Shown here: piece after piece, positions 1-64,000 of the stretch
Position numbering within the stretch: position 1 is the first letter of the stretch
Layout: every line of letters starts with the position of its first letter
Source of the DNA: Lachnospiraceae bacterium
GTDB taxonomy: Bacteria > Bacillota > Clostridia > Lachnospirales > Lachnospiraceae
Reading direction: 5' to 3'
Length of the DNA stretch: 64,000 nucleotides
Assembly: GCA_014804795.1 (NCBI GenBank)
Contig: JAAUZC010000022.1
Location: forward strand, 2,117 to 66,116
Position numbers and translations under genes: made by a program
Notes under the pieces: generated by a model
Told to the model about the DNA's origin: nothing
Seen by the model: the letters and a program-made list of their open reading frames with translations, nothing else
Databases searched by the model: none

Positions 1-204
1 CACATACAAATCATGCATCACATCTTCCGCATCCTGTATATTCTTCAAAATGGACAGCGCAAACCCGAATACAGGCGCACTCGTCCTGTAGTAGAGTTCT
101 TCCAATGCTTTTACATCCTGTTTTTTCATTCCTGAAAGGCACTGTTCTACCGCATAGGCATCACAGTCCGCTTTTCTCTTATCTGCAGACGTCAAGCTAA
201 ACAT
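1..204 (-). CDS. ECF-type RNA polymerase sigma-70 factor, N-terminal part (gene runs off the window start)
   Basis: Not in the ORF track; translated by hand from ATG at 204 with AGGGG SD-like sequence upstream: MFSLTSADKRKADCDAYAVEQCLSGMKKQDVKALEELYYRTSAPVFGFALSILKNIQDAEDVMHDLYV. ALEELY...FALSILKN..DAEDV is typical of sigma region 2. Confidence 0.8.
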   Translation of the reverse strand, partial: MFSLTSADKRKADCDAYAVEQCLSGMKKQDVKALEELYYRTSAPVFGFALSILKNIQDAEDVMHDLYV

Positions 205-347
205 GTTATTGTTTACCCCTTTCCTGTAGTTAATACATGGGCAGGTGATTTTATTGCATGATAATTTATTTTTTCAAATTATTTTGTTATCTCATCAAAT
301 ACATGTTAGCAACTTACGAAATGTTTTGTAAAGTATTTCTCATCTAT

Positions 348-1346
348 TTACTTTAATATCTGTAATAAATACCGGATCCAGTTTCTGCCAAGTACTTTCT
401 TCACCGCTTCTATCGACATTCCCCGCCGCAGCAGACATGCTGTGACGCGTTTAAGTTCTCCATAGCCTGTAAGTATAGTTCCCTCCCCGAGATCAAGTCC
501 AAATCCCACATGATCTTCTCCTGCGGTTTTCATCAGATAAACAATGTGGTCGCACAGGGCTTCAATCTCAGGCTTTTGTGATTTGTTATCCTGCACAAAA
601 TCATGATAGGCATTGACGCCGATCACACCTTCCCGCCCTGCAATTTCCTTTATTTCTTCATCCGTCAGATTTCTCTCGTCATCCAATAATGCCGCCGCAT
701 TGGAATGAGTTGCCGCAAAAGGTCTTTTTGTAAAAGAAGGCAGAAGCCACGCCGCCTCTCTGCTCAAATGGCTGCTGTCCACAAAAATCCCCAGTTTCTC
801 CATCAGAAAGAGAGCCTGCACGCCTTTCTCTGTGATAGCCTCCATTCCGTTTCTCCTGTCATTCCATGTAAGCGCCGCTCCCCGCACTCCCATCATCCAG
901 AAACAACGCAAAAGCTCCGGGTCTCCGTCCAGTACATCAAGTCCTTCCAAATAGAGCAAAATACCCACTCTGTGATGTATTGGCAGGCATCTTTTTGGCG
1001 TTATCCTCAAAAGAGACTCCTTATCTGTGACAAGCTGAACCTTTCCTTTTGTCTCCTCCAAATCCGTATAAAAGGCCGCTAACATTTCCATTCCCTTTTT
1101 TAGCAAAGTGCCTCCCGAAAAAGTACCGTTTTCCTTGCAGTCTTCCAACTCGTCCGCACCCAAAAAAAGCGATGCAAATATCAAATTTACACCACTTTTT
1201 ACAAATTCCTTTTTGTAATACTGATTTAAAATACCTCTTTCACCCTTTAGGCGTCTTCTGTAAATATCCGTCACAAGATCCCGATGTCCATCCACTACCG
1301 GAAATGTTCTGTGCAGATAAGCCGCATACCAGTCAAAATAGTCCAT
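348..1346 (-). CDS. Membrane/renal dipeptidase family (peptidase M19) protein
   Basis: 332 aa; motifs VVDGHRD, LYLEG, VDSSHLS, THSNA, DHVGFGLD. Confidence 0.85.
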   Translation of the reverse strand: MDYFDWYAAYLHRTFPVVDGHRDLVTDIYRRRLKGERGILNQYYKKEFVKSGVNLIFASLFLGADELEDCKENGTFSGGTLLKKGMEMLAAFYTDLEETKGKVQLVTDKESLLRITPKRCLPIHHRVGILLYLEGLDVLDGDPELLRCFWMMGVRGAALTWNDRRNGMEAITEKGVQALFLMEKLGIFVDSSHLSREAAWLLPSFTKRPFAATHSNAAALLDDERNLTDEEIKEIAGREGVIGVNAYHDFVQDNKSQKPEIEALCDHIVYLMKTAGEDHVGFGLDLGEGTILTGYGELKRVTACLLRRGMSIEAVKKVLGRNWIRYLLQILK

Positions 1347-1471
1347 TCACTTCTCCTGTCCCTTTTTTCCAGTATATGCGCCTGCCCGCCAGTATATATT
1401 CAAAAAAGTATTCCGGATTTTCGAGTTCGCGAAGCGAATCTCGTAATGCGTCGCTGTCTGGCGACGCTATT

Positions 1472-1990
1472 TTATTGCACACCGAGTATCTCCCGCTTTT
1501 TCCCGATCTTCTCTGCAATAAACTCTCCCACTTTCTCTCTCGGTATCTGCAGAGAAAACGCAAGTTCTCCGTACAGGCTGTCCTGCACCATATTCAGATA
1601 TCTTTCATCGCTGCTGGTTACTTTCTTTCCTTTCTCCAGTCTTTCCATCTTACGCATATAGATCGTTTTGATCATCTGCACCCATGCCCTGCAGTCACAT
1701 TTTTTCATCGTTTCCTTATAAATCTCTTCCCGATTCTTCTCGTCATTAATTCGCAGCGCATCAATATTTTCCATTGAATCGATCAAAGCATCGCTCTCCT
1801 GCTTTGTCATAGTCCGGCGGATCACTACTTTATCACTGTCCACTACCGTGTAGAGCCTGCTGTTTCGACCATACACAGGAACTAACGTATAATAATCCTT
1901 ATCACTGCTGCCGATTGACAAAGGACCTATATCCTCAATCTTACATACTCCGGCATTCCCATATACAACATATTCCCCCACTTTAAACAT
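1472..1990 (-). CDS. CarD family transcriptional regulator
   Basis: MFKVGEYVVYGNAGVCKIEDI N-terminus is characteristic of CarD/TRCF-RID; start refined from track 2047 to ATG 1990 (GAAAGG SD-like upstream). Confidence 0.85.
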   Translation of the reverse strand: MFKVGEYVVYGNAGVCKIEDIGPLSIGSSDKDYYTLVPVYGRNSRLYTVVDSDKVVIRRTMTKQESDALIDSMENIDALRINDEKNREEIYKETMKKCDCRAWVQMIKTIYMRKMERLEKGKKVTSSDERYLNMVQDSLYGELAFSLQIPREKVGEFIAEKIGKKREILGVQ

Positions 1991-2241
1991 TTCTCTGCCT
2001 TTCTGCTCATATAAAAGCAATAAACGCCATTTACCCAAACCGCTCACTGCTAAAAAATCTATTCACTTTTCAGAAAGCGAACAGATTTTGTATTGATACT
2101 CTTTATCAGTTCTGCTATATTTATTTTAACAGATTTTTCAGCATTTTGTAAGTCAATATTTCAAAAAAATTACGTTTTTGTGAAATATAGTCAATAATAT
2201 TATGTAAACTTTTGTGTAATTTTACAAGGATATGAAATTCA

Positions 2242-4194
2242 ATGATGAAAATACGCTTTCTGAGGATATTTTTGAATATATTTTTAGTGTGTCTGCCTGC
2301 CTTTTTATTGACAGGCTGCGGTATCCATTCCTCTGATATTCCGTCAGTTCCGGATGCAGAAGAAACGGAAGATGAAACTCCCGATTCCGAAGAGACAAGA
2401 TCATCCGCCCATTCTCCTTCGCCCTTTTCTCATGCAAAAACGCAGCCTGCTCCCGCAAATGACGGCTATGTCTTTCCTGAAACCGCTCCTTTTATCGACG
2501 ACACGGGAAAATCCATGCAGCGAAGCGGGAACTGTCTCTATAGTTACTATAGCGGACGGCTGATATGCTTTGACAGTGAAACGGAAGAAACCACTTTGAT
2601 CTACCAGACGGCTTCCACGCACCTGCTCAATTTCTGCATGTACGAAAACGACATCTACTTTGTGGAGAGAGCAGGCTATGATTCCCTGGACAACAGAGAT
2701 ACCTCTCTCTGGCGTATCGGAAAAGACGGCAGTGATCTCACACTTTTACAGGATGATATCCCAAATACCAGTCTGATGCAGCACACTCTGAACTACTCTA
2801 TTGATATCTATCATGATATCATTTATCTGATGTATTATACTTCGGAGTATCATAACGGAAGCTATGTCACCCAAACTGCCAATCTCTATTACCGGCTGGA
2901 ACGTGACGGTAGTGTCAGTGAAGCAGAAGAATCTGAAACCCTTTACGGCGTACTGCCCAGGCGTTTTTCCCCGATCAGTGATTCTGATTTCCCCTCATTT
3001 CCTTATGCCATGCGCAACTATGGCTATATTTTCATGCAGGACTCTGCCGGAATACTGTACCGCATGGATCCTGTAAGCGGCGTCCGGGAAAGCCTCTCGA
3101 TCAATACGGGCGACGGCTCCTATATCTCCTCCTTTACTTTTTGCGGAGATCTGGTTTTTTTGTGCTCTTATTATCATGACGAGTCCTCCCTTTTTGATCT
3201 CTCCAGTAATTCTTATGTTGCGACAGATATTCTTTCTTTCGACTCCATATCCTACCTCTCGGTTTTTTCGTCCGAACAGGGCTTTTTCTTCTGCGGTAAG
3301 CTGTGGAAAGAAGATGATAAAACTTTCACTCCGTTCCACATTTTGCATATTTTGCCGGATGGCTCCGTAAATACGCTGTTCTCCGATACATCGCAGACTC
3401 TCGAAGAAGACTTTTACAATGCGTACCTCAGAAGCGACAGTTGTTTTTTTGAAGATTATTTTTACTATTATAATCGGGATGAGAGTGAAAACTGTCTCAT
3501 GCGGTTTCCTGTTCAGAAAACACCCAAAGTTCAAGAGCTGGAGACATGGTCATTATATACGGCTACCTCCCCTGCCGCTTTTACCGTAGAAGAAAGAAAC
3601 GATACAGTCGAAATCGGAGAGTCCGGCTCTGTTTCCTGCTCTGTCAAAAAACTGTTCCTCGAGGAAAAGACCCGCAGTGACACGCTGATCAACAGTTCGC
3701 TCAGGGAAGTCTATGAAGATTTCGAAAATTATGTGGAGAGTGTTATACAGGAAGAGCAAGAAGAATTTGAAGAAGACCCTGATTTTTATAATAATTCTGA
3801 CTATTCATCAAGGTACGATTTCTCCCTCTCTGTCTACTGCGACTATATGGATGATGACACGATCTCTTTTGGCTGCAGTTATTATCAGTATTACGCTTAT
3901 GCGGCACACGGTTACTACTGGAACGATTATTATGTATTTGACAGACATACCGGAGAGAGACTTTCCTTCGAGGATTTTGCGGGAAATTCCGCTACAGTAC
4001 TTAATGTTGCATACCCCTACGTCGAGCAGGCCGCAGGATGGGCATTTGATTCGGAAATGTTGTTGGATATTTCGCGCTTTTCTCTCTCCGAGGACGGCTA
4101 TACTTTGTATTTTGCACCCTATGATATTGACTGCTATGCTGCCGGTTCCTTTTTAATCACGATTCCTTATGAAGCTTTTGAGAAGGAATTGTAA
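2242..4194 (+). CDS. Lipoprotein with probable beta-propeller-like middle region and C-terminal DUF3298 (RsiV/PdaC-like) domain
   Basis: 650 aa; signal peptide with lipobox LLTGC; acidic linker; C-terminus YTLYFAPYDIDCYAAGSFLITIPY resembles DUF3298. Confidence 0.65.
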   Translation: MMKIRFLRIFLNIFLVCLPAFLLTGCGIHSSDIPSVPDAEETEDETPDSEETRSSAHSPSPFSHAKTQPAPANDGYVFPETAPFIDDTGKSMQRSGNCLYSYYSGRLICFDSETEETTLIYQTASTHLLNFCMYENDIYFVERAGYDSLDNRDTSLWRIGKDGSDLTLLQDDIPNTSLMQHTLNYSIDIYHDIIYLMYYTSEYHNGSYVTQTANLYYRLERDGSVSEAEESETLYGVLPRRFSPISDSDFPSFPYAMRNYGYIFMQDSAGILYRMDPVSGVRESLSINTGDGSYISSFTFCGDLVFLCSYYHDESSLFDLSSNSYVATDILSFDSISYLSVFSSEQGFFFCGKLWKEDDKTFTPFHILHILPDGSVNTLFSDTSQTLEEDFYNAYLRSDSCFFEDYFYYYNRDESENCLMRFPVQKTPKVQELETWSLYTATSPAAFTVEERNDTVEIGESGSVSCSVKKLFLEEKTRSDTLINSSLREVYEDFENYVESVIQEEQEEFEEDPDFYNNSDYSSRYDFSLSVYCDYMDDDTISFGCSYYQYYAYAAHGYYWNDYYVFDRHTGERLSFEDFAGNSATVLNVAYPYVEQAAGWAFDSEMLLDISRFSLSEDGYTLYFAPYDIDCYAAGSFLITIPYEAFEKEL

Positions 4195-4197
4195 TCC

Positions 4198-6879
4198 CTA
4201 CTGCTCTCTTTTCAACGTCTCATAATTATATTTATCCGCCTCCGAAATTTTCTCCGTCCTGATCTCTCCCTCCTGACTGCTCAGCACAAGATGACTATGC
4301 TCCAGATAATAAGAAAGGTTATCCGCCCAGTCATGGAACATTTCATCATCATACCTCAGATTATCGTCTCCGCCAAAATCGAATCTGCTTCCTGCGATCT
4401 GCCGTATCTCTCCCGTTTCTCCGAACCGGTATACCTGATAGCCGTAAGAACCGAAAGAATCTCTATCCTCGATAGTCACTGTCAATATATAATTGATTCC
4501 TTCCGCATCTCCGATATACACATTATTCCAGCCTGCCCTTGCCGCATGGGCAAATTCTGTTCCAAGTACGTATCCGTCTGTATCTTTAAAGAGCACCACA
4601 CCGCTCTCCCCGTCTCCTATATTGCCGGTGTAAACTTCTATCTGTTCTATCCCTGCTCTGTCACCGATATCCGCCGTTTCTGTTCCTGATAATGTATAGT
4701 ATTTTCTCAATATATCCTCTTCTGTGATATAGACGCCACCTCCCGCATTTTCCGCATACGAATCCCACATATCCGCTACCGGTCTTTCATAGCTGAATCC
4801 ATTCACGTAATAACCGCTCTCCAGATCTGCGCGCACGATCAGATTGTTCTCCATTTCACAGTATACTGTCGGATTGATAACCTTTACTGACTGTGTGATC
4901 AGATCCGCAAACTTATCAAAACTTACGGGAGAATAGGAAATCTTATCTTTCTCCCAGTTTACCCTGAATACGCAGTCATCCGCGAAGGTCAGCAGCGGAA
5001 GATCTCCCTCCGTTTCTTCATCCGTCACATACAGGTCAAACCCTCTTGCGCTGTTTGATATGGAGCGCACATACACCACATACATGCCGTCCGGAAATTC
5101 CCCTTTGGCAAGCAACTCCGGAGAGAGCACAAGTCCCCCGCCCCGTGTATCAATGGAGAGCATATCTTCAGACAGTATATTCGTATCATCAGCCGCGCTG
5201 CTTCCCTGCTCCATATCATCCGGAAGAACATCGGCATCTGTTCCATCCTCTTCCTTCTGCAATGTATTTGCCGATATCTCTCTTACCGGCGTCGCACTGA
5301 CACCGAAACCAAACTCCGATAAAAAGACTTCCGTATCCTCTGCGCTCAGTTCCACCCAGATATCATAGTGCTCCGCATCCACCGATAAAACTTCCGTAGA
5401 CGCGAGCAGTAACTGTCCGGGCTCCGGCTCCTGCATGGACAGGTAAATCTCCTCCGTGGTATCTGCCTTCCGGTAATGATAAATTTCCAGTGTATCTCCC
5501 GCCTCGGCTCCGGCCGCCATTCCGAGCGGCACTGTAAAGAGATACTTATCCTCTTCCTGTCTTATCAGAGAAAAACCCTCACCCATTACCTGAATGCTCT
5601 CCGCCTCTCCTGCAGGTACAGGATTGAAATTATACAGAGTCTGCCCGTAATGATCCGAAGTGACCATCCTTATCTTTTTCTCCGGCGAAAAAGTGATCCG
5701 CAGAAGATCGCCGGGCAGAATCATCTCTTCGGCATCTCTCTCCAGATAAAGAGAAACATCTTTTGCATCCGGCAATGCCACATCTCCGAATCTTGGAATC
5801 CGCACCACCGTTTTCGATGCGCCTTCTCTTCCCTCCACTTCTGTCACTACACCGTAAAAAATATTCGGATTTTCTTTTGCTTTCGCCGGATTGGCAAGAA
5901 AAACCACCGCCAGTATAATACTGACAAAAGCCGCCGCACCCGCCAAAAACGCCGCGGGCCTTTTATAACGCAGTACATTTTTAATTCTGCTCCCCGTATC
6001 GCTTTCCCCGAAAGCAAGTGGAATTCCCTTTATGATCCTGCCTCCTGCCGCCATGCTTAAGAGCGAAGCCGAATATTCCTTTTTCACTTTGCTGCCCAGT
6101 CTGCGAATTACCGCTTCATCACAGGACATCTCCATGTCTCTCCCGCTGAGTATAAAGGCCACCCAGACAAACGGGTTAAACCAGTGCAGCCAGAGTGCCA
6201 GATAAGCAAGAAGTCTGAAAACCGCATCTCCCCTTTTTATATGAATCTGTTCATGCAGCAAAATATACTGCTCCTCTGCCGCCTGCAGCTTCTGCGGCAG
6301 ATAAATTCTGGGACGATAAAGCCCATAGACAAAAGGTGATCCTTTACCCTGAAAGCGATATATATTCTCTTTTTCATACACAGCGCCTTTCAAGCTTTTC
6401 TTAAATCTCCACAGAGAGATAACACTGTAAACCCCCATACTCATAACGCCAAGAAGCCACACATATGCGCCGATCATTAAACAAATCTGCATGGGATTGA
6501 CGGACGCCTCCTGGCTGGCAAGCGGCAGATACTCACTGACCGCCTCGCCTACGCCGGGCACGGGCAGAGTGACCTGCGGCTTTTCCCAAAATCCGATATC
6601 CTCCGCAATATACTCCATTCTCCCCTCTACGGGCGGTTCATTTTGCAGTGCGCCGAGAAGAGATACCGGCAGAGAAAAAGAAACCGGACAAAGCAGTCTG
6701 AAAAGTACCACAGCCCAAAGCATGTATGAAAAAATTCTCGGCGCCCTTTTTAACAGAAGCCTTGCCAGAATCACCGCCAAAATCACCACACAGGCAGTAA
6801 GGCTCATATTCAGGATAAGAATAAAAATCTTTTCCAGACCCTCTTCAAATATCTGTATCATCATCGTCTCTTTCCTCAT
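4198..6879 (-). CDS. BlaR1/MecR1-like M56 family membrane metalloprotease-sensor
   Basis: N-terminal TM helices, HEQIH (HExxH) zinc motif, WFNPFVW and DMEMSCDE typical of M56; long acidic C-terminal extracellular region; true start may be ATG 6864; overlaps the blaI-like gene. Confidence 0.85.
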   Translation of the reverse strand: MRKETMMIQIFEEGLEKIFILILNMSLTACVVILAVILARLLLKRAPRIFSYMLWAVVLFRLLCPVSFSLPVSLLGALQNEPPVEGRMEYIAEDIGFWEKPQVTLPVPGVGEAVSEYLPLASQEASVNPMQICLMIGAYVWLLGVMSMGVYSVISLWRFKKSLKGAVYEKENIYRFQGKGSPFVYGLYRPRIYLPQKLQAAEEQYILLHEQIHIKRGDAVFRLLAYLALWLHWFNPFVWVAFILSGRDMEMSCDEAVIRRLGSKVKKEYSASLLSMAAGGRIIKGIPLAFGESDTGSRIKNVLRYKRPAAFLAGAAAFVSIILAVVFLANPAKAKENPNIFYGVVTEVEGREGASKTVVRIPRFGDVALPDAKDVSLYLERDAEEMILPGDLLRITFSPEKKIRMVTSDHYGQTLYNFNPVPAGEAESIQVMGEGFSLIRQEEDKYLFTVPLGMAAGAEAGDTLEIYHYRKADTTEEIYLSMQEPEPGQLLLASTEVLSVDAEHYDIWVELSAEDTEVFLSEFGFGVSATPVREISANTLQKEEDGTDADVLPDDMEQGSSAADDTNILSEDMLSIDTRGGGLVLSPELLAKGEFPDGMYVVYVRSISNSARGFDLYVTDEETEGDLPLLTFADDCVFRVNWEKDKISYSPVSFDKFADLITQSVKVINPTVYCEMENNLIVRADLESGYYVNGFSYERPVADMWDSYAENAGGGVYITEEDILRKYYTLSGTETADIGDRAGIEQIEVYTGNIGDGESGVVLFKDTDGYVLGTEFAHAARAGWNNVYIGDAEGINYILTVTIEDRDSFGSYGYQVYRFGETGEIRQIAGSRFDFGGDDNLRYDDEMFHDWADNLSYYLEHSHLVLSSQEGEIRTEKISEADKYNYETLKREQ

Positions 6880-7240
6880 ACTCCTCGATCATTTTTTTCA
6901 GTTCCGCTATTTCTCTCCCGCTCAACTTTCTTCTGCGGGAAAATGCGGCCAAAAAGATCGGCAGCGACCCGCCAAAATTTTCATTGAGAAACAGTTCCCC
7001 CTGCGCTGCCTGAAACTCTTCCCTTGTCATACGCACTACGACCGTGCCGTTTTCATTGGCAAACAGGTTTCGCTCGCAAAGCCTTTTTAACATTGTATAA
7101 GTGGTAGTGCGCTTCCAGTCAAAAGACTTTTCACAAAGTTTGACCAGTTCCCCGCTCGCAACAGGTGCGTTTTCCCAGATCAGATCCGCAAATTTCTGTT
7201 CCATCTCCCCTAATTTATATGGATGCATATTAATAACCAT
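6845..7240 (-). CDS. BlaI/MecI/CopY family transcriptional repressor
   Basis: LGEMEQKFADLIW...WKRTTTYTMLKRLCERN...FLAAFS...LSGREIAELKKMI; paired with M56 gene; start may be ATG 7228. Confidence 0.9.
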   Translation of the reverse strand: MVINMHPYKLGEMEQKFADLIWENAPVASGELVKLCEKSFDWKRTTTYTMLKRLCERNLFANENGTVVVRMTREEFQAAQGELFLNENFGGSLPIFLAAFSRRRKLSGREIAELKKMIEEYEERDDDDTDI

Positions 7241-7344
7241 GCCCTTTCCACAACCTGCAAACTTTTATGCATGTTCTTTATGCATTGCGCAGGCACAATA
7301 TCTGCAAGACGAATAAATTCGTCTGTGAAAAATTTATTTTTCAC
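7210..7344 (-). CDS. Putative 44-codon upstream ORF overlapping the blaI-like start
   Basis: AAAGGAG SD 6 nt before GTG 7344; reads MKNKFFTDEFIRLADIVPAQCIKNMHKSLQVVERAWLLICIHIN*; no recognisable family. Confidence 0.3.
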   Translation of the reverse strand: MKNKFFTDEFIRLADIVPAQCIKNMHKSLQVVERAWLLICIHIN

Positions 7345-7360
7345 ACTAAACTCCTTTCAT

Positions 7361-7413
7361 TGTCTAATGACATTAGACACATTTAGTCTAACACCATTAG
7401 ACATATATGTCAA
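7361..7413 (-). promoter_or_regulatory. Sigma-A promoter with two palindromic operators (GTCTAA-N5-TTAGAC) upstream of the blaI-blaR1-like operon
   Basis: TTGACA (7408-7413), 17 nt, TAGACT (7385-7390); palindromes TGTCTAATGACATTAGACA (7361-7379) and GTCTAACACCATTAGAC (7386-7402), the second overlapping the -10 and spacer. Confidence 0.75.
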
Positions 7414-7487
7414 GGAATAAACTTTTTTGAATACACCAAAATGAGCCGGCCTGTTTTTAAAACAAACCAGCTCATCAAGTCCTTTCA

Positions 7488-8633
7488 TCAGCCAAACAAT
7501 TCTCTCGTCTTCTTCATACGCTCTGCAATACTTACATGGAACGGACATCTGCTCTCACAGCTCTTGCAGGAGATACAGTCCGCCGCATTCGCTTTTAATT
7601 CCTGATAATGCGCACGCACTGTGCCGGGCACTTCCGCCTGCATCGTCGCCAGGTCATATAATTTATTTACCATTGCGATATCTATCTTCTTCGGACAGGG
7701 CGCGCAATGACCGCAATATGTACACTGCCCGGTGGAAAATGCGTGTTTCGGTGCACCCGCAAGCACACTTGCATAATCCTTTTCCTCATCCGATGCCGTC
7801 TCATAAGCCGTTGCCGCATAGACATGTTCCGGGGTATCAAAGCCTGCCATTACACTTGCCACGGCCGGTCTCGTCAGCGCATAATGCAGACACTGTACCG
7901 GTGTCAGTGTCACGCCGAAAGGTGATGTCTTTGCATCAAAGAGTCTTCCCCCGGCATACCCTTTCATCACTGTAATCCCTACGCCGCGCTGCTCGCACAG
8001 TTTATACAATTCTTCTCTGATTGGCGCAATACCGCCCAAATTCTCATCATAAGCGTCCGCGAAATACTCATCAAGATCTCTCACCGCCGGCAGCATATCA
8101 AAAGCCGGATTGATACTGAACAATATCATTTCTATCTCACCCTGCAATGCCGCCATTTTGGCAACTTCCGGATTGTGGGTGCTCAGGCCGATATGGCGGA
8201 TTTTCCCCTCACTCTTTAATTCGCGTACATAATCCATAAATTCGCCGGTTGTCACACTTGTAAACTCGTCCGGTTCATCAATAAAATGTATCATACCCAG
8301 ATCCATATAGTTCGTCTGCATGCGCGTCAGCAGATCTTCAAATGCCGGTTTAACCTGTTCAAGATCTCTCGTTTTTACATACTGCCCATTCTGCCAGGTG
8401 GAACCGATATGCCCCTGAATCATCCACTTATCCCGTCTTCCTTTCAGCGCAAGTCCGATGTTCGAGCGCACATTCGGCTCGGACATCCAACAGTCCAGAA
8501 TATTGATGCCCTCCTTTTCACAGGTATCGATCACCTGTTTTACTTCCTCCGTATTATGGCGCTCCAGCCATTCACCGCCCAGACCAATCTCGCTTACCTT
8601 AAGCCCTGTTTTACCAAGTGTCCTGTACTGCAT
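7488..8633 (-). CDS. Aldo/keto reductase with C-terminal 4Fe-4S domain
   Basis: MQYRTLGKTGLKVSEIGLGG, GKIRHIGLSTH; C-terminal CTYCGHCAPCP and CISCKSCESRCP. Confidence 0.9.
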   Translation of the reverse strand: MQYRTLGKTGLKVSEIGLGGEWLERHNTEEVKQVIDTCEKEGINILDCWMSEPNVRSNIGLALKGRRDKWMIQGHIGSTWQNGQYVKTRDLEQVKPAFEDLLTRMQTNYMDLGMIHFIDEPDEFTSVTTGEFMDYVRELKSEGKIRHIGLSTHNPEVAKMAALQGEIEMILFSINPAFDMLPAVRDLDEYFADAYDENLGGIAPIREELYKLCEQRGVGITVMKGYAGGRLFDAKTSPFGVTLTPVQCLHYALTRPAVASVMAGFDTPEHVYAATAYETASDEEKDYASVLAGAPKHAFSTGQCTYCGHCAPCPKKIDIAMVNKLYDLATMQAEVPGTVRAHYQELKANAADCISCKSCESRCPFHVSIAERMKKTRELFG

Positions 8634-8676
8634 CCTGTTCCTCCCTCTAAATAATCTATCACTTCTGCTGTTATAA

Positions 8677-8744
8677 GCAACGACCGCACGCTTCGCGAAC
8701 GCTCTTATGCTGGCAACAACCGCACGCTTCGCGAACGGTTTTAT
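8677..8744 (+). repeat. Tandem pair of a 36-bp intergenic repeat (GCAACAACCGCACGCTTCGCGAACGGTTTTATGCTG-like)
   Basis: Copies at 8677-8712 and 8713-8744 differ at 3 of 32 positions; third copy inverted at 29064-29099. Confidence 0.85.
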
Positions 8745-8747
8745 ACT

Positions 8748-8790
8748 AAAAAGGCGTAAAACACGAACCGTTTCCGTTCAGCTTTACGCC
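8748..8790 (-). terminator. Intrinsic terminator after tRNA-Leu
   Basis: GGCGTAAA/TTTACGCC inverted repeat followed by a T-run on the minus strand. Confidence 0.65.
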
Positions 8791-8795
8791 ACTTA

Positions 8796-8878
8796 TGCAG
8801 GAGATGGGACTTGAACCCACACATAGTCACCTACGTCAGATTTTGAGTCTGATGCGTCTGCCATTCCGCCACTCCTGC
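8796..8878 (-). tRNA. tRNA-Leu (anticodon CAA)
   Basis: Acceptor GCAGGAG/CTCCTGC, D-arm GGCGGAATGGCAGACGC, anticodon arm CAGA-CTCAAAA-TCTG, long variable arm, GGTTCAAGTCC T-loop; CCA not encoded. Confidence 0.97.
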
Positions 8879-8936
8879 CTGTGTTTCATACAGAAAGTCC
8901 TAAAAAGTTCTTATGAAACTTCCTGCAACGAAAATA

Positions 8937-8965
8937 ATCATAACACATTTAGTGTCACTTGGCAA
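8937..8965 (-). promoter_or_regulatory. Sigma-A promoter for tRNA-Leu
   Basis: TTGCCA-17-TATGAT with TG extension. Confidence 0.65.
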
Positions 8966-9117
8966 GCACGAAAATGATCATTTTTTTGTATGCCGATTTG
9001 CAAAAGATAGTTGAAAAACCAGCAGGATAACAGCTATAATATTATCTGTCAGGAAATACGGTAAGTTAGTGTTATCGGTCATACAGATTATAAAACAAGA
9101 GAAAGCGAGGATTTTCC

Positions 9118-9468
9118 ATGAAAAATTCTTCCACAAAAAATGAAAATCATAAAACAATAACGGCTCCCGCTCAAAATATGGCACAGGAAGAAATGACTGT
9201 GGATCTGGAGTTGGACGAAGGGACAGTCACCTGTTCTGTTGTCGCCATTTTTTCTGTCAAAGACAAAGACTATATCGCCCTTCTTCCGCTAAATGAGAAC
9301 AACGATAATGCAGACGGAGATGTCTGGATTTACGGCTATTCAGAAAATCCGGATGATCCAAACGAGGAACCGGAACTTCGTTATATTGAAGATGATGAAG
9401 AATATGAACAGGCTTCGGATGCTTTTGATGAATATCTGGATAATTGCGAATTTGATGAGATATTATAG
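9118..9468 (+). CDS. DUF1292 domain protein
   Basis: Acidic 116 aa; VAIFSVKDKDYIALLP...ELRYIEDDEEYEQASDAFDE; sigma-A-like TTGAAA-18-TATAAT at 9011-9040; start may be 9178. Confidence 0.85.
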   Translation: MKNSSTKNENHKTITAPAQNMAQEEMTVDLELDEGTVTCSVVAIFSVKDKDYIALLPLNENNDNADGDVWIYGYSENPDDPNEEPELRYIEDDEEYEQASDAFDEYLDNCEFDEIL

Positions 9469-11340
9469 GGATTCCTGCAATTCTGTAAGAAACCTTGAGG
9501 GCAGTGTCGTTTTTGCGCTTCCGCCCTCTTTTTTTGTATCTGTTTCTCCTGTGATATAAAGCAATGTCAATTCTTTCTTTGCTCTTGTCATACCGACATA
9601 AAACATGCGGCGTTCTTCTTCCATCTCCTCTTTGCTGCGTGCCTTTTTATGCGGCGTTACCTCCTCATTGCAGTTTATCATAAAGACCTTGTCATATTCC
9701 AGACCTTTTGAACCATGCATGGTGATCAGCGTTACACCCGGTTCGGATGATGCTTTTTTCTGATCCGCTGAAGCTGCAGTTTTATCTGTATTTTTTTCAC
9801 TCCTTCGTTCTTCTATCATTTCTTTCCACTGTAAAAGCGTCCGGCAGCCTCTTGCGGAATTTTGTATCAGATCCGCCTCCTCAAGCGGCATAGATTTTTC
9901 CGACAGATAGTTGTCATACCCCATCGCTTTTCTGATATAACTGATTGCCAGAAACACCGGCATTTCCCGTATCCGCTCCAGATCCTGCTGCAGTCTCACA
10001 ATCTGCTCTCTCATAGCCGGTCTTCCCTGATAAAATCGCATCATATACCGGAAGTCTGCGGTTTCGTTCACGGCTTCCCGGCTGATATAACGAAGGGGTC
10101 TGTTCATAAATTGAAAAAACTGACTTCTGCTTCTGTCCTTTATCGGCGTCCTTGAAAATTCCAGATAGGCAAGCAGATCATTTACCATTTCAGAATCAAA
10201 AATACTTTTTACGTTTTCTCTGAATTGACAGGACACCCCCGCCTGTCTGCATTTTTCCGCAAGTAACGGGAAGATACCGGAAGTTCTGCTTATCACAGCA
10301 CATTCAGATAGTTTTCCCGCTGCCTTTTCCTGCATCAGACGCTCTATCAGGGTGCTTTCCATCATGTCTGCCGTCCCGTACCCCTCAACTCTGACCAAAC
10401 TTCCCGGTTCGCCTGCCGCATGGCCGTTCTTGGAAAAACGGTTTTTGTTATGTGCGATCAGCCTTCCCGCGGCCTCCACGATTTGCGGCGTACTGCGGTA
10501 ATTTGTTTTCAATATTACCACCTTCGCTTCCGGATAATCTCCCGGAAAGTTTTTCATAATATCCGGATTCGCGCCCCGAAAACCATAGATGGACTGATCG
10601 TCATCTCCCACGATAAAGAGATTGTTCTCCGGTGCGGCCAACTGCTTAACCAGACGATACTGCACGGGTGCAATATCCTGAAATTCATCAATCAAAAGAT
10701 AGCGGTATCTGGCCTGATACTGCTTCAAAATATCCGGTCTTTTCTGAAAAAGCTCCTCACATTTTAAAGCCATATCATCAAAATCCACTTTCCCAAGAAT
10801 ATTCTGTGCTTCTTTAAAATCTCTATAAATCTGAAAGAACAGTTCAGGAGAAATGCTATTTGGTATAAAATCTATAGTTTTACTTTGAACTCCTGAAATA
10901 TCGGCGCGGTTTTTATATCGCCCGATCTCCGATAAAAGTTCTTCCAGCATATCCGTATGCATACTGATATTGTATTTGTTTTTTCTGATAATATCCCGAA
11001 GTATTTTTTTCTTTTCTTGTTCGGATAAGATGCTGCCGGCACGGCAGACAGATGTTTCTTTTAAAATAGAATAAAAGACGGCATGGAATGTGCCGAAAGT
11101 CACAGACGGATGGGTTCCTTCACAGAGAGATAAAAAACGTTTCTGCATTTCAGATGCTGCCGCTCTTGTAAAGGTGATCACCAGGATCTCCGACGGTGTT
11201 ATATGATGCGTATTTATCAAATGTACGATTCTTCTTGTCAGCACAAAGGTTTTGCCGGAGCCGGGTCCGGCAAGGACCATCATCGGCCCGGCTCCGTGTA
11301 TAATTGCCTTTTGCTGTTCCGGATTCCCAAAACCAGACAT
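9463..11340 (-). CDS. UvrD/PcrA family ATP-dependent DNA helicase
   Basis: Walker A AGPGSGKT, IDEFQD, VGDDDQSIYGFRGA, NYRS, TMHGSKGLEY, RRMFYVGMTRAK; start refined to ATG 11340 (TAATG overlap with gltX stop). Confidence 0.92.
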   Translation of the reverse strand: MSGFGNPEQQKAIIHGAGPMMVLAGPGSGKTFVLTRRIVHLINTHHITPSEILVITFTRAAASEMQKRFLSLCEGTHPSVTFGTFHAVFYSILKETSVCRAGSILSEQEKKKILRDIIRKNKYNISMHTDMLEELLSEIGRYKNRADISGVQSKTIDFIPNSISPELFFQIYRDFKEAQNILGKVDFDDMALKCEELFQKRPDILKQYQARYRYLLIDEFQDIAPVQYRLVKQLAAPENNLFIVGDDDQSIYGFRGANPDIMKNFPGDYPEAKVVILKTNYRSTPQIVEAAGRLIAHNKNRFSKNGHAAGEPGSLVRVEGYGTADMMESTLIERLMQEKAAGKLSECAVISRTSGIFPLLAEKCRQAGVSCQFRENVKSIFDSEMVNDLLAYLEFSRTPIKDRSRSQFFQFMNRPLRYISREAVNETADFRYMMRFYQGRPAMREQIVRLQQDLERIREMPVFLAISYIRKAMGYDNYLSEKSMPLEEADLIQNSARGCRTLLQWKEMIEERRSEKNTDKTAASADQKKASSEPGVTLITMHGSKGLEYDKVFMINCNEEVTPHKKARSKEEMEEERRMFYVGMTRAKKELTLLYITGETDTKKEGGSAKTTLPSRFLTELQESL

Positions 11341-12791
11341 TATGCCTGCTCTAAAAGCTCTATCCCCGCTCTGATCCGGGACAAAGACTCTTCCTTTCCG
11401 AGAATCTCCATAATTTCCGTGGCACCCGCCGGCGTCATCTGTTTGCCGGAGACGGCAGTACGCACAGGCCAGAGTACATAACCGTTCTTGCATCCTTTCT
11501 TTGCCACAAAATCACAGAGTGTCTGATAAAGCGCATCATTGCTGTAATCTTCCTGTTTTTCCAGGACAGGAAGCAACTCCTTTAAAACTTCTAAAGAAGA
11601 TTCCGTTGTCGTTTTCATCTTCTTGTGGGCATACATGGCCGCGTCATACGCCGGAAGCGTCTCAAAAAAGTCGATCAGAGCCGGAATATCCGGGAATATC
11701 TCAATTCTTGTTTTCACCATTTCCGCAATCTTTTGAAGATTCAGCGGCTTTTTGATCGTATCTGTCAGATAGGGAAGCGCCATCTCATAAAATCTGTCAA
11801 AATCCATCTGCTTGATATACTCGCCGTTCATCCATTTCAGTTTTGTATAATCAAAGACTGCCGGTGACTTGGACATATGACGATAATCAAAAGCTTCCGT
11901 CAGCTCCTGCAGCGTGAAAATCTCTCTGTTATCAGAAGGACTCCATCCGAGAAGCGCCACAAAGTTCACAACGGCTTCGGTCAGAAATCCCTGTTCGATC
12001 AGATCTTCATAAGAAGAATGGCCGCACCGCTTGGACAGTTTATTGTGCTCTTCATCGGTGATCAAAGGACAGTGCACATAAACCGGCACTTCCCAGCCGA
12101 ACGCTTCATAAAGCCTGTTGTATTTCGGGGAAGAGGAAAGATACTCATTGCCCCGTACAACATGGGTAATGCCCATCAGATGGTCGTCCACCACATTCGC
12201 AAAGTTATAGGTCGGATAGCCATCGGACTTGATCAGGATCATATCATCCAGTTCCGCATTATCTACCGAAATATCGCCGTATATCTCATCATGAAAAACA
12301 GTCTCGCCCTCCATCGGGTTATTCTGTCTGATCACATAGGGAATGCCCGCGGCAAGCTTCTCTTCCACTTCTTCTTTGCTCAGAGAAAGGCAATGCTTAT
12401 CATAGACATTGATTTCTTTCCCAGCCACAGTTCTTGTCAGACCCGCAAGTCTTTCCTTGTCACAGAAGCAGTAATATGCTTCTCCTTTTTCCACAAGTTT
12501 CTTCGCATATTCCAGATAAAGTCCGCTCTTTTGCCGATCGCTCTGCACATAGGGTCCTACGCCGCCGTCCTTATCAGGTCCTTCGTCATGTAAAAGCCCT
12601 GTCTTCTCAAGCGTCCTGTAGATGATGTCCACAGCTCCCTCCACCAGTCTCTCCTGATCGGTGTCCTCAATACGGAGAATAAAATCCCCGCCCTCATGTT
12701 TGGCGATCAGATAGGCATAAAGCGCCGTTCTCAAATTTCCCACATGCATCCGGCCTGTCGGGCTCGGAGCAAATCTTGTCCTTATTTTCAT
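11340..12791 (-). CDS. gltX: Glutamate--tRNA ligase
   Basis: [14 protein letters not shown] (HIGH), [21 protein letters not shown] (KMSKS). Confidence 0.97.
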
Positions 12792-12852
12792 TGAATTCCA
12801 CCTCTTTTTGTTGTATTAACCGGAAATAAATTCCTCCGTTCCATATGGATAA

Positions 12853-12881
12853 ATTGTATCATAATTATATTTTTATCTCAA
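12853..12881 (-). promoter_or_regulatory. Sigma-A promoter of gltX
   Basis: TTGAGA-17-TACAAT with TG extension. Confidence 0.6.
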
Positions 12882-12904
12882 CCGAAATATCCGTCTTCCT
12901 CTCT

Positions 12905-12933
12905 GCATAAATTTTCTTCCTTTACACATCCTA
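12905..12933 (+). promoter_or_regulatory. Putative sigma-G-type (forespore) promoter upstream of tepA-like gene
   Basis: GCATA-17-CATCCTA resembles the Bacillus sigma-G consensus GHATA-N17/18-CATnnTA. Confidence 0.45.
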
Positions 12934-13000
12934 AACAAAAATGCAGACAACCTGTTTCTGCAAAATACAGATACAGCAAATGATAGGAGGAATCCATTAC

Positions 13001-13756
13001 GTGAGCAGCAAAAAGCATAAAAATAAACCAAAAAATCACAGAAAAGATCAGGAGGATTACCGTATGAGCGACGATAAAAACAAAAAACAGGGCGAAGATA
13101 CCAGAGAGGAGATCAAGGAAAGCGGACAGCTGATTCTTGATAAAAATAAAAAGAAAAGCCATATTCAGTTGATTACGATCATCGGCGAAATCGAAGGACA
13201 TGATAATCTGGGCAGCAATTCCAAAACCACAAAATATGAGCATATCCTGCCAAAACTGGCAGCCGCGGAGGATGATGAAAACATTGATGGTCTGCTCTTT
13301 CTTCTGCATACCATGGGAGGCGATGTGGAAGCCGGACTCGCAATCGCGGAACTGATCGCTTCGATCAGCAAACCCACCGTATCGCTTGTGCTCGGCGGTT
13401 CCCATTCCATCGGCGTCCCGATCGCAGTCAGCACGGACTATTCTTTTATTGTCCCTACCGGCACAATGGTCGTGCATCCGGTGCGCATGAACGGAACAGT
13501 CATAGGCGCAAAACAGACTTTCGACTACTTTAAACAGATGCAGGCGCGCATCAGCTGGTTTGTAGCACATCATTCCGACATCAGCAAAGAACGTTTTGAA
13601 GAACTGATGATGGAAACCAAAATGCTGACCAAGGATATCGGCACGATCCTCGAAGGTTCAGAAACCGTTGAAGAAGGTATTATCGATGAAGTCGGCGGTC
13701 TCAAAGAGGCAATGGCAGAGCTGCAAAAACGAATCGAAAAACGGAAAAAACAATAG
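13001..13756 (+). CDS. tepA: ClpP-family protease, TepA/YmfB type
   Basis: LHTMGGDVEAGLAIAE, LVLGGSHSIGVPIAVS, HPVRMNG are TepA-type ClpP motifs; in-frame starts GTG 13001 and ATG 13064, each with AGGAGG. Confidence 0.75.
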   Translation: MSSKKHKNKPKNHRKDQEDYRMSDDKNKKQGEDTREEIKESGQLILDKNKKKSHIQLITIIGEIEGHDNLGSNSKTTKYEHILPKLAAAEDDENIDGLLFLLHTMGGDVEAGLAIAELIASISKPTVSLVLGGSHSIGVPIAVSTDYSFIVPTGTMVVHPVRMNGTVIGAKQTFDYFKQMQARISWFVAHHSDISKERFEELMMETKMLTKDIGTILEGSETVEEGIIDEVGGLKEAMAELQKRIEKRKKQ

Positions 13757-13759
13757 TTC

Positions 13760-15409
13760 CTACACATCGAAATCGTCATCATCCGCCACTTCAATATCAA
13801 ACTTCATATCCGCTTCTTTTACTTCAATGCCAAAATCCGCCTGCCGTCTTCGCTTCTTTTTCGGAACAGGGAGCGGATTATGCAACGGTTTACCCGGAGC
13901 AGGTTTTTCCTGCTCCTTCTTTTTCTCTCCTGATATTTTTTCTTCTGATGTCTTATCTTTCATCTTTCCTGCGCCCGGACTCTTCGGCTCTTCGTCCTCT
14001 GTCTTCATGGCGGCCAGCGCTTCCCGCATCTCAACTTTTATCTCCTGCACCACTGATGTCACCGGTGCCTTATCTTCTTCCTCTTTCCCGATCAATGCCT
14101 CTTTTGTTTCCTCTGCCGTTGCTGCAGGCATCTCCTCTTCCTTATCTTCCTCTATCTCTGCTTTCACCGGATAAGTCACACCGCAGAAACCAAGACCCGC
14201 CAAAACACACCAGGAAAAAGTCAGGAATATCTGCGCATTCAAATGGAATACAGAGCAGACGGATAATGCATAAACAAAAAACAGATTTAAAATAAATGCA
14301 CTGTTCTGGCTTCTTTTGCGTATAAAAAATGTCGGAATCAAAAAGAAAGCAAAGGATACAAGCAGCAGGGAACCTACAAGAGTCGTATCCGGCTGCAGTA
14401 ATACCTCTTTCATCGTTTCTGCCTGAAAGCCGACATTCTGTGTATAGAGTGTAAACAGCACTTTCAGGTATTCCGGCAGGCTCATCTTTCCCATCCAGGC
14501 CGCAAATGCTGCCAACAAACCAAATCCTGCTATACTGCCGGACAATGCCGCCAAATTTACACTTACTGCCTGTTTCATTTTCTCTTTGCCCAGAGAACAA
14601 AACAAAGCCAAAAAGAAATACAGAGAAACACCATATATGTCAAGATAAACCAAAAAACCAATATAAAATCCCAGCAGAAAAATCCCAAGATACTGCACAG
14701 GGGAAATATAGTTTCTATTTCTGAACTTCCTAAAAAACGTTCCGATCAGGCAAAAACCGAACAAATAAAGCGCCAGATAGAACAATTCCGGTGTCAGGGA
14801 AAATACAAACTGTAATGATACCGGTATAAATGCAAAGGCAGCCATAGAAACCGCGGCAGGCAGTACACCCGCAAAAGATTTCATACCGATATACAAAAAC
14901 AGCAGGCAGGCAAAAAACAGAACGATCTGTAATACAACACCTGCAAAAGGCGTATTCCCGAAAACAAGGAGAATCATATGCAGCAGGCACGGATACAACC
15001 ATGATGCCCCATGCGGCGCATAAGATACATTTTTTCCTGTGGAAGCAACTGCCTGCCTGTAAAAACTGTCATCATCCAATGTCAGAGGGGCATTATATAA
15101 CACATAACATACAAGATATACTACCCCCCCGATTAAAATGATCACCGGCAAAACAACGGAAATGATTTCTTCAAACCGCTCTTTGTCTTTTATATTTTTC
15201 CCAATCTCCCTGCCGAGTGTACGGATTGCAAAAAAGACCACTGCGGTCAATAAAAGATAACCGCATGCAGCCGCTATAATGATAACGTAAGACCAGTTAA
15301 ACATTTCCCTGATTCCCGCCGCATCTAAAGCAAAAATAACGCCGGCACAGCATAGAAATGCAAAAACTGCCCATACTATATAACTGAATATACTTTTTTT
15401 CAGATCCAT
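13760..15409 (-). CDS. Polytopic membrane protein, probable GT-C fold glycosyltransferase, with acidic C-terminal tail
   Basis: Many hydrophobic helices; LDDDSFY acidic motif in an early loop; directly downstream of a GtrB-like GT2. Confidence 0.5.
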   Translation of the reverse strand: MDLKKSIFSYIVWAVFAFLCCAGVIFALDAAGIREMFNWSYVIIIAAACGYLLLTAVVFFAIRTLGREIGKNIKDKERFEEIISVVLPVIILIGGVVYLVCYVLYNAPLTLDDDSFYRQAVASTGKNVSYAPHGASWLYPCLLHMILLVFGNTPFAGVVLQIVLFFACLLFLYIGMKSFAGVLPAAVSMAAFAFIPVSLQFVFSLTPELFYLALYLFGFCLIGTFFRKFRNRNYISPVQYLGIFLLGFYIGFLVYLDIYGVSLYFFLALFCSLGKEKMKQAVSVNLAALSGSIAGFGLLAAFAAWMGKMSLPEYLKVLFTLYTQNVGFQAETMKEVLLQPDTTLVGSLLLVSFAFFLIPTFFIRKRSQNSAFILNLFFVYALSVCSVFHLNAQIFLTFSWCVLAGLGFCGVTYPVKAEIEEDKEEEMPAATAEETKEALIGKEEEDKAPVTSVVQEIKVEMREALAAMKTEDEEPKSPGAGKMKDKTSEEKISGEKKKEQEKPAPGKPLHNPLPVPKKKRRRQADFGIEVKEADMKFDIEVADDDDFDV

Positions 15410-15427
15410 ATGTTACCTCAAACGGTT

Positions 15428-16399
15428 TTATCTTTCTTCGTTCCCAGAGGACTCTTTTTTATCCAAAAAAGTTTCTATATTATATCTCGGTCTTTGTTTT
15501 ACTTCTATATAGATTTTACCGATATACTGCCCGATCAGTCCAATGCTGACAAGCTGCACACCGCCCAAAAACCAGATTGATAAGATCAAGGATGTCCACC
15601 CCTGCGTCACATGTCCGGTAAAATAACTCACCAGTGCATAAACCGCTGCCAAAAACGACAGCATGACAATAATGATGCCCAATGTCGTGATCAGACTGAT
15701 CGGCTTTACACTGAAGGAACTTATCCCATTAAATGCAAGCGCCAGCATCTTTTTTAACGGATATTTGGACTCTCCTGCCACCCGCTCCTTTCTCTCATAA
15801 TAGACACAGTCTGTCTGATAACCGATAAGCGGCATCATACCCCGCAAAAACAGGTTGGTTTCCCTGTATTTGGAAAACTGCTCTACAGCCCGCTTAGACA
15901 TCAGACGAAAATCCGCATGGTTGTAAACTGTTTTTACCCCCATCGCAGCCATCAGTTTATAAAAACTCTGGGCAGTAAAACGTTTGAAAAACGTATCGGA
16001 AGACCTGTCTTTGCGGACACCGTATACAATATCGTTTCCGGCATGGAATTTATCGATCATCTCTTCGATCACAGATACATCATCCTGCAGATCGGCATCA
16101 ATAGAAACCGTCACATCGCTACAGTCCTTTGCAGTCAGAAGCCCTGCGGTCAGCGCAAACTGATGCCCCACATTTCCGGCAAGTTTCAGTCCTTTTACGT
16201 TTTGATGGAGTCTGTGTTCTTCTTCGATCAGCTCCCATGTTTTGTCTTTACTGCCGTCATCTACAAAGAGTACAAAACTGTCCTCTGCAATCTTTTTCTT
16301 TTTGATCAGGTCCTGCAGCACGCCTCTCAGTGCTTCGGAAGAAATTTTCATCACGGCTTCTTCGTTATAGCAGGGTACCACAAGTGCAAGTCTTTCCAT
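15428..16399 (-). CDS. GT2 family polyprenol-phosphate glycosyltransferase (GtrB/YkoT-like)
   Basis: VVPCYNEE, VDDGSKD, IDADLQDD, HADFRLMS, two C-terminal TM helices, KQRPRY. Confidence 0.9.
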   Translation of the reverse strand: MERLALVVPCYNEEAVMKISSEALRGVLQDLIKKKKIAEDSFVLFVDDGSKDKTWELIEEEHRLHQNVKGLKLAGNVGHQFALTAGLLTAKDCSDVTVSIDADLQDDVSVIEEMIDKFHAGNDIVYGVRKDRSSDTFFKRFTAQSFYKLMAAMGVKTVYNHADFRLMSKRAVEQFSKYRETNLFLRGMMPLIGYQTDCVYYERKERVAGESKYPLKKMLALAFNGISSFSVKPISLITTLGIIIVMLSFLAAVYALVSYFTGHVTQGWTSLILSIWFLGGVQLVSIGLIGQYIGKIYIEVKQRPRYNIETFLDKKESSGNEER

Positions 16400-16419
16400 G
16401 CTTTATCTGTCCTTTCCGC

Positions 16420-17382
16420 TTACTTCCCTGTCATATACTCTTTCCTGAGAACTTCCATCATATTACAATAAGTTTCCTTACAGCTTTCCTGCTCGCCCTT
16501 TTTGATATACTCCACACAGGGAGCAAGATAAGTATTCCAGAGCCAGAGATATTTTGCCTGCGCCCCGGCATCTTTGCCAAGCCTCTTTACAAGTGTCGGA
16601 GCAATATCATAGTATTCTTCAATCAGATCCTGCCCTTCCTTAGTAACAGCAAGATAGTTATCCCTGAATGCCTTGATCAGCTGAAGTTCCTCGCAGTTCT
16701 CCCCTTTGTTCAGATTTCTGCAGACTGCCGTTGTCACATAACAGAGTTTTCGCTTAAATCCCTGCATGATCCTATCAAAATCGGAAGCATTTATATTACT
16801 GTCCTTAAAGCTCTTTCTCCATTCTTTACAGATGGCATCGGCAAGTGCATCCGCTCTGTCACTCTGAATTTCCTTGATGGATGGCAGAACATAAATAACC
16901 ATAAACATGTTTTTATCCATCTGCACAGAGAGTTTTTCATTTCTTTTTGGGGTCTGCCCAAGAAGTTTTTCCTGCTCTCTTATGAAAGAATCTGCAATCT
17001 GATGATAAATCCCGGGCAGTTCTTCCTCCGCTGCGCGGTCAAGTGCAAACATGATCGCTGTATAAAAATCATAATTTTCTTTTTTATGTTCTTCAAATAA
17101 TCTCTGATAGGAATTTTTACTGAATTCTCTTACTTTTTCAACATAGTCTTTGCATACAACATCCGTATGTTCCAGCGCTAAACGCAGATTTTCACGACTT
17201 TTTTCTGCATCCGCAGACTTTTTGTTCTCATCCGCGTCAGTCTTATCCGTTTTAAGATCCGTCTCCTGAACCTTCGTCAGATCGATCCTCTCACCACAAA
17301 ACATACAGAGAATCGTTTCTCTGTCCGCAGGAGCCTGCATCTCTTCCTTACAAAAAGGACATTTGATCAGTATGATTTTCAT
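16420..17382 (-). CDS. Zinc-ribbon protein with C-terminal CFI-box-CTERM-like domain
   Basis: N-terminal CPFC-x16-CMFC; C-terminal CYVTTAVC...ELQLIKAFRDNYL...GQDLIEEYYDIAP. Confidence 0.7.
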   Translation of the reverse strand: MKIILIKCPFCKEEMQAPADRETILCMFCGERIDLTKVQETDLKTDKTDADENKKSADAEKSRENLRLALEHTDVVCKDYVEKVREFSKNSYQRLFEEHKKENYDFYTAIMFALDRAAEEELPGIYHQIADSFIREQEKLLGQTPKRNEKLSVQMDKNMFMVIYVLPSIKEIQSDRADALADAICKEWRKSFKDSNINASDFDRIMQGFKRKLCYVTTAVCRNLNKGENCEELQLIKAFRDNYLAVTKEGQDLIEEYYDIAPTLVKRLGKDAGAQAKYLWLWNTYLAPCVEYIKKGEQESCKETYCNMMEVLRKEYMTGK

Positions 17383-17385
17383 GTT

Positions 17386-18114
17386 TTACTCGCTCCAGTT
17401 GTGATATACTGCCTGTACATCGTCATCTTCCTCTAACAGATCCAGTGTTCTTTGCAGGTTCTTTACTGCAGTTTCATCTGTCAGATTTACATAATTTTGA
17501 GGAATCATCGTCACTTCCGCCGAAACCATGGAAATACCGGCTTCTTCAAGTGCCTGTCTTACCGTTTCACAGTCATCCGGAGAAGTGAGAATTTCGTAGC
17601 TGTCTTCTTCCTCATTAAAATCTTCCGCACCTGCATCCAGAGCAAGCATCATCATTTCATCCGGTTCCATGTCACATTCTTCTCTGTCAATGATGATCTG
17701 TCCCTTTTTATCAAACATATAGGATACGCAGCCCTGCGCGCCGACATTCCCCTGCCCTTTTGTAAAGGCATTTCTGACATTGGCAGCAGTACGGTTTTTA
17801 TTGTCGGTCAGCGCATCCACAATGATCGCTATGCCGTTCGGCCCATAGCCTTCATAAGTAACATACTCATAATTGACATTGCCGTCCTCTCCCGCGGCCT
17901 TTTTGATGCCGCGCTCAATCGTATCGTTCGGCATGTTGTTGGATTTTGCCTTTGCTATAACCTGTGCAAGTTTAAAGTTATTGGCCGGATCGGGACCTCC
18001 CTCCTTTACCGCAACAGCAATCTCACGGCCGATGATCGTAAAGATCTTACCTTTCGCCGCATCGTTTTTTTCTTTTTTGTGTTTAATGTTTGCAAATTTT
18101 GAATGTCCTGACAT
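17386..18114 (-). CDS. YebC/PmpR family protein
   Basis: [39 protein letters not shown]. Confidence 0.95.
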
Positions 18115-18177
18115 CTGTATTATCTCCTATCTATTGTATTATGTATGACTTTATTTTTCGCATCTTTCTGCTGTCTT

Positions 18178-19056
18178 CTATAAAAGCGCTTTCTTTACAA
18201 CAAGCACTTTCGCAATCCGCCTGTTTTCCACTTCCAGAATCTGGAACTCATAATCACCCACCATAATAGAAAATTCTTCGTTTTCTTCCGGAATTTTGTC
18301 CATTTTGGAAATCAGGAAACCATTTAGTGTATCAAATTCTTCCTCCTCAAAATCAATATCAAACCGTTCTTCCAACTCTTTCAGTTCCGACATGCCGTCT
18401 ATGACATATTCGTCCTGTCCTTTTTTCTGAATGTGGCTCTCTTCCTTATCATACTCATCCAGAATATTGCCGACGATTTCTTCCAGAATATCTTCCATTG
18501 TCACAAGTCCTGCCGTCTGCCCATATTCGTCAATTATGATCGCCATCTGTATTTTTTTCTGCTGCATCTCCTGAAACAGCGTGTCAATTTTTTTCTTTTC
18601 CGTTACAAAAAGAGCTTTTCTGAGCAGATCCGGAATATCTTTTAAAGCCATTTTCCGGTTTGCCGCAATCCGGTTCATGCGAAATGCATCCTTTAAATAT
18701 AAGATGCCGATAATGTGGTCAATGTTTTCCTCATAGACCGGAAATCTGCTGTTAGTGCCGTCCAACATATAATCTAACGCTTCTTTTAACGTCATATCCG
18801 CTTCGATTGCGGCGATCTGAGAACGATGTGTCATGATATCCCCGGCTTCCTTGTCGTTCAAGGCAAAAATGTTGGAAATCATCTCGGCTTCATCGGCCTC
18901 GATCGTTCCTTTCTCCTGCCCTTCACTGACCATCGTTAAAATATCCTCTTCAACCTCCTGCGCATTTACGCCACGTTTGCTGCCCAGTCCCTTTTTTACT
19001 GTTTTTAAGATGGTTCCCAGCCTGAAACCATCAGGGTTTCCATCTGCATCTGCCAT
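18178..19056 (-). CDS. CBS-pair + CorC/HlyC domain protein (no N-terminal DUF21 membrane domain)
   Basis: IMTHRSQI, SRFPVYEENIDHIIG, IIIDEYGQTAGLVTMEDILEEIVG, DTLNGFL. Confidence 0.85.
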   Translation of the reverse strand: MADADGNPDGFRLGTILKTVKKGLGSKRGVNAQEVEEDILTMVSEGQEKGTIEADEAEMISNIFALNDKEAGDIMTHRSQIAAIEADMTLKEALDYMLDGTNSRFPVYEENIDHIIGILYLKDAFRMNRIAANRKMALKDIPDLLRKALFVTEKKKIDTLFQEMQQKKIQMAIIIDEYGQTAGLVTMEDILEEIVGNILDEYDKEESHIQKKGQDEYVIDGMSELKELEERFDIDFEEEEFDTLNGFLISKMDKIPEENEEFSIMVGDYEFQILEVENRRIAKVLVVKKALL

Positions 19057-19095
19057 TTTCTCATCTCCCGTTTTTGATGTTTGTTCGGTTTGTCC

Positions 19096-19227
19096 GCAGT
19101 GCCCACTCGGGAAATCTGTGATTCCCCTCGTTCACGGGCTTCGCCCTATGTCCGTTTGTGGACAGGCAAAGCTTTATGCAAGCATAGCGTTACCTGTCCA
19201 CAAACGGACGCACTGCTCATTGCCGAC
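19096..19227 (-). ncRNA. Structured four-stem leader RNA candidate, copy A
   Basis: Outer stem GCAGUGC/GCACUGC, perfect 17-bp hairpin, GGGC-GAA-GCCC hairpin and a fourth short hairpin; homologous to 26724-26861 with compensatory changes; sigma-A promoter places +1 at 19227. Confidence 0.65.
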
Positions 19228-19233
19228 GTGTAA

Positions 19234-19262
19234 ATGATACCATTTATCCCTGACACAGTCAA
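19234..19262 (-). promoter_or_regulatory. Sigma-A promoter firing into leader element A
   Basis: TTGACT (19257-19262), 17 nt, TATCAT (19234-19239). Confidence 0.7.
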
Positions 19263-19281
19263 GAAAAAAGCCCTGAACCGA

Positions 19282-19623
19282 CTAAGAAGTCAGTTCAAGG
19301 CTGATTGCCAATGCTTGATCTACCCGATGCATCATTTTGTCATCCAGGTGACATACTCTGTCTTTTAACCGCATCTTATCTATTGTTCTGAGCTGCTCCA
19401 GCAAGATTACCGAATTCTTCTCCATCTGGTACTGTTCTGCGCGAAGCTCTATATGGGTCGGAAGCTTCGCCTTGTTTTGTCTCGATGTGATCGCTGCACA
19501 GATGACCGTCGGACTATGTCTGTTTCCTGTATCATTCTGCACAATAAGTACCGGTCTTACACCGCCCTGCTCGGAACCCACCACGGGTCTTAAGTCGGCA
19601 TAGTAAATATCTCCTCGTTTCAT
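19282..19623 (-). CDS. mazF: MazF/PemK (EndoA-type) endoribonuclease toxin
   Basis: [47 protein letters not shown]...KAKLPTH...[10 protein letters not shown]; start ATG 19623 after GAGGTG; no antitoxin ORF upstream. Confidence 0.93.
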
Positions 19624-19735
19624 GGGCACTCACCTCTTGAAATTTTCCTGCTGCTTTTTTACTTTGCAGGTGATATTTACAGTATTTCCCGTGGCTTTTT
19701 TTTCATACACAAAATATCAAATTTGCTTCTGAAAT

Positions 19736-20893
19736 TTATTCTGAAAGCAGATTCGCATATATGCGCGGAATCCGGCTTCCCAGATCGCAGGCAAGTTCAT
19801 AATTAAACCGTCCCGAAAGATCACCTAATTCTTCCATCGTAATATGTTCTGTGCCATCCGCACCGATAAGCGTCACCTTATCTCCCTGCACCGCTTCCGG
19901 AATATCAGTCACATCCACCATGAACTGATCCATACAAACCCTTCCAACGATCGGCGCGCGCTTTCCACAGATCAATACTTCGCCTTTTCCGGAAAGCGCC
20001 CTCGGATAGCCGTCCCCGTAGCCCACCGGTATCGTGGCGATCCGCTGCTCTTTCGCAGTCACATACGTGCCGCCGTAGCTGACCGGCGTCCCTGCCGGTA
20101 CTGTTTTTATATAGACAATGTGACTGTATAAACGGAACACAGGATGAAGCAGTGTTTTTTTTCTGTCCATTTCCTCTGACGGCCACAGGCCGTACATTGC
20201 AATTCCCGCCCGCACCAGGTCAAGTTCTGTCTCCGGCAGTTCCATAATTGCCGCACTGTTCGCACAATGCTTTAACGGGATATGCAGGGAAAGCTCCTCT
20301 TCAAGCCGTTTCGTAAATGAAGTAAAACGTTCGAATTGTTTCAGTGTACTTGTCTTATCCCTTTCATCCGCTCTGGCAAAGTGGGTAAACATTCCCTCTA
20401 TCTCCACCCCCGGCAGCCCCATTACCTGTCTCACAAAAGAAACGCCGGTATCATCCGGGAATATTCCGATCCTTGACATACCCGTGTCCACTTTGATATG
20501 CACTTTCAAACTCTTTCCCTGTCTGAGTGCTTCCGCGGAAAGTTCTTTTGCCATATCCGGTCGAAATACTGTGGGACGGATGTCCTGCGCCACAAGTTTT
20601 TCGTAACATTCGGGAAATGTATAGCCTAAAATCAGGATCGGCTTATCAAGTCCGTTTCGCCGAAGTTCAAACGCTTCCTCCGCCGTCGCCACCGCATAAC
20701 CGAAAACAATATCAAGCGTATCCAGTTTCCTCGCAAGCTGCACCGCCCCATGCCCGTAGGCGTTTGCTTTGATGACAGCCAACATCTTTGTCCCCGGAGA
20801 AAGTTTATTGTGCAGACTCTTCACATTTTCCACTGCGGCATCCAGATCTATCACTGCACATACTCTTTTATGCTCTTCCGGTATATTTTTCAT
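19736..20893 (-). CDS. alr: Alanine racemase
   Basis: AVIKANAYGHG (PLP lysine), HIKVDTGMSRIG, FTHFA, GYGDGYPR, GRVCMDQ. Confidence 0.97.
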   Translation of the reverse strand: MKNIPEEHKRVCAVIDLDAAVENVKSLHNKLSPGTKMLAVIKANAYGHGAVQLARKLDTLDIVFGYAVATAEEAFELRRNGLDKPILILGYTFPECYEKLVAQDIRPTVFRPDMAKELSAEALRQGKSLKVHIKVDTGMSRIGIFPDDTGVSFVRQVMGLPGVEIEGMFTHFARADERDKTSTLKQFERFTSFTKRLEEELSLHIPLKHCANSAAIMELPETELDLVRAGIAMYGLWPSEEMDRKKTLLHPVFRLYSHIVYIKTVPAGTPVSYGGTYVTAKEQRIATIPVGYGDGYPRALSGKGEVLICGKRAPIVGRVCMDQFMVDVTDIPEAVQGDKVTLIGADGTEHITMEELGDLSGRFNYELACDLGSRIPRIYANLLSE

Positions 20894-21001
20894 GATATAT
20901 ACTAATCCCTTCTATGATTCACTGTTTTTATGCATAGTACAAATACAAACATACTGCTTTTTCCGCCGCTTTTTAACATGGCAGATGAAAATTCAGGCAA
21001 G

Positions 21002-22687
21002 TCATCCGACGAAACCGGGAAATATCTCCGGCAGCGCATGAATCATATCTCCTGCTTTCATTGCAGTCTCCCCGTATTTTTGAACAGCCCGATCTCCTGC
21101 AAGCCCATGCACATAAACTGCTCTGTAAGCCGCCTCAAAATAGGCTGTCTTTCTCTGCATTCTTTTCGCCGGATCGTCTTTTTTTGACTCTTTTTCCTGC
21201 TGCATAGCTGTAAGAGCTGCAAAGGCCCCCATTATCCCTGACAGCACATCCCCTGAACCTGCGGTTGCCATGCCGCTGTTTCCGGTCTGATTGATGTAAT
21301 AATGAAAGGAATCCTCTTCATCTGCATAACAGACTACCGTAGCAGCATCCTTGCTCACCAGAATCACGCCGCTCTCCCTGACGTAGCGCTTTTGCTTTTC
21401 CATTCGCCCGGTCTGCAGTTCCTTTAGATCACAATGTAACAGCCTTGAAAACTCTGCCATATGAGGTGTCATTATCACAATACCGCCAAGCGCTGTGTAT
21501 GCTTTAACCAGTTCATACAGCCTCTCTGAAGATGCCACAAGATTCAACCCGTCCGCATCCAGAACAACAGGTTTTCGCGGCTCCTTTTCTGACACAATTG
21601 TCATAATCTTTTCCAGACTTTTCTCCGCAAACCTCTCCTGTCCGATTCCCGGTCCGGCCACTACAACATCGCACCAGTCAAGCAGTCTTTCCCAGTCTGT
21701 GTCTTCCGTAAGCTCCTGATACATGATCTCGGGCAGTGCCGACAATACAAGATCTCTGTTTTCCGGAGAAGTCACCAACTGCACCATTCCTGTACCGCTC
21801 CGGAAAGCTGCTTTGCCCGCAAGAAGCGCCGCCCCGGGCGTTCTTTTGCTCCCTGCTGCTAACAGAACTTTTCCGTAGCTCCCCTTGTGACTGTCGGGTT
21901 TTCTGTATAAAAAAGTATCCAGGCATTCTTTTTGTGCCTCATCTGTCCTGTCCAGAGTTACTCCTGCGGGATATTCCCCCAGAAAACTTTCCTCTGTGAT
22001 CCCAATCTCGGCTGTCTTTATTGCACCGCAATACTCCTTTCCCGGATAAAGCAGCATCCCTGCTTTCACAAAACCAAATGTCACCGTAAGATCCGCCAAA
22101 AAAGCTTCACCGGGCACACTGCCATCCTTTGCGGAAACACCGGACGGAATATCAAGCGCTGCCTTTTTTGCGGTTAAACCATTTAACCATTCGATTTTTT
22201 CTTTGCAAATCCCTTCCACCGGGCGCGATAAGCCAACGCCGAACAGAGCATCCACCACAAGATCATAAGATTCTTTCTTTTGTTCATGCGCTGTCATCCA
22301 CATGTCATCTGTGATAATATGCAGCGCCTGCCTGAGCTTCATATTTTGCTGTTTTTCACTTTCCGCCCTGTATTTTTCCAATATCTGCATCTGACTTTTT
22401 AATGCCGGAGAATATTTTTCCTGATCGCCGCTGACAAGTACTGTCACCTGATGCCCCTGCAAATAAAAAAGGCGCGCCAGTGCGACACCGTCCCCGCCGT
22501 TATTTCCGTTTCCCACAGCGATCAGAATGCGCACGCTCGTTGTAAAAAGTTCCTTCCACTCCTGCATCATAAAATCTCTTGCCGAAAGTGCGGCACGTTC
22601 CATCAGCACAAGCTGCGGCACGCCAAAACAGAAAATCGTATTTTCATCCGCGCGCCGCATCTCCTCTGTATTTACGATATAATTCAT
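21002..22687 (-). CDS. nnr: Bifunctional NAD(P)HX epimerase/dehydratase
   Basis: LMERAA, GNGNNGGDG, DALFGVG, DIPSG, HKGSYG, LDADG, MTPHMAEF, ATAGSGDVLSG. Confidence 0.93.
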   Translation of the reverse strand: MNYIVNTEEMRRADENTIFCFGVPQLVLMERAALSARDFMMQEWKELFTTSVRILIAVGNGNNGGDGVALARLFYLQGHQVTVLVSGDQEKYSPALKSQMQILEKYRAESEKQQNMKLRQALHIITDDMWMTAHEQKKESYDLVVDALFGVGLSRPVEGICKEKIEWLNGLTAKKAALDIPSGVSAKDGSVPGEAFLADLTVTFGFVKAGMLLYPGKEYCGAIKTAEIGITEESFLGEYPAGVTLDRTDEAQKECLDTFLYRKPDSHKGSYGKVLLAAGSKRTPGAALLAGKAAFRSGTGMVQLVTSPENRDLVLSALPEIMYQELTEDTDWERLLDWCDVVVAGPGIGQERFAEKSLEKIMTIVSEKEPRKPVVLDADGLNLVASSERLYELVKAYTALGGIVIMTPHMAEFSRLLHCDLKELQTGRMEKQKRYVRESGVILVSKDAATVVCYADEEDSFHYYINQTGNSGMATAGSGDVLSGIMGAFAALTAMQQEKESKKDDPAKRMQRKTAYFEAAYRAVYVHGLAGDRAVQKYGETAMKAGDMIHALPEIFPGFVG

Positions 22688-23346
22688 TACTCTATATAAC
22701 CTTCTTCCTTTTTCTTTGGCCGATACTTATTGGGATTATAGTGCATATCAAAAATATTGATCGCATCCCGTCCAAAAATATTGCGCATAAAAGAATAAAG
22801 CTCATAGGTATTTGTTTCACTTCCCTGCTTGCGGATAACCATTTTTCTGAGCTCTTCCCGCATCTCCCGTATCCAGTCATCACAGCTTTTGATCTCTTCC
22901 TGATTTTCCTCAAGACGTTTATAGCAGACCTCCATTGTTCTTAGCATCAACTGGTAGTTGACTTCTTTCATCTGTTCCTGAATTCCCAGATCATCCTGCT
23001 CCAGGGCTTTCAGTCTGCTGCTGCATTCCTCCACCATCTGCTTATGGTGATCCATAACTTTCTCAATATCTTTATCCCTTGAGCCGCCATATCTGTCCGC
23101 CAACTGTATGATCTCATCCATCAGCTTTCTTTTGACTGCTCTCAGCTTTTTCTTCTCCTCATTTACCCTGCCCTGCTCTTTCAGCTGTTTATTTAATTGC
23201 TTTTCCAGTCTTTTAATCTCAGGTGTTTCACCTGTCTGCGTAAAAAGTCTGTGCCAGTTGTTATCAAGTGTTAAAATCGGCAGATCTACATCTGCTAAAG
23301 CCGGTTTGTAAATATCATCTGTTCTTGACATAATAACTTTCCTCAA
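22687..23346 (-). CDS. Conserved hypothetical coiled-coil protein
   Basis: 219 aa, K/E/L/Q-rich; stop overlaps nnr start (TAATG); lies between rex and nnr. Confidence 0.75.
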   Translation of the reverse strand: MRKVIMSRTDDIYKPALADVDLPILTLDNNWHRLFTQTGETPEIKRLEKQLNKQLKEQGRVNEEKKKLRAVKRKLMDEIIQLADRYGGSRDKDIEKVMDHHKQMVEECSSRLKALEQDDLGIQEQMKEVNYQLMLRTMEVCYKRLEENQEEIKSCDDWIREMREELRKMVIRKQGSETNTYELYSFMRNIFGRDAINIFDMHYNPNKYRPKKKEEGYIE

Positions 23347-23357
23347 TCTGTTTTATA

Positions 23358-24008
23358 TTATTCCAACTCCTCATTTTTCAAAAGAAATGACAGTTTCATC
23401 AGGCTTTCGGAGAGATGCACATTTTCCACCTGAATATGCGGCGGCACATTCAGATCGCAATGAGCAAAATTCCAGATACCACGGATGCCGCAGTTTGAAA
23501 GTATCCCCGCCACTTCTACGGCGCTTGTTTTCGGAATAGTCAGTACCGCAATATCGATATTGTTTTCCTTTACAAACTGTTCCATATTTTCCATCGGCTG
23601 TACTTCGATATCCCGGATTTTCTTCCCGTATAACGCCGGATTTTTATCAAATATCCCCCGAAACAAAAACCCCCGCCGCTTAAAATTCATATAATTGACA
23701 AGTGCCTGTCCCAGATTGCCTGCCCCGACTAAAATCAAATGATGGGTTTTGTTGAGCCCCAGTATATTCCCGATTTCATCATATAAAAATTCCACATTAT
23801 AACCGTAGCCCTGCTGTCCAAAACCTCCAAACTGATTGAAGTCCTGTCTGATCTGGGAAGCTGTCACATGCATCAGATCACTCAGTTCTTTCGAGGATAT
23901 CCGCGTCACGCCTTCATCCTTCAGTTCCCCCAGATAACGAAAATATCGAGGCAGCCTGCTGATCACCGCCTGCGAAATTTCTTTTGATAATTCTCTCGTC
24001 TCTTCCAT
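23358..24008 (-). CDS. rex: Redox-sensing transcriptional repressor Rex
   Basis: ISRLPRYFRYL, ASQIRQDFNQFGGFGQQGYGY, VGAGNLGQAL, GIWNFA. Confidence 0.96.
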   Translation of the reverse strand: MEETRELSKEISQAVISRLPRYFRYLGELKDEGVTRISSKELSDLMHVTASQIRQDFNQFGGFGQQGYGYNVEFLYDEIGNILGLNKTHHLILVGAGNLGQALVNYMNFKRRGFLFRGIFDKNPALYGKKIRDIEVQPMENMEQFVKENNIDIAVLTIPKTSAVEVAGILSNCGIRGIWNFAHCDLNVPPHIQVENVHLSESLMKLSFLLKNEELE

Positions 24009-24031
24009 TTTAATATAACCTCTGCCCGCAC

Positions 24032-24817
24032 TTACTCTTTTTTTGTCACCGTCACTGTCTGATATGGTATCTCGATTCCATGTTTCAGATACTGCTGCAC
24101 AAGTGCAAGGCGTATATCACTGCAGGCATGGAAACTGTCATCCAGATTCTTCGTCCAGACCGTAGTTTTCAAAATAACGCCGTCTGCGGAATACCCCTTT
24201 ACAAATACATTATTTTCCAATGTATTTAATGTCAACTCATGCTCTGCACATATCTGTTTCATCAATTCGATCGCCTTTTCAATATCGGAATCATATCCTA
24301 CCGTTATCTCCATAAAGTTTCCGATATTTTCCGTATAATTTGTATTGATGATCACCGCTGAATCCATCACAGAATTGGGGACGATGCAGCTTTCATCGTT
24401 AAACTGACTGATGATCGTATGACGCAGTGTGATGTCCGTTACAATCCCTTCCGCGATCACACTGTTTCCCTGTGAAACCCTGATCTTATCATTGACATTA
24501 TACGGTTTGGAAAACGCCAGACTGAACCCGCTGATCACATTGGACAACGCATGCTGGGCGGCAAAAGTTGCCACTGCAATTACTAAAGAACCGCTCTGCA
24601 AAAGAGCCGTGCTCATATCTTTTGTCACTTCAAACTGCTGTGCAAGCGTATAAACTGTCAGTACAATAATAAGCGCCTTGATAATTCCTCTGGAAAATCT
24701 AAGATGCGCCGCTTTATTTTTCTTTTCAAGCCGCCTGAATACCAGATTCACGATCTGGGTCAGCAAACAGGCTATACTGATAAAGATGACAACTATAATA
24801 ATTTGATTGATAGTCAT
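24032..24817 (-). CDS. Small-conductance mechanosensitive channel (MscS family)
   Basis: Three N-terminal TM helices; AAQHALSNVISG, KPYNVND, DITLRHT, IVPNS, IEIPY. Confidence 0.88.
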   Translation of the reverse strand: MTINQIIIVVIFISIACLLTQIVNLVFRRLEKKNKAAHLRFSRGIIKALIIVLTVYTLAQQFEVTKDMSTALLQSGSLVIAVATFAAQHALSNVISGFSLAFSKPYNVNDKIRVSQGNSVIAEGIVTDITLRHTIISQFNDESCIVPNSVMDSAVIINTNYTENIGNFMEITVGYDSDIEKAIELMKQICAEHELTLNTLENNVFVKGYSADGVILKTTVWTKNLDDSFHACSDIRLALVQQYLKHGIEIPYQTVTVTKKE

Positions 24818-24891
24818 TTTCAGCCTCTTCTTTTCTGTTGCGATATATCTTAATATATGCTTTGATTCACATTCGCTTTACCGGATATGTG

Positions 24892-26655
24892 CTATATCGC
24901 ATCTTTCTCTTTCGGCGAAGCATTTAAAACGATAAAAAACGGAAACGCCGCCATAACAGGATACAGATAACGCAGTTGCACCGTAGGTCCTAAAAACAGA
25001 GTCAGGTAATAACCAAATACCAACATAAGCGGAATACATTTTGCAAATTTTCTGTTGATAAGCAGCCATCCTGTAAGCAACAGATAAAACCAGAACCATA
25101 CCCCGGGGACAAATAAATATTTCAGAACCGGATACTTTAAATAAGCATTGTCATTTGTCCATTTTTCCATCCGTTTCATAAGTCCGGGCCATTTGGAATC
25201 TTTGTATATTCCCCGTTCATTCAGAGTCAGCTCGTCCCATCTCGTCTGTACATAACCGCCTCCTGCCTCCTGCCCCTCCTGCGCATTAATATAAGCATGG
25301 CTCACATCTCCCGGGTATAGATAACCGGCATTCACTGCCAGCGCAGCATTCAGGTAATCACCCGGATACTGGAAAAACAGGCCCAGATAGGTGGATAGGA
25401 AATCTTTCGCCCTGTATCTTGCCACATAGGTGTTTGTATGGCTTTTGACAGGATCTGCAAAATCCGGTCTGTAATCCCGATAAGCTTCCTCTAAAATAAA
25501 GTCATTGATCAGCGCCCTGTCAGTATCCGACATAGTGCCATCGTCCTCCGGCATAACACTAACACCACCATGATAAACCATTGTTCTGGAGAGCTGTTGA
25601 ATGGGGAGGCTGAGCATCTCCCTCTTGTCCCCCTGCCCGGCACTCACTGCTCTGAAAATTCCGGACAACGCCAGATTTCCGATAAGGAAAGTTCCTGCCG
25701 CCAGAAAGAGTACTTTTCCCCAAAAAATTCTCCTCTCCTTTCCAAAAATAACTGCAATAAGTATAAAAAAAAGAAGGACAAGAAAAGCATATTTTCCGTT
25801 ATTGCGAAACAGGATCACTCCTATGCCGGCAAAAATGAATAACGGCACATAGGACTTGCGCCCATCCACAATTTCCCAAAGAGCTGACAGAAAAAGCACA
25901 AAAAAGGCGCTGAATATTGTATCTTTTGTCACGCTTATGCTCATATACTGATGAAACGGATAGAATATACAAAATAGCTGCACCAGAAACAGCCATATCC
26001 TTCTCACCTGATGTCTGTGCAGACAATACACGCCGAAGGCAAATGCCGCGGCAAGAAACAACATTTGAAACAGCGCATAACAGCCGATTCCTGTGTTGAC
26101 ACTTCCAAACACCGTTTCCCCAAGCCACATGGTGCCTTTTAACAAAAGCGTATGGGCAAGAGGATGATGGTCAATATACATGCCGGAAACAATCTGCTCT
26201 GTCTGAACCGGTATATCATATGCGCAGATGGCAGGGTAATATGCCAAAAAGGCGGGAAGCCAGGCTAAAAACTCGAAGAGCAGTGTACCCAAAAACACGA
26301 TCCACGAACTTTTTCCATCCGCCCTTTTCCAGAGCAGACATGATATTCTTCTGAAAGCCTGGTCTTTTTGACCGTTCGCATTTCTTTTGTCCTCGTTATA
26401 CATATTTACTGTGTTGACAGATTTGGCCCATCTGTAAAAAAGCAGGCAGATCAAAAATCCCAACGCTCCGCCGACAACAAAACTGATTCCCAGGATCTGA
26501 AATGTATGTCCCGCTGTCCATAGAATATTTCCCTCTGCAGCCAATTCCCGTCCCGTCAGCAGACAGAATATAAAGAAAAAACCTGTCAACCCAAATATGG
26601 TATATGCAATTGGTTTTGAAAGCAATCTGTTCTGTTTCATTTTTTCCTCATTCAT
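24892..26655 (-). CDS. DUF6020 family polytopic membrane protein (possibly GT-C-like)
   Basis: 587 aa with many TM helices; YDIPVQ..DHHPLAHTLL, TKDTIFS, LFRNNG, PTVQLRYLYP; start may be ATG 26640. Confidence 0.7.
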   Translation of the reverse strand: MNEEKMKQNRLLSKPIAYTIFGLTGFFFIFCLLTGRELAAEGNILWTAGHTFQILGISFVVGGALGFLICLLFYRWAKSVNTVNMYNEDKRNANGQKDQAFRRISCLLWKRADGKSSWIVFLGTLLFEFLAWLPAFLAYYPAICAYDIPVQTEQIVSGMYIDHHPLAHTLLLKGTMWLGETVFGSVNTGIGCYALFQMLFLAAAFAFGVYCLHRHQVRRIWLFLVQLFCIFYPFHQYMSISVTKDTIFSAFFVLFLSALWEIVDGRKSYVPLFIFAGIGVILFRNNGKYAFLVLLFFILIAVIFGKERRIFWGKVLFLAAGTFLIGNLALSGIFRAVSAGQGDKREMLSLPIQQLSRTMVYHGGVSVMPEDDGTMSDTDRALINDFILEEAYRDYRPDFADPVKSHTNTYVARYRAKDFLSTYLGLFFQYPGDYLNAALAVNAGYLYPGDVSHAYINAQEGQEAGGGYVQTRWDELTLNERGIYKDSKWPGLMKRMEKWTNDNAYLKYPVLKYLFVPGVWFWFYLLLTGWLLINRKFAKCIPLMLVFGYYLTLFLGPTVQLRYLYPVMAAFPFFIVLNASPKEKDAI

Positions 26656-26723
26656 GGGCTTTCACCAAGGAGCCGAAAGATAATACTCTATATAAATCGA
26701 GTATCACAAACAAACAAGTATCA

Positions 26724-26861
26724 GAGCAGTGCCCGCTCGTAAAACCTGCGGTTTTCCTCGCTCACGGGCGTTCGCCCTATGGAAAAAGTCAGATAAAATC
26801 TGCTTATGTGCAAGCACAACGCATCTTTTATCAGTCTTTTTCCGCACTGCTCATTGCCTAC
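26724..26861 (-). ncRNA. Structured four-stem leader RNA candidate, copy B
   Basis: Outer stem GAGCAGUGC/GCACUGCUC, 18-bp hairpin (16 pairs), GGGC-GAAC-GCCC, AAAACC-GCA-GGUUUU; same 5' sequence and junctions as copy A; +1 predicted at 26861. Confidence 0.65.
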
Positions 26862-26867
26862 GTGGAC

Positions 26868-26896
26868 ATTATAACACTTCATTTCCAAATCGGCAA
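26868..26896 (-). promoter_or_regulatory. Sigma-A promoter firing into leader element B
   Basis: TTGCCG (26891-26896), 17 nt, TATAAT (26868-26873), TG extension. Confidence 0.72.
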
Positions 26897-27061
26897 ATAC
26901 TCTTCGCACATTCTTGACAGTTTTTGCTTTCCTTAGTAAACTGGTTACTGTCCGGGACAGGCATAGAACATGTTTCGCAAAGGATTCTTATTCCGTCAGA
27001 TTCTTTCCGGCCGGAAATATGCGGGACTTCTTTTTCAGATAGACAAATGAGGTACACCACA

Positions 27062-28969
27062 ATGATTTTATCATGTCAGAATATTACAAAGGCTTTTGAT
27101 GGAAAAACCATCTTAAAACAGGCAAATTTTCATATAGAAGAACATGAAAAAGCGGCGATCATCGGCATTAACGGTGCCGGGAAAACCACGCTTTTAAATA
27201 TCATCACAGGCCGTCTGCAGCCTGATGAGGGTGTTGTCAGCATTTCCAAAGGCAAAACGATCGGTTATCTGGAGCAGAATCCCATTCTGGACAGCGAAAA
27301 CACGATTTTTGACGAACTGATGAGCGTCAAAGACTACCTGCTTCAAATGGAACGAAAGATCAGGCAGATGGAGCATGACATGAAACATAGAGAAGGTTCC
27401 GCACTGGAAGCCCTTATGGAACAGTATGCCCGTCTTACGACCCGCTTTGAGATGGAAAACGGCTATGCCTATAAAAGCGAACTGACCGGCGTATTAAAAG
27501 GGCTCGGTTTTGAGGAAGCGGAATATGAAAAACCCGTCTGCACCTTATCCGGCGGACAAAAAACAAGAGTGGCGCTCGGAAAGCTTCTTCTGCTCTCCCC
27601 CGATATCATCCTGTTGGACGAACCTACCAATCATCTGGATATGAATGCGATCCGCTGGCTTGAGGGATATCTTTCCGCTTATAAAGGCGCTGTGCTGATC
27701 GTATCCCATGACCGTTATTTTCTGGACCGCATCGCTATGAAAATTATTGAGATAGACGCCGGAACTGTCATGACTTTTGCCGGAAATTACAGCGCGTATG
27801 CACAGAAAAAAGAACAGTATCGTACGGCCAAAATGCATGCCTACTTAAATCAACAGCGTGAGATCAAACACCAACAGGAAGTCATCGACAAATTAAAATC
27901 TTTCAATCGGGAAAAATCCATTAAACGGGCCGAGAGCCGTGAAAAGATGTTAGCCAAAATAGAGGTTCTGGAAAAGCCGACAGAAGTCCGCACAGATATG
28001 AATATCAGGTTGATTCCGAACATCACCAGCGGAAAAGATGTGCTGGATATTGAAAACTTAAGCAAAGCTTTTGATAAGGAAGTATTGTTCCGAAAAATCT
28101 CTTTTTCCTTAAAACGCGGCGAACATGTGGCGATCATAGGTGACAACGGAACCGGTAAGACAACCCTCCTAAAGCTGATCAATGAACTGCTTGCGGCGGA
28201 TGAGGGGACGATCCGTCTTGGAACCAACGTTCATATCGGCTACTATGATCAGGAACATCATGTGCTGCATACGGAAAAATCCATCTATGATGAAATTTCC
28301 GATGAGTATCCGACTCTTACCACAACAGAAATACGCAATATTTTGGCCGCTTTCCTGTTTACCGGGGACGATGTCTTTAAACTGGTGGGAGAATGCAGCG
28401 GCGGCGAGCGCGGACGCATTTCTTTGGCTAAACTGATGCTCTCGGAGGCAAACTTTCTGATTCTTGATGAACCGACAAACCATTTGGATATTGCCTCAAA
28501 AGAAATACTGGAAGACGCTTTAAACGAGTACGAGGGAACCATCCTCTATGTTTCCCATGACCGCTACTTTATCAACAAAACGGCCCACCGGATTCTTGAA
28601 TTAAACGAGCAGACGCTCACCGGATATCTGGGCAACTATGACTACTATCTGGAGAAAAAAACAGAACAAAGTATTGTGCCGCAGCAGAAAAATCCTGACA
28701 CTCCTGTCATTTCTTCTGCCAAAGCAGACTGGCAGGCAAAAAAAGCGGCGCAGGCAAAACAGCGGAAACTGGAAAATGATCTAAAGAAGACAGAAACCCG
28801 GATTGCGCAGCTGGAAGAAAATATTTCCGATCTTGATACTTTGATGGCTTCCGATGAAGTCTGCCGTAACTCGGCAAAACTCGGAGAATTATCCGCCGAG
28901 CAGGGAAAACTGCAGGAAGAACTGGATTCTCTTTATGAAGTCTGGGAAGAACTGTCGGAGATGGTATAA
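27062..28969 (+). CDS. ABC-F family ATP-binding protein
   Basis: Two ABC domains (GINGAGKT/LSGGQ/LDEPTNHLD and GDNGTGKT/CSGGE/LDEPTNHLD), no TM segments, C-terminal coiled coil; start refined to ATG 27062 (GAGGT SD). Confidence 0.93.
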   Translation: MILSCQNITKAFDGKTILKQANFHIEEHEKAAIIGINGAGKTTLLNIITGRLQPDEGVVSISKGKTIGYLEQNPILDSENTIFDELMSVKDYLLQMERKIRQMEHDMKHREGSALEALMEQYARLTTRFEMENGYAYKSELTGVLKGLGFEEAEYEKPVCTLSGGQKTRVALGKLLLLSPDIILLDEPTNHLDMNAIRWLEGYLSAYKGAVLIVSHDRYFLDRIAMKIIEIDAGTVMTFAGNYSAYAQKKEQYRTAKMHAYLNQQREIKHQQEVIDKLKSFNREKSIKRAESREKMLAKIEVLEKPTEVRTDMNIRLIPNITSGKDVLDIENLSKAFDKEVLFRKISFSLKRGEHVAIIGDNGTGKTTLLKLINELLAADEGTIRLGTNVHIGYYDQEHHVLHTEKSIYDEISDEYPTLTTTEIRNILAAFLFTGDDVFKLVGECSGGERGRISLAKLMLSEANFLILDEPTNHLDIASKEILEDALNEYEGTILYVSHDRYFINKTAHRILELNEQTLTGYLGNYDYYLEKKTEQSIVPQQKNPDTPVISSAKADWQAKKAAQAKQRKLENDLKKTETRIAQLEENISDLDTLMASDEVCRNSAKLGELSAEQGKLQEELDSLYEVWEELSEMV

Positions 28970-29016
28970 CCGATTTTATGCAGACCTCCGATATTCGCTT
29001 CGCCCCACCCCACTAA

Positions 29017-29060
29017 AAAATCCCGATAATCTCTGTTGATAAGATGATTATCGGGATTTT
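29017..29060. terminator. Probable bidirectional terminator between ABC-F and icd
   Basis: AAAATCCCGATAATC / GATTATCGGGATTTT perfect 15-bp inverted repeat. Confidence 0.8.
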
Positions 29061-29063
29061 CGT

Positions 29064-29099
29064 CAGCATAAAACCGTTCGCAAAGCGTGCGATTGCTGC
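29064..29099 (-). repeat. Third copy of the 36-bp intergenic repeat
   Basis: Reverse complement GCAGCAATCGCACGCTTTGCGAACGGTTTTATGCTG; 3 mismatches in 32 nt versus 8713-8744. Confidence 0.8.
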
Positions 29100-29117
29100 T
29101 TTGTCTTTAAATGCAAT

Positions 29118-30323
29118 TTACATCTCTTCCAGCTTCTCACGTATCGCTTTGATAAAATCCTGAGAATTTAACACAGTCACATCTTTCATGCTTGTGATCA
29201 GAGCCAGATCTTTCGTCATTTTCCCGGATTCTATCGTTTCTACCGTAGCTTTTTCCAGTTTGTCTGCAAACGCCATCAGCTCCTCATTTCCGTCCAGTTC
29301 ACCGCGTTTCCGAAGAGCGCCTGTCCATGCGAAGATTGTTGCCACTGAATTTGTGGAAGTCTCCTCTCCTGCCAGATGTTTATAATAATGACGCTGTACT
29401 GTGCCATGTGCCGCCTCATATTCGTAAACGCCCTCCGGTGAAACCAATACAGAAGTCATCATCGCAAGGGAACCGAACGCAGAGGAGACCATGTCGCTCA
29501 TAACATCCCCGTCATAATTTTTGCAGGCCCAGATAAATCCGCCCTTTGACTTCATCACTCTCGCCACCGCATCATCAATTAAAGTATAAAAATACTCAAT
29601 GCCCGCTTTCTCAAAAGCATCTTTGTAGTCTCTTTCGTAGATTTCCTGAAAAATATCTTTAAACGTATGATCGTATTTTTTAGAGATCGTGTCTTTCGTC
29701 GCAAACCAGATATCCTGTTTCAGATCCAGCGCATAACTGAGACAGGCCTTTGCAAAGCTTTCAATGGAAGCGTTTGTATTATGCATGCCCTGTAAAATAC
29801 CCGCGCCCTTAAATTCGTGAATTGTTTCCCGGATCTCAGTACCGTCTTCTCCGGTAAAGACAAGCTCCGCCTTACCCGCACCGGGTGCCTTGATCTCCAC
29901 ATTCTTATAGACATCTCCATAGGCATGCCTTGCCAATGTGATCGGTTTCTCCCAGTTTTTCACACAGGGCTCAATACCCTTCACAACAATCGGCGTACGG
30001 AAAACCGTTCCGTCGAGCAGCGCGCGGATCGTCCCGTTCGGACTCTTCCACATCTCTTTTAAATGATACTCTTCCACTCTTGCGGCATTGGGCGTGATCG
30101 TGGCACACTTTACGGCAACCCCGTATTTCTTCGTCGCCACTGCAGAATCCACAGTCACCTGATCATCCGTCTCATTTCTATGCTCCAAACCAAGATCATA
30201 ATACTCTGTCTTTAAATCAATAAATGGAAGCAGAAGTTCCTCCTTGATCATCTGCCAGAGGATCCTTGTCATCTCATCTCCGTCCATCTCCACAAGCGGC
30301 GTCGTCATTTTAATCTTATCCAT
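29118..30323 (-). CDS. icd: NADP-dependent isocitrate dehydrogenase
   Basis: [63 protein letters not shown]. Confidence 0.96.
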
Positions 30324-30380
30324 ACTATTTATCTCCTTTATTTAAATTCTGCAACAGCCTTTCCGGACTGCCGTTTTTAG

Positions 30381-31067
30381 TTACTCATCCTGATACGCCT
30401 GATAAAGCCCGCTCTTCACCATATTCTCAAACGCATTGATCATATGTGCATTGGCAAGCTGTTCCGCCCTGTCCGCATCTCCATCCCGAATCGCCTCCAT
30501 GATCAGGCGGTGCTCGTTATTGGAAGCTGTTGCCCTGTCCGTCACCAGTGTTTTTCTTCTGACACGCAGCACATAATTATGATAATCTTTCAACAGATGT
30601 TCCAGCATTTTAGAATCACAGGCCTCATACAGTATATCATGAAACCGGTTATCCAGTTCGGCAATCTGCTCCATATGGCCTTTTTTTGCATGGAATTCCG
30701 TCAGATAAACGTTCTCCTCCATCTCTTCCATCTGTTCCTTTGTAATGTGTTTCGTCGCCCATCTTGCACAAAGCCCCTCCAGTCTGGAACGGATCATATA
30801 GATATCTTTCACATCTTTTATCGTAATGCCGGTGACAAAAGCACCCTTATTCGGAATGATCTGAATCAGTCCTTCCAATTCAAGCTGTCTGAAAGCTTCC
30901 CTGACCGGGGTTCTTGATACGCCTAACTCTTCCCCGATCGCAACTTCCCTCAATTCCTCATGTTCCTTGTATTTTCCGCTCAGAATATCATCCCGAAGCT
31001 TATGAAAGACTCTTCCGCGCAGAGAATATTTGTCCGTTACTTCGTTTTTTACATCATACTTATCCAT
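30381..31067 (-). CDS. GntR (FCD) family transcriptional regulator
   Basis: ELGVSRTPVREA HTH, LDNRFHDILY, EHRLIMEAI; start refined to ATG 31067. Confidence 0.9.
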   Translation of the reverse strand: MDKYDVKNEVTDKYSLRGRVFHKLRDDILSGKYKEHEELREVAIGEELGVSRTPVREAFRQLELEGLIQIIPNKGAFVTGITIKDVKDIYMIRSRLEGLCARWATKHITKEQMEEMEENVYLTEFHAKKGHMEQIAELDNRFHDILYEACDSKMLEHLLKDYHNYVLRVRRKTLVTDRATASNNEHRLIMEAIRDGDADRAEQLANAHMINAFENMVKSGLYQAYQDE

Positions 31068-31086
31068 TTCATTCCTCACTTTACAG

Positions 31087-32511
31087 TCACTTACCCAAAT
31101 CCGCAATTCCAAGCTTTTTACACTCTTCACCTATCACGTACACCAATTCCTCATCCGTCAAAACAGTTACACGCCCCTGGGCATACTGCTCGTCCACCCA
31201 GATCTTCACATTTTTCACAAGCTCACTTGTCTTGTCCAAATGCTCTTCTTCCTTCAATTTATAGTAAGTATTGATCCAGTGGGCGATACCTGCAAGGCCT
31301 GATGTATTGGAAACCGCACACACCACCGGCCTGTTTAGGAATTTCTCCGTGTCAAAAATATTATAAATCTCTTCATTTTTCAACAGACCATCCGCATGGA
31401 TACCTGCTCTCGTCACATTGAAATTCTTTCCCACAAAAGGCGTTCTCGGTGGGATCCGGTAGCCGATCTCCTTTTCATAGTACTCTGCCAGTTCCGTGAT
31501 AACCGTGGTATCCATACCGTCAAGTGTCCCTTTCAACTGCGCATACTCAAATACCATTGCTTCAAGCGGCGTGTTGCCGGTCCGCTCCCCGATACCGAAC
31601 AGAGAAGTATTTACCCCGCAGCATCCATATAGCCATGCTGTCGTGGAATTTGTCACTGCTTTATAAAAATCATTGTGCCCGTGCCACTCGATCAGCTCGT
31701 TCGGCACACCGGCATGCTTGTGAATCGCATAAATAATGCCCTGCACGGAACGGGGAATTACAGCTCCCGGATAATTTACACCATAGCCCATCGTATCGCA
31801 GGCACGCACTTTGACAGGGATCTTATATTCCTCCATCAGTTTCATCAATTCCAGACAGAACGGCACCACATAGCCATAAATATCCGCTCTTGTGATATCT
31901 TCCAGATGGCACCTGGGACTGATACCCTCCTCAAGGCAGTCCCTGATCACATTCAGATAATGCTCCATCGCTTCACGCCTTGTCATCTTCAACTTCATAA
32001 AAATATGATAGTCGGAACAGCTCACCAGAATGCCGGTCTCTTTCATACCGATCTCTTTCACCATCTTAAAATCTTCTTTTGAAGCCCGGATCCAGCTTGT
32101 CACTTCGGGAAATTTATAACCTCGTTCCATGCACTGATAAACCGCATCTCTGTCTTTTTTGCTGTAAAGAAAAAACTCACAGGCGCGAATCAACCCACCC
32201 GGGCCACCCAGTTTATGAAGATGATCATAGATTGTAACAATCTGTTTTGTTGTATAGGGTGCTCTCGACTGCTGGCCATCCCGGAATGTCGTATCGGTGA
32301 TCCAGATTTCTTTCGGCATATTGTGGGGCACGATCCTGTCATTGAAAGGAATCTTCGGCACTTCGGAATAGGGGAACATATTGCGGAACACATTAGGTTT
32401 TTTCACATCATCCAATATGTACATGTGTTCCTCTATCTCCAGCAGATTATTATTATCATTCATTGTGATCGGCCTGTTTGTGAACATATCACTGTTATAA
32501 AAATCCGTCAT
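31087..32511 (-). CDS. Re-citrate synthase (DRE-TIM metallolyase; often labelled 2-isopropylmalate synthase)
   Basis: ITDTTFRDGQQ, WHGHNDF, GERTGN; FPYSEVPKI, ERGYKFPEVTSWIRA, SCSDYHIF and RCHLEDITRAD match my recollection of the Clostridium kluyveri Re-citrate synthase type; no LeuA regulatory domain; clustered with icd. Confidence 0.8.
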   Translation of the reverse strand: MTDFYNSDMFTNRPITMNDNNNLLEIEEHMYILDDVKKPNVFRNMFPYSEVPKIPFNDRIVPHNMPKEIWITDTTFRDGQQSRAPYTTKQIVTIYDHLHKLGGPGGLIRACEFFLYSKKDRDAVYQCMERGYKFPEVTSWIRASKEDFKMVKEIGMKETGILVSCSDYHIFMKLKMTRREAMEHYLNVIRDCLEEGISPRCHLEDITRADIYGYVVPFCLELMKLMEEYKIPVKVRACDTMGYGVNYPGAVIPRSVQGIIYAIHKHAGVPNELIEWHGHNDFYKAVTNSTTAWLYGCCGVNTSLFGIGERTGNTPLEAMVFEYAQLKGTLDGMDTTVITELAEYYEKEIGYRIPPRTPFVGKNFNVTRAGIHADGLLKNEEIYNIFDTEKFLNRPVVCAVSNTSGLAGIAHWINTYYKLKEEEHLDKTSELVKNVKIWVDEQYAQGRVTVLTDEELVYVIGEECKKLGIADLGK

Positions 32512-32765
32512 ATAAACAGCCTGCCTTTCTCTGATGTATATCCAAAATTATTTTATTACAATTTTTACCGACAGTCTCTGTATCATTGTATACAACAGTA
32601 CACTCCTGTGTCAATCTGCATTTTTACTAAAAACAGAGGAAACTTGCCCTGTTCTTTAAGACAAAAGTTCATCAAAAAAGAACACAGACCGGCTATCCGT
32701 ACAAACTCAAAACAAGGGGCTTCTGATTATGATAGAAAAAAGAACTATTTTATCAGACATAAGCT

Positions 32766-33686
32766 ATGAACAGAGTAAGAAATCAACTTGGACTATACCA
32801 AATACCAAAAACACCATATCTTGAAACGGAGCCTGTAACAGTTGCTGTGCTGGACAGCGGAATTGATATGAAACATCCTGATTTGGAGGGGAAAATACTT
32901 GAATTTCAGGATTTTGTAACGGGCAGAAATGTACCTCATGACGATTACGGACATGGCACACATGTCTGCGGCTGCATTGCAGGGAGCGGAAAAATCTCTG
33001 AAGGCATCTATAGCGGCATCGCCCAAAACACACGTCTCATTGTCGGAAAAATACTGGATAAAAAAGGGGATGGCAATGTTGAAAAAATGGTACAGGCAAT
33101 GCAGTGGATCCTGGAAATAAAAAATACCTACAACATCCGTGTGCTGAATATCTCCATTGGAACAGGAAACGGATATGAAAAAAAGGAATACGATGAGATC
33201 AGAGAACTTTTTAACGAAGCCTGGTATCAGGGCATTATGATCATCTGTGCGGCAGGAAACAGCGGGCCTGCAAACGGCAGCATTTCCATGCTCGGCATGA
33301 ATCGCAATATCATTACAGTCGGTTGTCATGAAGGATGGGAAAGTTATCGTTTCGATCACCCCTGCCAGACCTATTCCGGCAGAGGTGAAATTTCAGACAT
33401 TTACAGAAAACCTGACATTGTCGCCCCGGGAACAGAAATTATTTCCTGCAAAGCGGCTCCCTACAGGGGGAAGACAATACTGGACAAATATTATTGTAAG
33501 AAAAGCGGCACCTCCATGGCTACCGCCATCGTGTCAGGGTGCTGTGCGCTCTTTTTTGAAAAAAATCCGGTGGAATCCAATGAATACTGTAAAAGGCGGC
33601 TTTTGCAGACCGCCCGCAATTTGGGTGAAGCATGGAATAAACAGGGATACGGCATGGTCGATCCTATAGCGATGCTACCGTCCTAA
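32766..33686 (+). CDS. S8 (subtilisin-like) serine peptidase without signal peptide
   Basis: Triad motifs VLDSG, HGTHV, GTSMAT; oxyanion AAGNSG. Confidence 0.9.
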   Translation: MNRVRNQLGLYQIPKTPYLETEPVTVAVLDSGIDMKHPDLEGKILEFQDFVTGRNVPHDDYGHGTHVCGCIAGSGKISEGIYSGIAQNTRLIVGKILDKKGDGNVEKMVQAMQWILEIKNTYNIRVLNISIGTGNGYEKKEYDEIRELFNEAWYQGIMIICAAGNSGPANGSISMLGMNRNIITVGCHEGWESYRFDHPCQTYSGRGEISDIYRKPDIVAPGTEIISCKAAPYRGKTILDKYYCKKSGTSMATAIVSGCCALFFEKNPVESNEYCKRRLLQTARNLGEAWNKQGYGMVDPIAMLPS

Positions 33687-34634
33687 CGCTCCGGGTACAA
33701 CACTCTTTACCGTTTCAGGCAGCACGGGATCTTCCTCATCTCCGCGATATGCAAGCAAAATACCATCCCCTACGATCAGGAAATCATCCGCATCTGACAC
33801 ACCGGCTGTCTCATCGTCTTCCGCAGCGCCTTCCATCCAGTTTTTCAGCCATGGCGTATGGGAAAAAGCATTTTCTTCGATAGTCGTAACGCTGTCCGGT
33901 ATGACCACATCGTTAAGTGCATCGCAATGATAGAAAGCCCCATATCCGATATAAGTTACACCCCCCGGAATGGATATGCTGCTTAAACCGCTTCTTGCAA
34001 AAGCAAATTTTTCAATGGTATTCACGCCGTCCGGGAATGTATAATCCTGCAGCATCTCCTCTCTATAAAAGGCCCATTCGGCAATTTTGCTGTTGGACAT
34101 CGCTTTTGCCGTCTCGTTTTCCATTTTCAGGGAAAACGCGTCTATCTCTTCCGGTTCATAATTGCCCTGATAAATAGAAGCATAACTGCCGTTCATCATC
34201 ACAACCGCAGTTCCATTCACCACCGGCACCATACCGAGATTATTTCCGGCAGAAGTCTTCATTACATAGAGAACACCCTCCTCAGAAGAAACGGCAGTTT
34301 CTTCCAGTGTACTCTCATCTTCTACAGATTCTTCCTGCTCCGCCGCATCTGTATTTTCGGCAGCCTCTTCGCTCTCCACCGCTTTGCTCTCATCTTCAGC
34401 GGTTTCCGTATCCTCAGAGGTCTCTTCCGGCGCAGTATCAGAAGCAGGTGCTTCAGGATCATCCGGCTTTTCTGCTTCATCAGCGCTCTTTGCCGCATCA
34501 CTTTCAACTTCCGCGCTCTCCACGGTATCTGATGATTCTTCTGTTTCCGCTGCTGCATATAAGTTTCTTGCACCGACCCAGATAAGGGCAGACAAAACAA
34601 GAATACCACAGCCAATCAATATATTTTTTTTCAT
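33675..34634 (-). CDS. Membrane-anchored BspA-type leucine-rich-repeat protein
   Basis: N-terminal hydrophobic anchor, acidic E/A/S linker, LRR_5-like repeats (FPDGVNTIEKFAF, IPGGVTYIGYGAF, IPDSVTTIEENAF). Confidence 0.8.
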   Translation of the reverse strand: MKKNILIGCGILVLSALIWVGARNLYAAAETEESSDTVESAEVESDAAKSADEAEKPDDPEAPASDTAPEETSEDTETAEDESKAVESEEAAENTDAAEQEESVEDESTLEETAVSSEEGVLYVMKTSAGNNLGMVPVVNGTAVVMMNGSYASIYQGNYEPEEIDAFSLKMENETAKAMSNSKIAEWAFYREEMLQDYTFPDGVNTIEKFAFARSGLSSISIPGGVTYIGYGAFYHCDALNDVVIPDSVTTIEENAFSHTPWLKNWMEGAAEDDETAGVSDADDFLIVGDGILLAYRGDEEDPVLPETVKSVVPGALGR

Positions 34635-34717
34635 ATCCGGCTCCTGTCACTACCTTTTAAATATTTCTACGCCAATCAGGAAAGCTGAATATCTCTTCAA
34701 CTTCCCTGATCTTATCA

Positions 34718-37700
34718 TTACGCTGCGCTTGGATTTACTTTCCTGTCTTTCTTAAGGAACAGCACTGCTGAGAACAGTGCAAGCCCCACTGCCAAAAACC
34801 ACTTCGGATGGATGGCATCACCGGTCTTCGGTGTAGCGTCAAAGGCACCATCTGAAAGATTCGCCGTATCAACGTAAACAGTATAAGGTGAGAAATGTGT
34901 TGCCGTAAAGGTTACACACGGCACACCGTTTACTGTAGTAAATCTTGCATTCAGTTTATCCAGATTATTTCCGCCGATTACCGCTCCCACCTTGTTGTTT
35001 CCGGCATACTGGCGCAGTTCATCCGGTATGGGCAGAGTTATCGTTACGGAAAGTCCGCTGGTATCTGTTATCTTTGTCGTTCCGGTCTCATCATACAGCG
35101 AAATATCCATCGCAAAATAGTGAATATTTTCTAAATCGCCATACTCATTCCGGAGCGCCTCTGCTACCGCAGCCGTAGCCTGCCCGTCTTCTGTTACTTT
35201 GACAACAAAGTTATCTGTAGAACCGTTTACTGTTGCAGAAGCGACAGTGGTATCTGAAATACCCGGTCTGCTTACTTCTATGGTACTGCCGCTGTTACTG
35301 CTGTTGCCGTCACCGTTGTTTCCGCTGCCGCCGCTATTGCTGCTGCTCACAGAACCTGTGTTGGAAGACGGCGCAGAAGTGATAGTACCTTCTGTCCTTC
35401 TCGACGTAATACTGTTGCCCGTCTCGCTCTTCGTCCTGTAGTTTGCCGTAACAGTCAGATTTTTAGCCGGCATCTTAAAGGTTGTCGCCGACATTGTCTT
35501 GCTGGCAAAGTTTGTATCTTCTTCCGAAGAAGTCCAGTTATAGAACTCATATCCGGTATTCGGATCAAACGCAGCGATCACTACTGTAGTTCCCTCCGCA
35601 TAATCACCGGAACCGGAACCGTTTACAACAGTGAGGGTGTATAACGGACCATTGGAGTTATTGTTATTATTGTCGCCATTGTTTCCGCCATTCGGGTTAT
35701 TCGGATCATTATTGTTCCCGCCGTTCGGATTGTTCGGGTCATTGTTATTCCCGCCGTTCGGATTGTTCGGGTCATTGTTATTCCCGCCGTTCGGATTGTT
35801 CGGGTCATTATTATTCCCGCCGTTCGGATTATTTGGATTATTTGGATTATTCGGGTCATTCGGATTATTTCCGCTCGTACCACCGTTCAAATAATCATAA
35901 CTCGCCATAAACATTACATTTCCGGTAATGTTATTCATCTGAATCTCACCTGCTCCGTCTTCTTCCGGCACAGAGATCCAGCCAAGGAATTTGTATTGTT
36001 CACCTCTGTAAGATGTCGGGGTTTTCGGCTCCTCCGCAACTCCGCCGTCCAACACCTCACGTTCCACGATCAGTTTCAGGTCATCATTCACAAACCGCAC
36101 TGTCCATGTTACCGGCGCCTCATCCGTATAAGTTGCCTGCACATACATGTCTTTTACAGCCGGTGAATATCCGCCCGGAAGCCATTTGTCAAAATACATT
36201 CCCGGATGCTTTGCCAAAAACGGCGCAAGCTCTTCATCTGTAGGAGGAACTACATCCTGCCCCTGCTGAGCAATCACTTCTTTAATCACTGTTCTGCTGT
36301 CATCATCCAGGAAAGTGATCGTATAAGAGGGAAGAATTGTTTCATTTCCCGGTTTCCAACCGTATTTTACGTTTGTATTCATCAGCTTCTCTGCAGTGCT
36401 GCCCGCCGGACATGTCACCTCCACATTATGTAATACATTATCTTCATCATCGCTGCTGTAAAATACCTTATTCGTCGGAAATCTCACATTGCTGTTCACC
36501 ACACGCAGGCTTTTCAGATTGGTATCCTTCAAAGAATAATCCTCCAGCTCTCCGCAGGCAAGCGGCAGCTTCAGCTGCGTCAGGTCAGAAGCATTTGCAA
36601 AACAAAACTCCGGTATCTTTTCTACATTTGTATTGGTCAGATCAACCATGACGATCTGCTCGCAATCCATAAATGCTTCAGGATAAATTTTGGTTATGCC
36701 CGCAAGTTCTTCGGGTCCTACCATCATAGAACCTATGTTGCCGCCTCTCTCCACCAGACACTCCACAATGGCATCCCGCTGGCCGTTATTCCCTTCATAG
36801 ATAATTCCGTCTTTGCATGAGAAATTTTCGCCTGCAGTACCGGTTCCGGGCGTTGTGCTCTCTCCTGTGAAATATACAGCATTCACACCCGCATCATGCG
36901 CAAAAGGTCTGATGCCCATCTCACTCGTTGTGTTCGGAATTGTAACACTTTTCAGATTTTTGCATTGACCAAAAGCATAGTTGCCGATGCTTTCTCCATT
37001 TTCCGCATTGGAAGGATACATCACCACGGTTTCCAACGCCTCACATCCATAAAATGTGTAGTCATCCAGTTTCTCGATATCACGCATAGTGATACTGCGG
37101 AGATATTTATTAGCAAAATCAGCATCTTCCGGAATCGCTGATGCATTTTCAGCAACATCTGCCGCTTTTACAGTATTCTCATCATTAGCCTTGGAAAACA
37201 GTTCCTTTCCGATACCCTGGATACCGGTCGGCAGCGTAACATCAATAGCTGACAGAAACGCTGCTGTCACATTCGGCGAGTCAGTCGGTACCGTTTTGTC
37301 GGCCAGATACGCCTTAGCAATTTCAGTAATTCTCGCATTAATTCCGTTTTCACCATCTATAATAATGCTGCCATCCGCGTTATTGTACCCTCCAGTACTG
37401 ATCAATGCTTCCTTTAATGCCTGATAATATTCGTCATCTTCACTATATGTTACAGAAGATTCCCCGGCCTCTATCGCAGCCTTAACCTTATTCATTATAT
37501 CATCCGCTTTCGGTACACTGCATACGATGCGCTTACCCGTCTCTGCATCATACTTCACGTGGATATTGGTAGGATTCCCGGAAGAAAATTCAATATGAGA
37601 CACCGGCTGGTCAGGACTATTATAGGTATTTTCCGGATCCATCGCATACATAAACGGACCGGAATTAAAATCAATATTTCCGACAAAAGTCAATGTTGTC

Positions 37701-39847
37701 GGCACTTCCGCTGTGGAACCTTCCTGCGTGTAAAAAGCATTCTTTCCAATCGACCCGATTTCGATTTTGTTGGTTTCCTGGAATGTGACTTTTTTCAGGC
37801 TATTGCAGCCCATAAATGCTTCGTCGGCAATTCTTACTACCGTGTTTGGTATATAAATAGAATCGACATTCTTATTTCCTTTAAAATCACTTCCGATAGC
37901 CGTAATCGGATAAGGGCCGACACTGCCCGGAATTACCGCATCAAAATGTTTAGTTCCATCAATTGTTATTCCTAACAGTTCCCCTTCCTTATTCGCCTGA
38001 TAGGTAAGCTTTGAACCATTCGCATCCTGTTTGATCACCTCAAAAACTTCCGTATCGCGATATTTAAAGGCGATGGAATACTCTTTCGTTATCTCATTAT
38101 GGATCTTACACGCACCGCTGGAACTTCCGATAAAGTAAAACTGCTCTCCCACCTGTTCTTTAAACTTCTCGACATCAAATTTAAGTTCAGGGTCTGGATT
38201 AAAAGTCAGGTCAAAAGTTGTTCTATCATTCAACACATCAATCCATTTCAGACTGGTGCATCCCTTAAAGTCAGAGAAAAACAGGTCATTAAAATTTGGA
38301 TTATCCGGCAATGTGACATGCTCCAAAGCAGAACAGCCTTCAAATAACGCATCGCCTGTCTCTTCCAGATTTTCCGGTAAAACAATCTCTTTTAAAGAGG
38401 CACAATTTCTAAAAACATCATCCCCAATCCTTCTTATATTGCAATTATCCTCTTCGTAAGTAATACTTGCCAACCTTGTGCAGCCCTCAAACGCCTTATC
38501 GCCGATTGCAGTAATAGCCGACGGAAAATAGAAAGTCTGCAGGTTGCTGCAATTTCTAAACGCACTCTGTCCTATCGTCTCCACAGCGCAGGCAGTCGCC
38601 ATCTTGAATGTCCGCATACCGGTGCAGCCCTCAAATGCAGACTCTCCCAAGACAGCTATCATACTTCCCTCATTAAAAGTGACCTCTCTCAAATTCGTAC
38701 AGTTATAGAAGGAATAATCCGCAATGACACGCAAAGTTTTCGGCAGGCTGATGGACTGAATATTTGCGCCATTTGTAAAAAAGCTGGTATTTTGCGCCGT
38801 TTTATTAGGGTCAATTTTATATATTCCGTTTTGATCTGTGGTAACCCTCTGACTGGAAATACAGTTGACATCAACACCGGTCAGCCATCCGCCGCTGCTT
38901 GCAGTCGCATCAGTAAAATATTCCGTCGCTTCCAAACCTAAAGCAGCCTCATCCAGAACCTTCTCCGACATTTCTATCGACTTTCGGAAACCATCTTTAC
39001 CACCCAATCCAATCTGTGCCAACGATTCATCGAACGGCAGCCTGCAATATTCCCACGCCGCAGCGCTTTCTTTATAATTTGAGTCATCTCCCGATACTTT
39101 ATCTGTATTATAAGTATAATAAACTACACCAGGGATATTCCATGTAGTCTCCGTATCATATTCACAAGGATTATGATTGAACGTAAAATATGTAATTGTC
39201 TGTGTCATTATTTTTCCATCAGCAGACGGCACCTCAGCTGCACCTGCCTGAAATCGGTTCCTGTTAGTGGAAGTCTCAACCTCAGGCACCTCCGCACGTT
39301 GGATCGACCACAGCCCATAGTTGAGCTTAGTGGTACCAGCAATATAGCCGTCCGGTATATTTGCCGTTCTGGTAGCTGTAACCCTTGTAACAGCTCTATA
39401 ATATAAAGGTTTTGCTCCATTTCTGCTTGCCGCCGCCAGTCCTCTGTTCGTACCGCTCGCATCCGTATAGGGTACATAAGCATTCAGTGTTTCAGGAATT
39501 TCCAGATGTCCGTCCGGCAGAGGCGTCGCCACATACCCCACCAGAATCGCCACATTTGTAACATTATCAACAGTTCCATAAGCGAACTGGAATTTATTAT
39601 CGCCGGTACAGTATATTGTAGTAGTATCCGGATCCAACTTAGGAATCTTAGAACCAGTTGCTGCATCTGCATCCCCTGCATTCGTTATCACAGGTTTACT
39701 ATGACCGGCCTCTCCTCCCGCGGCCGCAGCCTCCGGCACCGGGATTGCCGCCACCGTGATAGCGGAAACAAGCAGCATGGCAGCTGTTGTCTTCCTGATG
39801 CGCCTTCTCATCTTTCTGTCCAGTTTCTTTTTCAATTTTCCAAACAT
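34718..39847 (-). CDS. 1709-aa sortase-anchored surface protein with BspA-type LRRs, InlB-B-like repeats and N/P/G repeats
   Basis: Signal peptide; multiple xxIGxxAFxxCxxL LRRs; YTITFLDDD/WTVRFVNDD/YTLTVVNG repeat modules; C-terminal TPKTG + hydrophobic helix + KKDRK. Confidence 0.88.
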   Translation of the reverse strand: MFGKLKKKLDRKMRRRIRKTTAAMLLVSAITVAAIPVPEAAAAGGEAGHSKPVITNAGDADAATGSKIPKLDPDTTTIYCTGDNKFQFAYGTVDNVTNVAILVGYVATPLPDGHLEIPETLNAYVPYTDASGTNRGLAAASRNGAKPLYYRAVTRVTATRTANIPDGYIAGTTKLNYGLWSIQRAEVPEVETSTNRNRFQAGAAEVPSADGKIMTQTITYFTFNHNPCEYDTETTWNIPGVVYYTYNTDKVSGDDSNYKESAAAWEYCRLPFDESLAQIGLGGKDGFRKSIEMSEKVLDEAALGLEATEYFTDATASSGGWLTGVDVNCISSQRVTTDQNGIYKIDPNKTAQNTSFFTNGANIQSISLPKTLRVIADYSFYNCTNLREVTFNEGSMIAVLGESAFEGCTGMRTFKMATACAVETIGQSAFRNCSNLQTFYFPSAITAIGDKAFEGCTRLASITYEEDNCNIRRIGDDVFRNCASLKEIVLPENLEETGDALFEGCSALEHVTLPDNPNFNDLFFSDFKGCTSLKWIDVLNDRTTFDLTFNPDPELKFDVEKFKEQVGEQFYFIGSSSGACKIHNEITKEYSIAFKYRDTEVFEVIKQDANGSKLTYQANKEGELLGITIDGTKHFDAVIPGSVGPYPITAIGSDFKGNKNVDSIYIPNTVVRIADEAFMGCNSLKKVTFQETNKIEIGSIGKNAFYTQEGSTAEVPTTLTFVGNIDFNSGPFMYAMDPENTYNSPDQPVSHIEFSSGNPTNIHVKYDAETGKRIVCSVPKADDIMNKVKAAIEAGESSVTYSEDDEYYQALKEALISTGGYNNADGSIIIDGENGINARITEIAKAYLADKTVPTDSPNVTAAFLSAIDVTLPTGIQGIGKELFSKANDENTVKAADVAENASAIPEDADFANKYLRSITMRDIEKLDDYTFYGCEALETVVMYPSNAENGESIGNYAFGQCKNLKSVTIPNTTSEMGIRPFAHDAGVNAVYFTGESTTPGTGTAGENFSCKDGIIYEGNNGQRDAIVECLVERGGNIGSMMVGPEELAGITKIYPEAFMDCEQIVMVDLTNTNVEKIPEFCFANASDLTQLKLPLACGELEDYSLKDTNLKSLRVVNSNVRFPTNKVFYSSDDEDNVLHNVEVTCPAGSTAEKLMNTNVKYGWKPGNETILPSYTITFLDDDSRTVIKEVIAQQGQDVVPPTDEELAPFLAKHPGMYFDKWLPGGYSPAVKDMYVQATYTDEAPVTWTVRFVNDDLKLIVEREVLDGGVAEEPKTPTSYRGEQYKFLGWISVPEEDGAGEIQMNNITGNVMFMASYDYLNGGTSGNNPNDPNNPNNPNNPNGGNNNDPNNPNGGNNNDPNNPNGGNNNDPNNPNGGNNNDPNNPNGGNNGDNNNNNSNGPLYTLTVVNGSGSGDYAEGTTVVIAAFDPNTGYEFYNWTSSEEDTNFASKTMSATTFKMPAKNLTVTANYRTKSETGNSITSRRTEGTITSAPSSNTGSVSSSNSGGSGNNGDGNSSNSGSTIEVSRPGISDTTVASATVNGSTDNFVVKVTEDGQATAAVAEALRNEYGDLENIHYFAMDISLYDETGTTKITDTSGLSVTITLPIPDELRQYAGNNKVGAVIGGNNLDKLNARFTTVNGVPCVTFTATHFSPYTVYVDTANLSDGAFDATPKTGDAIHPKWFLAVGLALFSAVLFLKKDRKVNPSAA
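35684..35870 (-). repeat. Intragenic 33-bp tandem repeat (about 5 units, PNNPNGGNNND) plus 9-bp PNN repeats
   Basis: Unit starts at 35684, 35717, 35750, 35783, 35816. Confidence 0.92.
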
Positions 39848-39964
39848 AAAAATCCACCTTCTTCTGTCATTTTATGATGTCGGGAATATATCGTTTACCC
39901 CCGCGATGTTTATGCAACACTCTGCATCTTATGTTTCTGCAGATGTAACTTTCTTTTATTTATC

Positions 39965-40819
39965 TTATGCAATTCGAACGCCGACTACCACAAGCCGCCC
40001 TTCTGCTCCCTGTGACCTGTCACAGGTAGAAAGCGTTACCAGTTCATCACCGTAAACCGGCGTGAGCCCTGTATCATACATGGACATTTCCGCCATTGCC
40101 ACCATATTGGAGTTAAACTCTTCCTCAGAATTGGCGTCAATAAACTGATAATATTTGAAGGCGATCTCATCCTCAGCCAAAATCTGAGCCTGAAAAACAT
40201 AAACAACCTGATAAGTCCCTTTTTCATATATCGTATCAAACTGGAAAGTCTGATGCTCCTGATAAAAGGACTCATCGGTATATTTGTCAAGATGCCCAAA
40301 CATAGCTCCTGATTTCATATGATGCCCGTATATGATCAGATTTGTGGAACGGTCTATCACATCACAATCCTTATCCATGAAAATACATCCGTTTTTATCG
40401 GTATTCTGTCCAAAATCATGTGTCAGATAGTATTCATTGTCCACAGTCTGCATGACCGGGTAATCAATATTTGTATCGGCTATTTTAACCCATCCGATTA
40501 GTTTTTTGTTTCTATTAAATAAACTTTCATATTCAGGAAGAATATCAGGCACTTCCATCTCTTCTGTCCTGTGAATGACGATCTCTTCTTTTTTATCCGG
40601 TATCTTTTTTTGCCCTTCTTCTTTCAATTTGGCCCAGTTTTCACTGTTGGACTGGGTTCTGTGATTCATATAGGTATATACGGAAAAATACCCGAGACAG
40701 CCGCATGACAGTACAACACACAAAGCGATCAACGTTTTCCTTCTCTTTTCGCGCTTCTTCAGTTCCCTTTCTACAGCAGCTCTCAGCTTTTCGTCTTCTA
40801 TATCCTGCAGTCTGCTCAT
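39965..40819 (-). CDS. srtB: Class B sortase
   Basis: N-terminal TM anchor; IGWVKIADTNIDYPVMQ, IYGHHMKSGAMFG, VTLSTC, GRLVV. Confidence 0.9.
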   Translation of the reverse strand: MSRLQDIEDEKLRAAVERELKKREKRRKTLIALCVVLSCGCLGYFSVYTYMNHRTQSNSENWAKLKEEGQKKIPDKKEEIVIHRTEEMEVPDILPEYESLFNRNKKLIGWVKIADTNIDYPVMQTVDNEYYLTHDFGQNTDKNGCIFMDKDCDVIDRSTNLIIYGHHMKSGAMFGHLDKYTDESFYQEHQTFQFDTIYEKGTYQVVYVFQAQILAEDEIAFKYYQFIDANSEEEFNSNMVAMAEMSMYDTGLTPVYGDELVTLSTCDRSQGAEGRLVVVGVRIA

Positions 40820-40930
40820 TTTTGTCTCCTGCCATATTTCTCAGACATAATACTGCTAATATATCCTATTTTACTATATCTTGCATAAAATGCAAGTATT
40901 TTTACCACATCTGGAAAACTAATTCTTTCC

Positions 40931-40960
40931 AGTTCCTGTTTTTATACAAAAACAGGAACT
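40931..40960. terminator. Terminator-like hairpin downstream of the Rpn remnant
   Basis: AGTTCCTGTTTTT-ATAC-AAAAACAGGAACT perfect 13-bp inverted repeat. Confidence 0.6.
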
Positions 40961-41019
40961 ATCCAACATTACGACAATTTTCAAAAAACGCTGCAAAACA
41001 GACGGATGATTGCCTGAGT

Positions 41020-41693
41020 TTACAACGTTTTTGGTATAGTATTTATGTGTTTTTTCTTCTCCTCCTCAACCTCTTTCTGCAGTTCCTCTATCATATAATG
41101 TATTGTATTCCTGTCTAATATCCTCAATGCTTCCGAAAACATGTTTAACACCTCCTCCGGATTCTGCCTCAGCATAGCTATCTCTTTATAGATCTCTTCC
41201 AGCCACGGGTACTCCTGTATCAATTTCTCCGCATCTTCCAGATCTTCCGCAGCCAGCAAAGACAGCCATGCCGTCTGTTCACTCTTTTCTTTAGCATAAG
41301 GGAATCTTCTGAAAACGTCAAGGGTGACCAGACAATATTCCTGCAATAATTCCAGTTTCAGCCCTGTGTTAAAAACTGTTTTTCTTCCCCTTCACCCTTG
41401 CATACTGCCGCATCACAAGGTCTGAGGAATAACAGGACATACGTTCTGCCGGAAAAGCGTAACTCTGCTTCTGTATCTCAATGTTGATCAAAGACCCATC
41501 TTCTACTTCTCCCAATAAATCCATGATCAAGAGCGTATCTCCATCCATCATGCTGTCCTCATTCGGAAGAACACGGACAATCTTTACATCCATCCCCAGC
41601 AGGCTTGATACCAGCCTAGACAACCGGTCCGTATGAATATCGGGATGGAATATCCGCTTAAAAAACGGATCATTTTTCCACTGATTTATTCAT
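41020..41693 (-). pseudogene. Degraded Rpn / PD-(D/E)XK nuclease family (putative transposase) gene
   Basis: Frameshift after ATG 41693; core DPFFKRIFHPD...MDLLGEVEDGSLINIEIQKQSYAFPAERMSCY; then internal deletion/frameshift into KTVFNTGLKLELLQEYC...; C-terminal 108 codons (41020-41346) open. Confidence 0.85.
41023..41348 (-). repeat. Direct repeat copy 1 (326 bp; copy 2 at 52710-53035)
   Basis: Ungapped alignment at offset 11687; 16 substitutions counted by eye. Confidence 0.93.
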
Positions 41694-41750
41694 ATTTATA
41701 ATAGACATTCGCTTATTCTCACATGGAATTATTGTTATATAATTCCCTTT

Positions 41751-42551
41751 TCAAGATCCCAGACCGTTTCCCAGACTTCCTCCTGATAGCAGATATTGCT
41801 TTGCCCTCCTTTGAAGAGAAGTTTTTTCTGCATAGTCTGCCACACAGAAAAACCCTTGCCCAAAGATTCTCCATTCTGCTTCCCGTTCTTTGTAATCCAC
41901 CTTCACTATATCAAACAATTCCTGAAATCGCAGAATGTTGGATTCTTCCGGCAGAATTTCTTTAAGTCCTGAAAACAGAAGCCACGAATGGCAAATATAC
42001 TGCCGTTCTTTTCCAAACCTCCTGTATGCCTCTTCAATAGATTCCAGACATTGATCCCTCTCCAACGGCTCCCCTGCCGGTATATGGATATTGATAACCC
42101 TCTCTCCCTTCCTGATATGAACATTTTCTTCTGCTATCTCCTCCCCCGACTCCATTTCTTCATACTCCAGTCTGCCCAGCCTGAACAGCTTCATCTCTAA
42201 TCCGCGCCAGAACCAATCTTTCACATAGTATCCAAGTCCATATTTCCCTGTATCACGATAATATGTTTCGCACCAGATACTGATATCCCGAAATGTATCA
42301 AAAAAAATCCTGTCCTCAAGCCCCCTTTTTCGATACTCCTCATAAACTTCACAGGCAAACCTGCTGTAATAATATAAAAGCAGCTCTTCCGGTTCCTCCT
42401 GCTTACTTATCTTTTTATAAAATACCTCTCTGTCTTTCCTGAACAGTGCATGCATGGCAGCATAATTATCATCTTCTTTTTCTAACAGACTAAGTATCTC
42501 TGCCGCATCTTTCGGTATACCGATCTCTTTGCACAGTTCAATCAGTTCCAC
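41751..42551 (-). CDS. Acyltransferase-domain protein (N-acyltransferase N-domain + GNAT-like C-domain)
   Basis: FRLGRLEYE, INIHIPAGEPL, CHSWLL, TSLQR motifs. Confidence 0.65.
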   Translation of the reverse strand: MELIELCKEIGIPKDAAEILSLLEKEDDNYAAMHALFRKDREVFYKKISKQEEPEELLLYYYSRFACEVYEEYRKRGLEDRIFFDTFRDISIWCETYYRDTGKYGLGYYVKDWFWRGLEMKLFRLGRLEYEEMESGEEIAEENVHIRKGERVINIHIPAGEPLERDQCLESIEEAYRRFGKERQYICHSWLLFSGLKEILPEESNILRFQELFDIVKVDYKEREAEWRIFGQGFFCVADYAEKTSLQRRAKQYLLSGGSLGNGLGS

Positions 42552-43813
42552 TCTTTTCTCCCCCTGAACTCCCGAAAATCTATAACCTCTGATTTTAACC
42601 TGGACTCTTCCGCCGCCAGAGCCATCAAATGGCTGTCCACGGAAACAGAAACATCCGTCATGCTTACCCCGTTCCCGTCTTTGGCAACCAGCCCGATAAA
42701 CTCCCGCATTATCTCCATATCACTTCCGCAATGTCCGCCCCTTGGCGTATGTACCTTTATATACTCCGAATCCCCTGTCACAAAATCATCTACAACAATC
42801 TCCGCTTTTTCCATATTCCCCCGAATCTGCCCTTTCGTTCCCATAAGCAGTATCTCCCGGAAACATTCCGTTGAAAAAGCAGACATCATGAAATCCGCAC
42901 GCACGCCGTTTTCAAACTCAATATTGACAGTCTGATTATCACAGACATTGTTGTCGCAACGAAAAACACATCTCCCATAAGGCCCTGTCGATAATCGTTT
43001 CAGCACCTTTTTTGCGTTAAACTCCTCACTTACCGCGTAAACCAGATTATCTTCTTCCGCTTTCGGATGTTCCAGATAGAACCTCGGCGCATAATAAGGA
43101 CAGGAATCCGCATGCCTGCAGTTTTCCATGCAATACTCCGGCGCTCCTTCCGGCATATTTTCTTCCCTGAAAAAAGAAAGCGCCCCAAAAGACTGTATCC
43201 TCCGGCAGGGACTTCCCGCCAGCCACAACAGGATATCCATATCATGACAGCATTTTGCCATGATCACAGGACACGCCTCCTCATCATTGCGCCAGTTTCC
43301 TCTTACGAAACTATGGGCAAAATGCCAGAATCCCACATGCTCTGTATGTCTTATATTAATAAGTTTCCCGATTTTTTCTTCCTCTAAAAGGCTTTTAATC
43401 TTCCTGAAAAAAGGAGAATACCTGAGCACATGGCAGACTGATAAGATTCTGTGCCGTTCCAATGCTTCTCTTTCCATCAGCAGCATCTCTTTTCTGTCAG
43501 GAGACATCGGTTTTTCGCATAATACATGGTATCCCTGCCTCAGCGCCATCATCACCGGCCCGAAATGCTGATGATCCGGTGTGCATACAAGCACACAGTC
43601 AGCAAACCGCTCTCTGCCCAGAACCTCTTTGTAATCCTCAAAACAGAATTCTTCCGATATGCCATATTCTTCGGCAAATGCCTTTCTTCTTACCGGATCC
43701 GGCTCCGCCACCGCTTTTATCTGAAACGCCGCCGGATAAGCCGACGCATAAACCGCATATGCCTTCCGTCCCCTTAATCCCGCTCCAATCAAAATTCCTG
43801 TCACCTGATCCAT
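42542..43813 (-). CDS. Gfo/Idh/MocA family oxidoreductase
   Basis: LIGAGLRG, VCTPDHQH, LCEKPM, CHVLRYSPFF, KCCHDMD; start refined to ATG 43813. Confidence 0.9.
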   Translation of the reverse strand: MDQVTGILIGAGLRGRKAYAVYASAYPAAFQIKAVAEPDPVRRKAFAEEYGISEEFCFEDYKEVLGRERFADCVLVCTPDHQHFGPVMMALRQGYHVLCEKPMSPDRKEMLLMEREALERHRILSVCHVLRYSPFFRKIKSLLEEEKIGKLINIRHTEHVGFWHFAHSFVRGNWRNDEEACPVIMAKCCHDMDILLWLAGSPCRRIQSFGALSFFREENMPEGAPEYCMENCRHADSCPYYAPRFYLEHPKAEEDNLVYAVSEEFNAKKVLKRLSTGPYGRCVFRCDNNVCDNQTVNIEFENGVRADFMMSAFSTECFREILLMGTKGQIRGNMEKAEIVVDDFVTGDSEYIKVHTPRGGHCGSDMEIMREFIGLVAKDGNGVSMTDVSVSVDSHLMALAAEESRLKSEVIDFREFRGRKEWN

Positions 43814-43906
43814 ACCTCTTCCCCCTCTCCACATTGCATAACAAAATCATTTAGTTAAAGCCGTAACCAGCCGGAACGGAAATATAACTACATTGATAAC
43901 ATATCC

Positions 43907-45214
43907 TCACTCTTTCATCTGAATCTTCAACACCGTATCCTTTTCATCCGGCAACGGATATGTAAATACCGGATTCTCTCCAAAAGAGACGAATGCCACG
44001 TCCGGATATAAAACCGTATTCCACGCCTCCCCACGGTTCATCTCACTTCCGTCCGCAAGATAGATAACATTCTTAAGCCTTTCCGGCCTGATCCCATAAA
44101 GCGGCAGTGCCCCAAGGGGTTCTTCATACACATGTGCATATATCGTATCCCCTTTCTGTGTATATCTCCCCCATTCAGGCTTGGGCAGCTCAGATATCCC
44201 GCACCCGTAAATGCTTTCATTATTCTTCGCCATCCATATTCCAATTTCCTTTAAGATCTTTACGCTTTCTTCCGGTATATTCCCTCTGGCATCAGGTCCC
44301 ACATTCAAGATCATATTTCCGCCTTTACTCACGCATTCCACCAGTTTACGGATCAGCATCTTTGAAGTCTTATACTCATGGTCAAAATTGCAGTATCCCC
44401 AGTGGTTGTTCATCGTTGCACATAATTCCCAAGGGATCGGTTCCCCTTTGTCATCGCAAACACCTTTCGGCGGGATGATCTGCTCCGGGCTTGCGAAATC
44501 ACCGCTGTAGGGCAGCGGATGTTCTGTTGTGATGCTCCCATGATTGTCCCCGGCTCCCTCCAGCCGATTATCTATGATCACATCCGGCTGATAAGACCGT
44601 ACCATTTCAACCAGTTCCGTGGCCTTCCACTTTTCACCGGCCATATCATCATAGGAAAAATCAAACCACAACAGATCCAGCTTCCCATAGCCTGTCACCA
44701 GTTCTTTCACCTGTCCATGCATATATGCAAGATACCGGTCAAAATCTATTTTCTCCCCCTTATACTCCTCTTTGTTCCTCATCGGATGCTGGCGGTCTCC
44801 GTATTTGGGAAAATCCGGATGATGCCAGTCAATAACGGAATAATACAGTCCAACCTTTAATCCTGCCTCCCTGCAGGCATCCGTAAATTCCCGCACCAGA
44901 TCCTTTCCGGCTTTTGTATTCGTTGATTTATACTCTGTCAGCTTCGAATCAAATAAACAAAAGCCGTCATGATGTTTAGCTGTCAGGACAATATATTTCA
45001 TCCCCGCCTCTTTAGCCAGGCTCACCCACTTTTTCGGATCATAATCATACGGATCAAACTGCTCAAAATAGGTTCGGTATTCCTCTGCCGACATTTCCTT
45101 TTCTGACATCACCCATTCCCCACAGGCCGGAATGGCATAAAGACCCCAGTGAATAAACATCCCGAATCTGGCATCCATAAACCACTTTGTCCGTTCTCTT
45201 ATTTCCTGCTTCAT
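43907..45214 (-). CDS. GH29 alpha-L-fucosidase
   Basis: RFGMFIHWG, TAKHHDGF, GLYYS, LLWFD (nucleophile), NMILNVGPD; no signal peptide. Confidence 0.9.
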   Translation of the reverse strand: MKQEIRERTKWFMDARFGMFIHWGLYAIPACGEWVMSEKEMSAEEYRTYFEQFDPYDYDPKKWVSLAKEAGMKYIVLTAKHHDGFCLFDSKLTEYKSTNTKAGKDLVREFTDACREAGLKVGLYYSVIDWHHPDFPKYGDRQHPMRNKEEYKGEKIDFDRYLAYMHGQVKELVTGYGKLDLLWFDFSYDDMAGEKWKATELVEMVRSYQPDVIIDNRLEGAGDNHGSITTEHPLPYSGDFASPEQIIPPKGVCDDKGEPIPWELCATMNNHWGYCNFDHEYKTSKMLIRKLVECVSKGGNMILNVGPDARGNIPEESVKILKEIGIWMAKNNESIYGCGISELPKPEWGRYTQKGDTIYAHVYEEPLGALPLYGIRPERLKNVIYLADGSEMNRGEAWNTVLYPDVAFVSFGENPVFTYPLPDEKDTVLKIQMKE

Positions 45215-45297
45215 AAACCTTCTCCTCTCAGACTATCAGTTAATCTTAATAATAACATGCTCCGGCATTCGCACAAGCCCCGATATTTTTAACATAT

Positions 45298-46155
45298 CTA
45301 TCCTTTCACTGCACCACCGGACAATGCCTCAATAAAGAATTTACTGAAAATACAATATAACAGAACCGGCGGCAGAATGATGATCACCATAGCCGAAAAC
45401 AATCCGTTATAATTTGTATTAAAAGAAGTCGTAAAAGTGGAAAGCAGTGCCGGAACGGTCAGTTTATTCCGATCGATCAGCACAAGGGATGCCCAGTAAT
45501 ATTCATTCCAGTTATTTAAGAAAGCCAGTACGGCTGCTGTCATGATCCCCGGTCTTGCTATCGGGAAGATAACCTTTACCCATGTCTGCACATATCCGCA
45601 TCCGTCAATCCTCGCTGCCTCTTCCAAATCCCTCGGTATATTATCATAATAATTCTTGATCACGAAAAAGCTTACCGCAATCCCGCTGCAGGAATAGATC
45701 AGGATAAGCGCTGCCCTTGTATCGTATAAATGCAGGTTGTTGATCAGGTTATACACCGGATAAGTCAGGGCTGTTGCCGGAATGAACATCGTGGAATACA
45801 GCATGATATTCACTAACTTTTTCCCCTTGAATTCCATTCTTGCCACCACATAGGCTGACATAGAGATCATTACCACACTGATCAAAACGGATATACCCGC
45901 TATCAGCATGCTGTTTCCGAAATACCGCATCACATGCAGATCACGGAATGTTGAGATATACCCTTCCAGATAGATTGATTCAGGAAGCTGGAACCCCGGC
46001 CTCGCCAGCGGATCTTTTTTCAGGCTGGAGATTCCCAGCCACACCACCGGGACCAGGGATACTATGAGCGCCCATGCCAGACAGATATAAGTAAAAATAC
46101 GGGTTCCCCCGGATATACTTTTTACACTTTTTGTTTTCTTTTTGTCTCTGCTCAC
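45298..46155 (-). CDS. Carbohydrate ABC transporter permease (MalG-like)
   Basis: EAA loop LEEAARIDG, WNEYYW, six TM helices. Confidence 0.92.
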   Translation of the reverse strand: MSRDKKKTKSVKSISGGTRIFTYICLAWALIVSLVPVVWLGISSLKKDPLARPGFQLPESIYLEGYISTFRDLHVMRYFGNSMLIAGISVLISVVMISMSAYVVARMEFKGKKLVNIMLYSTMFIPATALTYPVYNLINNLHLYDTRAALILIYSCSGIAVSFFVIKNYYDNIPRDLEEAARIDGCGYVQTWVKVIFPIARPGIMTAAVLAFLNNWNEYYWASLVLIDRNKLTVPALLSTFTTSFNTNYNGLFSAMVIIILPPVLLYCIFSKFFIEALSGGAVKG

Positions 46156-47120
46156 GATGCCCTACCTCCTCGATTATTTTTCTTTTTGAAAGATACGCCG
46201 TAAAGCAGATTGACCGCCGCAATAATAATCATTCCTGCCAGGATCTGTACCACCGCAACAGAATTGGCTCGGCCGAACTGCGTCCTCGGACTGGTGATCG
46301 CCAGTTCACGGATCACATAACTGATACTGTATGTTCCCGCCGCCCCTTTGGTCAGGAAATATACTTCGTTATACAAAAGGAAACCGGATGTCGCGGCAAG
46401 AACGGAAACGGTTCTTAAAGTTCCCTTGATCATCGGAATCGTAACATACCGGTCCTGTCTCAGTCCGCTGGCCCCGTCCAGCATAGCCGCCTCCCTGATC
46501 TCCTCCGGAACTGCCATGATATTGCCGAGGATCATCAGTGTTGTTGTCCCTGTGAAAAATATGTATGCTGCGGTCATCGCTATAAATGCCGGGCCTTTTA
46601 ACAGCAGGATATTATCTGTAAATTCTTTCTTAAAAATACGGATCACGGGATTAATAATCCCGTAGGAAGGGTTATAAAGCTGCAGGAAGATGATTCCCAT
46701 GGCCGCTGTCGATACCATGTTCGGGATAATGTAGATATTACGGATAATCTTAACGCCTTTCACCTTCCGGGACAGTGCAAGGGCAATAGCTGTTGCGATA
46801 GGTATCTGCAAAACTACCCCCAGCAGTGCCCATACTGCTGAATTTCGAAGTGCCTCCCAGAAATACGGATATGTGTGAAAGATATAGTCGTAGTTATTCC
46901 ACATATCTGCAAATCCAAAAAATTCCGGAGCTGTAATATTCGTATAATCCCATTTGCAGAACGACGTGATAAAAACTGTAATGATCGGATAAAGATAAAA
47001 AATACAGAATGCCGCCATCGTCGGTGCAAGAAACAGGATGATAAATCCCGAACGCCTTCTCCGGAGCCTGCTTTTATTTTTATTGTTTTCTTTTAACTCT
47101 GTCAATATAAACACCCCCAT
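46152..47120 (-). CDS. Carbohydrate ABC transporter permease (MalF-like)
   Basis: EAA loop IREAAMLDGAS; overlaps next gene by 4 nt. Confidence 0.9.
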   Translation of the reverse strand: MGVFILTELKENNKNKSRLRRRRSGFIILFLAPTMAAFCIFYLYPIITVFITSFCKWDYTNITAPEFFGFADMWNNYDYIFHTYPYFWEALRNSAVWALLGVVLQIPIATAIALALSRKVKGVKIIRNIYIIPNMVSTAAMGIIFLQLYNPSYGIINPVIRIFKKEFTDNILLLKGPAFIAMTAAYIFFTGTTTLMILGNIMAVPEEIREAAMLDGASGLRQDRYVTIPMIKGTLRTVSVLAATSGFLLYNEVYFLTKGAAGTYSISYVIRELAITSPRTQFGRANSVAVVQILAGMIIIAAVNLLYGVSFKKKNNRGGRAS

Positions 47121-47128
47121 AACAAGAA

Positions 47129-47152
47129 GGGAAAGGAAACTACTCCTTTCCC
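47129..47152 (-). promoter_or_regulatory. Intercistronic stem-loop after the solute-binding protein gene
   Basis: GGGAAAGGA/TCCTTTCCC inverted repeat; typical mRNA-stabilising or attenuating hairpin of ABC operons (inference). Confidence 0.55.
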
Positions 47153-47168
47153 CTCTATAAAACCCCTG

Positions 47169-48530
47169 TTATCCGATCAAAGCGATCAGTTCTTTCTGAA
47201 GCTGTTCAAACCGTGCATCAATATCTGTCCCGGATACTGCACATTCCATTAAAGCATTGATAATCGCGCTATTTACATCAGCCCCCCAGGAATAGTTCAT
47301 ATCAATTACAACAATGTCTGCACTGTTTACCTGAGAACATGCTTCTGCCAGTTTCATGGTTATGCTGTTGCCGCTGCTCTCCGCAAGCGCATTCAGATCT
47401 ACTGTTACGTTGCACGGATTTGCCTGCACATCCGTAAATATTTTCTCTTGAACTTCCGCGCTTGTCATATACTGAATGAACTCAAGAGCCAATGCCGTTT
47501 TCTCTTCACTCATGCCGTTTGCAATTGCCAGACCACCGCCTGCCGATGCAATAGCAACATTCCCCGGGAAAAGGGCGGGTTCTATCGCGTCTGCAAGTGA
47601 TTCATCAATGCCGCTCGCATTCCACACGCCGTTGAACAATACTCCTACTGTGCCGTTTGTATTAAATTCAGCCATCAGATTTCCGTTGTCCTCTGTTGTA
47701 TGCTCGGAACCGTTTTCCTGATCCAGTTTTGCCACTGTCTTAAAAGCTTCCGCAAATTCTTCTGAATTGATGATATCTACTGTCAATTCGGATTCCAGCA
47801 TTTCTCTTCCCGCTTCTGTGGAAGCCAGAATGGAATTTACCATTTTGCTGGAGCCCTGTCCTGCTATGTATCCATAGCTGCCGTCATTTAACCCCCTGAT
47901 TTTTGCCATTGCCTCACCAAAAGATTCCCAGTCAGTTAATGAATCTGCAGATACACCCGCTTTTTCCAATATATCAGCATTGTACCAGATTCCCCGGCTT
48001 TCAATCTGATCATGTACCAGATAAATATGTCCGTCTACATCATGCTGTGTATAATTTATACCAACTGCATCCTGCAGGCCGTTTTCATCAATATACGGTT
48101 TCAGGTCATAGATAAGCCCCTGCTGTATTGCTGCCAGTGAAGCTCCTGCATTTCCCAGATCCACGATATCCGGGAAATTCCCGCCTGCCACCTGCGCGCT
48201 TACAATTTCATCTCTGTTTTCCACAGCGATCGGTTTAAATATCACATTCCCGTCCGCATGAGCCGCTGCAAATGCATCATAAATATCCCTCATGGCCTGT
48301 GCTGCCGCCCATTCACTCTCATCCTGATAATAGCCATGATAAAATTCCAGCACTTCTTTATCCCCGGAAGCCTCTTCCTGAACCGCTGCCTCCTCTGTGT
48401 CAGTATCCGCATCAGCTTCATTGGTCACATCTGTTTCCGCGCCGGTTTCCACACCGCTGTTCCCGCAGCCCGTCAATGCAGCAACACATAATACAGCAGC
48501 CATAAGAATGCTCACTGTTCTTTTTTTCAT
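47169..48530 (-). CDS. ABC transporter sugar-binding lipoprotein
   Basis: Lipobox ALTGC; FNGVWNAS, ALEFIQYMTS; start refined to ATG 48530. Confidence 0.9.
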   Translation of the reverse strand: MKKRTVSILMAAVLCVAALTGCGNSGVETGAETDVTNEADADTDTEEAAVQEEASGDKEVLEFYHGYYQDESEWAAAQAMRDIYDAFAAAHADGNVIFKPIAVENRDEIVSAQVAGGNFPDIVDLGNAGASLAAIQQGLIYDLKPYIDENGLQDAVGINYTQHDVDGHIYLVHDQIESRGIWYNADILEKAGVSADSLTDWESFGEAMAKIRGLNDGSYGYIAGQGSSKMVNSILASTEAGREMLESELTVDIINSEEFAEAFKTVAKLDQENGSEHTTEDNGNLMAEFNTNGTVGVLFNGVWNASGIDESLADAIEPALFPGNVAIASAGGGLAIANGMSEEKTALALEFIQYMTSAEVQEKIFTDVQANPCNVTVDLNALAESSGNSITMKLAEACSQVNSADIVVIDMNYSWGADVNSAIINALMECAVSGTDIDARFEQLQKELIALIG

Positions 48531-48680
48531 ATCTCTTTCCTCCTTTATTCTGATTCTGCACTGTTTCTTTCTGTGCATTTTTAATATTAACACGATAATT
48601 TTACATTTATATTTGTGCAATTTGAATGAATTCTATTTGTTTTAAGATGCATTGTGTTTACTTTTTCTCTGATTAAAATT

Positions 48681-48750
48681 GTAAAATATTTACTATAAGT
48701 CAATATTTTTTTATTTTATGGTAAAATATTTACCCAAGGTCAATATTTTT
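48681..48750. promoter_or_regulatory. Two 30-bp direct repeats (GTAAAATATTTAC-N5-GTCAATATTTTT), probable regulator binding sites
   Basis: Copies at 48681-48710 and 48721-48750, identical at 25 conserved positions flanking a variable N5; located between regulatory and transport operons. Confidence 0.65.
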
Positions 48751-48844
48751 CACCAAGAAAAATACCGCAAAAGCATTCATTATCAAGTCTGCTTTTACGG
48801 TATTTTGTTCATTATTCCAGTTCCGCAGATATCTGCTGTATTTA

Positions 48845-50137
48845 TTAGTTGTCATCCCGCAAACTGTTTATCAAATGCCGGCCTGACATATCTCCCCGGA
48901 GCACCTCCATGATATTTTCCGTAAACTTTTCCTTCCTATCCACACCCCACATATTTTCCGGTGTATCGATCTTTCTTTCTGCATTCAAAACAAGCGTTGC
49001 CGCCTGATACATTCTCGGCTTTTCTACACTGTATCTCTCAAGAGAGACCTGGGGATTCGACGGGATCTGTTCCGTCTCCTCCAGTATCCTTGTCTGTACC
49101 TCTTCGCTTAACATATATTTTAAAAATCTTACCGATGCCTCTTCTTTCTCCGCCGCATTGCTCTTTCCCAGTACATAGCCCATACATGCCGATTCACAGG
49201 AAATTGCTGTTCCTGATGCACTCGGCAGCAGGGCGTATTTTACATCCAGTTCCTCCCCGATCATAGGCGCTCCCCAGACGCCGTTAATATATATGGCCAG
49301 TTTTCCGTCATTAAAAAGACTCGTTTCGTCCCGATAAGTATAATTCATTTCATCAGAAGCAGAGTATTTATAAATCTCTTTAAGCTGCTTCAACACATCC
49401 TCCATTTTATCCTCATCTACAAGCAGTCTGTGCTCCTGCGGCGACCAGTTCAGTCCTCCCTCACTGTCTGCAAGTACATGGTCCGCAAAATACAGATATC
49501 CTTCCGAGGTAACTTTATGCGGTTTAATTCCTGTTCCCTCAGAAACCGACCAGTTTTCCAGTGTTTCACACATTTCCATAAATTCTTCCCAAGTAGCAGG
49601 CAGTTCCCGGATTCCAGCCTGCTCCAGGATTTCCTCATTATACCAGTATCCTCCGCTAAGTGATAGTACTGCTACAACATTATACAGCTCTCCTTCATCC
49701 GTCGTCCAGGATTTCAGATTTGTCTCCGATATATCAGATGCCAGCTCTTCATCTTCTTCCAGATAAGGCATCAGGTCTATCAACATATCATTCCTTACCA
49801 TAAAATCATAAGTCTGGTTATATCCTATCCCTTCAAAATTCACAATATCCGGTATATCGCCCACCATGATCATATCTTCCACTTTCCGGAGCATTTCTTC
49901 CCTGGTGGGCATGGAGATAAGCCTTAATTCAATATCCGGATTTTCGGTCTGGAACTCCTCGTATATTTTTCGCATTGCCACATGATCCGCCTCTATGCCT
50001 CCCCAGCCGTGGACCATTGTTATGGTCACTTTATTTTCCTGCTCCTTTCCGCAACCGGCAATGATACATGTCAGTACCAGCAAAATACCTATGATCCATA
50101 CCCTTTTATATTTCTTCCATGCCGTTTCTTTTTCCAT
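48845..50137 (-). CDS. Second sugar-binding lipoprotein, coupled to the two-component system
   Basis: Lipobox IIAGC; YINGVWGAP, FLKYMLS; overlaps response regulator 3' end. Confidence 0.85.
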   Translation of the reverse strand: MEKETAWKKYKRVWIIGILLVLTCIIAGCGKEQENKVTITMVHGWGGIEADHVAMRKIYEEFQTENPDIELRLISMPTREEMLRKVEDMIMVGDIPDIVNFEGIGYNQTYDFMVRNDMLIDLMPYLEEDEELASDISETNLKSWTTDEGELYNVVAVLSLSGGYWYNEEILEQAGIRELPATWEEFMEMCETLENWSVSEGTGIKPHKVTSEGYLYFADHVLADSEGGLNWSPQEHRLLVDEDKMEDVLKQLKEIYKYSASDEMNYTYRDETSLFNDGKLAIYINGVWGAPMIGEELDVKYALLPSASGTAISCESACMGYVLGKSNAAEKEEASVRFLKYMLSEEVQTRILEETEQIPSNPQVSLERYSVEKPRMYQAATLVLNAERKIDTPENMWGVDRKEKFTENIMEVLRGDMSGRHLINSLRDDN

Positions 50138-50861
50138 TTCTGAACTCCTTCGGGGACAGCCCTGTCTGTTTCTTAAATACTTTTGAAAAATAACCCGCGT
50201 TATCGAATCCTACCGCGTCCGATATCTCATAAGTCTTCATTTCCGTATTCTGCAGAAACCCCTTTGCCGCTTCGATCCGTTTTTTTACTATCACATCAAA
50301 CAGGTTCATTCCTGTTTTTTCCTTATACAACCGGCTCAGATAGCTTCTGTTTGCATGAAGCTCATTCGCAATCTCATCCAGCGATATCCTCTTCATATAA
50401 TTTTGTTCTATGTACTGTTCTATCTGCCTCTGCAGTGTTGCCGTTGTCTCAAGCTTTGCATTTTTCCCCTCAAGTTCTTCATGAAACCGTCGGAGCTCCC
50501 CGACCGCCTTTTGTACAGCCTTCGGCAGTTCCTCAAGAACAGATACCTTCAATACATATTCACAGGCACTGTACCGGATCGCTTTTTTTGCATATTCAAA
50601 TTCCGAGTACGCGGTCAGCAGTATGACCGGTATCTCCGGACAGGTCTCATATACATACCGGCATACCTCCAGTCCGTCCATTACCGGCATCCGGATATCT
50701 GCGATAATGATATCCGGGCGTTCCGCTTCTATCTGCATGATCAGTTCTTTTCCATTACTGCACACCGAGCAAAGACTGCAGTCCATCTTTTCCCACGATA
50801 TCAGTTTATAGAGCGCTTCCCGGATATATGCTTCATCATCTGCCGCTATTACTTTCCACAT
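50106..50861 (-). CDS. YesN-like response regulator (REC + AraC HTH)
   Basis: IAADDE, IIADIRMPVMDG, LTAYSEF, AVGFDNAGYFSKVFKK; start ATG 50861 after GAGGTG. Confidence 0.92.
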   Translation of the reverse strand: MWKVIAADDEAYIREALYKLISWEKMDCSLCSVCSNGKELIMQIEAERPDIIIADIRMPVMDGLEVCRYVYETCPEIPVILLTAYSEFEYAKKAIRYSACEYVLKVSVLEELPKAVQKAVGELRRFHEELEGKNAKLETTATLQRQIEQYIEQNYMKRISLDEIANELHANRSYLSRLYKEKTGMNLFDVIVKKRIEAAKGFLQNTEMKTYEISDAVGFDNAGYFSKVFKKQTGLSPKEFRNGKRNGMEEI

Positions 50862-52650
50862 TTTCTTCACCTCTGTCTACCGGAAGGACAATTTCTATCT
50901 TCGTCCCCTTCCCTTTTTCTCCCCAAATTTCCATACGAAAACGGTTTCCGTATAAAATCTCCAGAAGATTTCGCGTATTCGCCAGCCCTATATGGGTATG
51001 GAACTTCCGGAACGCCTCTTCCTGTCCTTCTTCCTGCACAGCTTTCTCAGACATCTTTCCAGTTTTTTCACCGGCTTCTTTTCGATCCACCTCTTCCGGA
51101 TCGAATCCGACTCCGTCATCTTCCACCTGTATATGCAGCATCCTCTCTCCTTGTTCTTCCTGTTCCCATAATGCCACCTTAACCCATCCTTCTTCCTCTT
51201 TGGGCTCCAGCCCGTGGGACACCGCATTTTCCACAAGAGGTTCGATCAACAGTCTCGGAATCAGATCCCGGTTTATACTCTCATCCGCGATATCTATCTC
51301 ATAGGAAATCTTTTCCTGAAAACGGCTGTGTTGGAGATACAGATAAAACCTCACGATCTCCAGTTCTTCCGATACTCTGATCATGATCTCCCCTTCACGG
51401 AATATCTTCCCATGCACCAGCCCCGAAAATGCCTGGAGCCCTTCGTACAGCTCCTCATTCCCTGCCATTTTTGCCTTCAATCCCAGCATAGTCAATACAT
51501 TAAACTGGAAATGGGGATTGATCTGAGCCTGCAGGTATTTTACCTGCAGCCTTCCCGCAAGGATCTCCTTTTCATACACCTGTGTGATCAGATGTTTGAT
51601 ATGGTCTGCCATTTCATTGAATACGGCCCCAATATCATGAAATTCCTGAATCGGTGAATCTCCCATCCGGACATCAAAATTCTGATCACCAAAGGCCTTA
51701 ATGCTCTCACTCAATCCTGACATCGGTTTTGTAAAACGATAACTTGTACTGAATGCCAGAAAAACCGTCAATAGCAATACAAGAATAAACCCCGCGCCAA
51801 ATACGAACACCGTAGGTTTCAGCAGCGCAAATATATTTTCTCTTCCCGCCGACACCACAGAATATATTCCAAAGCCGCAGGAATCCACATATCCCAGCAT
51901 ATCCGGCTCATCGATGATCTTTCGTCCCTGCCAGTTACTGCCAATCCTCTGCAAACTGTCTATACTATCCTGTTCCCCGTAAGCATCCAGTACTTCGCCG
52001 CCCTCATCCAGTATCAGCCATGCCCCGTTTTTATAGGAAGCCGTCTCTCCCAGCACCATCTCCACAGCCTCACTGCTGATCTCCGCAATGCATATCCCGC
52101 GTTCCTGCATATGATCGTCATAGATCCTGAAACAGAGATTAATATTCTCTGTGTCCGTATATGTCTTATATTGAAGTTCCTGCCCCTTAAACCTCTGGTG
52201 CAATTCCGCATATTTTTCCATTTCAAGCTGCTGAAACTCCACCGTAGACGCATAGTAACGCTCATAAACATATTCATCACAATTATTAAAAAGATAGACG
52301 CTGATAACGAACGGAAGCTGACGATTGATCGTATTGCGGTCCGAAAACAGCTTCATACAGTAAGAAAGCTGTTCCTCCGCCACACTCTCATCATAATCCG
52401 CCTTGTCAAAAAAATCGTCCAGCATCACATTATGCCGGATAGATATGGCACCGTCTTCGATAAACTGCATATGGGATTGCAGCTGCTGGCTTGTATTCTG
52501 CAACACATACTGTATATCCTCTCTTGTATTCTCATAAAAAAAAGAGAAAAAAACATACAGAATCGCTATGCAGGCCAATAATAAGGTGCAGACAGATGTC
52601 ATAACTGTCAATATGGTAATCTCTGTCCGCAGTGTTCTCTTTTTTTTCAT
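50836..52650 (-). CDS. YesM/LytS-like sensor histidine kinase
   Basis: Two TM helices, HAMP, LQAQINPHFQFNVL, PLVENAVSHG, VEDDGVG, HIGLAN, GTKI; start ATG 52650 (alternative 52668). Confidence 0.92.
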   Translation of the reverse strand: MKKKRTLRTEITILTVMTSVCTLLLACIAILYVFFSFFYENTREDIQYVLQNTSQQLQSHMQFIEDGAISIRHNVMLDDFFDKADYDESVAEEQLSYCMKLFSDRNTINRQLPFVISVYLFNNCDEYVYERYYASTVEFQQLEMEKYAELHQRFKGQELQYKTYTDTENINLCFRIYDDHMQERGICIAEISSEAVEMVLGETASYKNGAWLILDEGGEVLDAYGEQDSIDSLQRIGSNWQGRKIIDEPDMLGYVDSCGFGIYSVVSAGRENIFALLKPTVFVFGAGFILVLLLTVFLAFSTSYRFTKPMSGLSESIKAFGDQNFDVRMGDSPIQEFHDIGAVFNEMADHIKHLITQVYEKEILAGRLQVKYLQAQINPHFQFNVLTMLGLKAKMAGNEELYEGLQAFSGLVHGKIFREGEIMIRVSEELEIVRFYLYLQHSRFQEKISYEIDIADESINRDLIPRLLIEPLVENAVSHGLEPKEEEGWVKVALWEQEEQGERMLHIQVEDDGVGFDPEEVDRKEAGEKTGKMSEKAVQEEGQEEAFRKFHTHIGLANTRNLLEILYGNRFRMEIWGEKGKGTKIEIVLPVDRGEENVESNSGR

Positions 52651-52664
52651 CCTTTCTCCGTTCT

Positions 52665-53035
52665 TCATTCAATTAAACCGTTGAAAACAAATGGGTAATC
52701 CGATGTTTTCAACGGTTTTGGTATAGTATTTATATGTTTTTTCTTCTCCTCCTCAACCTCTTTCTGCAGTTCCTCTATCATATAATGTATTGTATTCCTG
52801 TCCAATATCCTCAGCGCTTCCGAAAACATGTTTAACATCTCCTCCGGATTCTGCCTCAGCATAGCTATCTCTTTATAAATTTCTTCCAGCCACGGATACT
52901 CCTGTATCAGTTTTTCCGTATTTTCCAAATCTTCCACAGCCAGCAAAGACAGCCATGCAGTCTGTTCACTCTTTTCTTTAGCATAAGGGAATCTTCTGAA
53001 AACGTCAAGGGTGACCAGACAATATTCCTGCAATA
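52665..53035 (-). pseudogene. Isolated 3' fragment of an Rpn / PD-(D/E)XK gene (direct repeat copy 2 at 52710-53035)
   Basis: LQEYCLVTLDVFRRFPYAKEKSEQTAWLSLL...KKHINTIPKPLKTSDYPFVFNGLIE*, about 95% identical to 41023-41348; no nuclease core upstream. Confidence 0.85.
52675..52718. other. Perfect 15-bp-stem hairpin at the cassette boundary
   Basis: AAACCGTTGAAAACA / TGTTTTCAACGGTTT. Confidence 0.8.
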
Positions 53036-53062
53036 TTCCTACAATATTTCTCCAAAAAGCGA

Positions 53063-53089
53063 ACCCTTTTTTATTGCCCGCATAAGATA
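53063..53089 (+). promoter_or_regulatory. Putative sigma-K-type promoter
   Basis: AC-16-CATAAGATA fits the Bacillus sigma-K consensus AC-N16-CATAnnnTA; short motif, so a chance match is possible. Confidence 0.4.
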
Positions 53090-53118
53090 AACCATAAAAA
53101 CAAACGGAGGTAACTAAC

Positions 53119-53355
53119 ATGAGTGATTTAACAGCTACAAACTGCGGATGCGGCAACATGGGCAGAAGCGGATGCGGATGCAGCAACATCATCTGGATCA
53201 TCCTTCTCCTGTCTCTGTGCGGAGGCAACGGTAATGATGACTGCGGATGCAACGACAACGGCTTATTTGGCCTTGGCGGCAATGGCGGCTGCGAATGCAT
53301 CATCTGGATCTTACTGTTGTTAAGCTGCGGCGGATGCGGTAATGGATTGTTCTAA
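53119..53355 (+). CDS. Small Cys/Gly-rich protein with two IIWI(I/L)LLL hydrophobic repeats; putative spore coat/exosporium protein
   Basis: 78 aa, 11 Cys, 19 Gly; GGAGG SD; own terminator. Confidence 0.75.
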   Translation: MSDLTATNCGCGNMGRSGCGCSNIIWIILLLSLCGGNGNDDCGCNDNGLFGLGGNGGCECIIWILLLLSCGGCGNGLF

Positions 53356-53364
53356 AAATCCGGT

Positions 53365-53391
53365 AAAGGGGCAGCCAAAAGCTGCCTCTTT
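53365..53391 (+). terminator. Intrinsic terminator
   Basis: AAAGGGGCAGC-CAAAA-GCTGCCTCTTT. Confidence 0.7.
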
Positions 53392-53467
53392 ATATAAAAA
53401 CCGTCTTTTTTCAGATATTTTCTCCCGCATCCACTGTGCCATCAGGGTGCAGCATCCAAATTTTCGG

Positions 53468-53496
53468 GTATGAAGCCTGTTTTTGCCGCATACATT
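53468..53496 (+). promoter_or_regulatory. Putative sigma-E-type promoter
   Basis: GTATGAA-14-CATACATT fits the sigma-E -10 CATACAnT with the expected 14-nt spacer; one -35 mismatch. Confidence 0.4.
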
Positions 53497-53561
53497 GATA
53501 AAACAAAGCATAAAGCAGTCTTTGGTATCAACATCCAAAATTTTCAGATGGAGCCGGAACA

Positions 53562-54230
53562 TTGTGTGATTCTATGGAAACGATCAAAAACGAACAAATA
53601 TATGCCTTTGACAGTTTATATACGACCAATCATATTCAAATGCTGAAGATACTACTGCCTTGTTTAAATCCTCCCCTTCAAAAAAATCTGGCATTGTACA
53701 TCAAATTTTTAGAGCTTCGTTATACTATTTCGTTTCTGAGCACACACCCCTATGTCATCAGCGGATGCGGTTTTGATAAAGAACACAGAGAGCAGGAAAT
53801 TCCGATAAATGACCTGCTCCCTTACCTCACACCGCAGGAAGCCGAAAACTTTAAGCAGCTTCAAAAAAGCATGGATATGATGAAACAGTTTTCCGCCATG
53901 CAGAAAAATATGGAAGCTCTAAAGGGCATCCTGCCTGAAGGTATGGATTTCGAATCGCTGTTCGGGCAGATGATGGGCAATAGCCGCCCCGGCAGCGACG
54001 ATCACGGCCGGGCTGAGTCCGGAACAAATGATACTTTCCGTAAAACCGATACACCAAATGCTGATCCGGCGGCCAAAGCATCCCCTGTATCAGCAAAACC
54101 TTTTTCCGAAAACAACATTCTTCAAAATATGATGCGGGGTACATCCGGCGGCGACATTTTGAAAAATATGATGTCCGACTCCCAGATGGAACTGTATCAG
54201 AAATTTAATGAGCGCTTCCGGAATATATAG
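53562..54230 (+). CDS. Hypothetical protein
   Basis: 222-aa ORF, M/Q/K-rich helical segments; start uncertain (GTG 53562 or ATG 53574). Confidence 0.7.
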   Translation: MCDSMETIKNEQIYAFDSLYTTNHIQMLKILLPCLNPPLQKNLALYIKFLELRYTISFLSTHPYVISGCGFDKEHREQEIPINDLLPYLTPQEAENFKQLQKSMDMMKQFSAMQKNMEALKGILPEGMDFESLFGQMMGNSRPGSDDHGRAESGTNDTFRKTDTPNADPAAKASPVSAKPFSENNILQNMMRGTSGGDILKNMMSDSQMELYQKFNERFRNI

Positions 54231-54299
54231 GCAGGACATAAATATCAAAATAAATCCATATAGAAAGTTAAGCAGGTATGCCTGCCGGAAAGGACAATT

Positions 54300-54608
54300 A
54301 TGGCAAATAAAACCGATAACCAAAACGATTATTTATCCTCCGGTGAATGGATGCGCGACAGCGCGCTCTCTCACATTCCCCATTCAAAACTGGAATTTTT
54401 ACAGATCATGCTCTTTGAGAGCCGTAAATTGAAGCAGGATGAAATGCTTCCGTTTTTTATGTCCGTTATTAAAGTCAGCCGCGAAAAAAATATCACTTTC
54501 ACAGAAGAAGAAATGGATTCCATTTTAGAAGTCTTAAAAGAACACTCCACCCCCGATGAACTGACCCGCATGAATCAGATCATGCAGATGCGGAAGTCCA
54601 TGGGATGA
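54300..54608 (+). CDS. Hypothetical protein
   Basis: 102-aa ORF with GAAAGGA SD; helical. Confidence 0.75.
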   Translation: MANKTDNQNDYLSSGEWMRDSALSHIPHSKLEFLQIMLFESRKLKQDEMLPFFMSVIKVSREKNITFTEEEMDSILEVLKEHSTPDELTRMNQIMQMRKSMG

Positions 54609-54614
54609 TGAAAC

Positions 54615-54745
54615 CGTTACTATTCACAGTCCCTCCACCCGCATTCACAAAATCAGCCAGCAGAGCTGCCTGTCGCTGCTTCGCAGCTTGATATTTTGTT
54701 CATGCGGGCGGAGTTCCGGTTTCCATGTGACTATGAATAGTAACG
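54615..54745. repeat. 131-bp nested palindrome (REP/MITE-like) between convergent genes
   Basis: Outer arms CGTTACTATTCACAGTC / GACTATGAATAGTAACG (16/17 paired), inner 11/12 and 7-bp stems, apical GCTGC-TTC-GCAGC; abuts the leuS stop codon. Confidence 0.7.
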
Positions 54746-57274
54746 TCATTTCTGCACAATATTCACAAGCCGTCCCGGCACATAAATCTCTTTCACTATC
54801 GTACCGGTGATTCTCTCTGCCATCATCTCTTTCGCCCTGGCAATAATGTCTTCTTTCGGATCATCTTTCCCGATATTCATTGTACCACGGACTTTTCCGT
54901 TGATCTGCAGAGCAATTTCTATCGTAGCTTCAACAGTCTTTGCCTCTTCATACTCAGGCCAGCTGTGAACATAGAGATATCCCTCCTCACCGATCATCTG
55001 CCAAAGTTCTTCTGTCATATGAGGAGCCACGGGATTTAACAGTATAAGGAGTGTCTTATACTCTCCCTTTGTCACCGCATTTTTCCGGTAGAACTCATTG
55101 ATCAACGCCATCATCGCCGCAATGGCCGTATTGAATTTCAGACTCTCATAGTCGGCGCTTACCTTTTTGATGGTCTGATGCATCTTAGTCTCCAGATCAG
55201 CGCTGTAATTTTCCTCATCCGTCATGATATCCTGCAGCTTCCAGACGCGTTCCAGAAATCTGCGGCAGCCTTTTACACCGTCCTCGCTCCAGCCGGCGCT
55301 CAGGTCAAAAGCACCGATGAACATTTCATAGGTACGAAGCGTATCAGCGCCGTAATCTCTCACAATATCATCCGGATTTACTACATTGCCCAGCGATTTG
55401 GACATCTTCACAACCGGATGATCCGCCATCTCGCCGTATTTCTCGCGCAGTGCCGCTCTCACCGCATCTTCGCTGCCGTACTCCTCCAGAAGTTTTTTCT
55501 GCTCCTGTGCCGGAAGATTGGAAAAGCTGTGGGGATTGAGCCCCAGTATCATGCCGTGGGAAGTCCTCTTCTGGTACGGTTCCGGACAGGGTACTACTCC
55601 CTCATCATACAGGAACTTATGCCAGAATCTGGAATACAGCAGGTGCAGTGTTGTATGCTCCATACCGCCGTTATACCAGTCTACCGGCATCCAGTATTCA
55701 AGCGCCTCTTTGCTTGCAAGAGCTTTATCATTCTTCGGATCCGTGTAGCGCAGGAAATACCAGGAAGAACCTGCCCACTGGGGCATCGTGTCGGTCTCTC
55801 TCTTCGCCGGTCCGTTACAGCATGGACAGGTGGTATTGACCCAGTCGGTCATTGCTGACAGCGGCGACTCACCCGTATCGGTGGGCATATAACTGTCCAC
55901 ATCCGGCAGTTCAAGCGGCAGCTCGCTCTCAGGAAGCGCCACATAACCGCATTTTTCACAATATACGACAGGAATCGGCTCACCCCAGTAGCGCTGTCTG
56001 GAAAATACCCAGTCACGCAGTTTGTAATTGGTCTTTGCCTGACCGATCCCTTTCTCTTCCAGATACTGAATCATGCGCTCTTTTGCTGCCTCTACCGGCA
56101 TTCCGTCCAAAAAGTCGGAATTCACCAAAATACCGCTTGCAACATCCGTGTAGACTTTTTTCTGCACATCTTCACCGCCGGCCACTACTTCCACGATCGG
56201 CAGATGGAACTTCTTCGCAAAGTCCCAGTCTCTTTCATCATGAGCAGGCACCGCCATGATCGCACCCGTTCCATAACTCATCAGTACATAGTCCGATACA
56301 AAGATAGGAATTTCTTTCTGATTTACGGGATTTACTGCACAAAGTCCGTCCAGTACAACGCCGGTCTTATCTTTTGCCAGTTCAGAACGTTCAAAGTCAG
56401 ACTTTTTCGCTGCCTGCTTTCTGTATTCTTCCACATCATCCCAGTTTTTGATATCTTCTTTATATTTATCAAGCAGCGGGTGTTCCGGAGAAACTACCAT
56501 ATAAGTTGCACCAAACAGCGTATCACACCTTGTAGTATAGATCCGCAGCTTATCTTCTTTGCCGGCAATCTGAAAATCGACTTCCGCACCCTGAGATTTC
56601 CCAATCCAGTTTTTCTGGGATACGGCAATTTTCTCCACATAATCCACACCGTCCAGACCATTTATCAGCTTTTCCGCATACTCCGTGATCTTTAACATCC
56701 ATTGACTCTTTACTTTTCGTACCACCTCGGCGCCGCATCGCTCACATACACCGTTTACAACCTCTTCATTGGCGAGTCCCACCTTACAGGAAGTACACCA
56801 GTTGATCGGCATTTCAGCTTTATAGGCAAGCCCTTTCTTAAAAAGCTGTAAAAATATCCACTGGGTCCAATGATAATAGTCCGGATCGGTGGTATTGATC
56901 TCTCTGTTCCAGTCAAAAGAATACCCAAGGGAATGCAGCTGTTCTTTAAAACGCGCCACATTATTTTTTGTCACGATCTTCGGGTGGATCTTATTGGCAA
57001 TTGCAAAATTTTCCGTCGGCAGACCAAAAGCATCCCATCCCATCGGAAACAGTACATTATATCCCTGCATCCTGCGCTTACGGGATACAATATCCATTGC
57101 CGTATAAGGTCTCGGGTGTCCCACATGCAATCCCTGCCCTGACGGATAAGGAAACTCTACCAGTGCATAATACTTCGGTTTACTGTAATCTTCAGATGTT
57201 GCAAAAGCCTGCTCATCATCCCAGATCTTCTGCCATTTTTGTTCCACTTCTCTGTGATTATAAACTTTTGACAT
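54746..57274 (-). CDS. leuS: Leucine--tRNA ligase
   Basis: [14 protein letters not shown] (HIGH), [12 protein letters not shown]1 editing domain, [20 protein letters not shown]; start refined to ATG 57274. Confidence 0.97.
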
Positions 57275-57335
57275 ATTTATTTCCTCATTTCTCTGCTGCA
57301 AAACAGCCTGTATTTTCCAAAAGAATCCTTTCTAA

Positions 57336-57364
57336 ATATTACCTATACTATGTTCTTTTGTCAA
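57336..57364 (-). promoter_or_regulatory. Sigma-A promoter of leuS
   Basis: TTGACA-17-TAATAT, about 60 nt upstream of the start. Confidence 0.6.
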
Positions 57365-57382
57365 GCAAAGAATCCGCCACAT

Positions 57383-57417
57383 GAAAACACCCATGCATAT
57401 TCTGCACAGGTGTTTTC
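57383..57417 (-). terminator. Terminator-like hairpin after EF-G paralog
   Basis: GAAAACACC / GGTGTTTTC inverted repeat. Confidence 0.55.
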
Positions 57418-57469
57418 TTATCCCCTTATATCACTGTAACCCCAATATTGATCATTCTACACTTCCGGT

Positions 57470-59557
57470 TTATTCGTTATTTTCAGACATCGCTGCCGCT
57501 CTTGCCGCAACTTCCTTCTCCTGAATATCGGACGGTGCCTGCTCATAGCGGGCAAACTCATAAGCATATACGCCTCTGCCGCCGGTCATGGAACGAAGAT
57601 CTGTGCAGTAACCGTAAAGTCCTGTCATCGGAATATCCGCTTCCACAACAGTCTTTCCGCCGGGAGCCGGATTCATGCCGAGCACACGGCCTCTTCTCTT
57701 ATTCAGATCGCCCATAACGTCACCGGTATAGCTGTCAGGCACTGTTACTTTCAGATTTGCAATAGGCTCCATCAGCACAGGGCTTGCATCCATAAAGCCT
57801 TTCTTAAATGCCTGGCTTGCTGCCGTCTTAAATGCCATTTCGGAGGAGTCTACCGGATGATAGGAACCATCGTATAAAACAGCTTTTACACCCACTACAG
57901 GATAACCGGCCAGAGGTCCTCTCTGTACGGAATCCGCGATACCTTTTTCTACAGCAGGGAAATAGTTCTTCGGCACAGCGCCGCCTACAACTTCCTGCTC
58001 GAATACATAAGTTGACTCCAGATCGCCGGAGGGCTCAAAACGCATCTTAACATGACCATACTGACCATGTCCGCCGGACTGCTTTTTATATTTATATTCC
58101 ACATCGGATTTCTTACGTATTGTCTCACGGAAGGCAACTTTCGGCTCCGCCATCTCGATTTCAACTTTGTACTCATTTTTCAGTCTGCTTGCTACTACAT
58201 CCAGATGCAGATCGCCCATACCGTAAAGCAGTGTCTGTCTGTTTTCGGAATCATTCACTACCTTTAAAGTCAGGTCTTCATGCATGATCTTCTGCAGAGA
58301 CTGAGAAATCTTATCAATATCGCCCTTATTTACAGCATTGTAACGCTTATATGTATAAGGAACGGAAATTTCAGGCTTGCCGTATTTGATCACATGCTGT
58401 TTTGTGGACAGGGAATCACCTGTTCTAGCTGCTGTCAGTTTCGAGATCGCACCGATATCTCCGGCATGCAGTTCCGGTACTTCAATCGCCTTATTTCCCT
58501 GCATTACGTAGAGTTTGCCCGCTTTCATTTCCACATCTTTATCTACGTTGTAGATCATGTCATCCGGTTTCAGGACGCCGGAATTTACCTTGATCAGTGA
58601 ATATTTACCGATAAACGGATCCACGATCGTCTTCCAGACCACTGCAGATTTTGCTTTCGAGAAGTCGTAATTTGCTTCAAAAATCTCATTGGTCTTCATA
58701 TCCACGCCGGCACATTTCCTGTTTTCCGGGCTCGGGAAATATTTCAGAATATCATCAAGCAGTGTGTAAACACCCTGACAAAGCACGTTGGAACCCATTG
58801 TAACAGGAACCACACTGCCGTCCATTACGCTGACACGCAGTGCCGCACGTATTTCAGATTCAGAAAAAGTTTCGCCGCCGAAATAGCGCTCCATAAACTC
58901 TTCTGAAGTCTCCGCTACGGTCTCCAATAAAGTGTCACGGCAGATCTGCAGGTTGTCCTTGCTGTAATCCGGTACATCACAGGGAACAACATCTTTTCCC
59001 TGCCACTTATTACCCGTTTCCGTAATGACATTGATATAGCCCACAAATTTCTCATTTTCCCTGATCGGCAGATGGAACGGCGCAATTTTCTTGCCGTAGC
59101 GCTCTGTCAGATCTTCCACTACCTGGCGGAAAGAAGCATTGTCAATATCCATATCATCCACATAGAATATTCTCGGCAGATTATACTTTTCGCAAAGCTC
59201 CCACGCTTTTTCCGTACCTACTTCCACGCCGGCCTTACCGGACACTACGATAACTGCTGCGCCTGCAGCGCTCATTGCTTCTTCCACTTCGCCCACGAAA
59301 TCGAAAAATCCCGGTGTATCAAGTACATTAATTTTATAGCCTTCCCATTCCACAGGTATCAGAGTCGTATTTGTGGAAATGCCTCTTGCCTGTTCCTCTT
59401 TACCGTAATCGCTTATTGTATTCTTATCGGATACTTTGCCCATCCTGGATGTAATTCCGGACAAGTAAGCCATCGCTTCTGCCAGTGATGTTTTTCCGCA
59501 GCCGCCATGCCCCAGTAATACAACGTTTCTAATCTTGTCGGTTGTGTAAACTTTCAT
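57470..59557 (-). CDS. Elongation factor G paralog (EF-G2/FusA2-like)
   Basis: GHGGCGKT, RGIST, DTPGFFDF, GMGDLHL, KKQSGGHGQYG, YHPVDSSEMAF; not in a str operon; start refined to ATG 59557. Confidence 0.9.
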   Translation of the reverse strand: MKVYTTDKIRNVVLLGHGGCGKTSLAEAMAYLSGITSRMGKVSDKNTISDYGKEEQARGISTNTTLIPVEWEGYKINVLDTPGFFDFVGEVEEAMSAAGAAVIVVSGKAGVEVGTEKAWELCEKYNLPRIFYVDDMDIDNASFRQVVEDLTERYGKKIAPFHLPIRENEKFVGYINVITETGNKWQGKDVVPCDVPDYSKDNLQICRDTLLETVAETSEEFMERYFGGETFSESEIRAALRVSVMDGSVVPVTMGSNVLCQGVYTLLDDILKYFPSPENRKCAGVDMKTNEIFEANYDFSKAKSAVVWKTIVDPFIGKYSLIKVNSGVLKPDDMIYNVDKDVEMKAGKLYVMQGNKAIEVPELHAGDIGAISKLTAARTGDSLSTKQHVIKYGKPEISVPYTYKRYNAVNKGDIDKISQSLQKIMHEDLTLKVVNDSENRQTLLYGMGDLHLDVVASRLKNEYKVEIEMAEPKVAFRETIRKKSDVEYKYKKQSGGHGQYGHVKMRFEPSGDLESTYVFEQEVVGGAVPKNYFPAVEKGIADSVQRGPLAGYPVVGVKAVLYDGSYHPVDSSEMAFKTAASQAFKKGFMDASPVLMEPIANLKVTVPDSYTGDVMGDLNKRRGRVLGMNPAPGGKTVVEADIPMTGLYGYCTDLRSMTGGRGVYAYEFARYEQAPSDIQEKEVAARAAAMSENNE

Positions 59558-59751
59558 GTAAATTCCTCCAATGCTGGTAATTTTACAGGCATTATGCACA
59601 GAAAATTCTGAACGTTGTTTTTTCTGCAAAACACCCATGTGAATATTCTACTAAAGATTTTATCATTTTACAAGAGCGATTATCCATTTTTACCAGATTT
59701 TTAGAATTTTTATGATCGCGCAGAACACAGGCAGACAGCGGATATCCTTAT

Positions 59752-59780
59752 TTGACATCTCCTGTAAAAAAATCTATAAT
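59752..59780 (+). promoter_or_regulatory. Consensus sigma-A promoter of tyrA-aroA
   Basis: TTGACA-17-TATAAT, perfect match. Confidence 0.85.
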
Positions 59781-59838
59781 TCAATAGGTTATATTTATCG
59801 GATTTTTGTTATTCATTTTTCTATAAAAAGAGGTTTTT

Positions 59839-60954
59839 ATGATTTCTATGGATTTTGAGCATATGCATTTCGGTTTTGTCGGACTGGGGCTGATCGGCGG
59901 CTCCATTGCCAGAGCGCTGCGGGAAAAATATCCCGCCTGCACGATCACTGCCTATGATATGGAATTTTCCAATGTGGAAGCGGCAAAAAGGGATGGCGTC
60001 GTAACGATCTGTGCCTATGAGATCGACCGGGTCTTTTCGGCATGTGATCTTATCTTTCTGTGCGCACCGGTTTCCTGTAATAATGAAAATCTTCTTCTGT
60101 TGCAGAAAATGCTCGGAAAAGATACGATCCTGACTGATGTGGGCAGTGTCAAAGGCGACATTTATGAGCATATTAAAGCTGCCGGACTGATGAAACAGTT
60201 TATCGGCGGACATCCCATGGCGGGCAGTGAACGGACGGGGTACTTAAATTCCAAAGCAATGCTTTTGGAAAATGCTTATTATATTTTAACGCCCACAGAA
60301 GAAACGCCCCGGGAAAAAACAGATTCCATGGAAAAACTCGTGAGATCTTTAGGGGCGATCCCGTTAATTTTAAGCGCCGCGGAGCACGATTACGTAACGG
60401 CAGGTATCAGTCATCTGCCTCATGTTATCTCCGCCTCGTTAGTAAATCTTGTCAAAAATAAAGACAATGCCGACGGTATTATGAAACTGATCGCCGCAGG
60501 TGGTTTTAAAGATATTACCCGCATCTCCTCTTCTTCACCTGTGATGTGGGAACATATCTGTATGACAAACAAAGACAATATCCTTTTATTGCTGGACAGT
60601 TATATGGAATCCCTGCAGGATATTAAAAGCTGTATTGAGATGCAGGATGCCCGAAGCACCTATGATTTTTTTGAGTCGGCCCGCAGTTACCGGGAATCTT
60701 TCGTTGATGTCTCCGGCGGTCCTATCAAAAAATCTTACGTTTTCTATGTGGATATACCGGATGAGCCGGGCGCTCTTGCTACGATCGTTACGTTGCTTGC
60801 GTTCCAGCAGATCAATCTGAAAAATATCGGAATTACCCATAACAGAGAAGTGGCCGAGGGATCGCTTCTGATCGAGGTCTGGGAGGAAGCAGATATTGCC
60901 AGAGCACAGGATGTATTGTCCGCTAAAGGGTATGTGGTGCGGGTTAAGAAGTGA
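59839..60954 (+). CDS. tyrA: Prephenate dehydrogenase with C-terminal ACT domain
   Basis: VGLGLIGGS, TDVGSVK, GGHPMAGSE, ISHLPH, AGGFKDITRI, DIPDEPGALA. Confidence 0.93.
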   Translation: MISMDFEHMHFGFVGLGLIGGSIARALREKYPACTITAYDMEFSNVEAAKRDGVVTICAYEIDRVFSACDLIFLCAPVSCNNENLLLLQKMLGKDTILTDVGSVKGDIYEHIKAAGLMKQFIGGHPMAGSERTGYLNSKAMLLENAYYILTPTEETPREKTDSMEKLVRSLGAIPLILSAAEHDYVTAGISHLPHVISASLVNLVKNKDNADGIMKLIAAGGFKDITRISSSSPVMWEHICMTNKDNILLLLDSYMESLQDIKSCIEMQDARSTYDFFESARSYRESFVDVSGGPIKKSYVFYVDIPDEPGALATIVTLLAFQQINLKNIGITHNREVAEGSLLIEVWEEADIARAQDVLSAKGYVVRVKK

Positions 60955-60995
60955 AAAATCCGGACCGGCACACAAATTAAGAAAGGCAGAATCAC

Positions 60996-62270
60996 ATGGA
61001 ATTTCAGAGTGTAAAAAAACTCCGGGGCGAGATAACGGTTCCGGGCGACAAATCCATATCGCACCGCGCTGTTATGTTTGGAGCTTTGGCAAAGGGGAAA
61101 ACAGAGATCACGGGGTTTCTTCGCGGGGCGGACTGTCTCTCTACGATCTCCTGTTTCAGACAGCTCGGCATTTCTATAGAAGAAACAACCGATAAAATTA
61201 TTGTGCACGGAAAAGGACTGCATGGTTTGCATGCGCCCGCGGATACATTGGATACCGGCAACAGCGGTACGACCACAAGGTTACTTTCCGGTATTCTGGC
61301 GGGCCAGCACTTTACTTCCGTGTTAAACGGAGATGAATCGATACAAAAACGTCCGATGAGGCGCATTATGACACCACTGTCACAAATGGGGGCCTCCATC
61401 CGCAGTATAAACGAAAATGACTGTGCTCCGCTTCAAATTACAGGCAGCGCCCTTCACGGTATCTCCTATCTGTCTCCCGTAGCTTCCGCCCAGGTAAAAT
61501 CAGCGATTTTACTGGCGGGTCTTTATGCGGACAGTGAAACAAGCGTCACCGAACCGGCCGTCAGCAGAAATCACACTGAGCTGATGCTAAAAAGTTTCGG
61601 AGCCGATATCAGGTCTGAGGGATTGACTGCCACCGTACAGCCGGAGCCTGCCTTATGCGGTATGGACATTCTTGTACCGGGAGACATCTCTTCCGCCGCT
61701 TACTTTATTGCCGCGGGCTGCCTTGTACCGGATGCGGAAATACTGATCCGCAATGTGGGAATCAATCCGACCAGAGACGGTATATTGCAGGTTGTCAGAA
61801 AAATGGGAGCTGACATTACATTGTTAAACGAGAAAAACACCGGCGAACCGGTTGCCGATCTGCTTGTAAAAAGCAGTTCTCTCCACGGCATCACGATCGG
61901 CGGAGATATTATCCCTGCGTTAATTGACGAACTGCCCGTTATCGCTGTTATGGCGGCAGCCGCTGAAGGCATCACTGTCATCAAAGATGCCGCTGAGCTT
62001 AAAGTAAAAGAGTCCGATCGAATTGCTGTTATGACCGAAAATCTTTCCGCTATGGGCTGTGACATTACTGCCACTGAGGATGGTATGATCATAAATGGTG
62101 GAAATACACTGCATGGCGCCGTGATAGATTCTCATCTTGATCATCGTATCGCCATGAGCTTCGCTATAGCCGCCATGATCGCTGATGGAAAAACAGAGAT
62201 AAAAGATGCTGACTGCGTAAGGATCAGCTATCCGAATTTTTATGAAGATCTGGAACGATTGTGCTGTTAG
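60996..62270 (+). CDS. aroA: 3-phosphoshikimate 1-carboxyvinyltransferase (EPSP synthase, class II)
   Basis: VPGDKSISHR, GNSGTT, ASAQVKS, PGDISSA, ELKVKESDRI, DHRIAMS. Confidence 0.97.
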   Translation: MEFQSVKKLRGEITVPGDKSISHRAVMFGALAKGKTEITGFLRGADCLSTISCFRQLGISIEETTDKIIVHGKGLHGLHAPADTLDTGNSGTTTRLLSGILAGQHFTSVLNGDESIQKRPMRRIMTPLSQMGASIRSINENDCAPLQITGSALHGISYLSPVASAQVKSAILLAGLYADSETSVTEPAVSRNHTELMLKSFGADIRSEGLTATVQPEPALCGMDILVPGDISSAAYFIAAGCLVPDAEILIRNVGINPTRDGILQVVRKMGADITLLNEKNTGEPVADLLVKSSSLHGITIGGDIIPALIDELPVIAVMAAAAEGITVIKDAAELKVKESDRIAVMTENLSAMGCDITATEDGMIINGGNTLHGAVIDSHLDHRIAMSFAIAAMIADGKTEIKDADCVRISYPNFYEDLERLCC

Positions 62271-62324
62271 AATGTATGGAAACTTCGATTGAACAGAATA
62301 ATTTCTTATGCGGGCGCACAACAT

Positions 62325-62360
62325 AAAACAGCAGCTTCTCCACTATGAAGCTGCTGTTTT
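62325..62360. terminator. Probable bidirectional terminator
   Basis: AAAACAGCAGCTTC / GAAGCTGCTGTTTT perfect 14-bp inverted repeat between convergent genes. Confidence 0.85.
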
Positions 62361-62385
62361 GCTTTCCTGCTTTCCACTGTAAACT

Positions 62386-62742
62386 TTACTGATTATCTTT
62401 CTGTTTTTCCAGCTCTTCATTTATAGTATCATAGATGCTGATTCGGGAAGCGTCCATACCGGGCATGCCTACAAAAGTAGCGCCATAGTTAAAGGTATCC
62501 CCCTGCTTTTCAATACGGACAATCTCTATAAATGTGTGAAGCACTTCTTTTGTCCAGATGGTCAGGTATGCTTCATATATCGTCCCGATTGAAAGCGGCA
62601 GACTGCAATTAAAGCCAACTCCTGTTTTGCTGGCATCTACGATATCAATGATCGCTTCATGCTGCTCCCCCGGATTATTTAACGATTTTATAATGATCTT
62701 TGATTCCAACTCCAGCCGTTTGTTCTTTCTGCGTTCCTGCAT
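62386..62742 (-). CDS. Stand-alone PilZ domain protein
   Basis: RRKNKR (RxxxR) and DASKTG (D/NxSxxG) c-di-GMP-binding motifs; start refined to ATG 62742. Confidence 0.82.
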   Translation of the reverse strand: MQERRKNKRLELESKIIIKSLNNPGEQHEAIIDIVDASKTGVGFNCSLPLSIGTIYEAYLTIWTKEVLHTFIEIVRIEKQGDTFNYGATFVGMPGMDASRISIYDTINEELEKQKDNQ

Positions 62743-62828
62743 AATGTTACTCCTTCTTCCATGTAAGTATGAATTACTGATTTCATTATAGGCTTTCCCA
62801 ATGCGAAAATCAAGTGATTTTCGCACAT

Positions 62829-63464
62829 TCACACACCCACTTTTTTGCAGATATCCTGTAAGCAGCATTTATCGCAGTAAGGATGTGTTCTCGCAGTACA
62901 CACAGCCCTTCCGTGATCCACCAGGCGATGGCAGAAATCATTGCCTTCCTCAGGCGGAACGATCTTCCAAAGCTCTTTTTCCACTTTAGCTGGTTCCTTT
63001 ATTCCATCCACCAACCCCATGCGGTTCACCAGCCGGATACAGTGTGTATCCGTCACAATGGCAGGTTTACCGAACACATCCCCCATGATCAGGTTTGCAC
63101 TTTTCCTGCCCACTCCCGGCAGAGCCAGAAGCTTATCAAAATCATCCGGCACCTTTCCGTCATACTCATCCCGCAGCATCTTCATACAGGCATTGATATC
63201 CCTGGCCTTACTCTTCCCCAGACCGCAGGGATGCACGATTTTTTCTATTTCCTCCGCGGAAGCCTCCGCCAGTGCATTGACATCCGGAAATACCTTATAA
63301 AGTTCCTCCACCACCACATTCACTCTGGCATCCGTACACTGCGCCGCCAGACGCACGCTGACAAGCAGCTTCCATGCCTGATCATAATCCAATGTGCAGT
63401 CCGAGTCAGGATATTCCTTTTTTAATCTCTCAATAATTTCCAAAGTGCGTTGTTTTTTTGTCAT
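62829..63464 (-). CDS. nth: Endonuclease III
   Basis: LAAQCTD, HhH LPGVGRKSAN, VTDTH, C-x6-C-x2-C-x5-C-like 4Fe-4S cluster motif. Confidence 0.95.
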   Translation of the reverse strand: MTKKQRTLEIIERLKKEYPDSDCTLDYDQAWKLLVSVRLAAQCTDARVNVVVEELYKVFPDVNALAEASAEEIEKIVHPCGLGKSKARDINACMKMLRDEYDGKVPDDFDKLLALPGVGRKSANLIMGDVFGKPAIVTDTHCIRLVNRMGLVDGIKEPAKVEKELWKIVPPEEGNDFCHRLVDHGRAVCTARTHPYCDKCCLQDICKKVGV

Positions 63465-63475
63465 TTGTATCTCTC

Positions 63476-64000
63476 CTACCGTAGCATTCCGTATTCGCCC
63501 AATTCCTTAAATCCTATCCTGTTGTATATCCTTCCGGCCACCGGATTGTCATAAAACAGACAAATATATTTCTTTCCCCGCTCAAAGCAATCCTGACACA
63601 ACGCCCTGACCACTGCGGAAGCGTAACCTTTTCCTCTATGTTCTTTTACAGTGGCAACCCCTACGACCATTGCGCTCTCCGAATTTTCCGCACTGGTGGA
63701 AGCAACGGATATCATGCTTCCGTTTAAAAATCCGCCCACGGCTGCCTTGCTGCCCTGCGCCATCTCTTCTTCCATCCTCCGAATCTGCTCCTTACGCTCC
63801 TTTTTCTTGTAAGTCTTGGCAAATTCCTCAATATCTGACAAAAGATCGATCGCTTCCGCCACATCCTCTCTTTCCAGCCGGCGGATCACAAGGCCATCCG
63901 GTTCCCCGGAACTGCTTTCCGCACCATCTTCTATATCATTACAACGGCTCATATAAGTGGAATCGATTTTCCACTGTGGAAACGCCGCCGCAATTCTTTC
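63476..64000 (-). CDS. GNAT family N-acetyltransferase (5' end outside window)
   Basis: VGVATVKEHRGKGYAS, LFYDNPVAGRIYNRIGF; frame stays open from 63952 to the window edge. Confidence 0.88.
   Translation of the reverse strand, partial: ERIAAAFPQWKIDSTYMSRCNDIEDGAESSSGEPDGLVIRRLEREDVAEAIDLLSDIEEFAKTYKKKERKEQIRRMEEEMAQGSKAAVGGFLNGSMISVASTSAENSESAMVVGVATVKEHRGKGYASAVVRALCQDCFERGKKYICLFYDNPVAGRIYNRIGFKELGEYGMLR

Follow-up and report, generated by a model that had tools for sequence, protein, structure and literature searches.

Two genes in a 64-kb stretch of DNA (the window), one for a CBS + CorC_HlyC protein and one for a DUF6020 membrane protein, are preceded by closely similar RNA structures, which raises the question of what a single RNA fold does in front of genes that have nothing in common. 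An earlier note on this DNA had described both structures, and it considered a cis-regulatory leader or a structured non-coding RNA, possibly the orphan Clostridiales-1 motif. The two copies, called A and B, very probably belong to a large RNA family that is absent from Rfam and forms the 5' leader of mRNAs. The evidence for the fold, the family and the position in the transcript is given below, together with the explanations that compete for the function of the element.

Two copies of a four-helix RNA

Copy A (19096-19227, minus strand) and copy B (26726-26861, minus strand) are predicted to adopt a common four-helix RNA fold (Table 1). The energy of the predicted fold is -70.5 kcal/mol for copy A (z = -8.25 versus dinucleotide shuffles) and -55.1 kcal/mol for copy B (z = -5.5 by the same comparison). 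The parts follow the same order from 5' to 3' in both copies: an 11-nt unpaired tail, a 7-bp P1, a long P2, AUA, P3, GUGA, P4, 2 nt and the 3' strand of P1. P2 stacks directly onto P1 in the predicted fold of both copies, and P3 is a 4-bp hairpin, GGGC-GAA(C)-GCCC, in each. The copies are 82% identical overall; their P2 sequences are unrelated. Two-sided changes that keep pairing are found at 16 of the 42 consensus pairs in the A/B pairwise alignment. These results bear out the sequences and coordinates reported previously for both copies, as well as the claim of a common four-stem fold in which a different P2 still pairs.

A sigma-A consensus scan identified a promoter upstream of each copy. 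The promoter of copy A consists of TTGACT, a 17-nt spacer and TG-n-TATCAT, and that of copy B of TTGCCG, a 17-nt spacer and TG-n-TATAAT. The -10 box ends 6 nt upstream of a common G in both cases. Scanning of the downstream sequence found no terminator 3' of copy A or copy B, in agreement with the earlier description of copy A as followed by the CBS/CorC gene 39 nt on without a terminator. Two covariance models were used in the searches, R1 built from the A + B pair and R2 built from the whole family. Neither model, run with filters off, detected copies in the 64-kb window beyond A and B, and copy B scores 141.1 bits with R2.

Table 1. Predicted parts of the two copies, their promoters and the genes that follow.
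Feature	Position	Strand	Basis or remark
Copy A -35 hexamer TTGACT	19257-19262	minus	Consensus scan; -35 also kept at corC orthologue loci without the element
Copy A extended -10 TG-G-TATCAT	19234-19242	minus	Followed by 6-nt spacer TTACAC, then +1
Copy A 5' tail GUCGGCAAUGA, conserved and unpaired, with predicted +1 G (19227)	19217-19227	minus	Fold and family consensus
Copy A P1 5' strand GCAGUGC	19210-19216	minus	Pairs with 19096-19102
Copy A P2, long hypervariable hairpin with apical tetraloop G-CUUG-C	19150-19209	minus	Fold and covariation
Copy A junction core: AUA, P3 GGGC-GAA-GCCC (19136-19146), GUGA	19132-19149	minus	Fold
Copy A P4 hairpin with symmetric tandem G.A/A.G (CGAG...CGAG)	19105-19131	minus	Fold and covariation
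Copy A P1 3' strand GCACUGC (19096-19102) and conserved 3' flank GGAC	19092-19102	minus	
Gene 3' of copy A: CBS + CorC_HlyC protein	18178-19056	minus	Start 39 nt past element
Copy B promoter TTGCCG, 17-nt spacer, TG-T-TATAAT, spacer GTCCAC	26868-26896	minus	Orthologue L204: about 93% identity
Copy B predicted +1 G (26861) and 5' tail GUAGGCAAUGA	26851-26861	minus	Fold, tail unpaired
Copy B body	26726-26850	minus	P1 5' strand 26844-26850; P2 26781-26843; AUA 26778-26780; P3 26766-26777
Copy B body, 3' part		minus	GUGA 26762-26765; P4 26735-26761; P1 3' strand 26726-26732
Gene 3' of copy B: DUF6020 membrane protein	24892-26640	minus	Likely start 26640, 85 nt past element

The fold is conserved by covariation in a large family

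The family was collected using an 18-nt core, ATAGGGCGAA(N)GCCCGTGA, as the search pattern. The pattern matched one viral contig and at least 120 genome loci, and nearly all hosts among the matches listed belong to the Lachnospiraceae, for example Lacrimispora, Hungatella, Coprococcus, Roseburia and Parablautia. Cultured candidate carriers include Lacrimispora sp. HJ-01, Clostridium transplantifaecale Marseille-P8228, Parablautia sp. Marseille-Q6255 and Lachnotalea sp. AF33-28, and one locus (L111) is from Roseburia hominis. Nearly every listed locus contains a full-length copy that scores 50-120 bits with R1, giving more than 100 full-length copies. The length of the element is about 120-140 nt across the family.

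Covariation was analyzed in an alignment of 106 family sequences. The earlier note had made covariation in a large alignment a mark of a genuine RNA element, and it is very strong: standard pairs occupy 92.3% of the cells in this model-fitted alignment compared with 64.0 ± 0.5% when partners are shuffled and 35-43% when partners are slid. Double changes occur in 37 of the 42 pairs, including 6 of the 7 pairs of P1; all P1, P2 and P4 pairs vary, and P4 covaries at 9 of 9 pairs. Mutual information recovers the known helices together with a C-G/U-A pair within the CUUG tetraloop and the tandem G.A/A.G of P4, which is swapped for Watson-Crick pairs in a few copies. P3 and its flanks are invariant in the alignment because they were used as the search pattern. 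GU/UG cells outnumber AC/CA cells by 106 to 32 (3.3 to 1), which assigns the structure to the sense strand, and the G.A pairs exist on the sense strand only.

Conservation is highest at unpaired positions, namely the tail, the junctions AUA and GUGA, and the G-G/A-A after P1. The unpaired tail has the family consensus G-N-A-R-G-C-A-A-U-G-A. A partner for the tail was sought in the 3' flank, where complementarity (2.87) shows no excess over that of shuffled partners (2.92 ± 0.06). An outer helix or a pseudoknot formed by the tail was rejected on this result and on the absence of a mutual-information signal outside the known helices. Pairing of the tail GCAA with the loop UUGC was also rejected; the two are complementary, but they do not covary and the contact is sterically implausible in cis. 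A leader peptide starting at the conserved AUG/UUG/GUG at +8 was discarded on the grounds that the length of the ORF varies, with 24 codons in copy A and 7 in copy B.

The sequence of P2 is free, its length is restricted, with the commonest values in the family at 57 and 65 nt, and the hairpin is capped by a G-CUUG-C loop. P2 was considered as an intrinsic terminator or attenuator and rejected, as at least five U residues in its last 9 nt are present in only 37 of 93 copies, with none in copy A. The 3' part of the element, from P3 through the 3' strand of P1, is tandemly repeated 2-5 times at 24 of 89 loci. The repeats have periods of 20-126 nt and are often 90-100% identical.

Two of these properties raise the possibility of a leader that defines a regulon. 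The junction or P3-P4 would be the binding site of a global RNA-binding protein or of a global signal (an ion or a nucleotide second messenger, for example), and the headed genes would respond together through Rho, pausing or decay with no classical platform. The high conservation of the junction and loop nucleotides in a framework of covarying helices would suit such a binding site, and the repetition of the P3-P4-P1' module resembles multi-site protein-binding leaders and tandem aptamers. This reading is weighed further against the genes that the element heads.

The element begins at the predicted transcription start

A -10 hexamer with at most one mismatch ends 4-9 nt upstream of the element in 74 of 97 full-length copies, compared with 4.2% expected by chance. 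The spacer between the -10 box and the element is exactly 6 nt in 66 of the 97, an extended TG is present in 55, and a recognizable -35 in 45. The first position of the element is G in 91 of the 97 copies. The 6 nt before +1 have the consensus N-T-N-C-A-C, which is conserved along with the element, and farther upstream of the promoter the sequences are unrelated between copies. Three promoterless copies start 0-5 nt past a tRNA gene, which encodes tRNA-Thr in one case (L038) and tRNA-Ala in two (L053 and L065). The proposal that transcription starts at the first nucleotide, made originally from copies A and B, is extended by these counts to the family, in which the first base of the element is very consistently predicted to be the transcription start.

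The genes downstream were examined next to an opposite-orientation control. In 75 of 84 copies, versus 23 of 87 in the control, the next 300 nt contain the start of a co-directional ORF that encodes at least 100 aa and has a Shine-Dalgarno (SD) sequence, and the copies are thus oriented toward genes, not placed at random as a mobile DNA repeat might be. Between the element and the start codon lie 20 to 300 nt, depending on the copy. Terminators were found within 160 nt downstream in only 3 of 93 copies. The -10 spacing, the adjacency to tRNA genes, the downstream ORFs and the scarcity of terminators together predict that an mRNA normally starts with the element, which would be the 5'-terminal domain of whichever mRNA follows. 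The fixed spacing and the T-N-C-A-C motif might instead have been inherited from an ancestral cassette of promoter and element, with no selection for the 5'-terminal position.

The base at position 2 is A in 51 copies, U in 31, C in 8 and G in 3 (n = 93), meaning that G is nearly excluded. About 10% of copies follow coding genes or have no gene downstream. In the copy on the viral contig (L001), a terminator lies directly 3' of the element.

The element could also be viewed as a stable non-coding RNA or RNP component whose expression is driven by strong promoters or tRNA operons and which processing frees from the 5' end of longer transcripts, in which case transcription of the genes downstream would be read-through. 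The compact four-way junction with its 7-bp closing stem and fixed-length P2 would suit docking on a large partner, the elements have their own promoter or, in three cases, directly follow tRNAs, and Clostridiales-1, its relative, has been placed among the sRNAs and not among the cis-regulatory elements. The L001 terminator and the few copies without a downstream gene are compatible with such an RNA as well. The rest of the family behaves differently: terminators are confined to the 3 of 93 copies plus L001, 75 of 84 copies lead into a co-directional ORF, the element is not known to carry a processing signal, and the variable sequence of P2 argues against a single conserved target in trans. 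A stand-alone RNA is quite unlikely on this balance.

The genes headed by the element share no theme

Hits to 103 Pfam families were obtained among the 79 downstream proteins, without enrichment, and the most common family, DUF5711, is found in 4 proteins. The products include phosphofructokinase, class I and class II tRNA synthetases, RNase R, RNase E/G, EPSP synthase and IGPD. Others are a DnaB/DnaD-type replication-initiation protein (DnaB_2 domain), MCPs, response regulators and ABC transporters. The earlier inference of a structured RNA reused at unrelated genes holds for this set of 103 families, and the lack of Pfam enrichment speaks against the gene-specific cis-regulatory role that had been envisaged alongside it.

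An expression platform was not found: terminators are limited to the 3 of 93 copies, the distance to the start codon is variable, and alternative pairing is available in 5 of 93 copies. Switching between the GCCC of P3 and a 3' GGGC, also suggested previously, is not supported by the same evidence, as the 3' GGGC is present in only those 5 of the 93 members. A ligand-specific riboswitch with a classical platform was ruled out by the incoherent gene set and the absent expression platform. At locus L015, one promoter is followed in turn by the element, a cobalamin riboswitch (106.7 bits) that carries a terminator-like hairpin of its own, and the gene. The lack of a gene theme, the lack of a terminator platform and the copy that precedes a riboswitch point to a generic 5'-terminal leader domain.

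A leader that defines a regulon is difficult to reconcile with these findings. The headed genes have no functional theme, neither a terminator nor an SD-sequestering helix is conserved, the start codon lies at a distance that varies from 20 to 300 nt, and the GCCC/GGGC alternative pairing is not conserved. A binding site need not start exactly at +1, and orthologous genes work without the element (see below). The many copies per genome upstream of housekeeping genes and the near-universal G at +1 are points in its favor, in addition to the conserved junction and the repeated modules. This explanation is considered unlikely.

The L015 arrangement bears directly on another possibility, a processive antitermination RNA of the put/EAR type that is tethered to RNA polymerase and promotes read-through of terminators in long operons. 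Such an RNA would, like the element, be promoter-proximal, independent of gene function and devoid of an expression platform, and the element also occurs in tRNA operons. At L015, the element precedes a terminator-type cobalamin riboswitch whose terminator-like hairpin would be overridden, which argues against processive antitermination. Antitermination RNAs also need no exact +1 position, and many of the downstream units look like single short genes. This mechanism is highly improbable.

Gain, loss and exchange at orthologous promoters

Loci orthologous to the two in the window were compared. The element was not detected by either model at corC orthologues in 80 of 80 metagenomic loci with 56-88% amino acid identity. 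Most of the close corC relatives that were aligned keep the -35 (TTGACT) and the -10, followed by an unrelated 50-70-nt 5' UTR. Similarity between the corC locus in the window and these relatives ends inside the -10 box and restarts about 20 nt before the SD, indicating that the element replaced the native corC leader. Contigs of related organisms have the same 'empty' form of corC.

Syntenic orthologues of the DUF6020 gene (67-72% identity) exist in three states: with an intact element carrying a swapped P2, with a remnant, and with nothing. The element is present in L204, where the promoter, tail and P1 are about 93% identical to those of copy B, P2 is wholly different, and C-G pairs have taken the place of the tandem GA in P4. 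The promoter and the tail persist in L202 and L206, with the remnant joined straight to the start codon, which identifies both as deletion remnants; L206 additionally keeps the 5' strand of P1 and the lower 5' strand of P2 of the copy B type. L207 has no trace of the element. The states of corC and DUF6020 show a module that has been gained, lost and partly exchanged between copies. Gain and loss at orthologous promoters, the P2 swaps and the frequent tandem duplication of the 3' half all go beyond what the earlier note contained. Judged from these sequence comparisons, the element is a portable module that moves among the promoters of unrelated housekeeping genes, and the genes appear to work without it. 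The module could plausibly spread by recombination at the extended -10 box that its copies share.

Mobility of this kind is also the behavior of a selfish or neutral repeat of the REP, BOX or Correia type. The element would then have been spread by recombination, its apparent RNA structure would stem mainly from palindrome maintenance at the DNA level, and its link to promoters would come from its own -10. The presence/absence polymorphism at two orthologous loci, the wholesale replacement of P2 between orthologues with about 93% identical flanks, and the modular tandem duplication of the 3' part are all consistent with a repeat, and conservation extends to the -10 and the 6 nt ahead of +1, as though they belonged to the unit. 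Template switching at quasi-palindromes, a known mutational mechanism, could yield instant 'compensatory' changes in P2. Other features count against a repeat. The strands of P1 lie about 110 nt apart yet covary, P4 covaries too, GU exceeds AC by 3.3 to 1, and the G.A pairs belong to the sense strand only. The unpaired junction and tail are the most conserved parts, and the orientation relative to genes is strongly non-random (75/84 versus 23/87). Terminal inverted repeats are absent, the ends of the element not being complementary, and no target duplication was seen at the corC junction. A selfish or neutral repeat is very unlikely on these grounds.

Relationship to Clostridiales-1

Rfam searches at threshold detected only a tRNA in the window and no Clostridiales-1 in 18 other family loci. 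The Rfam 15 gathering cut-off for Clostridiales-1 (RF01699) is 48 bits. Copy B matches Clostridiales-1 below this threshold under permissive settings (31.1 bits, E = 3.6e-5), and copy A has no match to it at E<=10. The earlier note had looked to Rfam to judge the novelty of the structure; neither copy has a hit at threshold, and the sub-threshold match of copy B to Clostridiales-1 is the only one. Self-cleaving ribozymes, tRNA-like RNAs and Y RNAs were rejected as candidates, with no Rfam match at E<=10 for copies A and B.

Clostridiales-1 is an orphan motif published by Weinberg et al. in 2010 with no function assigned (PMC2864571). The literature that mentions Clostridiales-1 gives no function for it, and a study of transcription start sites in C. 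phytofermentans does not mention a leader of this kind. The two families are alike in their occurrence in gut Clostridia, with several copies per genome and covarying helices, and both have four stems closed by a 7-bp helix and a long hairpin capped by GUGCUUGCAC. The apex of P2 in both is YGUGCUUGCACR (UGUGCUUGCACA), followed by a 3' A-rich bulge (PMC2864571). The published Clostridiales-1 member BAAV01034327 (PMC2864571) starts UGUAAGCAAUGAGCCAUGC, which matches the tail and P1 of the new family.

The families differ in the remaining parts. The extreme 5' segment of Clostridiales-1 (UGUAAGC-like) pairs with the 3' end, whereas in the new family the tail is unpaired and P1 is formed by the 7 nt that follow it. 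Clostridiales-1 has a large branched arm as its P3, and the new family has a 4-bp hairpin, GGGC-GAA(N)-GCCC. P4 is of the type GAUUGCGGGAG...GCAAUC in the former and GCGAG...CGAGC in the latter, and the junction sequences differ too. Clostridiales-1 lies just after upstream stop codons in the handful of published members compared, whereas the new family adjoins promoters and is predicted to head mRNAs. The new family is therefore filed as a sister of Clostridiales-1 and not as a member, based on the tail without a 3' partner and the differences in P3, P4 and context. The initial guess of Clostridiales-1 was a good lead in view of the score of copy B and the shared architecture; membership in the family fails at the cut-off of 48 bits.

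Comparison with other leaders and repeats

Several families of intergenic repeats are co-transcribed with genes, including BOX in S. pneumoniae, REP/BIME and ERIC in enterobacteria, and Correia in Neisseria. The element resembles them in being multi-copy, intergenic, and gained or lost between close relatives. These repeats can also provide promoter elements and change mRNA ends, and the A-B(n)-C organization of BOX is modular with a variable number of sub-units. The element differs from them in its strict orientation, its exact placement at the predicted +1, its multi-helix junction, its conserved unpaired nucleotides and its long-range covariation.

The 5'-terminal stabilizers of mRNA are a second point of comparison, and include the 5' hairpin of E. 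coli ompA and the aprE, ermC and SP82 leaders of B. subtilis. They are gene-independent, portable and cis-acting and must occupy the extreme 5' end, properties that the element is predicted to share with respect to 5' position and action in cis. Classical 5' stabilizers need the 5' end to be within a few nt of a helix. The ompA, aprE, ermC and SP82 structures are simple hairpins a few nt from the 5' end, whereas the element spans 135 nt, is predicted to fold as a four-way junction and has an 11-nt tail left unpaired by 2D prediction. Riboswitch and T-box leaders, like the element, are structured, have conserved nucleotides in their junctions and are occasionally arranged in tandem. The element differs from these leaders in having no coherent gene set or expression platform, and it can itself precede a true riboswitch.

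Discussion

The best explanation of the element is that it is a cis-acting 5'-end domain that sets the fate of the transcript, a reading held tentatively and at somewhat less than an even chance. The folded domain would act independently of the gene on whichever transcript it heads. It may hold the triphosphorylated 5' end away from 5'-end-dependent decay by RppH, RNase J and RNase Y, or it may offer a docking site for a general RNA-binding factor. A gene-specific metabolite would not be sensed by the element in either case. The apparent need for a free 5' end at G1, which would be provided by a promoter or by the 3' end of a tRNA, points to a 5'-end-dependent process.

A stabilizer mechanism specifically is possible, although doubtful. 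The predicted free 5' end, which is always there, and the near-exclusion of G at position 2 hint at 5'-end protection. The RppH of B. subtilis has a strict requirement for G at position 2 (PMC7144940), a rule that may not hold for the Lachnospiraceae RppH. The 11-nt tail counts against protection, as it is unpaired in every 2D prediction and tertiary contacts would be needed to shield the 5' end. The conserved junction, the fixed length of P2, the P2 apex and the repeated P3-P4 modules suggest a specific partner, beyond a simple stabilizer.

A broader proposal is that the element represents a new class, a portable, promoter-coupled, cap-like 5'-terminal RNA domain that would spread by recombination at the -10 box and give the mRNAs it heads a common post-transcriptional fate, either through 5'-end-dependent decay or through a dedicated factor. 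Clostridiales-1 would be the version of this domain that lies at the 3' ends of genes. This proposal as a whole is somewhat unlikely. The interest of the element lies in the strength of the constraint on it, its coupling to predicted transcription starts, the breadth of the genes that it heads and the existence of natural alleles.

The predicted 5' ends, the natural alleles with and without the element at corC and DUF6020, and the P2 swaps amount to natural experiments that make the function directly testable, and they give the 16-year-old orphan Clostridiales-1 a testable context. Lachnospiraceae are among the most abundant bacteria of the human gut, and their RNA biology is almost unexplored. 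A single constrained RNA fold is predicted to head the mRNAs of many of their unrelated housekeeping genes at the exact predicted start. Should the element prove to control mRNA stability or to bring in a general factor, it would add a new level to the global regulation of genes, and it could be used directly as a portable 5' UTR part in the engineering of gut Clostridia.

Variation in the hairpins

The orthologous counterpart of copy B at the L204 DUF6020 locus shares ~93% identity with it in the promoter, 5' tail and P1, whereas the two P2 sequences are wholly unlike and C-G pairs in the L204 P4 take the place of the tandem G.A of copy B. This juxtaposition suggests that gene conversion or turnover of the palindrome replaced the hairpin, as opposed to a gradual drift of its sequence. 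Two other DUF6020 orthologues (L202 and L206) carry the element reduced to its 5' part. The tail is retained in L202, and the tail, the P1 5' strand and the lower P2 5' strand are retained in L206. In both, the start codon is joined directly to the remnant. The A-rich P2 arm occupies the place expected for the SD.

Contigs of other organisms from two sequencing runs, X10 and X8, match the conserved parts of the copy A region, with very short inserts between these parts in the contigs. P2 is replaced by 8 nt in the X10 metatranscriptome contig, and P2-P3-P4 by 26 nt in X8. The element therefore has natural mini-variants. In 24 of the 89 family loci, tandem repeats (2-5 copies, periods of 20-126 nt, identities often 90-100%) comprise either the whole 3' module, from P3 through P4 to the P1 3' strand, or shorter stretches of it that end in CACUGC-GGA.

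Constraints in the 5' tail

G is nearly excluded from RNA position 2 of the family alignment (3/93 copies). Nearly every copy has AUG, UUG or GUG at positions 8-10, with A in 84, U in 8 and G in 1 at position 8 and U9 and G10 in 89/93. The length of the ORF after these triplets is not conserved.

Genomic settings

A MazF/PemK-type toxin gene ends in a 15-bp terminator hairpin immediately upstream of the copy A promoter, and an alanine racemase gene lies farther upstream. An ABC-F (Uup/EttA-like) ATPase gene is transcribed away from the copy B promoter, and in relatives, too, it is syntenic with DUF6020, MscS and a Rex-like gene. The only Rfam match at threshold across the window is a tRNA whose variable arm is long.

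Table. Regions with element copies, conserved positions and neighboring features
Feature	Location	Strand	Remark
RNA position 2	window 19226; 26860		copies A; B
RNA positions 8-10	window 19218-19220; 26852-26854		copies A; B
Conserved parts matched by the X10 and X8 contigs	window 19210-19230; 19126-19149
MazF/PemK-type gene	window 19269-19629	minus	115 aa, E = 6e-37
Alanine racemase gene	window 19736-20893
ABC-F gene	window 26924-28969	plus
tRNA	window 8796-8878	minus	59.2 bits
Copy B counterpart	L204:1330-1457; counterpart of window 26726-26861
Remnants	L202:1288-1512; L206:1344-1512
3'-module repeats	e.g. L073:2194-2400; L072:7690-7920; L021:7637-7770
3'-module repeats	e.g. L007	minus
Element	L038:2693-2770		after tRNA-Thr
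Element	L053:6837-7045		after tRNA-Ala
Element	L065:2944-3152		after tRNA-Ala
Element	L001:1-197		IMG/VR viral contig
Two-domain leader	L015:4770-5340
Element	L015:4805-4938		first domain
Cobalamin riboswitch	L015:5050-5247		106.7 bits
Terminator-like hairpin	L015:5313-5338

Three copies (L038, L053 and L065) begin 0-5 nt 3' of a tRNA gene and lack a promoter, so tRNA 3' processing could produce their 5' ends. The sole copy found in the viral collection (L001) looks like a stand-alone small RNA, since a strong terminator-like hairpin and U-run follow it directly. At L015, one promoter precedes both the element and a cobalamin riboswitch. The element comes first after the promoter, followed by its partial repeats, the riboswitch and a terminator-like hairpin ahead of the gene. 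The two structured RNA domains thus share a single leader.

Follow-up and report, generated by a model that had tools for sequence, protein, structure and literature searches.

A multi-copy four-way-junction RNA element at or beside RNA 5′ ends in Lachnospiraceae

Two copies of a structured leader in the window

The 64,000-nucleotide stretch of Lachnospiraceae DNA analysed here (the window) carries on its minus strand a gene for a DUF6020 membrane protein (24892-26655; Pfam PF19484, E = 1e-33), preceded by a structured leader element, copy B (26723-26865, minus strand). The ORF begins at 26655. A better-placed ATG at 26640 has GAGGA upstream and matches the start of an identical 582-aa database protein; it is the likelier start codon. 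Depending on which start codon is used, the gene begins 67-84 nt past the element, close to the 70-85 nt given in the first-pass annotation. That annotation had also proposed a TTGCCG-17-TATAAT promoter. In a consensus scan, we found this promoter on the minus strand at 26896-26868, with a −35 box TTGCCG (26896-26891), a 17-nt spacer and a TG-extended −10 element, TGtTATAAT (hexamer 26873-26868). Further upstream, the block CGGACAGTAACCAGTTTACTAAGGAAAGCAAAAACTGTCAAGAAT (26910-26954) is near-invariant in five orthologous loci and includes an inverted repeat, GACAGT...ACTGTC; the divergent ABC-F and DUF6020 promoters probably share this block as an operator.

Read in the direction of transcription, copy B begins with the 5′ tail CACG (26864-26861). 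According to pair counts, its CAC (26864-26862) is the pseudoknot strand that pairs with the GUG of J3/4; its G (26861) is the canonical +1. A single-stranded linker, UAGGCAAUGA (26860-26851), follows and corresponds to near-invariant alignment columns with the family consensus nnRGCAAUGAG. The closing stem P1, identified from fold, model and covariation, pairs GCAGUGC (26850-26844) with GCACUGC (26732-26726). In copy B, the 5′ strand is lengthened to GAGCAGUGC and the 3′ strand by UC, yielding the 9-bp outer stem GAGCAGUGC/GCACUGCUC (26852-26844 and 26732-26724) that the first-pass annotation had described. P1 is 6-7 bp across the family and this extension is a minority variant. P2 (26843-26781) is a long, variable hairpin with a G(CUUG)C cap and two-sided changes in all 16 modelled pairs. 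J2/3 (AUA, 26780-26778) and P3 (GGGC-GAAC-GCCC, 26777-26766) were invariant in all copies found, in a region whose sequence was fixed by the search pattern. They are followed by J3/4 (GUGA, 26765-26762), whose pseudoknot pairing with the tail covaries, and by P4 (26761-26735), a helix of the form N-CGAG...CGAG-N′ with covarying N/N′ and tandem G·A pairs close to its base. The four-stem fold of copy B has an MFE of −56.9 kcal/mol and a z-score of −4.5 relative to shuffled sequences. The remainder of the leader (26723-26656) includes a promoter-like TTGTGA-18-TATTAT (26709-26680), part of which aligns with the short leader of an orthologue that has no element (locus L242, see below).

We then searched the 64-kb window, with filters off, using R1, a covariance model built from 60 family members. 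The search returned exactly two copies, copy B at 123 bits and copy A (19231-19093, minus strand) at 125 bits (124.6); the next match scored 11 bits. Copy A follows the promoter TTGACT-17-TATCAT (19262-19234, minus strand, sequence scan) and lies 36 nt 5′ of a CBS/CorC_HlyC gene (18178-19056, minus strand; Pfam PF03471 and PF00571). It has the same plan as copy B, and the z-score of its fold relative to shuffles is −8.2. The tail, P1, J2/3, P3, J3/4 and the base of P4 are common to the two copies; P2 differs wholly in sequence, yet is paired in both. The earlier observation that the copies share their architecture and their orientation to the downstream gene was thus borne out in promoter, four-stem fold and spacing. 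A sequence scan found no intrinsic terminator between element and gene for either copy. These data support the conclusions that copies A and B are homologous copies of one structured RNA element and that each is transcribed from its own predicted promoter, jointly with the downstream gene. Other features of the window include a PemK/MazF-type toxin ORF (19282-19629, minus strand) that ends in a strong terminator (19302-19269) directly 5′ of the copy A promoter, a 300-nt direct repeat (41018-41317 and 52705-53004, 11.7 kb apart, 94% identity) and a 33-nt tandem array (35679-35877), possibly a repetitive protein-coding region.

Four homologues of the DUF6020 protein (67-70% identity; loci L241, L242, L248 and L250) are encoded in the same neighbourhood as in the window, with a divergent ABC-F gene on one side and DUF6020, MscS and Rex genes on the other. 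The copy B promoter is conserved in the five orthologous loci, L242 included, and the leader is kept in four of the five. Those of L241, L248 and L250 scored 115-123 bits, and their P2 has been rewritten, in two different length classes. In L242, the −35 and −10 boxes are the same and the element is absent. With mutual identities of 64-70%, the five proteins are about equally far apart, which leaves the direction of change unreadable. The first-pass annotation had suggested checking whether orthologues retain the leader, and took a general lack of it, together with a lack of co-regulation of the two genes, to indicate recent selfish insertions. On the DUF6020 side, the syntenic set runs to the contrary: because four of its five members keep the leader, the leader is old at this locus, prone to turnover and no recent insertion. 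Homologues of at most 61% identity (L243-L247, L251 and L252) had no leader within the fetched flanks, which extended up to 1.5 kb on each side of the gene. These homologues lie inside GT2/PMT_2/acetyltransferase clusters, never as the first gene, a context that suggests that DUF6020 is a glycosylation-related membrane protein.

Covariation of the fold and the pseudoknot

RNAalifold predicted P1-P4 from 60 members, with compensatory changes in 23 of 31 pairs. We also aligned 85 distinct sequences to the model. In this alignment, paired cells amounted to 92.3%, as compared with 68% in shuffled alignments and 32-46% when the partners were slid. The covariation score was 0.56, versus 0.15 for shuffled alignments and at most 0.11 with slid partners, and two-sided changes occurred in 24 of 34 pairs. 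In P1, columns 23-178 are A-U in 54 sequences and C-G in 23, and columns 24-177 are G-C in 71 and A-U in 7. The N/N′ pair of P4 covaries as well (G-C 43, C-G 25, A-U 14), and L010 and L012 have Watson-Crick pairs in place of the tandem GA of this helix. P3 was invariant in all copies found but was fixed by the search pattern, which makes it uninformative either way; an unselected copy, L053:1341, retains P3 via a G-U pair. The paired columns held 90 G·U and 11 A·C combinations (p = 1e-16). This asymmetry indicates that the fold is that of the sense-strand RNA, not of an antisense RNA or a DNA cruciform. Together, these data show that the element is a four-way junction of P1-P4, ~135 nt in length, formed by the sense-strand RNA, in which P1, P2, P4 and the pseudoknot are supported by covariation.

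The linker columns are nearly invariant, and the element has ~22 conserved unpaired nucleotides. In a mutual-information scan, the known helices, apical pairs of P2 and P4, and the pseudoknot emerged, with no further long-range contact. Several more specific motifs were considered and rejected. A K-turn in P4 is not consistent with G·A pairs that are flanked by Watson-Crick pairs on both sides, lack a 3-nt bulge and are Watson-Crick in some members. Pairing of the tail with the P2 loop (GCAA/UUGC) was discarded, as the loop varies (CUCG, CUGG, CUAG and others) with no matching change in the tail. A leader peptide starting at the conserved AUG of the tail would span 7 codons in copy B and 24 in copy A, and some members have AUU or ACG instead. 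On sequence inspection, the conserved segments are out of the order required for a hammerhead-like core. Finally, mimicry of 16S rRNA helices 15-16 was rejected, as blastn-short against the 16S gene of a host genome returned chance 7-13-mers (E ≥ 0.6).

The pseudoknot joins the first bases of the element, CAC or CGC, to GUG or GCG at the P3-P4 junction. Among distinct sequences, the pair at columns 3-124 is G-C in 37, A-U in 27, G-U in 11 and another combination in 4. Copies with GCGA at J3/4, retrieved in the second of the scans described below, have the tail CGCG or sometimes CGUG; barring two tails offset by one base, none has the mismatching CACG. When the remainder of the element is compared, 14 of the 37 G-C forms are closest to an A-U or G-U form. 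The G-C forms are therefore interspersed among the others and arose repeatedly, not as one clade. Similarly, the copy at L062:83-218 has a P2 near-identical to that of L040 and differs from it at both pseudoknot positions. The pair was A-U in 48, G-U in 16 and G-C in 12 of the promoter-bearing copies, and A-U in 18, G-C in 20 and G-U in 3 of the promoter-less copies; A-C occurred in neither set. When paired, the three tail bases would lengthen the P3 hairpin to a quasi-continuous 7-bp helix.

The pseudoknot bears on the transcription start of copy B, which the first-pass annotation had placed at 26861. This position is the canonical choice by spacing: 7 nt from the −10 box, the +1 is the G after CAC, and the pseudoknot bases fall outside the promoter-initiated RNA. 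By contrast, we take CAC (26864-26862) to be part of the RNA because the pseudoknot covaries. The true 5′ end is thus probably 1-3 nt upstream of 26861; failing that, the pseudoknot would be confined to read-through or processed RNA. C1 and the next purine make up a Y-R start dinucleotide, which is compatible with initiation 1-3 nt earlier. RNA runs with related loci contained assembled contigs only, which span the region and are uninformative on transcript ends.

Distribution, placement and downstream genes

The family comprises upwards of 240 loci, nearly all from Lachnospiraceae among the matches listed. An exact pattern for the P3-J3/4-P4 core, run over one genome per species, yielded at least 120 loci (scan 1), and screening metagenomes for copies whose J3/4 has a base other than U at the second position of GUGA yielded at least another 120 (scan 2). 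Hosts in scan 1 included, among the matches listed, Coprococcus, Roseburia, Lacrimispora, Hungatella, Enterocloster, Acetatifactor, Cuneatibacter and others. Cultured carriers include Cuneatibacter caecimuris DSM 29486 (L116), Enterocloster aldenensis (L102), Hungatella effluvii DSM 24995 (L094) and Lachnotalea sp. AF33-28. Several genomes contributed at least three loci each, and a second, independent copy occurs within the 8-kb loci L062, L064, L053 and L066. As a rough estimate from locus density, a genome has one dozen or a few dozen copies. A few matches fell outside the group. One, L079 (12-98), is in a MAG assigned to Bacilli incertae sedis (Candidatus Onthocola), and three others are in MAGs assigned to Bacteroides. 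These four are confined to short contigs or contig edges and are probably mis-binned Lachnospiraceae contigs. Only one match was found in 2.9 million viral contigs, and a phage origin was accordingly dropped. Searches of the literature by name, topic and literal sequence found no description of the family. It is apparently a large, undescribed set of cis-encoded structured RNA modules in Lachnospiraceae.

Some loci contain tandem whole or partial elements with periods of 59-125 nt (L116, 3045-3502; L035, 2195-2402; L061, 5562-5769; also L111, L103 and L118). The closely spaced pattern matches at such loci, which might be read as CRISPR-like or simple tandem repeats, proved to be duplications of whole or partial elements, and these are real in isolate genomes too. 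In L116, from Cuneatibacter caecimuris DSM 29486, four 115-nt units of 92% identity lie 5′ of a gene read as a MoxR-type ATPase. The arrays of L116 and L061 repeat chiefly P3-P4, their later units having no tail; L035 repeats complete mini-units that lack P2, each with its own CACG tail. The arrays could reflect redundancy, protein titration or plain slippage. Mini variants lacking P2 also occur in L092 (3623-3703) and L068 (7082-7162) as a three-way junction with tail, P1, P3 and P4, indicating that P2 is dispensable for the core.

The position of the element relative to RNA 5′ ends is regular. A −10 hexamer with at most one mismatch precedes 75 of the 107 copies with unique context. In 68 of these 75, 2-3 nt separate the end of the box from the first C of the tail; the TG extension is present in 56. 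Many of the other 32 copies adjoin the U run of a terminator or the 3′ end of a tRNA. The element directly follows a T-box terminator in L124 (1982-2400; tyrS), L135 (4797-5176; pheST) and L138 (4644-5071; a met-type ABC transporter), and the 3′ end of a tRNA in L021, L086 and L113. The latter two are rRNA operons (L086, 1-2530; L113, 1666-6936) with the unusual order 16S - 5S - tRNA - element - 23S. There, the element begins 4 nt past the discriminator base of the tRNA and precedes CCUUGAAAACUA, which we read as boxA-like. In L008 (4801-5340), the element is followed by a cobalamin riboswitch (106.7 bits) and then an intrinsic terminator. All downstream ORFs of at least 120 aa at this locus are on the opposite strand, and the transcript may be a riboswitch-controlled non-coding or antisense RNA. 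Overall, these data show that the element sits at or beside an RNA 5′ end, after a −10 box, a tRNA or a T-box terminator, and that it is co-transcribed with whatever lies downstream.

The nearest downstream gene is co-oriented with the element in 67 of 78 cases and opposite in 11, at a median gap of ~80 nt. With its sense-strand covariation and its co-orientation with and closeness to the downstream gene, the element has the properties of a structured cis-acting 5′ leader in the generic sense. The downstream genes have little in common. Sixty-six of their products matched 108 Pfam families, of which the commonest, PFK, accounted for 4 proteins only; other products include PGK, an aminotransferase, AsnRS, FtsH, RNase R, RNase E/G, NifU, TrkA and RsmD. 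The first-pass annotation had recognized the two downstream genes of the window as unrelated but both plausibly envelope- or ion-related, and had suggested that they may form a small regulon defined by the RNA. The incoherent cargo across the family, which further includes 23S rRNA and a cobalamin riboswitch, rules out such a CorC/DUF6020 regulon. Because the element also precedes 23S rRNA, it is not a translation device. Of 71 leaders, one had a weak terminator-like hairpin with a U run in the stretch from the element to the start codon; no obvious sequence that would sequester the Shine-Dalgarno was noticed on non-systematic inspection of the leaders. A metabolite-specific riboswitch was also rejected: there is neither a terminator-type platform nor a coherent gene set, and the leaders also house real riboswitches. 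Any regulation by the element would be genome-wide, and a constitutive role at the 5′ end fits better.

Related RNAs and candidate functions

We compared the element with known RNAs. At gathering level, no Rfam 15 family covered the element in the window or in 50 family loci. In permissive scans, the single, sub-threshold match was that of copy B to Clostridiales-1 (RF01699), which aligned end to end at 31.1 bits (E = 6e-5 in a 601-nt search), below the gathering score of 48. Copy A did not match RF01699, nor did nine other members at E ≤ 1. Weinberg et al. (2010, PMC2864571) rated Clostridiales-1 as likely to be an RNA, with neither a cis-regulatory role nor a switch function. Both RNAs have gut Clostridiales hosts, and both form a four-way junction that is closed by a 7-bp stem and comprises a long hairpin with a GCUUGC cap and two more stems. 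By contrast, the P3 of the Clostridiales-1 model is about 46 nt, versus 7 nt in the element, and the junction sequences differ. Moreover, it is the element family that has a conserved 5′ tail and a pseudoknot and is consistently found upstream of genes. Clostridiales-1 is thus the nearest Rfam family in topology, but fails the score test. The aptamers of SAM-I and cobalamin riboswitches resemble the element in size, in their four-way junction with a pseudoknot, in conserved junction nucleotides and in 5′-leader position. Unlike these, the element lacks an expression platform and a functional theme among its genes, and it can stand on one leader with a genuine riboswitch.

In Firmicutes, RNA decay often begins at an accessible 5′ end, through RppH, the 5′-to-3′ exonuclease RNase J and RNase Y, and a 5′ end without an unpaired overhang is a classic stabilizing feature. 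Known 5′ stabilizers of mRNA in this phylum include the aprE leader hairpin, the SP82 stabilizer, the STAB-SD of cryIIIA and the processed T-box leader of thrS. They resemble the element in being 5′-terminal structures with little or no unpaired overhang that act independently of cargo, and the thrS stabilizer acts just 3′ of a T-box leader, as the elements of L124, L135 and L138 are placed. However, these stabilizers are single simple hairpins or Shine-Dalgarno-like and are gene-specific, whereas the element is a 135-nt junction with a pseudoknot and has many copies per genome. A proposed analogue, with no sequence similarity, is found in the exoribonuclease-resistant RNAs (xrRNAs) of flaviviruses and plant viruses. 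These are compact junctions, often duplicated in tandem, whose 5′ end pairs with nucleotides of the helical junction; the covarying pseudoknot provides the same feature in the element. xrRNAs act without ligand and are indifferent to the downstream sequence. They differ in lying in viral 3′-UTRs, in being three-way junctions and in having a proven ring topology that halts Xrn1.

The reading to which we tentatively give most weight, on sequence data, is that the element may act constitutively, as a module, to protect the RNA 5′ end or to define it. In the proposed mechanism, a transcript or processed RNA would begin at the tail of the element, and its first nucleotides would base-pair into the compact junction via the pseudoknot. 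The 5′ end would thereby be hidden from 5′-end-dependent decay, including the action of RppH and RNase J and the entry of RNase Y, and the downstream RNA would be stabilized or its 5′ end defined, constitutively and without a switch. This model is based on the RNA 5′ end that all contexts share, be it a start site, the 3′-processing cut of a tRNA or the single-stranded, U-rich stretch of an antiterminated T-box, and on the selection, in each of them, of the first bases of the element for pairing with its core. Protection of the 5′ end would also explain why the −10 box is as near to the element as a promoter permits. On the other side, the later units of L116 and L061 have no tail, L242 has no element and the canonical +1 excludes CAC. 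In addition, ~22 conserved unpaired nucleotides seem to exceed what a simple roadblock needs, and would suit a ligand, a protein or catalysis.

Those same nucleotides, with the junction and the pseudoknot, form an aptamer-like conserved core. They are in keeping with a second, rather unlikely reading: a global regulatory leader, either an aptamer for a general signal such as a second messenger, an ion or a nucleotide pool, or the site of a global RNA-binding protein, controlling one large regulon. The several copies per genome and the repetition of P3-P4 in arrays, which recalls protein-titrating RNAs, are consistent with this, but the near-absence of terminator-like hairpins, with no obvious anti-Shine-Dalgarno noticed, leaves such a leader with no expression platform. 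Its cargo lacks functional coherence, and copies stand before 23S rRNA and beside T-box and cobalamin riboswitches, by which those transcripts are already controlled.

Less probable again is a processing element, either a self-cleaving ribozyme or a fold whose 5′ boundary is cut by an RNase (P, III or Y). Cleavage would shield the downstream RNA from upstream transcripts or free a stable ~135-nt RNA acting in trans. Such cleavage would account for the sharp 5′ boundary beside tRNAs and terminators, for the tandem mini-units of L035 with a CACG tail each, and for P2, a long duplex that is near-perfect in the inspected copies and resembles an RNase III substrate. A pseudoknot spanning the boundary would suit substrate recognition. 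However, mini variants do without P2, no known ribozyme family in Rfam matches, and a free small RNA would have no terminator at its end. Cleavage would also serve no purpose in most copies, which begin at their own promoter.

We consider it improbable that the element is a processive antiterminator that modifies RNA polymerase, like put of phage HK022 or EAR, to resist pausing and Rho-dependent or intrinsic termination. A promoter-proximal, orientation-dependent and cargo-indifferent element that is present upstream of 23S rRNA and sits after, not before, T-box terminators is compatible with such a function. Nevertheless, it would defeat the intrinsic terminator of the cobalamin riboswitch downstream in L008, a single counter-example that argues against this function. 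The rRNA spacer, moreover, already has its putative boxA-like sequence after the element, and the pairing of the extreme 5′ bases would have no obvious role.

Similarly improbable is a selfish repeat, MITE- or Correia-like, that spreads and is tolerated in 5′ UTRs without service to the host: its multiple copies, its presence or absence at an orthologous promoter, the different P2 classes at orthologous loci, the tandem duplications even in isolate genomes and a P1 that looks like a short terminal inverted repeat would suit it, but a plain repeat of this kind fails on the orientation bias, the fixed promoter spacing and the RNA-level covariation. Specifically, P1, P4 and the pseudoknot covary, whereas a transposase site would conserve sequence, and the excess of G·U over A·C points to selection on RNA. 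The near-absence from viral contigs also speaks against a selfish repeat, as does L242, which retains its promoter, so that the promoter was not brought by the element.

Lachnospiraceae are among the most abundant commensals of the human and animal gut, and their RNA biology is barely explored. The element is a well-defined candidate for a new class of functional RNA: 135 nt, with strong covariation, multi-copy, located at RNA 5′ ends and below the thresholds of Rfam 15. Annotation pipelines miss the family, and the genes that carry it, including the two in the window, should not be taken as an ion or envelope regulon. It is possible, though doubtful, that the element represents a reusable "5′ cap module" on ~10-30 transcripts per genome, including mRNAs, pre-23S rRNA and riboswitch-controlled RNAs, or else a new class of ribozyme or of aptamer for a global signal. 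If it binds a ligand or a protein, its targets would make up a very large post-transcriptional regulon. If 5′-end protection is true, the element would be the first dedicated, reusable stabilizer fold in bacteria, a bacterial counterpart of the viral exoribonuclease-resistant RNAs and a portable expression part for anaerobic Firmicutes.

Follow-up and report, generated by a model that had tools for sequence, protein, structure and literature searches.

The stretch of DNA analysed here (64 kb, referred to as the window) contains an islet of 12.1 kb at positions 40932-53041, situated in the short spacer between a small Cys/Gly-rich gene and srtB and composed of a nine-gene cassette and two copies, A and B, of the 3' end of a nuclease gene. 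The features of the locus are listed below.

39965-40819, minus strand: srtB (sortase), conserved gene to the right of the insertion site
40919-40931, minus strand: chromosomal motif TGGAAAGAATTAG on the srtB side, from which the onward sequence aligns with the empty sites of the related species L006 and L044
40931-40960, minus strand: second hairpin AGTTCCTGTTTTTGTATAAAAACAGGAACT, where the inserted block ends towards srtB
40977-41032, minus strand: terminator hairpin of copy A, a 14-bp stem followed by UUUUUUG (-20.8 kcal/mol, z -4.14)
41018-41353, minus strand: repeat copy A, the nuclease 3' part (residues about 190-286) plus the derived tail HINTIPKTL, with a 108-codon frame open
41362-41377, minus strand: joint of an internal deletion of 36-38 codons and a T-run frame shift, as compared with the intact relatives P0242 and L104
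41381-41673, minus strand: N part of copy A with the PD-(D/E)XK core, residues 57-153 of P0242, the D...EIQK motif lying at 41468-41479
41674-52668, minus strand: nine-gene fucoside uptake/utilisation cassette, assigned by domain matches, its borders taken from related cassettes
41751-42551, minus strand: NAT_N/GNAT_C protein
42542-43834, minus strand: Gfo/Idh/MocA oxidoreductase
43907-45214, minus strand: GH29 alpha-L-fucosidase (PF01120, 323 bits)
45298-46155, minus strand: permease
46152-47120, minus strand: permease
47169-48530, minus strand: SBP
48845-50137, minus strand: sensor-type SBP
50106-50870, minus strand: AraC-type RR
50836-52650/52668, minus strand: HK
52669-52716, minus strand: terminator-type hairpin of copy B, a 15-bp stem (-20.9 kcal/mol, z -3.45)
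52705-53041, minus strand: repeat copy B, a solo 3' part of the PDDEXK_2 nuclease gene that starts right at the insertion joint and corresponds to residues about 199-286 of the full-length relative P0242 plus the derived tail HINTIPKPL
53042-53054, minus strand: chromosomal motif TGGAGAAATATTG on the side of the Cys-rich gene, a second and imperfect copy of the 40919-40931 motif
53119-53355, plus strand: Cys/Gly-rich 78-codon ORF, the conserved left-hand neighbour, divergent from the islet

As an earlier sequence-only reading of this DNA had described, nine co-oriented genes and the broken 5' part of the nuclease gene lie between the repeats. Domain matches in the cassette (GH29, two SBPs, two BPD_transp_1 permeases, His_kinase and Response_reg/HTH_18) gave it the make-up of a glycan utilisation locus, namely a glycoside hydrolase with its own transporter and its own regulator, co-oriented in one cluster. 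Contigs carrying related cassettes (90-95%) parted from the window exactly at 52668 (X3 and X5) and at 41674 (X3), and the gene order of the cassette was repeated at unrelated loci without nuclease flanks in L085 (next to secA), L093 and L095, the cassette being patchily spread among gut Lachnospiraceae. The cargo is thus, by prediction from its domains and gene order, a self-regulated alpha-L-fucoside operon and a conserved Lachnospiraceae module that stands at differing places in different species.

Realignment reproduced the direct repeats of the sequence-only reading (41023-41348 versus 52710-53035, 326 nt, 16 mismatches, no indel, offset 11,687), and BLAST lengthened the match to 41018-41353 and 52705-53039 at 94.6% identity. 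This pair was the only long repeat in the window apart from the internal repeats of an LRR gene. The homology continues to about 40977 in A and 52669 in B, giving a true unit of approximately 373-375 nt, because both copies end in the nuclease gene's own terminator hairpin, whose stem of 14-15 bp has the last codons of the gene as its 5' arm and whose 3' arm falls beyond the repeat end given in that reading. Folding indicated that the loops of the two hairpins are unlike and that the differences in their stems are compensatory. In copy B, the T-run is weakened to UUUAAUUG and the hairpin ends 18 nt before the HK start codon. The 3' boundary of the repeat, common to 41018, 52705 and a third context in X2/X4, was considered as the end of an element and rejected, as the homology was found by folding to continue through the variable-loop terminator hairpin. 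Apart from the 30-nt hairpin at 40931-40960, no inverted repeats of at least 30 nt were found in 38000-56000; no terminal inverted repeats were seen by eye at the block ends, and a promoter consensus scan gave matches no better than those in shuffled sequence.

Copies A and B were 95% identical to each other, versus at most 87% for database copies from outside this species. Both carry the derived tail, where other copies of the family run into a coiled coil from 41051/52738 onward, and because this tail replacement and the terminator hairpin are common to both, A and B are to be regarded as sister copies rather than independent paralogues. The repeats are not a target-site duplication, as the sequence-only reading had already argued for a fresh one.

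The gene in question belongs to PF12784 (PDDEXK_2) and is tied to Rpn at the superfamily level only. The full-length relatives P0242, P0252 and P0255 scored 44.6-55.1 bits against PF12784 over profile positions 4-223 (cut-off 27.4), and the 84-codon N part of the window scored 27.1 bits, just under that cut-off, whereas PF04754 and the NCBIfam Rpn models gave no match at E ≤ 0.01 for the N part, the C part or the three full-length relatives; the membership in the Rpn family originally assigned to the gene therefore has to be withdrawn. A PD-(D/E)XK core with the D...E-x-Q/K motif is present (IMDLLGEVEDGSLINIEIQK, encoded at 41468-41530). To our knowledge, no nuclease or recombination activity has been reported for the PF12784 subfamily found here.

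Copy A is a pseudogene that lacks residues 1-56 (its N part stopping at residue 57, where the cassette begins), the internal 36-38 codons and the coiled-coil tail, and the deletion and frame shift at 41362-41377 divide it into two reading frames. Copy B retains only the last ~108 codons and the terminator. Further decay was found in the strains L089 and L090 (a TAG nonsense codon at 41472, in the Q codon of the motif) and in X1 (an additional 118-bp deletion, 41522-41639, in the N part of A). The decay is confined to the N part, the C-part frame being open in every strain, and since the gene is a pseudogene in all of them, the nuclease cannot act now. Intact members of the family are 345-389 aa in length, and about 50 of 80 metagenomic loci carry a nearly full-length gene. 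A rule that the family occurs as stand-alone C-terminal genes was rejected, as the short database homologues were contig-end artefacts and intact members exist.

The family is multi-copy in gut metagenomes, with a depth of up to 137 versus about 6 for the cassette, and it breaks metagenome assemblies, leaving many short contigs of high depth. Among the 80 metagenomic loci carrying the nuclease gene, only one had a second family copy within 10 kb, and the leuS-anchored loci of 80 related species, 1.5 Mb in all, contained no copy of the subfamily. The presence of the same cassette elsewhere without such flanks, and of a second copy at only 1/80 loci, lends no support to the suggestion that nuclease fragments serve as portable homology.

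In the three closest species, L005, L006 and L044 (93% aa identity in leuS), the gaps between the Cys-rich gene and srtB were 1183, 162 and 727 bp, respectively, and contained neither cassette nor nuclease gene. The leuS-p102-p222-CysRich-srtB synteny was kept in about 25 further Lachnospiraceae, from which the islet was missing at this spot, and no nuclease remnant was present at the empty sites of about 28 related species. As none of them holds a nuclease copy, these sites represent ancestral states and not products of excision between A and B; the empty alleles with a single Rpn copy that the sequence-only reading had looked to were thus not among them. The block nevertheless proved to be accessory, as proposed, since its flanks are conserved and the three closest species, like many others, have an uninterrupted srtB-to-Cys-rich interval. 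In line with the same reading, neither an integrase nor an IS was found in or beside the block; tyrosine and serine recombinases were absent from the islet, in which all ORFs are accounted for, and from 10 kb on either side. Base composition was of no use as an islet marker, the GC content of the islet (0.446) being like that of its flanks (0.448 and 0.46). Exact-protein look-ups with srtB and the 222-aa neighbour returned only conspecific contigs with an arrangement identical to that of the window, and that with the Cys-rich ORF returned no match because the gene calls of the collection do not include this ORF.

At the uninterrupted L006 site, the chromosomal motif is present once, as TGGAATTATTTG. 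Considered as a candidate target-site duplication of the whole unit, the two copies flanking the islet are only 8/13 identical, versus 12/13 around the unrelated insert that L044 carries at this spot. The motif TGGAA..A.TT.G on both sides of the islet resembles CTGGAATTATTGCAGGAATATTG at the truncation point of B, and GGAATATTG-type repeats at 53020-53054 constitute microhomology-like sequence at the joint.

Within the species, the islet was kept in every assembly spanning the site (the window, L001/L004, L002, L089, L090 and X1), so that these assemblies displayed no presence/absence polymorphism, and its structure recurred in independent assemblies from at least four samples. The window was collinear with L089 and L090 at 98.2% identity over flanks and islet. 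Neither a deletion, nor a circle, nor a tandem joint between A and B was found in the site-spanning conspecific assemblies or the contigs of X1-X5; rare deletion or amplification alleles may escape notice here, because conspecific assemblies are few and X1-X5 are public runs available as low-depth Logan contigs. The repeats do recombine, since copy A of L089 holds the B-specific variants of L089 itself, with mosaic variable sites that mark a conversion tract of at least 166 nt. The repeats are therefore today a working substrate for homologous recombination, with gene conversion between A and B; the excision circles and amplification envisaged in the sequence-only reading were not observed. 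The divergence between A and B (2.4-6% depending on the strain) exceeds that between strains (1.8%), which indicates that the originating event is old and its intermediates are lost. A further contig, L103, carries another allele of the A locus, in which the tail, the hairpins and the srtB promoter are those of the window. The N part of this allele continues past the joint between cassette and A and is only 75-90% identical to that of the window, versus 98-100% for the 3' half, and a sequence search found no near-identical longer contig for that N part.

The account that we prefer, with a probability of roughly 0.6, is that of a lineage-specific islet that originated from more than one unit, bears the repeats as a scar and has been stably inherited. 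The islet amounts to one 11.69-kb unit (cassette plus nuclease gene), in front of which stand the final 373 nt of another such unit. This unit would once have existed as a tandem duplicate, a concatemer or a circle, or have arisen by template switching, and a piece slightly longer than one unit would then have been joined in, non-homologously or through microhomology, and fixed; another possibility is that deletion trimmed a full duplicate. The repeats would thus be a scar of the history of the unit, and neither a target duplication nor an att site. Classical integration into the 3' end of a gene was rejected, as it leaves the fragment downstream of the full gene, whereas here it lies upstream. 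The most fitting view of the repeats is that they arose as a by-product when the block was built and offer a substrate through which it could be lost or amplified, but which has so far not been used in this way. Several points count against the preferred origin: it needs a concatemer or circle that has never been observed, or else two steps (duplication, then an 11-kb deletion); its intermediates are lost, the A-B divergence marking an old event; and the L103 N part beyond the cassette joint could mean that a nuclease gene resided at the site before the cassette.

Such prior residence is the premise of an alternative that we consider unlikely, in which a nuclease gene was resident at the CysRich-srtB site, a related gene with the cassette, on a circle or fragment, would have integrated by homologous recombination in the 3' part to leave a hybrid on each side, and the upstream copy would later have lost its 5' part; the repeats could then delete or amplify the cassette. 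The A-B conversion proves that the cell uses the 335-nt homology, the L103 mosaic is the pattern that a crossover would leave, and the high copy number of the family in gut metagenomes would suit such a course. However, the empty sites carry no nuclease copy, the 5' part of B resembles A, whereas a copy descended from the resident gene should resemble L103, a one-copy cassette-free allele, a circle and a tandem joint were all not found, and a further deletion, with its end exactly on the chromosomal motif, would still be required. The idea of portable homology in the sequence-only reading survives in part: the gain of the block and the exchange between its repeats are borne out, and gain or loss mediated by the repeats is not.

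Selection on the C-terminal frame, which has 108 codons in each copy, is compatible with the other accounts but of similarly low plausibility as an explanation: the frame would be kept as a protein of its own, by analogy with RpnS antitoxin or immunity proteins, whose translation starts inside rpn genes, the extra upstream copy would have been selected, and the flanking homology would be a side effect. The differences between A and B were 11 synonymous and 5 non-synonymous (dN/dS about 0.10), those between the B copies of the window and L090 were 4 and 1, and over all strain copies 15 of 22 in-frame variable sites were synonymous in a codon-position reading by hand. This mostly synonymous pattern hints at a retained RpnS-like small protein, as does the open C part beside a decaying nuclease part. 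Moreover, solo 5'-truncated C parts occur independently in the human-gut contigs L172, L177, L180 and L183 (8.5 synonymous to 3.5 non-synonymous differences), in which the number of heptad repeats varies. A precedent exists in E. coli, where RpnS proteins block RpnL and stand-alone extra rpnSs genes occur, and an rpn gene of C. difficile also expresses RpnS (PMC10400941). On the other hand, the family here is PF12784 and not PF04754, AlphaFold gave a low-confidence model for the C part (pLDDT 67.6) with no PDB match (a PDB sequence search with the C part returning coiled-coil noise only), a search of RNA runs yielded none containing the locus, a convincing RBS is absent before the TTG at 41346 or 53033, and the cognate toxin is dead at the locus. 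The synonymous bias may also stem from gene conversion by intact paralogues, given that the variable positions are clustered and mosaic.

We regard as rather improbable that the nuclease, while intact, helped to capture the cassette, in which case nuclease-made breaks and primer-template switching, as in a model put forward for RpnA, would have copied the 3' end with its terminator, the cassette and the gene from residue 57, the C-terminal frames being kept as RpnS-like immunity proteins; if so, an Rpn-like gene partially self-duplicated around foreign DNA would be a scar diagnostic of gene capture that a nuclease promotes without an integrase. That two paralogues of an abundant family are neighbours by chance, or that the structure is an assembly artefact, as the multi-copy, assembly-breaking nature of the family might have led one to suspect, is scarcely credible, as chance is excluded by the absence of the subfamily from 1.5 Mb of related loci (two copies occurring at 1/80 loci) and by A and B being nearest to each other (95% versus ≤87% to outside copies, with common tail and terminator), and as independent assemblies from at least four samples carry the same structure.

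Gut Lachnospiraceae differ greatly in their glycan-utilisation modules, the movement of which is poorly understood because most of them are without integrases or IS. The present locus offers a cleanly delimited example, with base-exact joints, empty sites in sister species, the cassette elsewhere and exchanging repeats. If PD-(D/E)XK "putative transposase" genes turned out to be partially self-duplicated in a recurrent manner, this would provide a searchable mark of integrase-free capture and would tie Firmicutes Rpn-like nucleases to horizontal transfer. If the repeats are only a scar, the block would be an ordinary accessory islet, and its main value would lie in allowing repeat-mediated loss and amplification to be measured on a natural substrate in a gut commensal.

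Among known systems, the recombination-promoting Rpn/YhgA-like nucleases of E. coli (PF04754; Kingston et al., 2017, PMC5350276) resemble the present gene in the type of their D...E-x-Q motif (EIQK here; D63, E82 and Q84 are among the RpnA mutants listed), in being multi-copy and sporadically distributed and in not being autonomously mobile; unlike them, this gene is a PF12784 member, present as a pseudogene in all strains. RpnS and the stand-alone rpnSs genes (Zhong et al., 2023, PMC10400941) are similar in that the C-terminal domain of the nuclease forms a separate coding unit, in that extra copies of the C-terminal part lie near the parent gene and in that relatives of the gene here vary in the number of helical-tail repeats, but they differ in family, the candidate C part has no fold match, and a distance of 11.7 kb, which includes a cargo operon, separates the extra copy here from the parent gene.

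IS26-type translocatable units and composite transposons share with the islet a cargo enclosed by directly repeated copies of a single gene that bears the annotation "transposase", the unit-plus-a-bit geometry and a short target motif on both sides. Unlike them, the islet has neither an intact transposase nor terminal inverted repeats; both of its copies are defective, one flank is 5'-truncated, the copies are 2.4-6% diverged with a flanking motif of only 8/13, and such bracketing is not recurrent in the nuclease family here. Remnants of tandem amplification and template-switch (MMBIR-like) insertions are matched in the partial second unit end at the opposite side and the microhomology-like sequence at 53020-53054, although the full-tandem intermediate was not seen. 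As for the cargo itself, nothing in it is unusual for the Gram-positive glycan utilisation loci with HK, AraC-type RR and sensor SBP, of which it has exactly the make-up.

The locus, an accessory glycan islet, is sharply delimited, has unusual flanks and extends in minus-strand order from 53041 to 40932 (12,110 bp). Nine co-oriented minus-strand genes lie between two copies, A and B, of a nuclease gene end, and these genes and the terminator hairpins of the copies are as follows.

52669-52716: copy B terminator hairpin, U-run lost (UUUAAUUG), ending 18 nt before the sensor kinase start
Cassette (-): His_kinase/HATPase sensor
Cassette (-): Response_reg + AraC-type regulator
Cassette (-): two solute-binding proteins (SBPs)
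Cassette (-): two ABC permeases
Cassette (-): GH29 alpha-L-fucosidase (PF01120, 323 bits)
Cassette (-): Gfo/Idh/MocA oxidoreductase
41751-42551 (-): NAT_N/GNAT_C protein, cassette
40977-41032: copy A terminator hairpin, U-run UUUUUUG

The nine genes were also found in identical order in locus L085, between unrelated large genes and secA-prfB (SBP 89% identical in amino acids, ~80% in nucleotides), while loci L093 and L095 carry truncated or eight-gene versions in other contexts; no nuclease remnants were detected beside the cassettes of these three loci. Contigs from public gut runs with 90-95% related cassettes cease to match the window at precisely 52668 and 41674, and the cargo is thus defined as 41674-52668 (10,995 bp), with both nuclease pieces directly adjoining. 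Within it, two 33-nt direct repeats (48678-48710 and 48718-48750; 85% identical, 40-bp spacing) lie in the 224 bp that separate the genes of the sensor-type and the transporter SBP; placed in front of the ABC/fucosidase operon, they are a plausible binding site for the AraC-type response regulator. Near 41760, the NAT_N/GNAT_C gene of the window has one G fewer in a G-run than the conspecific L002, L089, L090 and run X1 (266 aa vs 277 aa); the difference reflects either a sequencing error or a frameshift peculiar to this strain, at the 3' end of the cassette's last gene.

The 326-bp direct repeats described by the sequence-only reading around these genes were recovered at the same coordinates (41023-41348 and 52710-53035), with 16 mismatches, no indel and an offset of 11,687 bp; BLAST delimited them as 41018-41353 and 52705-53039 with 94.6% identity, and they are the sole long repeat of the 64-kb window, the internal repeats of the leucine-rich repeat (LRR) surface-protein gene aside. 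The true unit is, however, longer than first stated, at ~375 nt, and consists of the end of an ORF plus its own terminator. Both copies share a derived tail (HINTIPKTL/HINTIPKPL), from which point onward (41051/52738) the other family members run on into a long coiled coil. Each copy is closed by a hairpin with a 14-15-bp stem, the 5' arm of which is formed by the last codons and the 3' arm of which lies past the end of the 326-bp repeat (copy A, -20.8 kcal/mol, z -4.1; copy B, -20.9 kcal/mol, z -3.5); the loops of the two hairpins are unlike, and the changes in their stems are compensatory. This form of the unit's end also explains the same "boundary" that a third copy, present in runs X2 and X4, seemed to share. 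Since the copy B hairpin has lost its U-run and ends 18 nt before the kinase gene, the two-component genes may be transcribed by read-through from inside copy B, where a promoter-like site is predicted (52804-52777).

The gene from which the copies derive had been named Rpn. Its full-length relatives matched PF12784 (PDDEXK_2) with 44-55 bits, and none of them matched PF04754 or any NCBIfam Rpn model; the name is therefore right as regards the PD-(D/E)XK superfamily and the overall architecture only. The N part of the window's gene scored 27.1 bits against PF12784 (cut-off 27.4), and a catalytic-type motif D...EIQK is encoded at 41468-41530. On the full-length relative P0242 (380 aa), locus A corresponds to residues 57-153 (41671-41381) and 190-286 (41382-41092) in different frames, lacking residues 1-56, 36-38 internal codons and the coiled-coil tail, with the frame shift in a T-run at 41362-41377; copy B retains residues ~199-286 only (53042-52779). 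In L089 and L090, TAG stands in place of the Q codon of the EIQK motif (window 41472), and run X1 has a 118-bp deletion (41522-41639) in the nuclease part of copy A. In another species (L097-L102, 5655-6426), loss of the nuclease core by deletion has divided a family gene into ORFs of 107 and 141 aa, a state fixed in at least six samples; the gene lies between an ABC cluster of iron/cobalamin type and a PTS/GH1 cluster. In a further member, P0244 (434 aa), the first 146 residues are those of the N-terminus of a methyltetrahydrofolate:corrinoid methyltransferase-like protein, to which the family sequence is fused in-frame; evidently a nuclease gene was cut at the LPVTYDPFF motif and landed within another gene.

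A leuS-anchored scan with one genome per species covered 80 Lachnospiraceae loci (1.5 Mb). The three closest species, L005, L006 (Bacterium 1XD8-76) and L044 (leuS 93% identical in amino acids), share the order prfC-leuS-p102-p222-CysRich-srtB-LRR, where CysRich is a Cys/Gly-rich ORF, and its gap to srtB is 1183, 162 and 727 bp, respectively, containing an unrelated 279-aa gene in L005, nothing in L006 and an unrelated ~530-bp insert in L044; in ~25 further, more distant species srtB stays near leuS/p102/p222/CysRich. In the window, CysRich (53119-53355, +) is a 78-codon ORF (MSDLTATNCGCGN...CGGCGNGLF) with two hydrophobic stretches, conserved beside p222, p102 and leuS in many Lachnospiraceae and lacking a gene call in the public collection. 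The nuclease subfamily was absent from the entire 1.5 Mb. Given these uninterrupted, nuclease-free sites, the islet was therefore gained in the window's lineage, and the empty sites represent the ancestral state, not the outcome of recombination between the repeats. The interpretation of the sequence-only reading is partly supported. The proposed accessory gain without an integrase holds; the three closest species are cassette-free at CysRich-srtB, and empty sites with one nuclease copy did not occur in any of the 80 loci.

At the Cys-rich joint the chromosome ends with ...GGGTTCGCTTTTTGGAGAAATATTG and copy B starts at once (TAGGAATATTGCAGGAATATTG); towards srtB, TGGAAAGAATTAGTTTTCCAG..., alignable with L006 and L044, comes after a second hairpin (40960-40931). 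A chromosomal motif of ~13 nt occurs at both islet ends (40919-40931 and 53042-53054; 8/13 identical), is single in L006, and is similar to what the nuclease gene itself has where B is truncated (CTGGAATTATTGCAGGAATATTG). The L044 insert (14130-14690), unrelated to the islet, occupies the same point between TGGAAAAAATTAG and TGGAAAGAATTAG (12/13 identical). This insert holds a 65-codon ORF, and across three related species the inserts of the CysRich-srtB spacer are all different (L005:11300-12150). The spacer thus looks like a recurrent insertion hotspot, and we read the spot as recurrently used and hairpin-prone with a microhomology-type joint; alternatively, the 13-nt motif may represent a short duplicated target or the core of an att-like site.

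Because copies A and B share derived characters, they are sisters. The islet amounts to one unit of cassette, nuclease gene lacking residues 1-56 and terminator (52668-40977, 11,692 bp), with the last 373 nt of a further such unit in front of it. As its simplest origins we infer that a stretch of a tandem array, concatemer or circle slightly exceeding one unit became fixed, that a tandem duplication was trimmed afterwards by deletion, or that a template switch copied the end of the gene, went on through the cassette and then copied the gene once more. Integration by homologous recombination into a nuclease gene already in place, as in the sequence-only reading, seems unlikely: although L103, an A-locus allele, has an N part reaching past the cassette joint, the empty sites are nuclease-free, and the 5' part of B is A-like and not L103-like. 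In L103 (1-897; ENA ERZ27276820) the tail, hairpins and srtB promoter are the same as at the A locus, and the nuclease N part is 75-90% identical to that of the window, with a 5' end 95% identical to the intact relative L104. Of 80 metagenomic loci examined over 10 kb, too short a distance to catch an 11.7-kb spacing, one had a second family copy; two-copy bracketing is not a habit of this nuclease family.

Within the species, copy B, cassette, copy A and srtB were present in all site-spanning assemblies (window, L001/L004, L002, L089, L090 and run X1), and L089 and L090 were collinear with the window at 98.2% identity over flanks and islet. In an alignment of seven repeat copies from four strains, copy A of L089 has the B-type base at each variable site between alignment positions 73 and 238 and A-type bases at its ends, the tract including three variants that are otherwise confined to copy B of L089 and of L090; copy A of L090 has a shorter B-type tract (113-163), and the allele P0002/L103 shows a third patch at the same place. 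Owing to these mosaic tracts, the number of A-B differences varies from 8 (L089) to 20 (window). The B-type tracts in A reflect gene conversion between the repeats. Crossing over, which would result in the deletion or duplication of 11.69 kb, was not observed, and the conspecific assemblies and runs, which are few and partly low-depth contigs, showed no deletion, circle or tandem joint. The repeats thus act as a recombination substrate insofar as conversion is concerned, but nothing indicated that they caused gain, loss or amplification of the cassette. Downstream of srtB, the gene for the 1709-aa LRR surface protein (34718-39847) contains internal tandem repeats, especially at 35678-35870 and 37124-37342, and one stretch is only 82% identical between strains otherwise 98% identical, indicating that this protein varies quickly.

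Besides the reused CysRich-srtB insertion point, the more interesting lead is a possible RpnS-like retention of C-terminal frames in the PF12784 family. Despite the strain-specific lesions in the nuclease part of A, the C-terminal frame is open in every strain. Copies A and B differ by 11 synonymous and 5 non-synonymous changes (dN/dS ~0.10), the B copies of the window and L090 by 4 and 1, and 15 of the 22 in-frame variable sites over all copies are synonymous, with codon positions read by hand. An unrelated second case, a C part of a related PDDEXK_2 gene that is truncated at its 5' end and stands alone, was found in human-gut contigs (L172, L177, L180 and L183, ~9995-10470; one locus, four samples), with 8.5 synonymous vs 3.5 non-synonymous changes. 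An AlphaFold model of the C part was weak (pLDDT 67.6), a PDB fold search with it gave no match, and no RNA run carrying the locus was found. The synonymous bias could alternatively stem from conversion-imported variation of intact paralogues. By analogy, the C-terminal frame may function as a small gene of its own: E. coli makes the C-terminal domains of its Rpn proteins separately, as RpnS antitoxins, and extra stand-alone rpnSs copies exist (PMC10400941). The number of DKDSQLA-type heptad repeats varies among the L172-L183 C parts, which is reminiscent of the repeat variation of RpnS.
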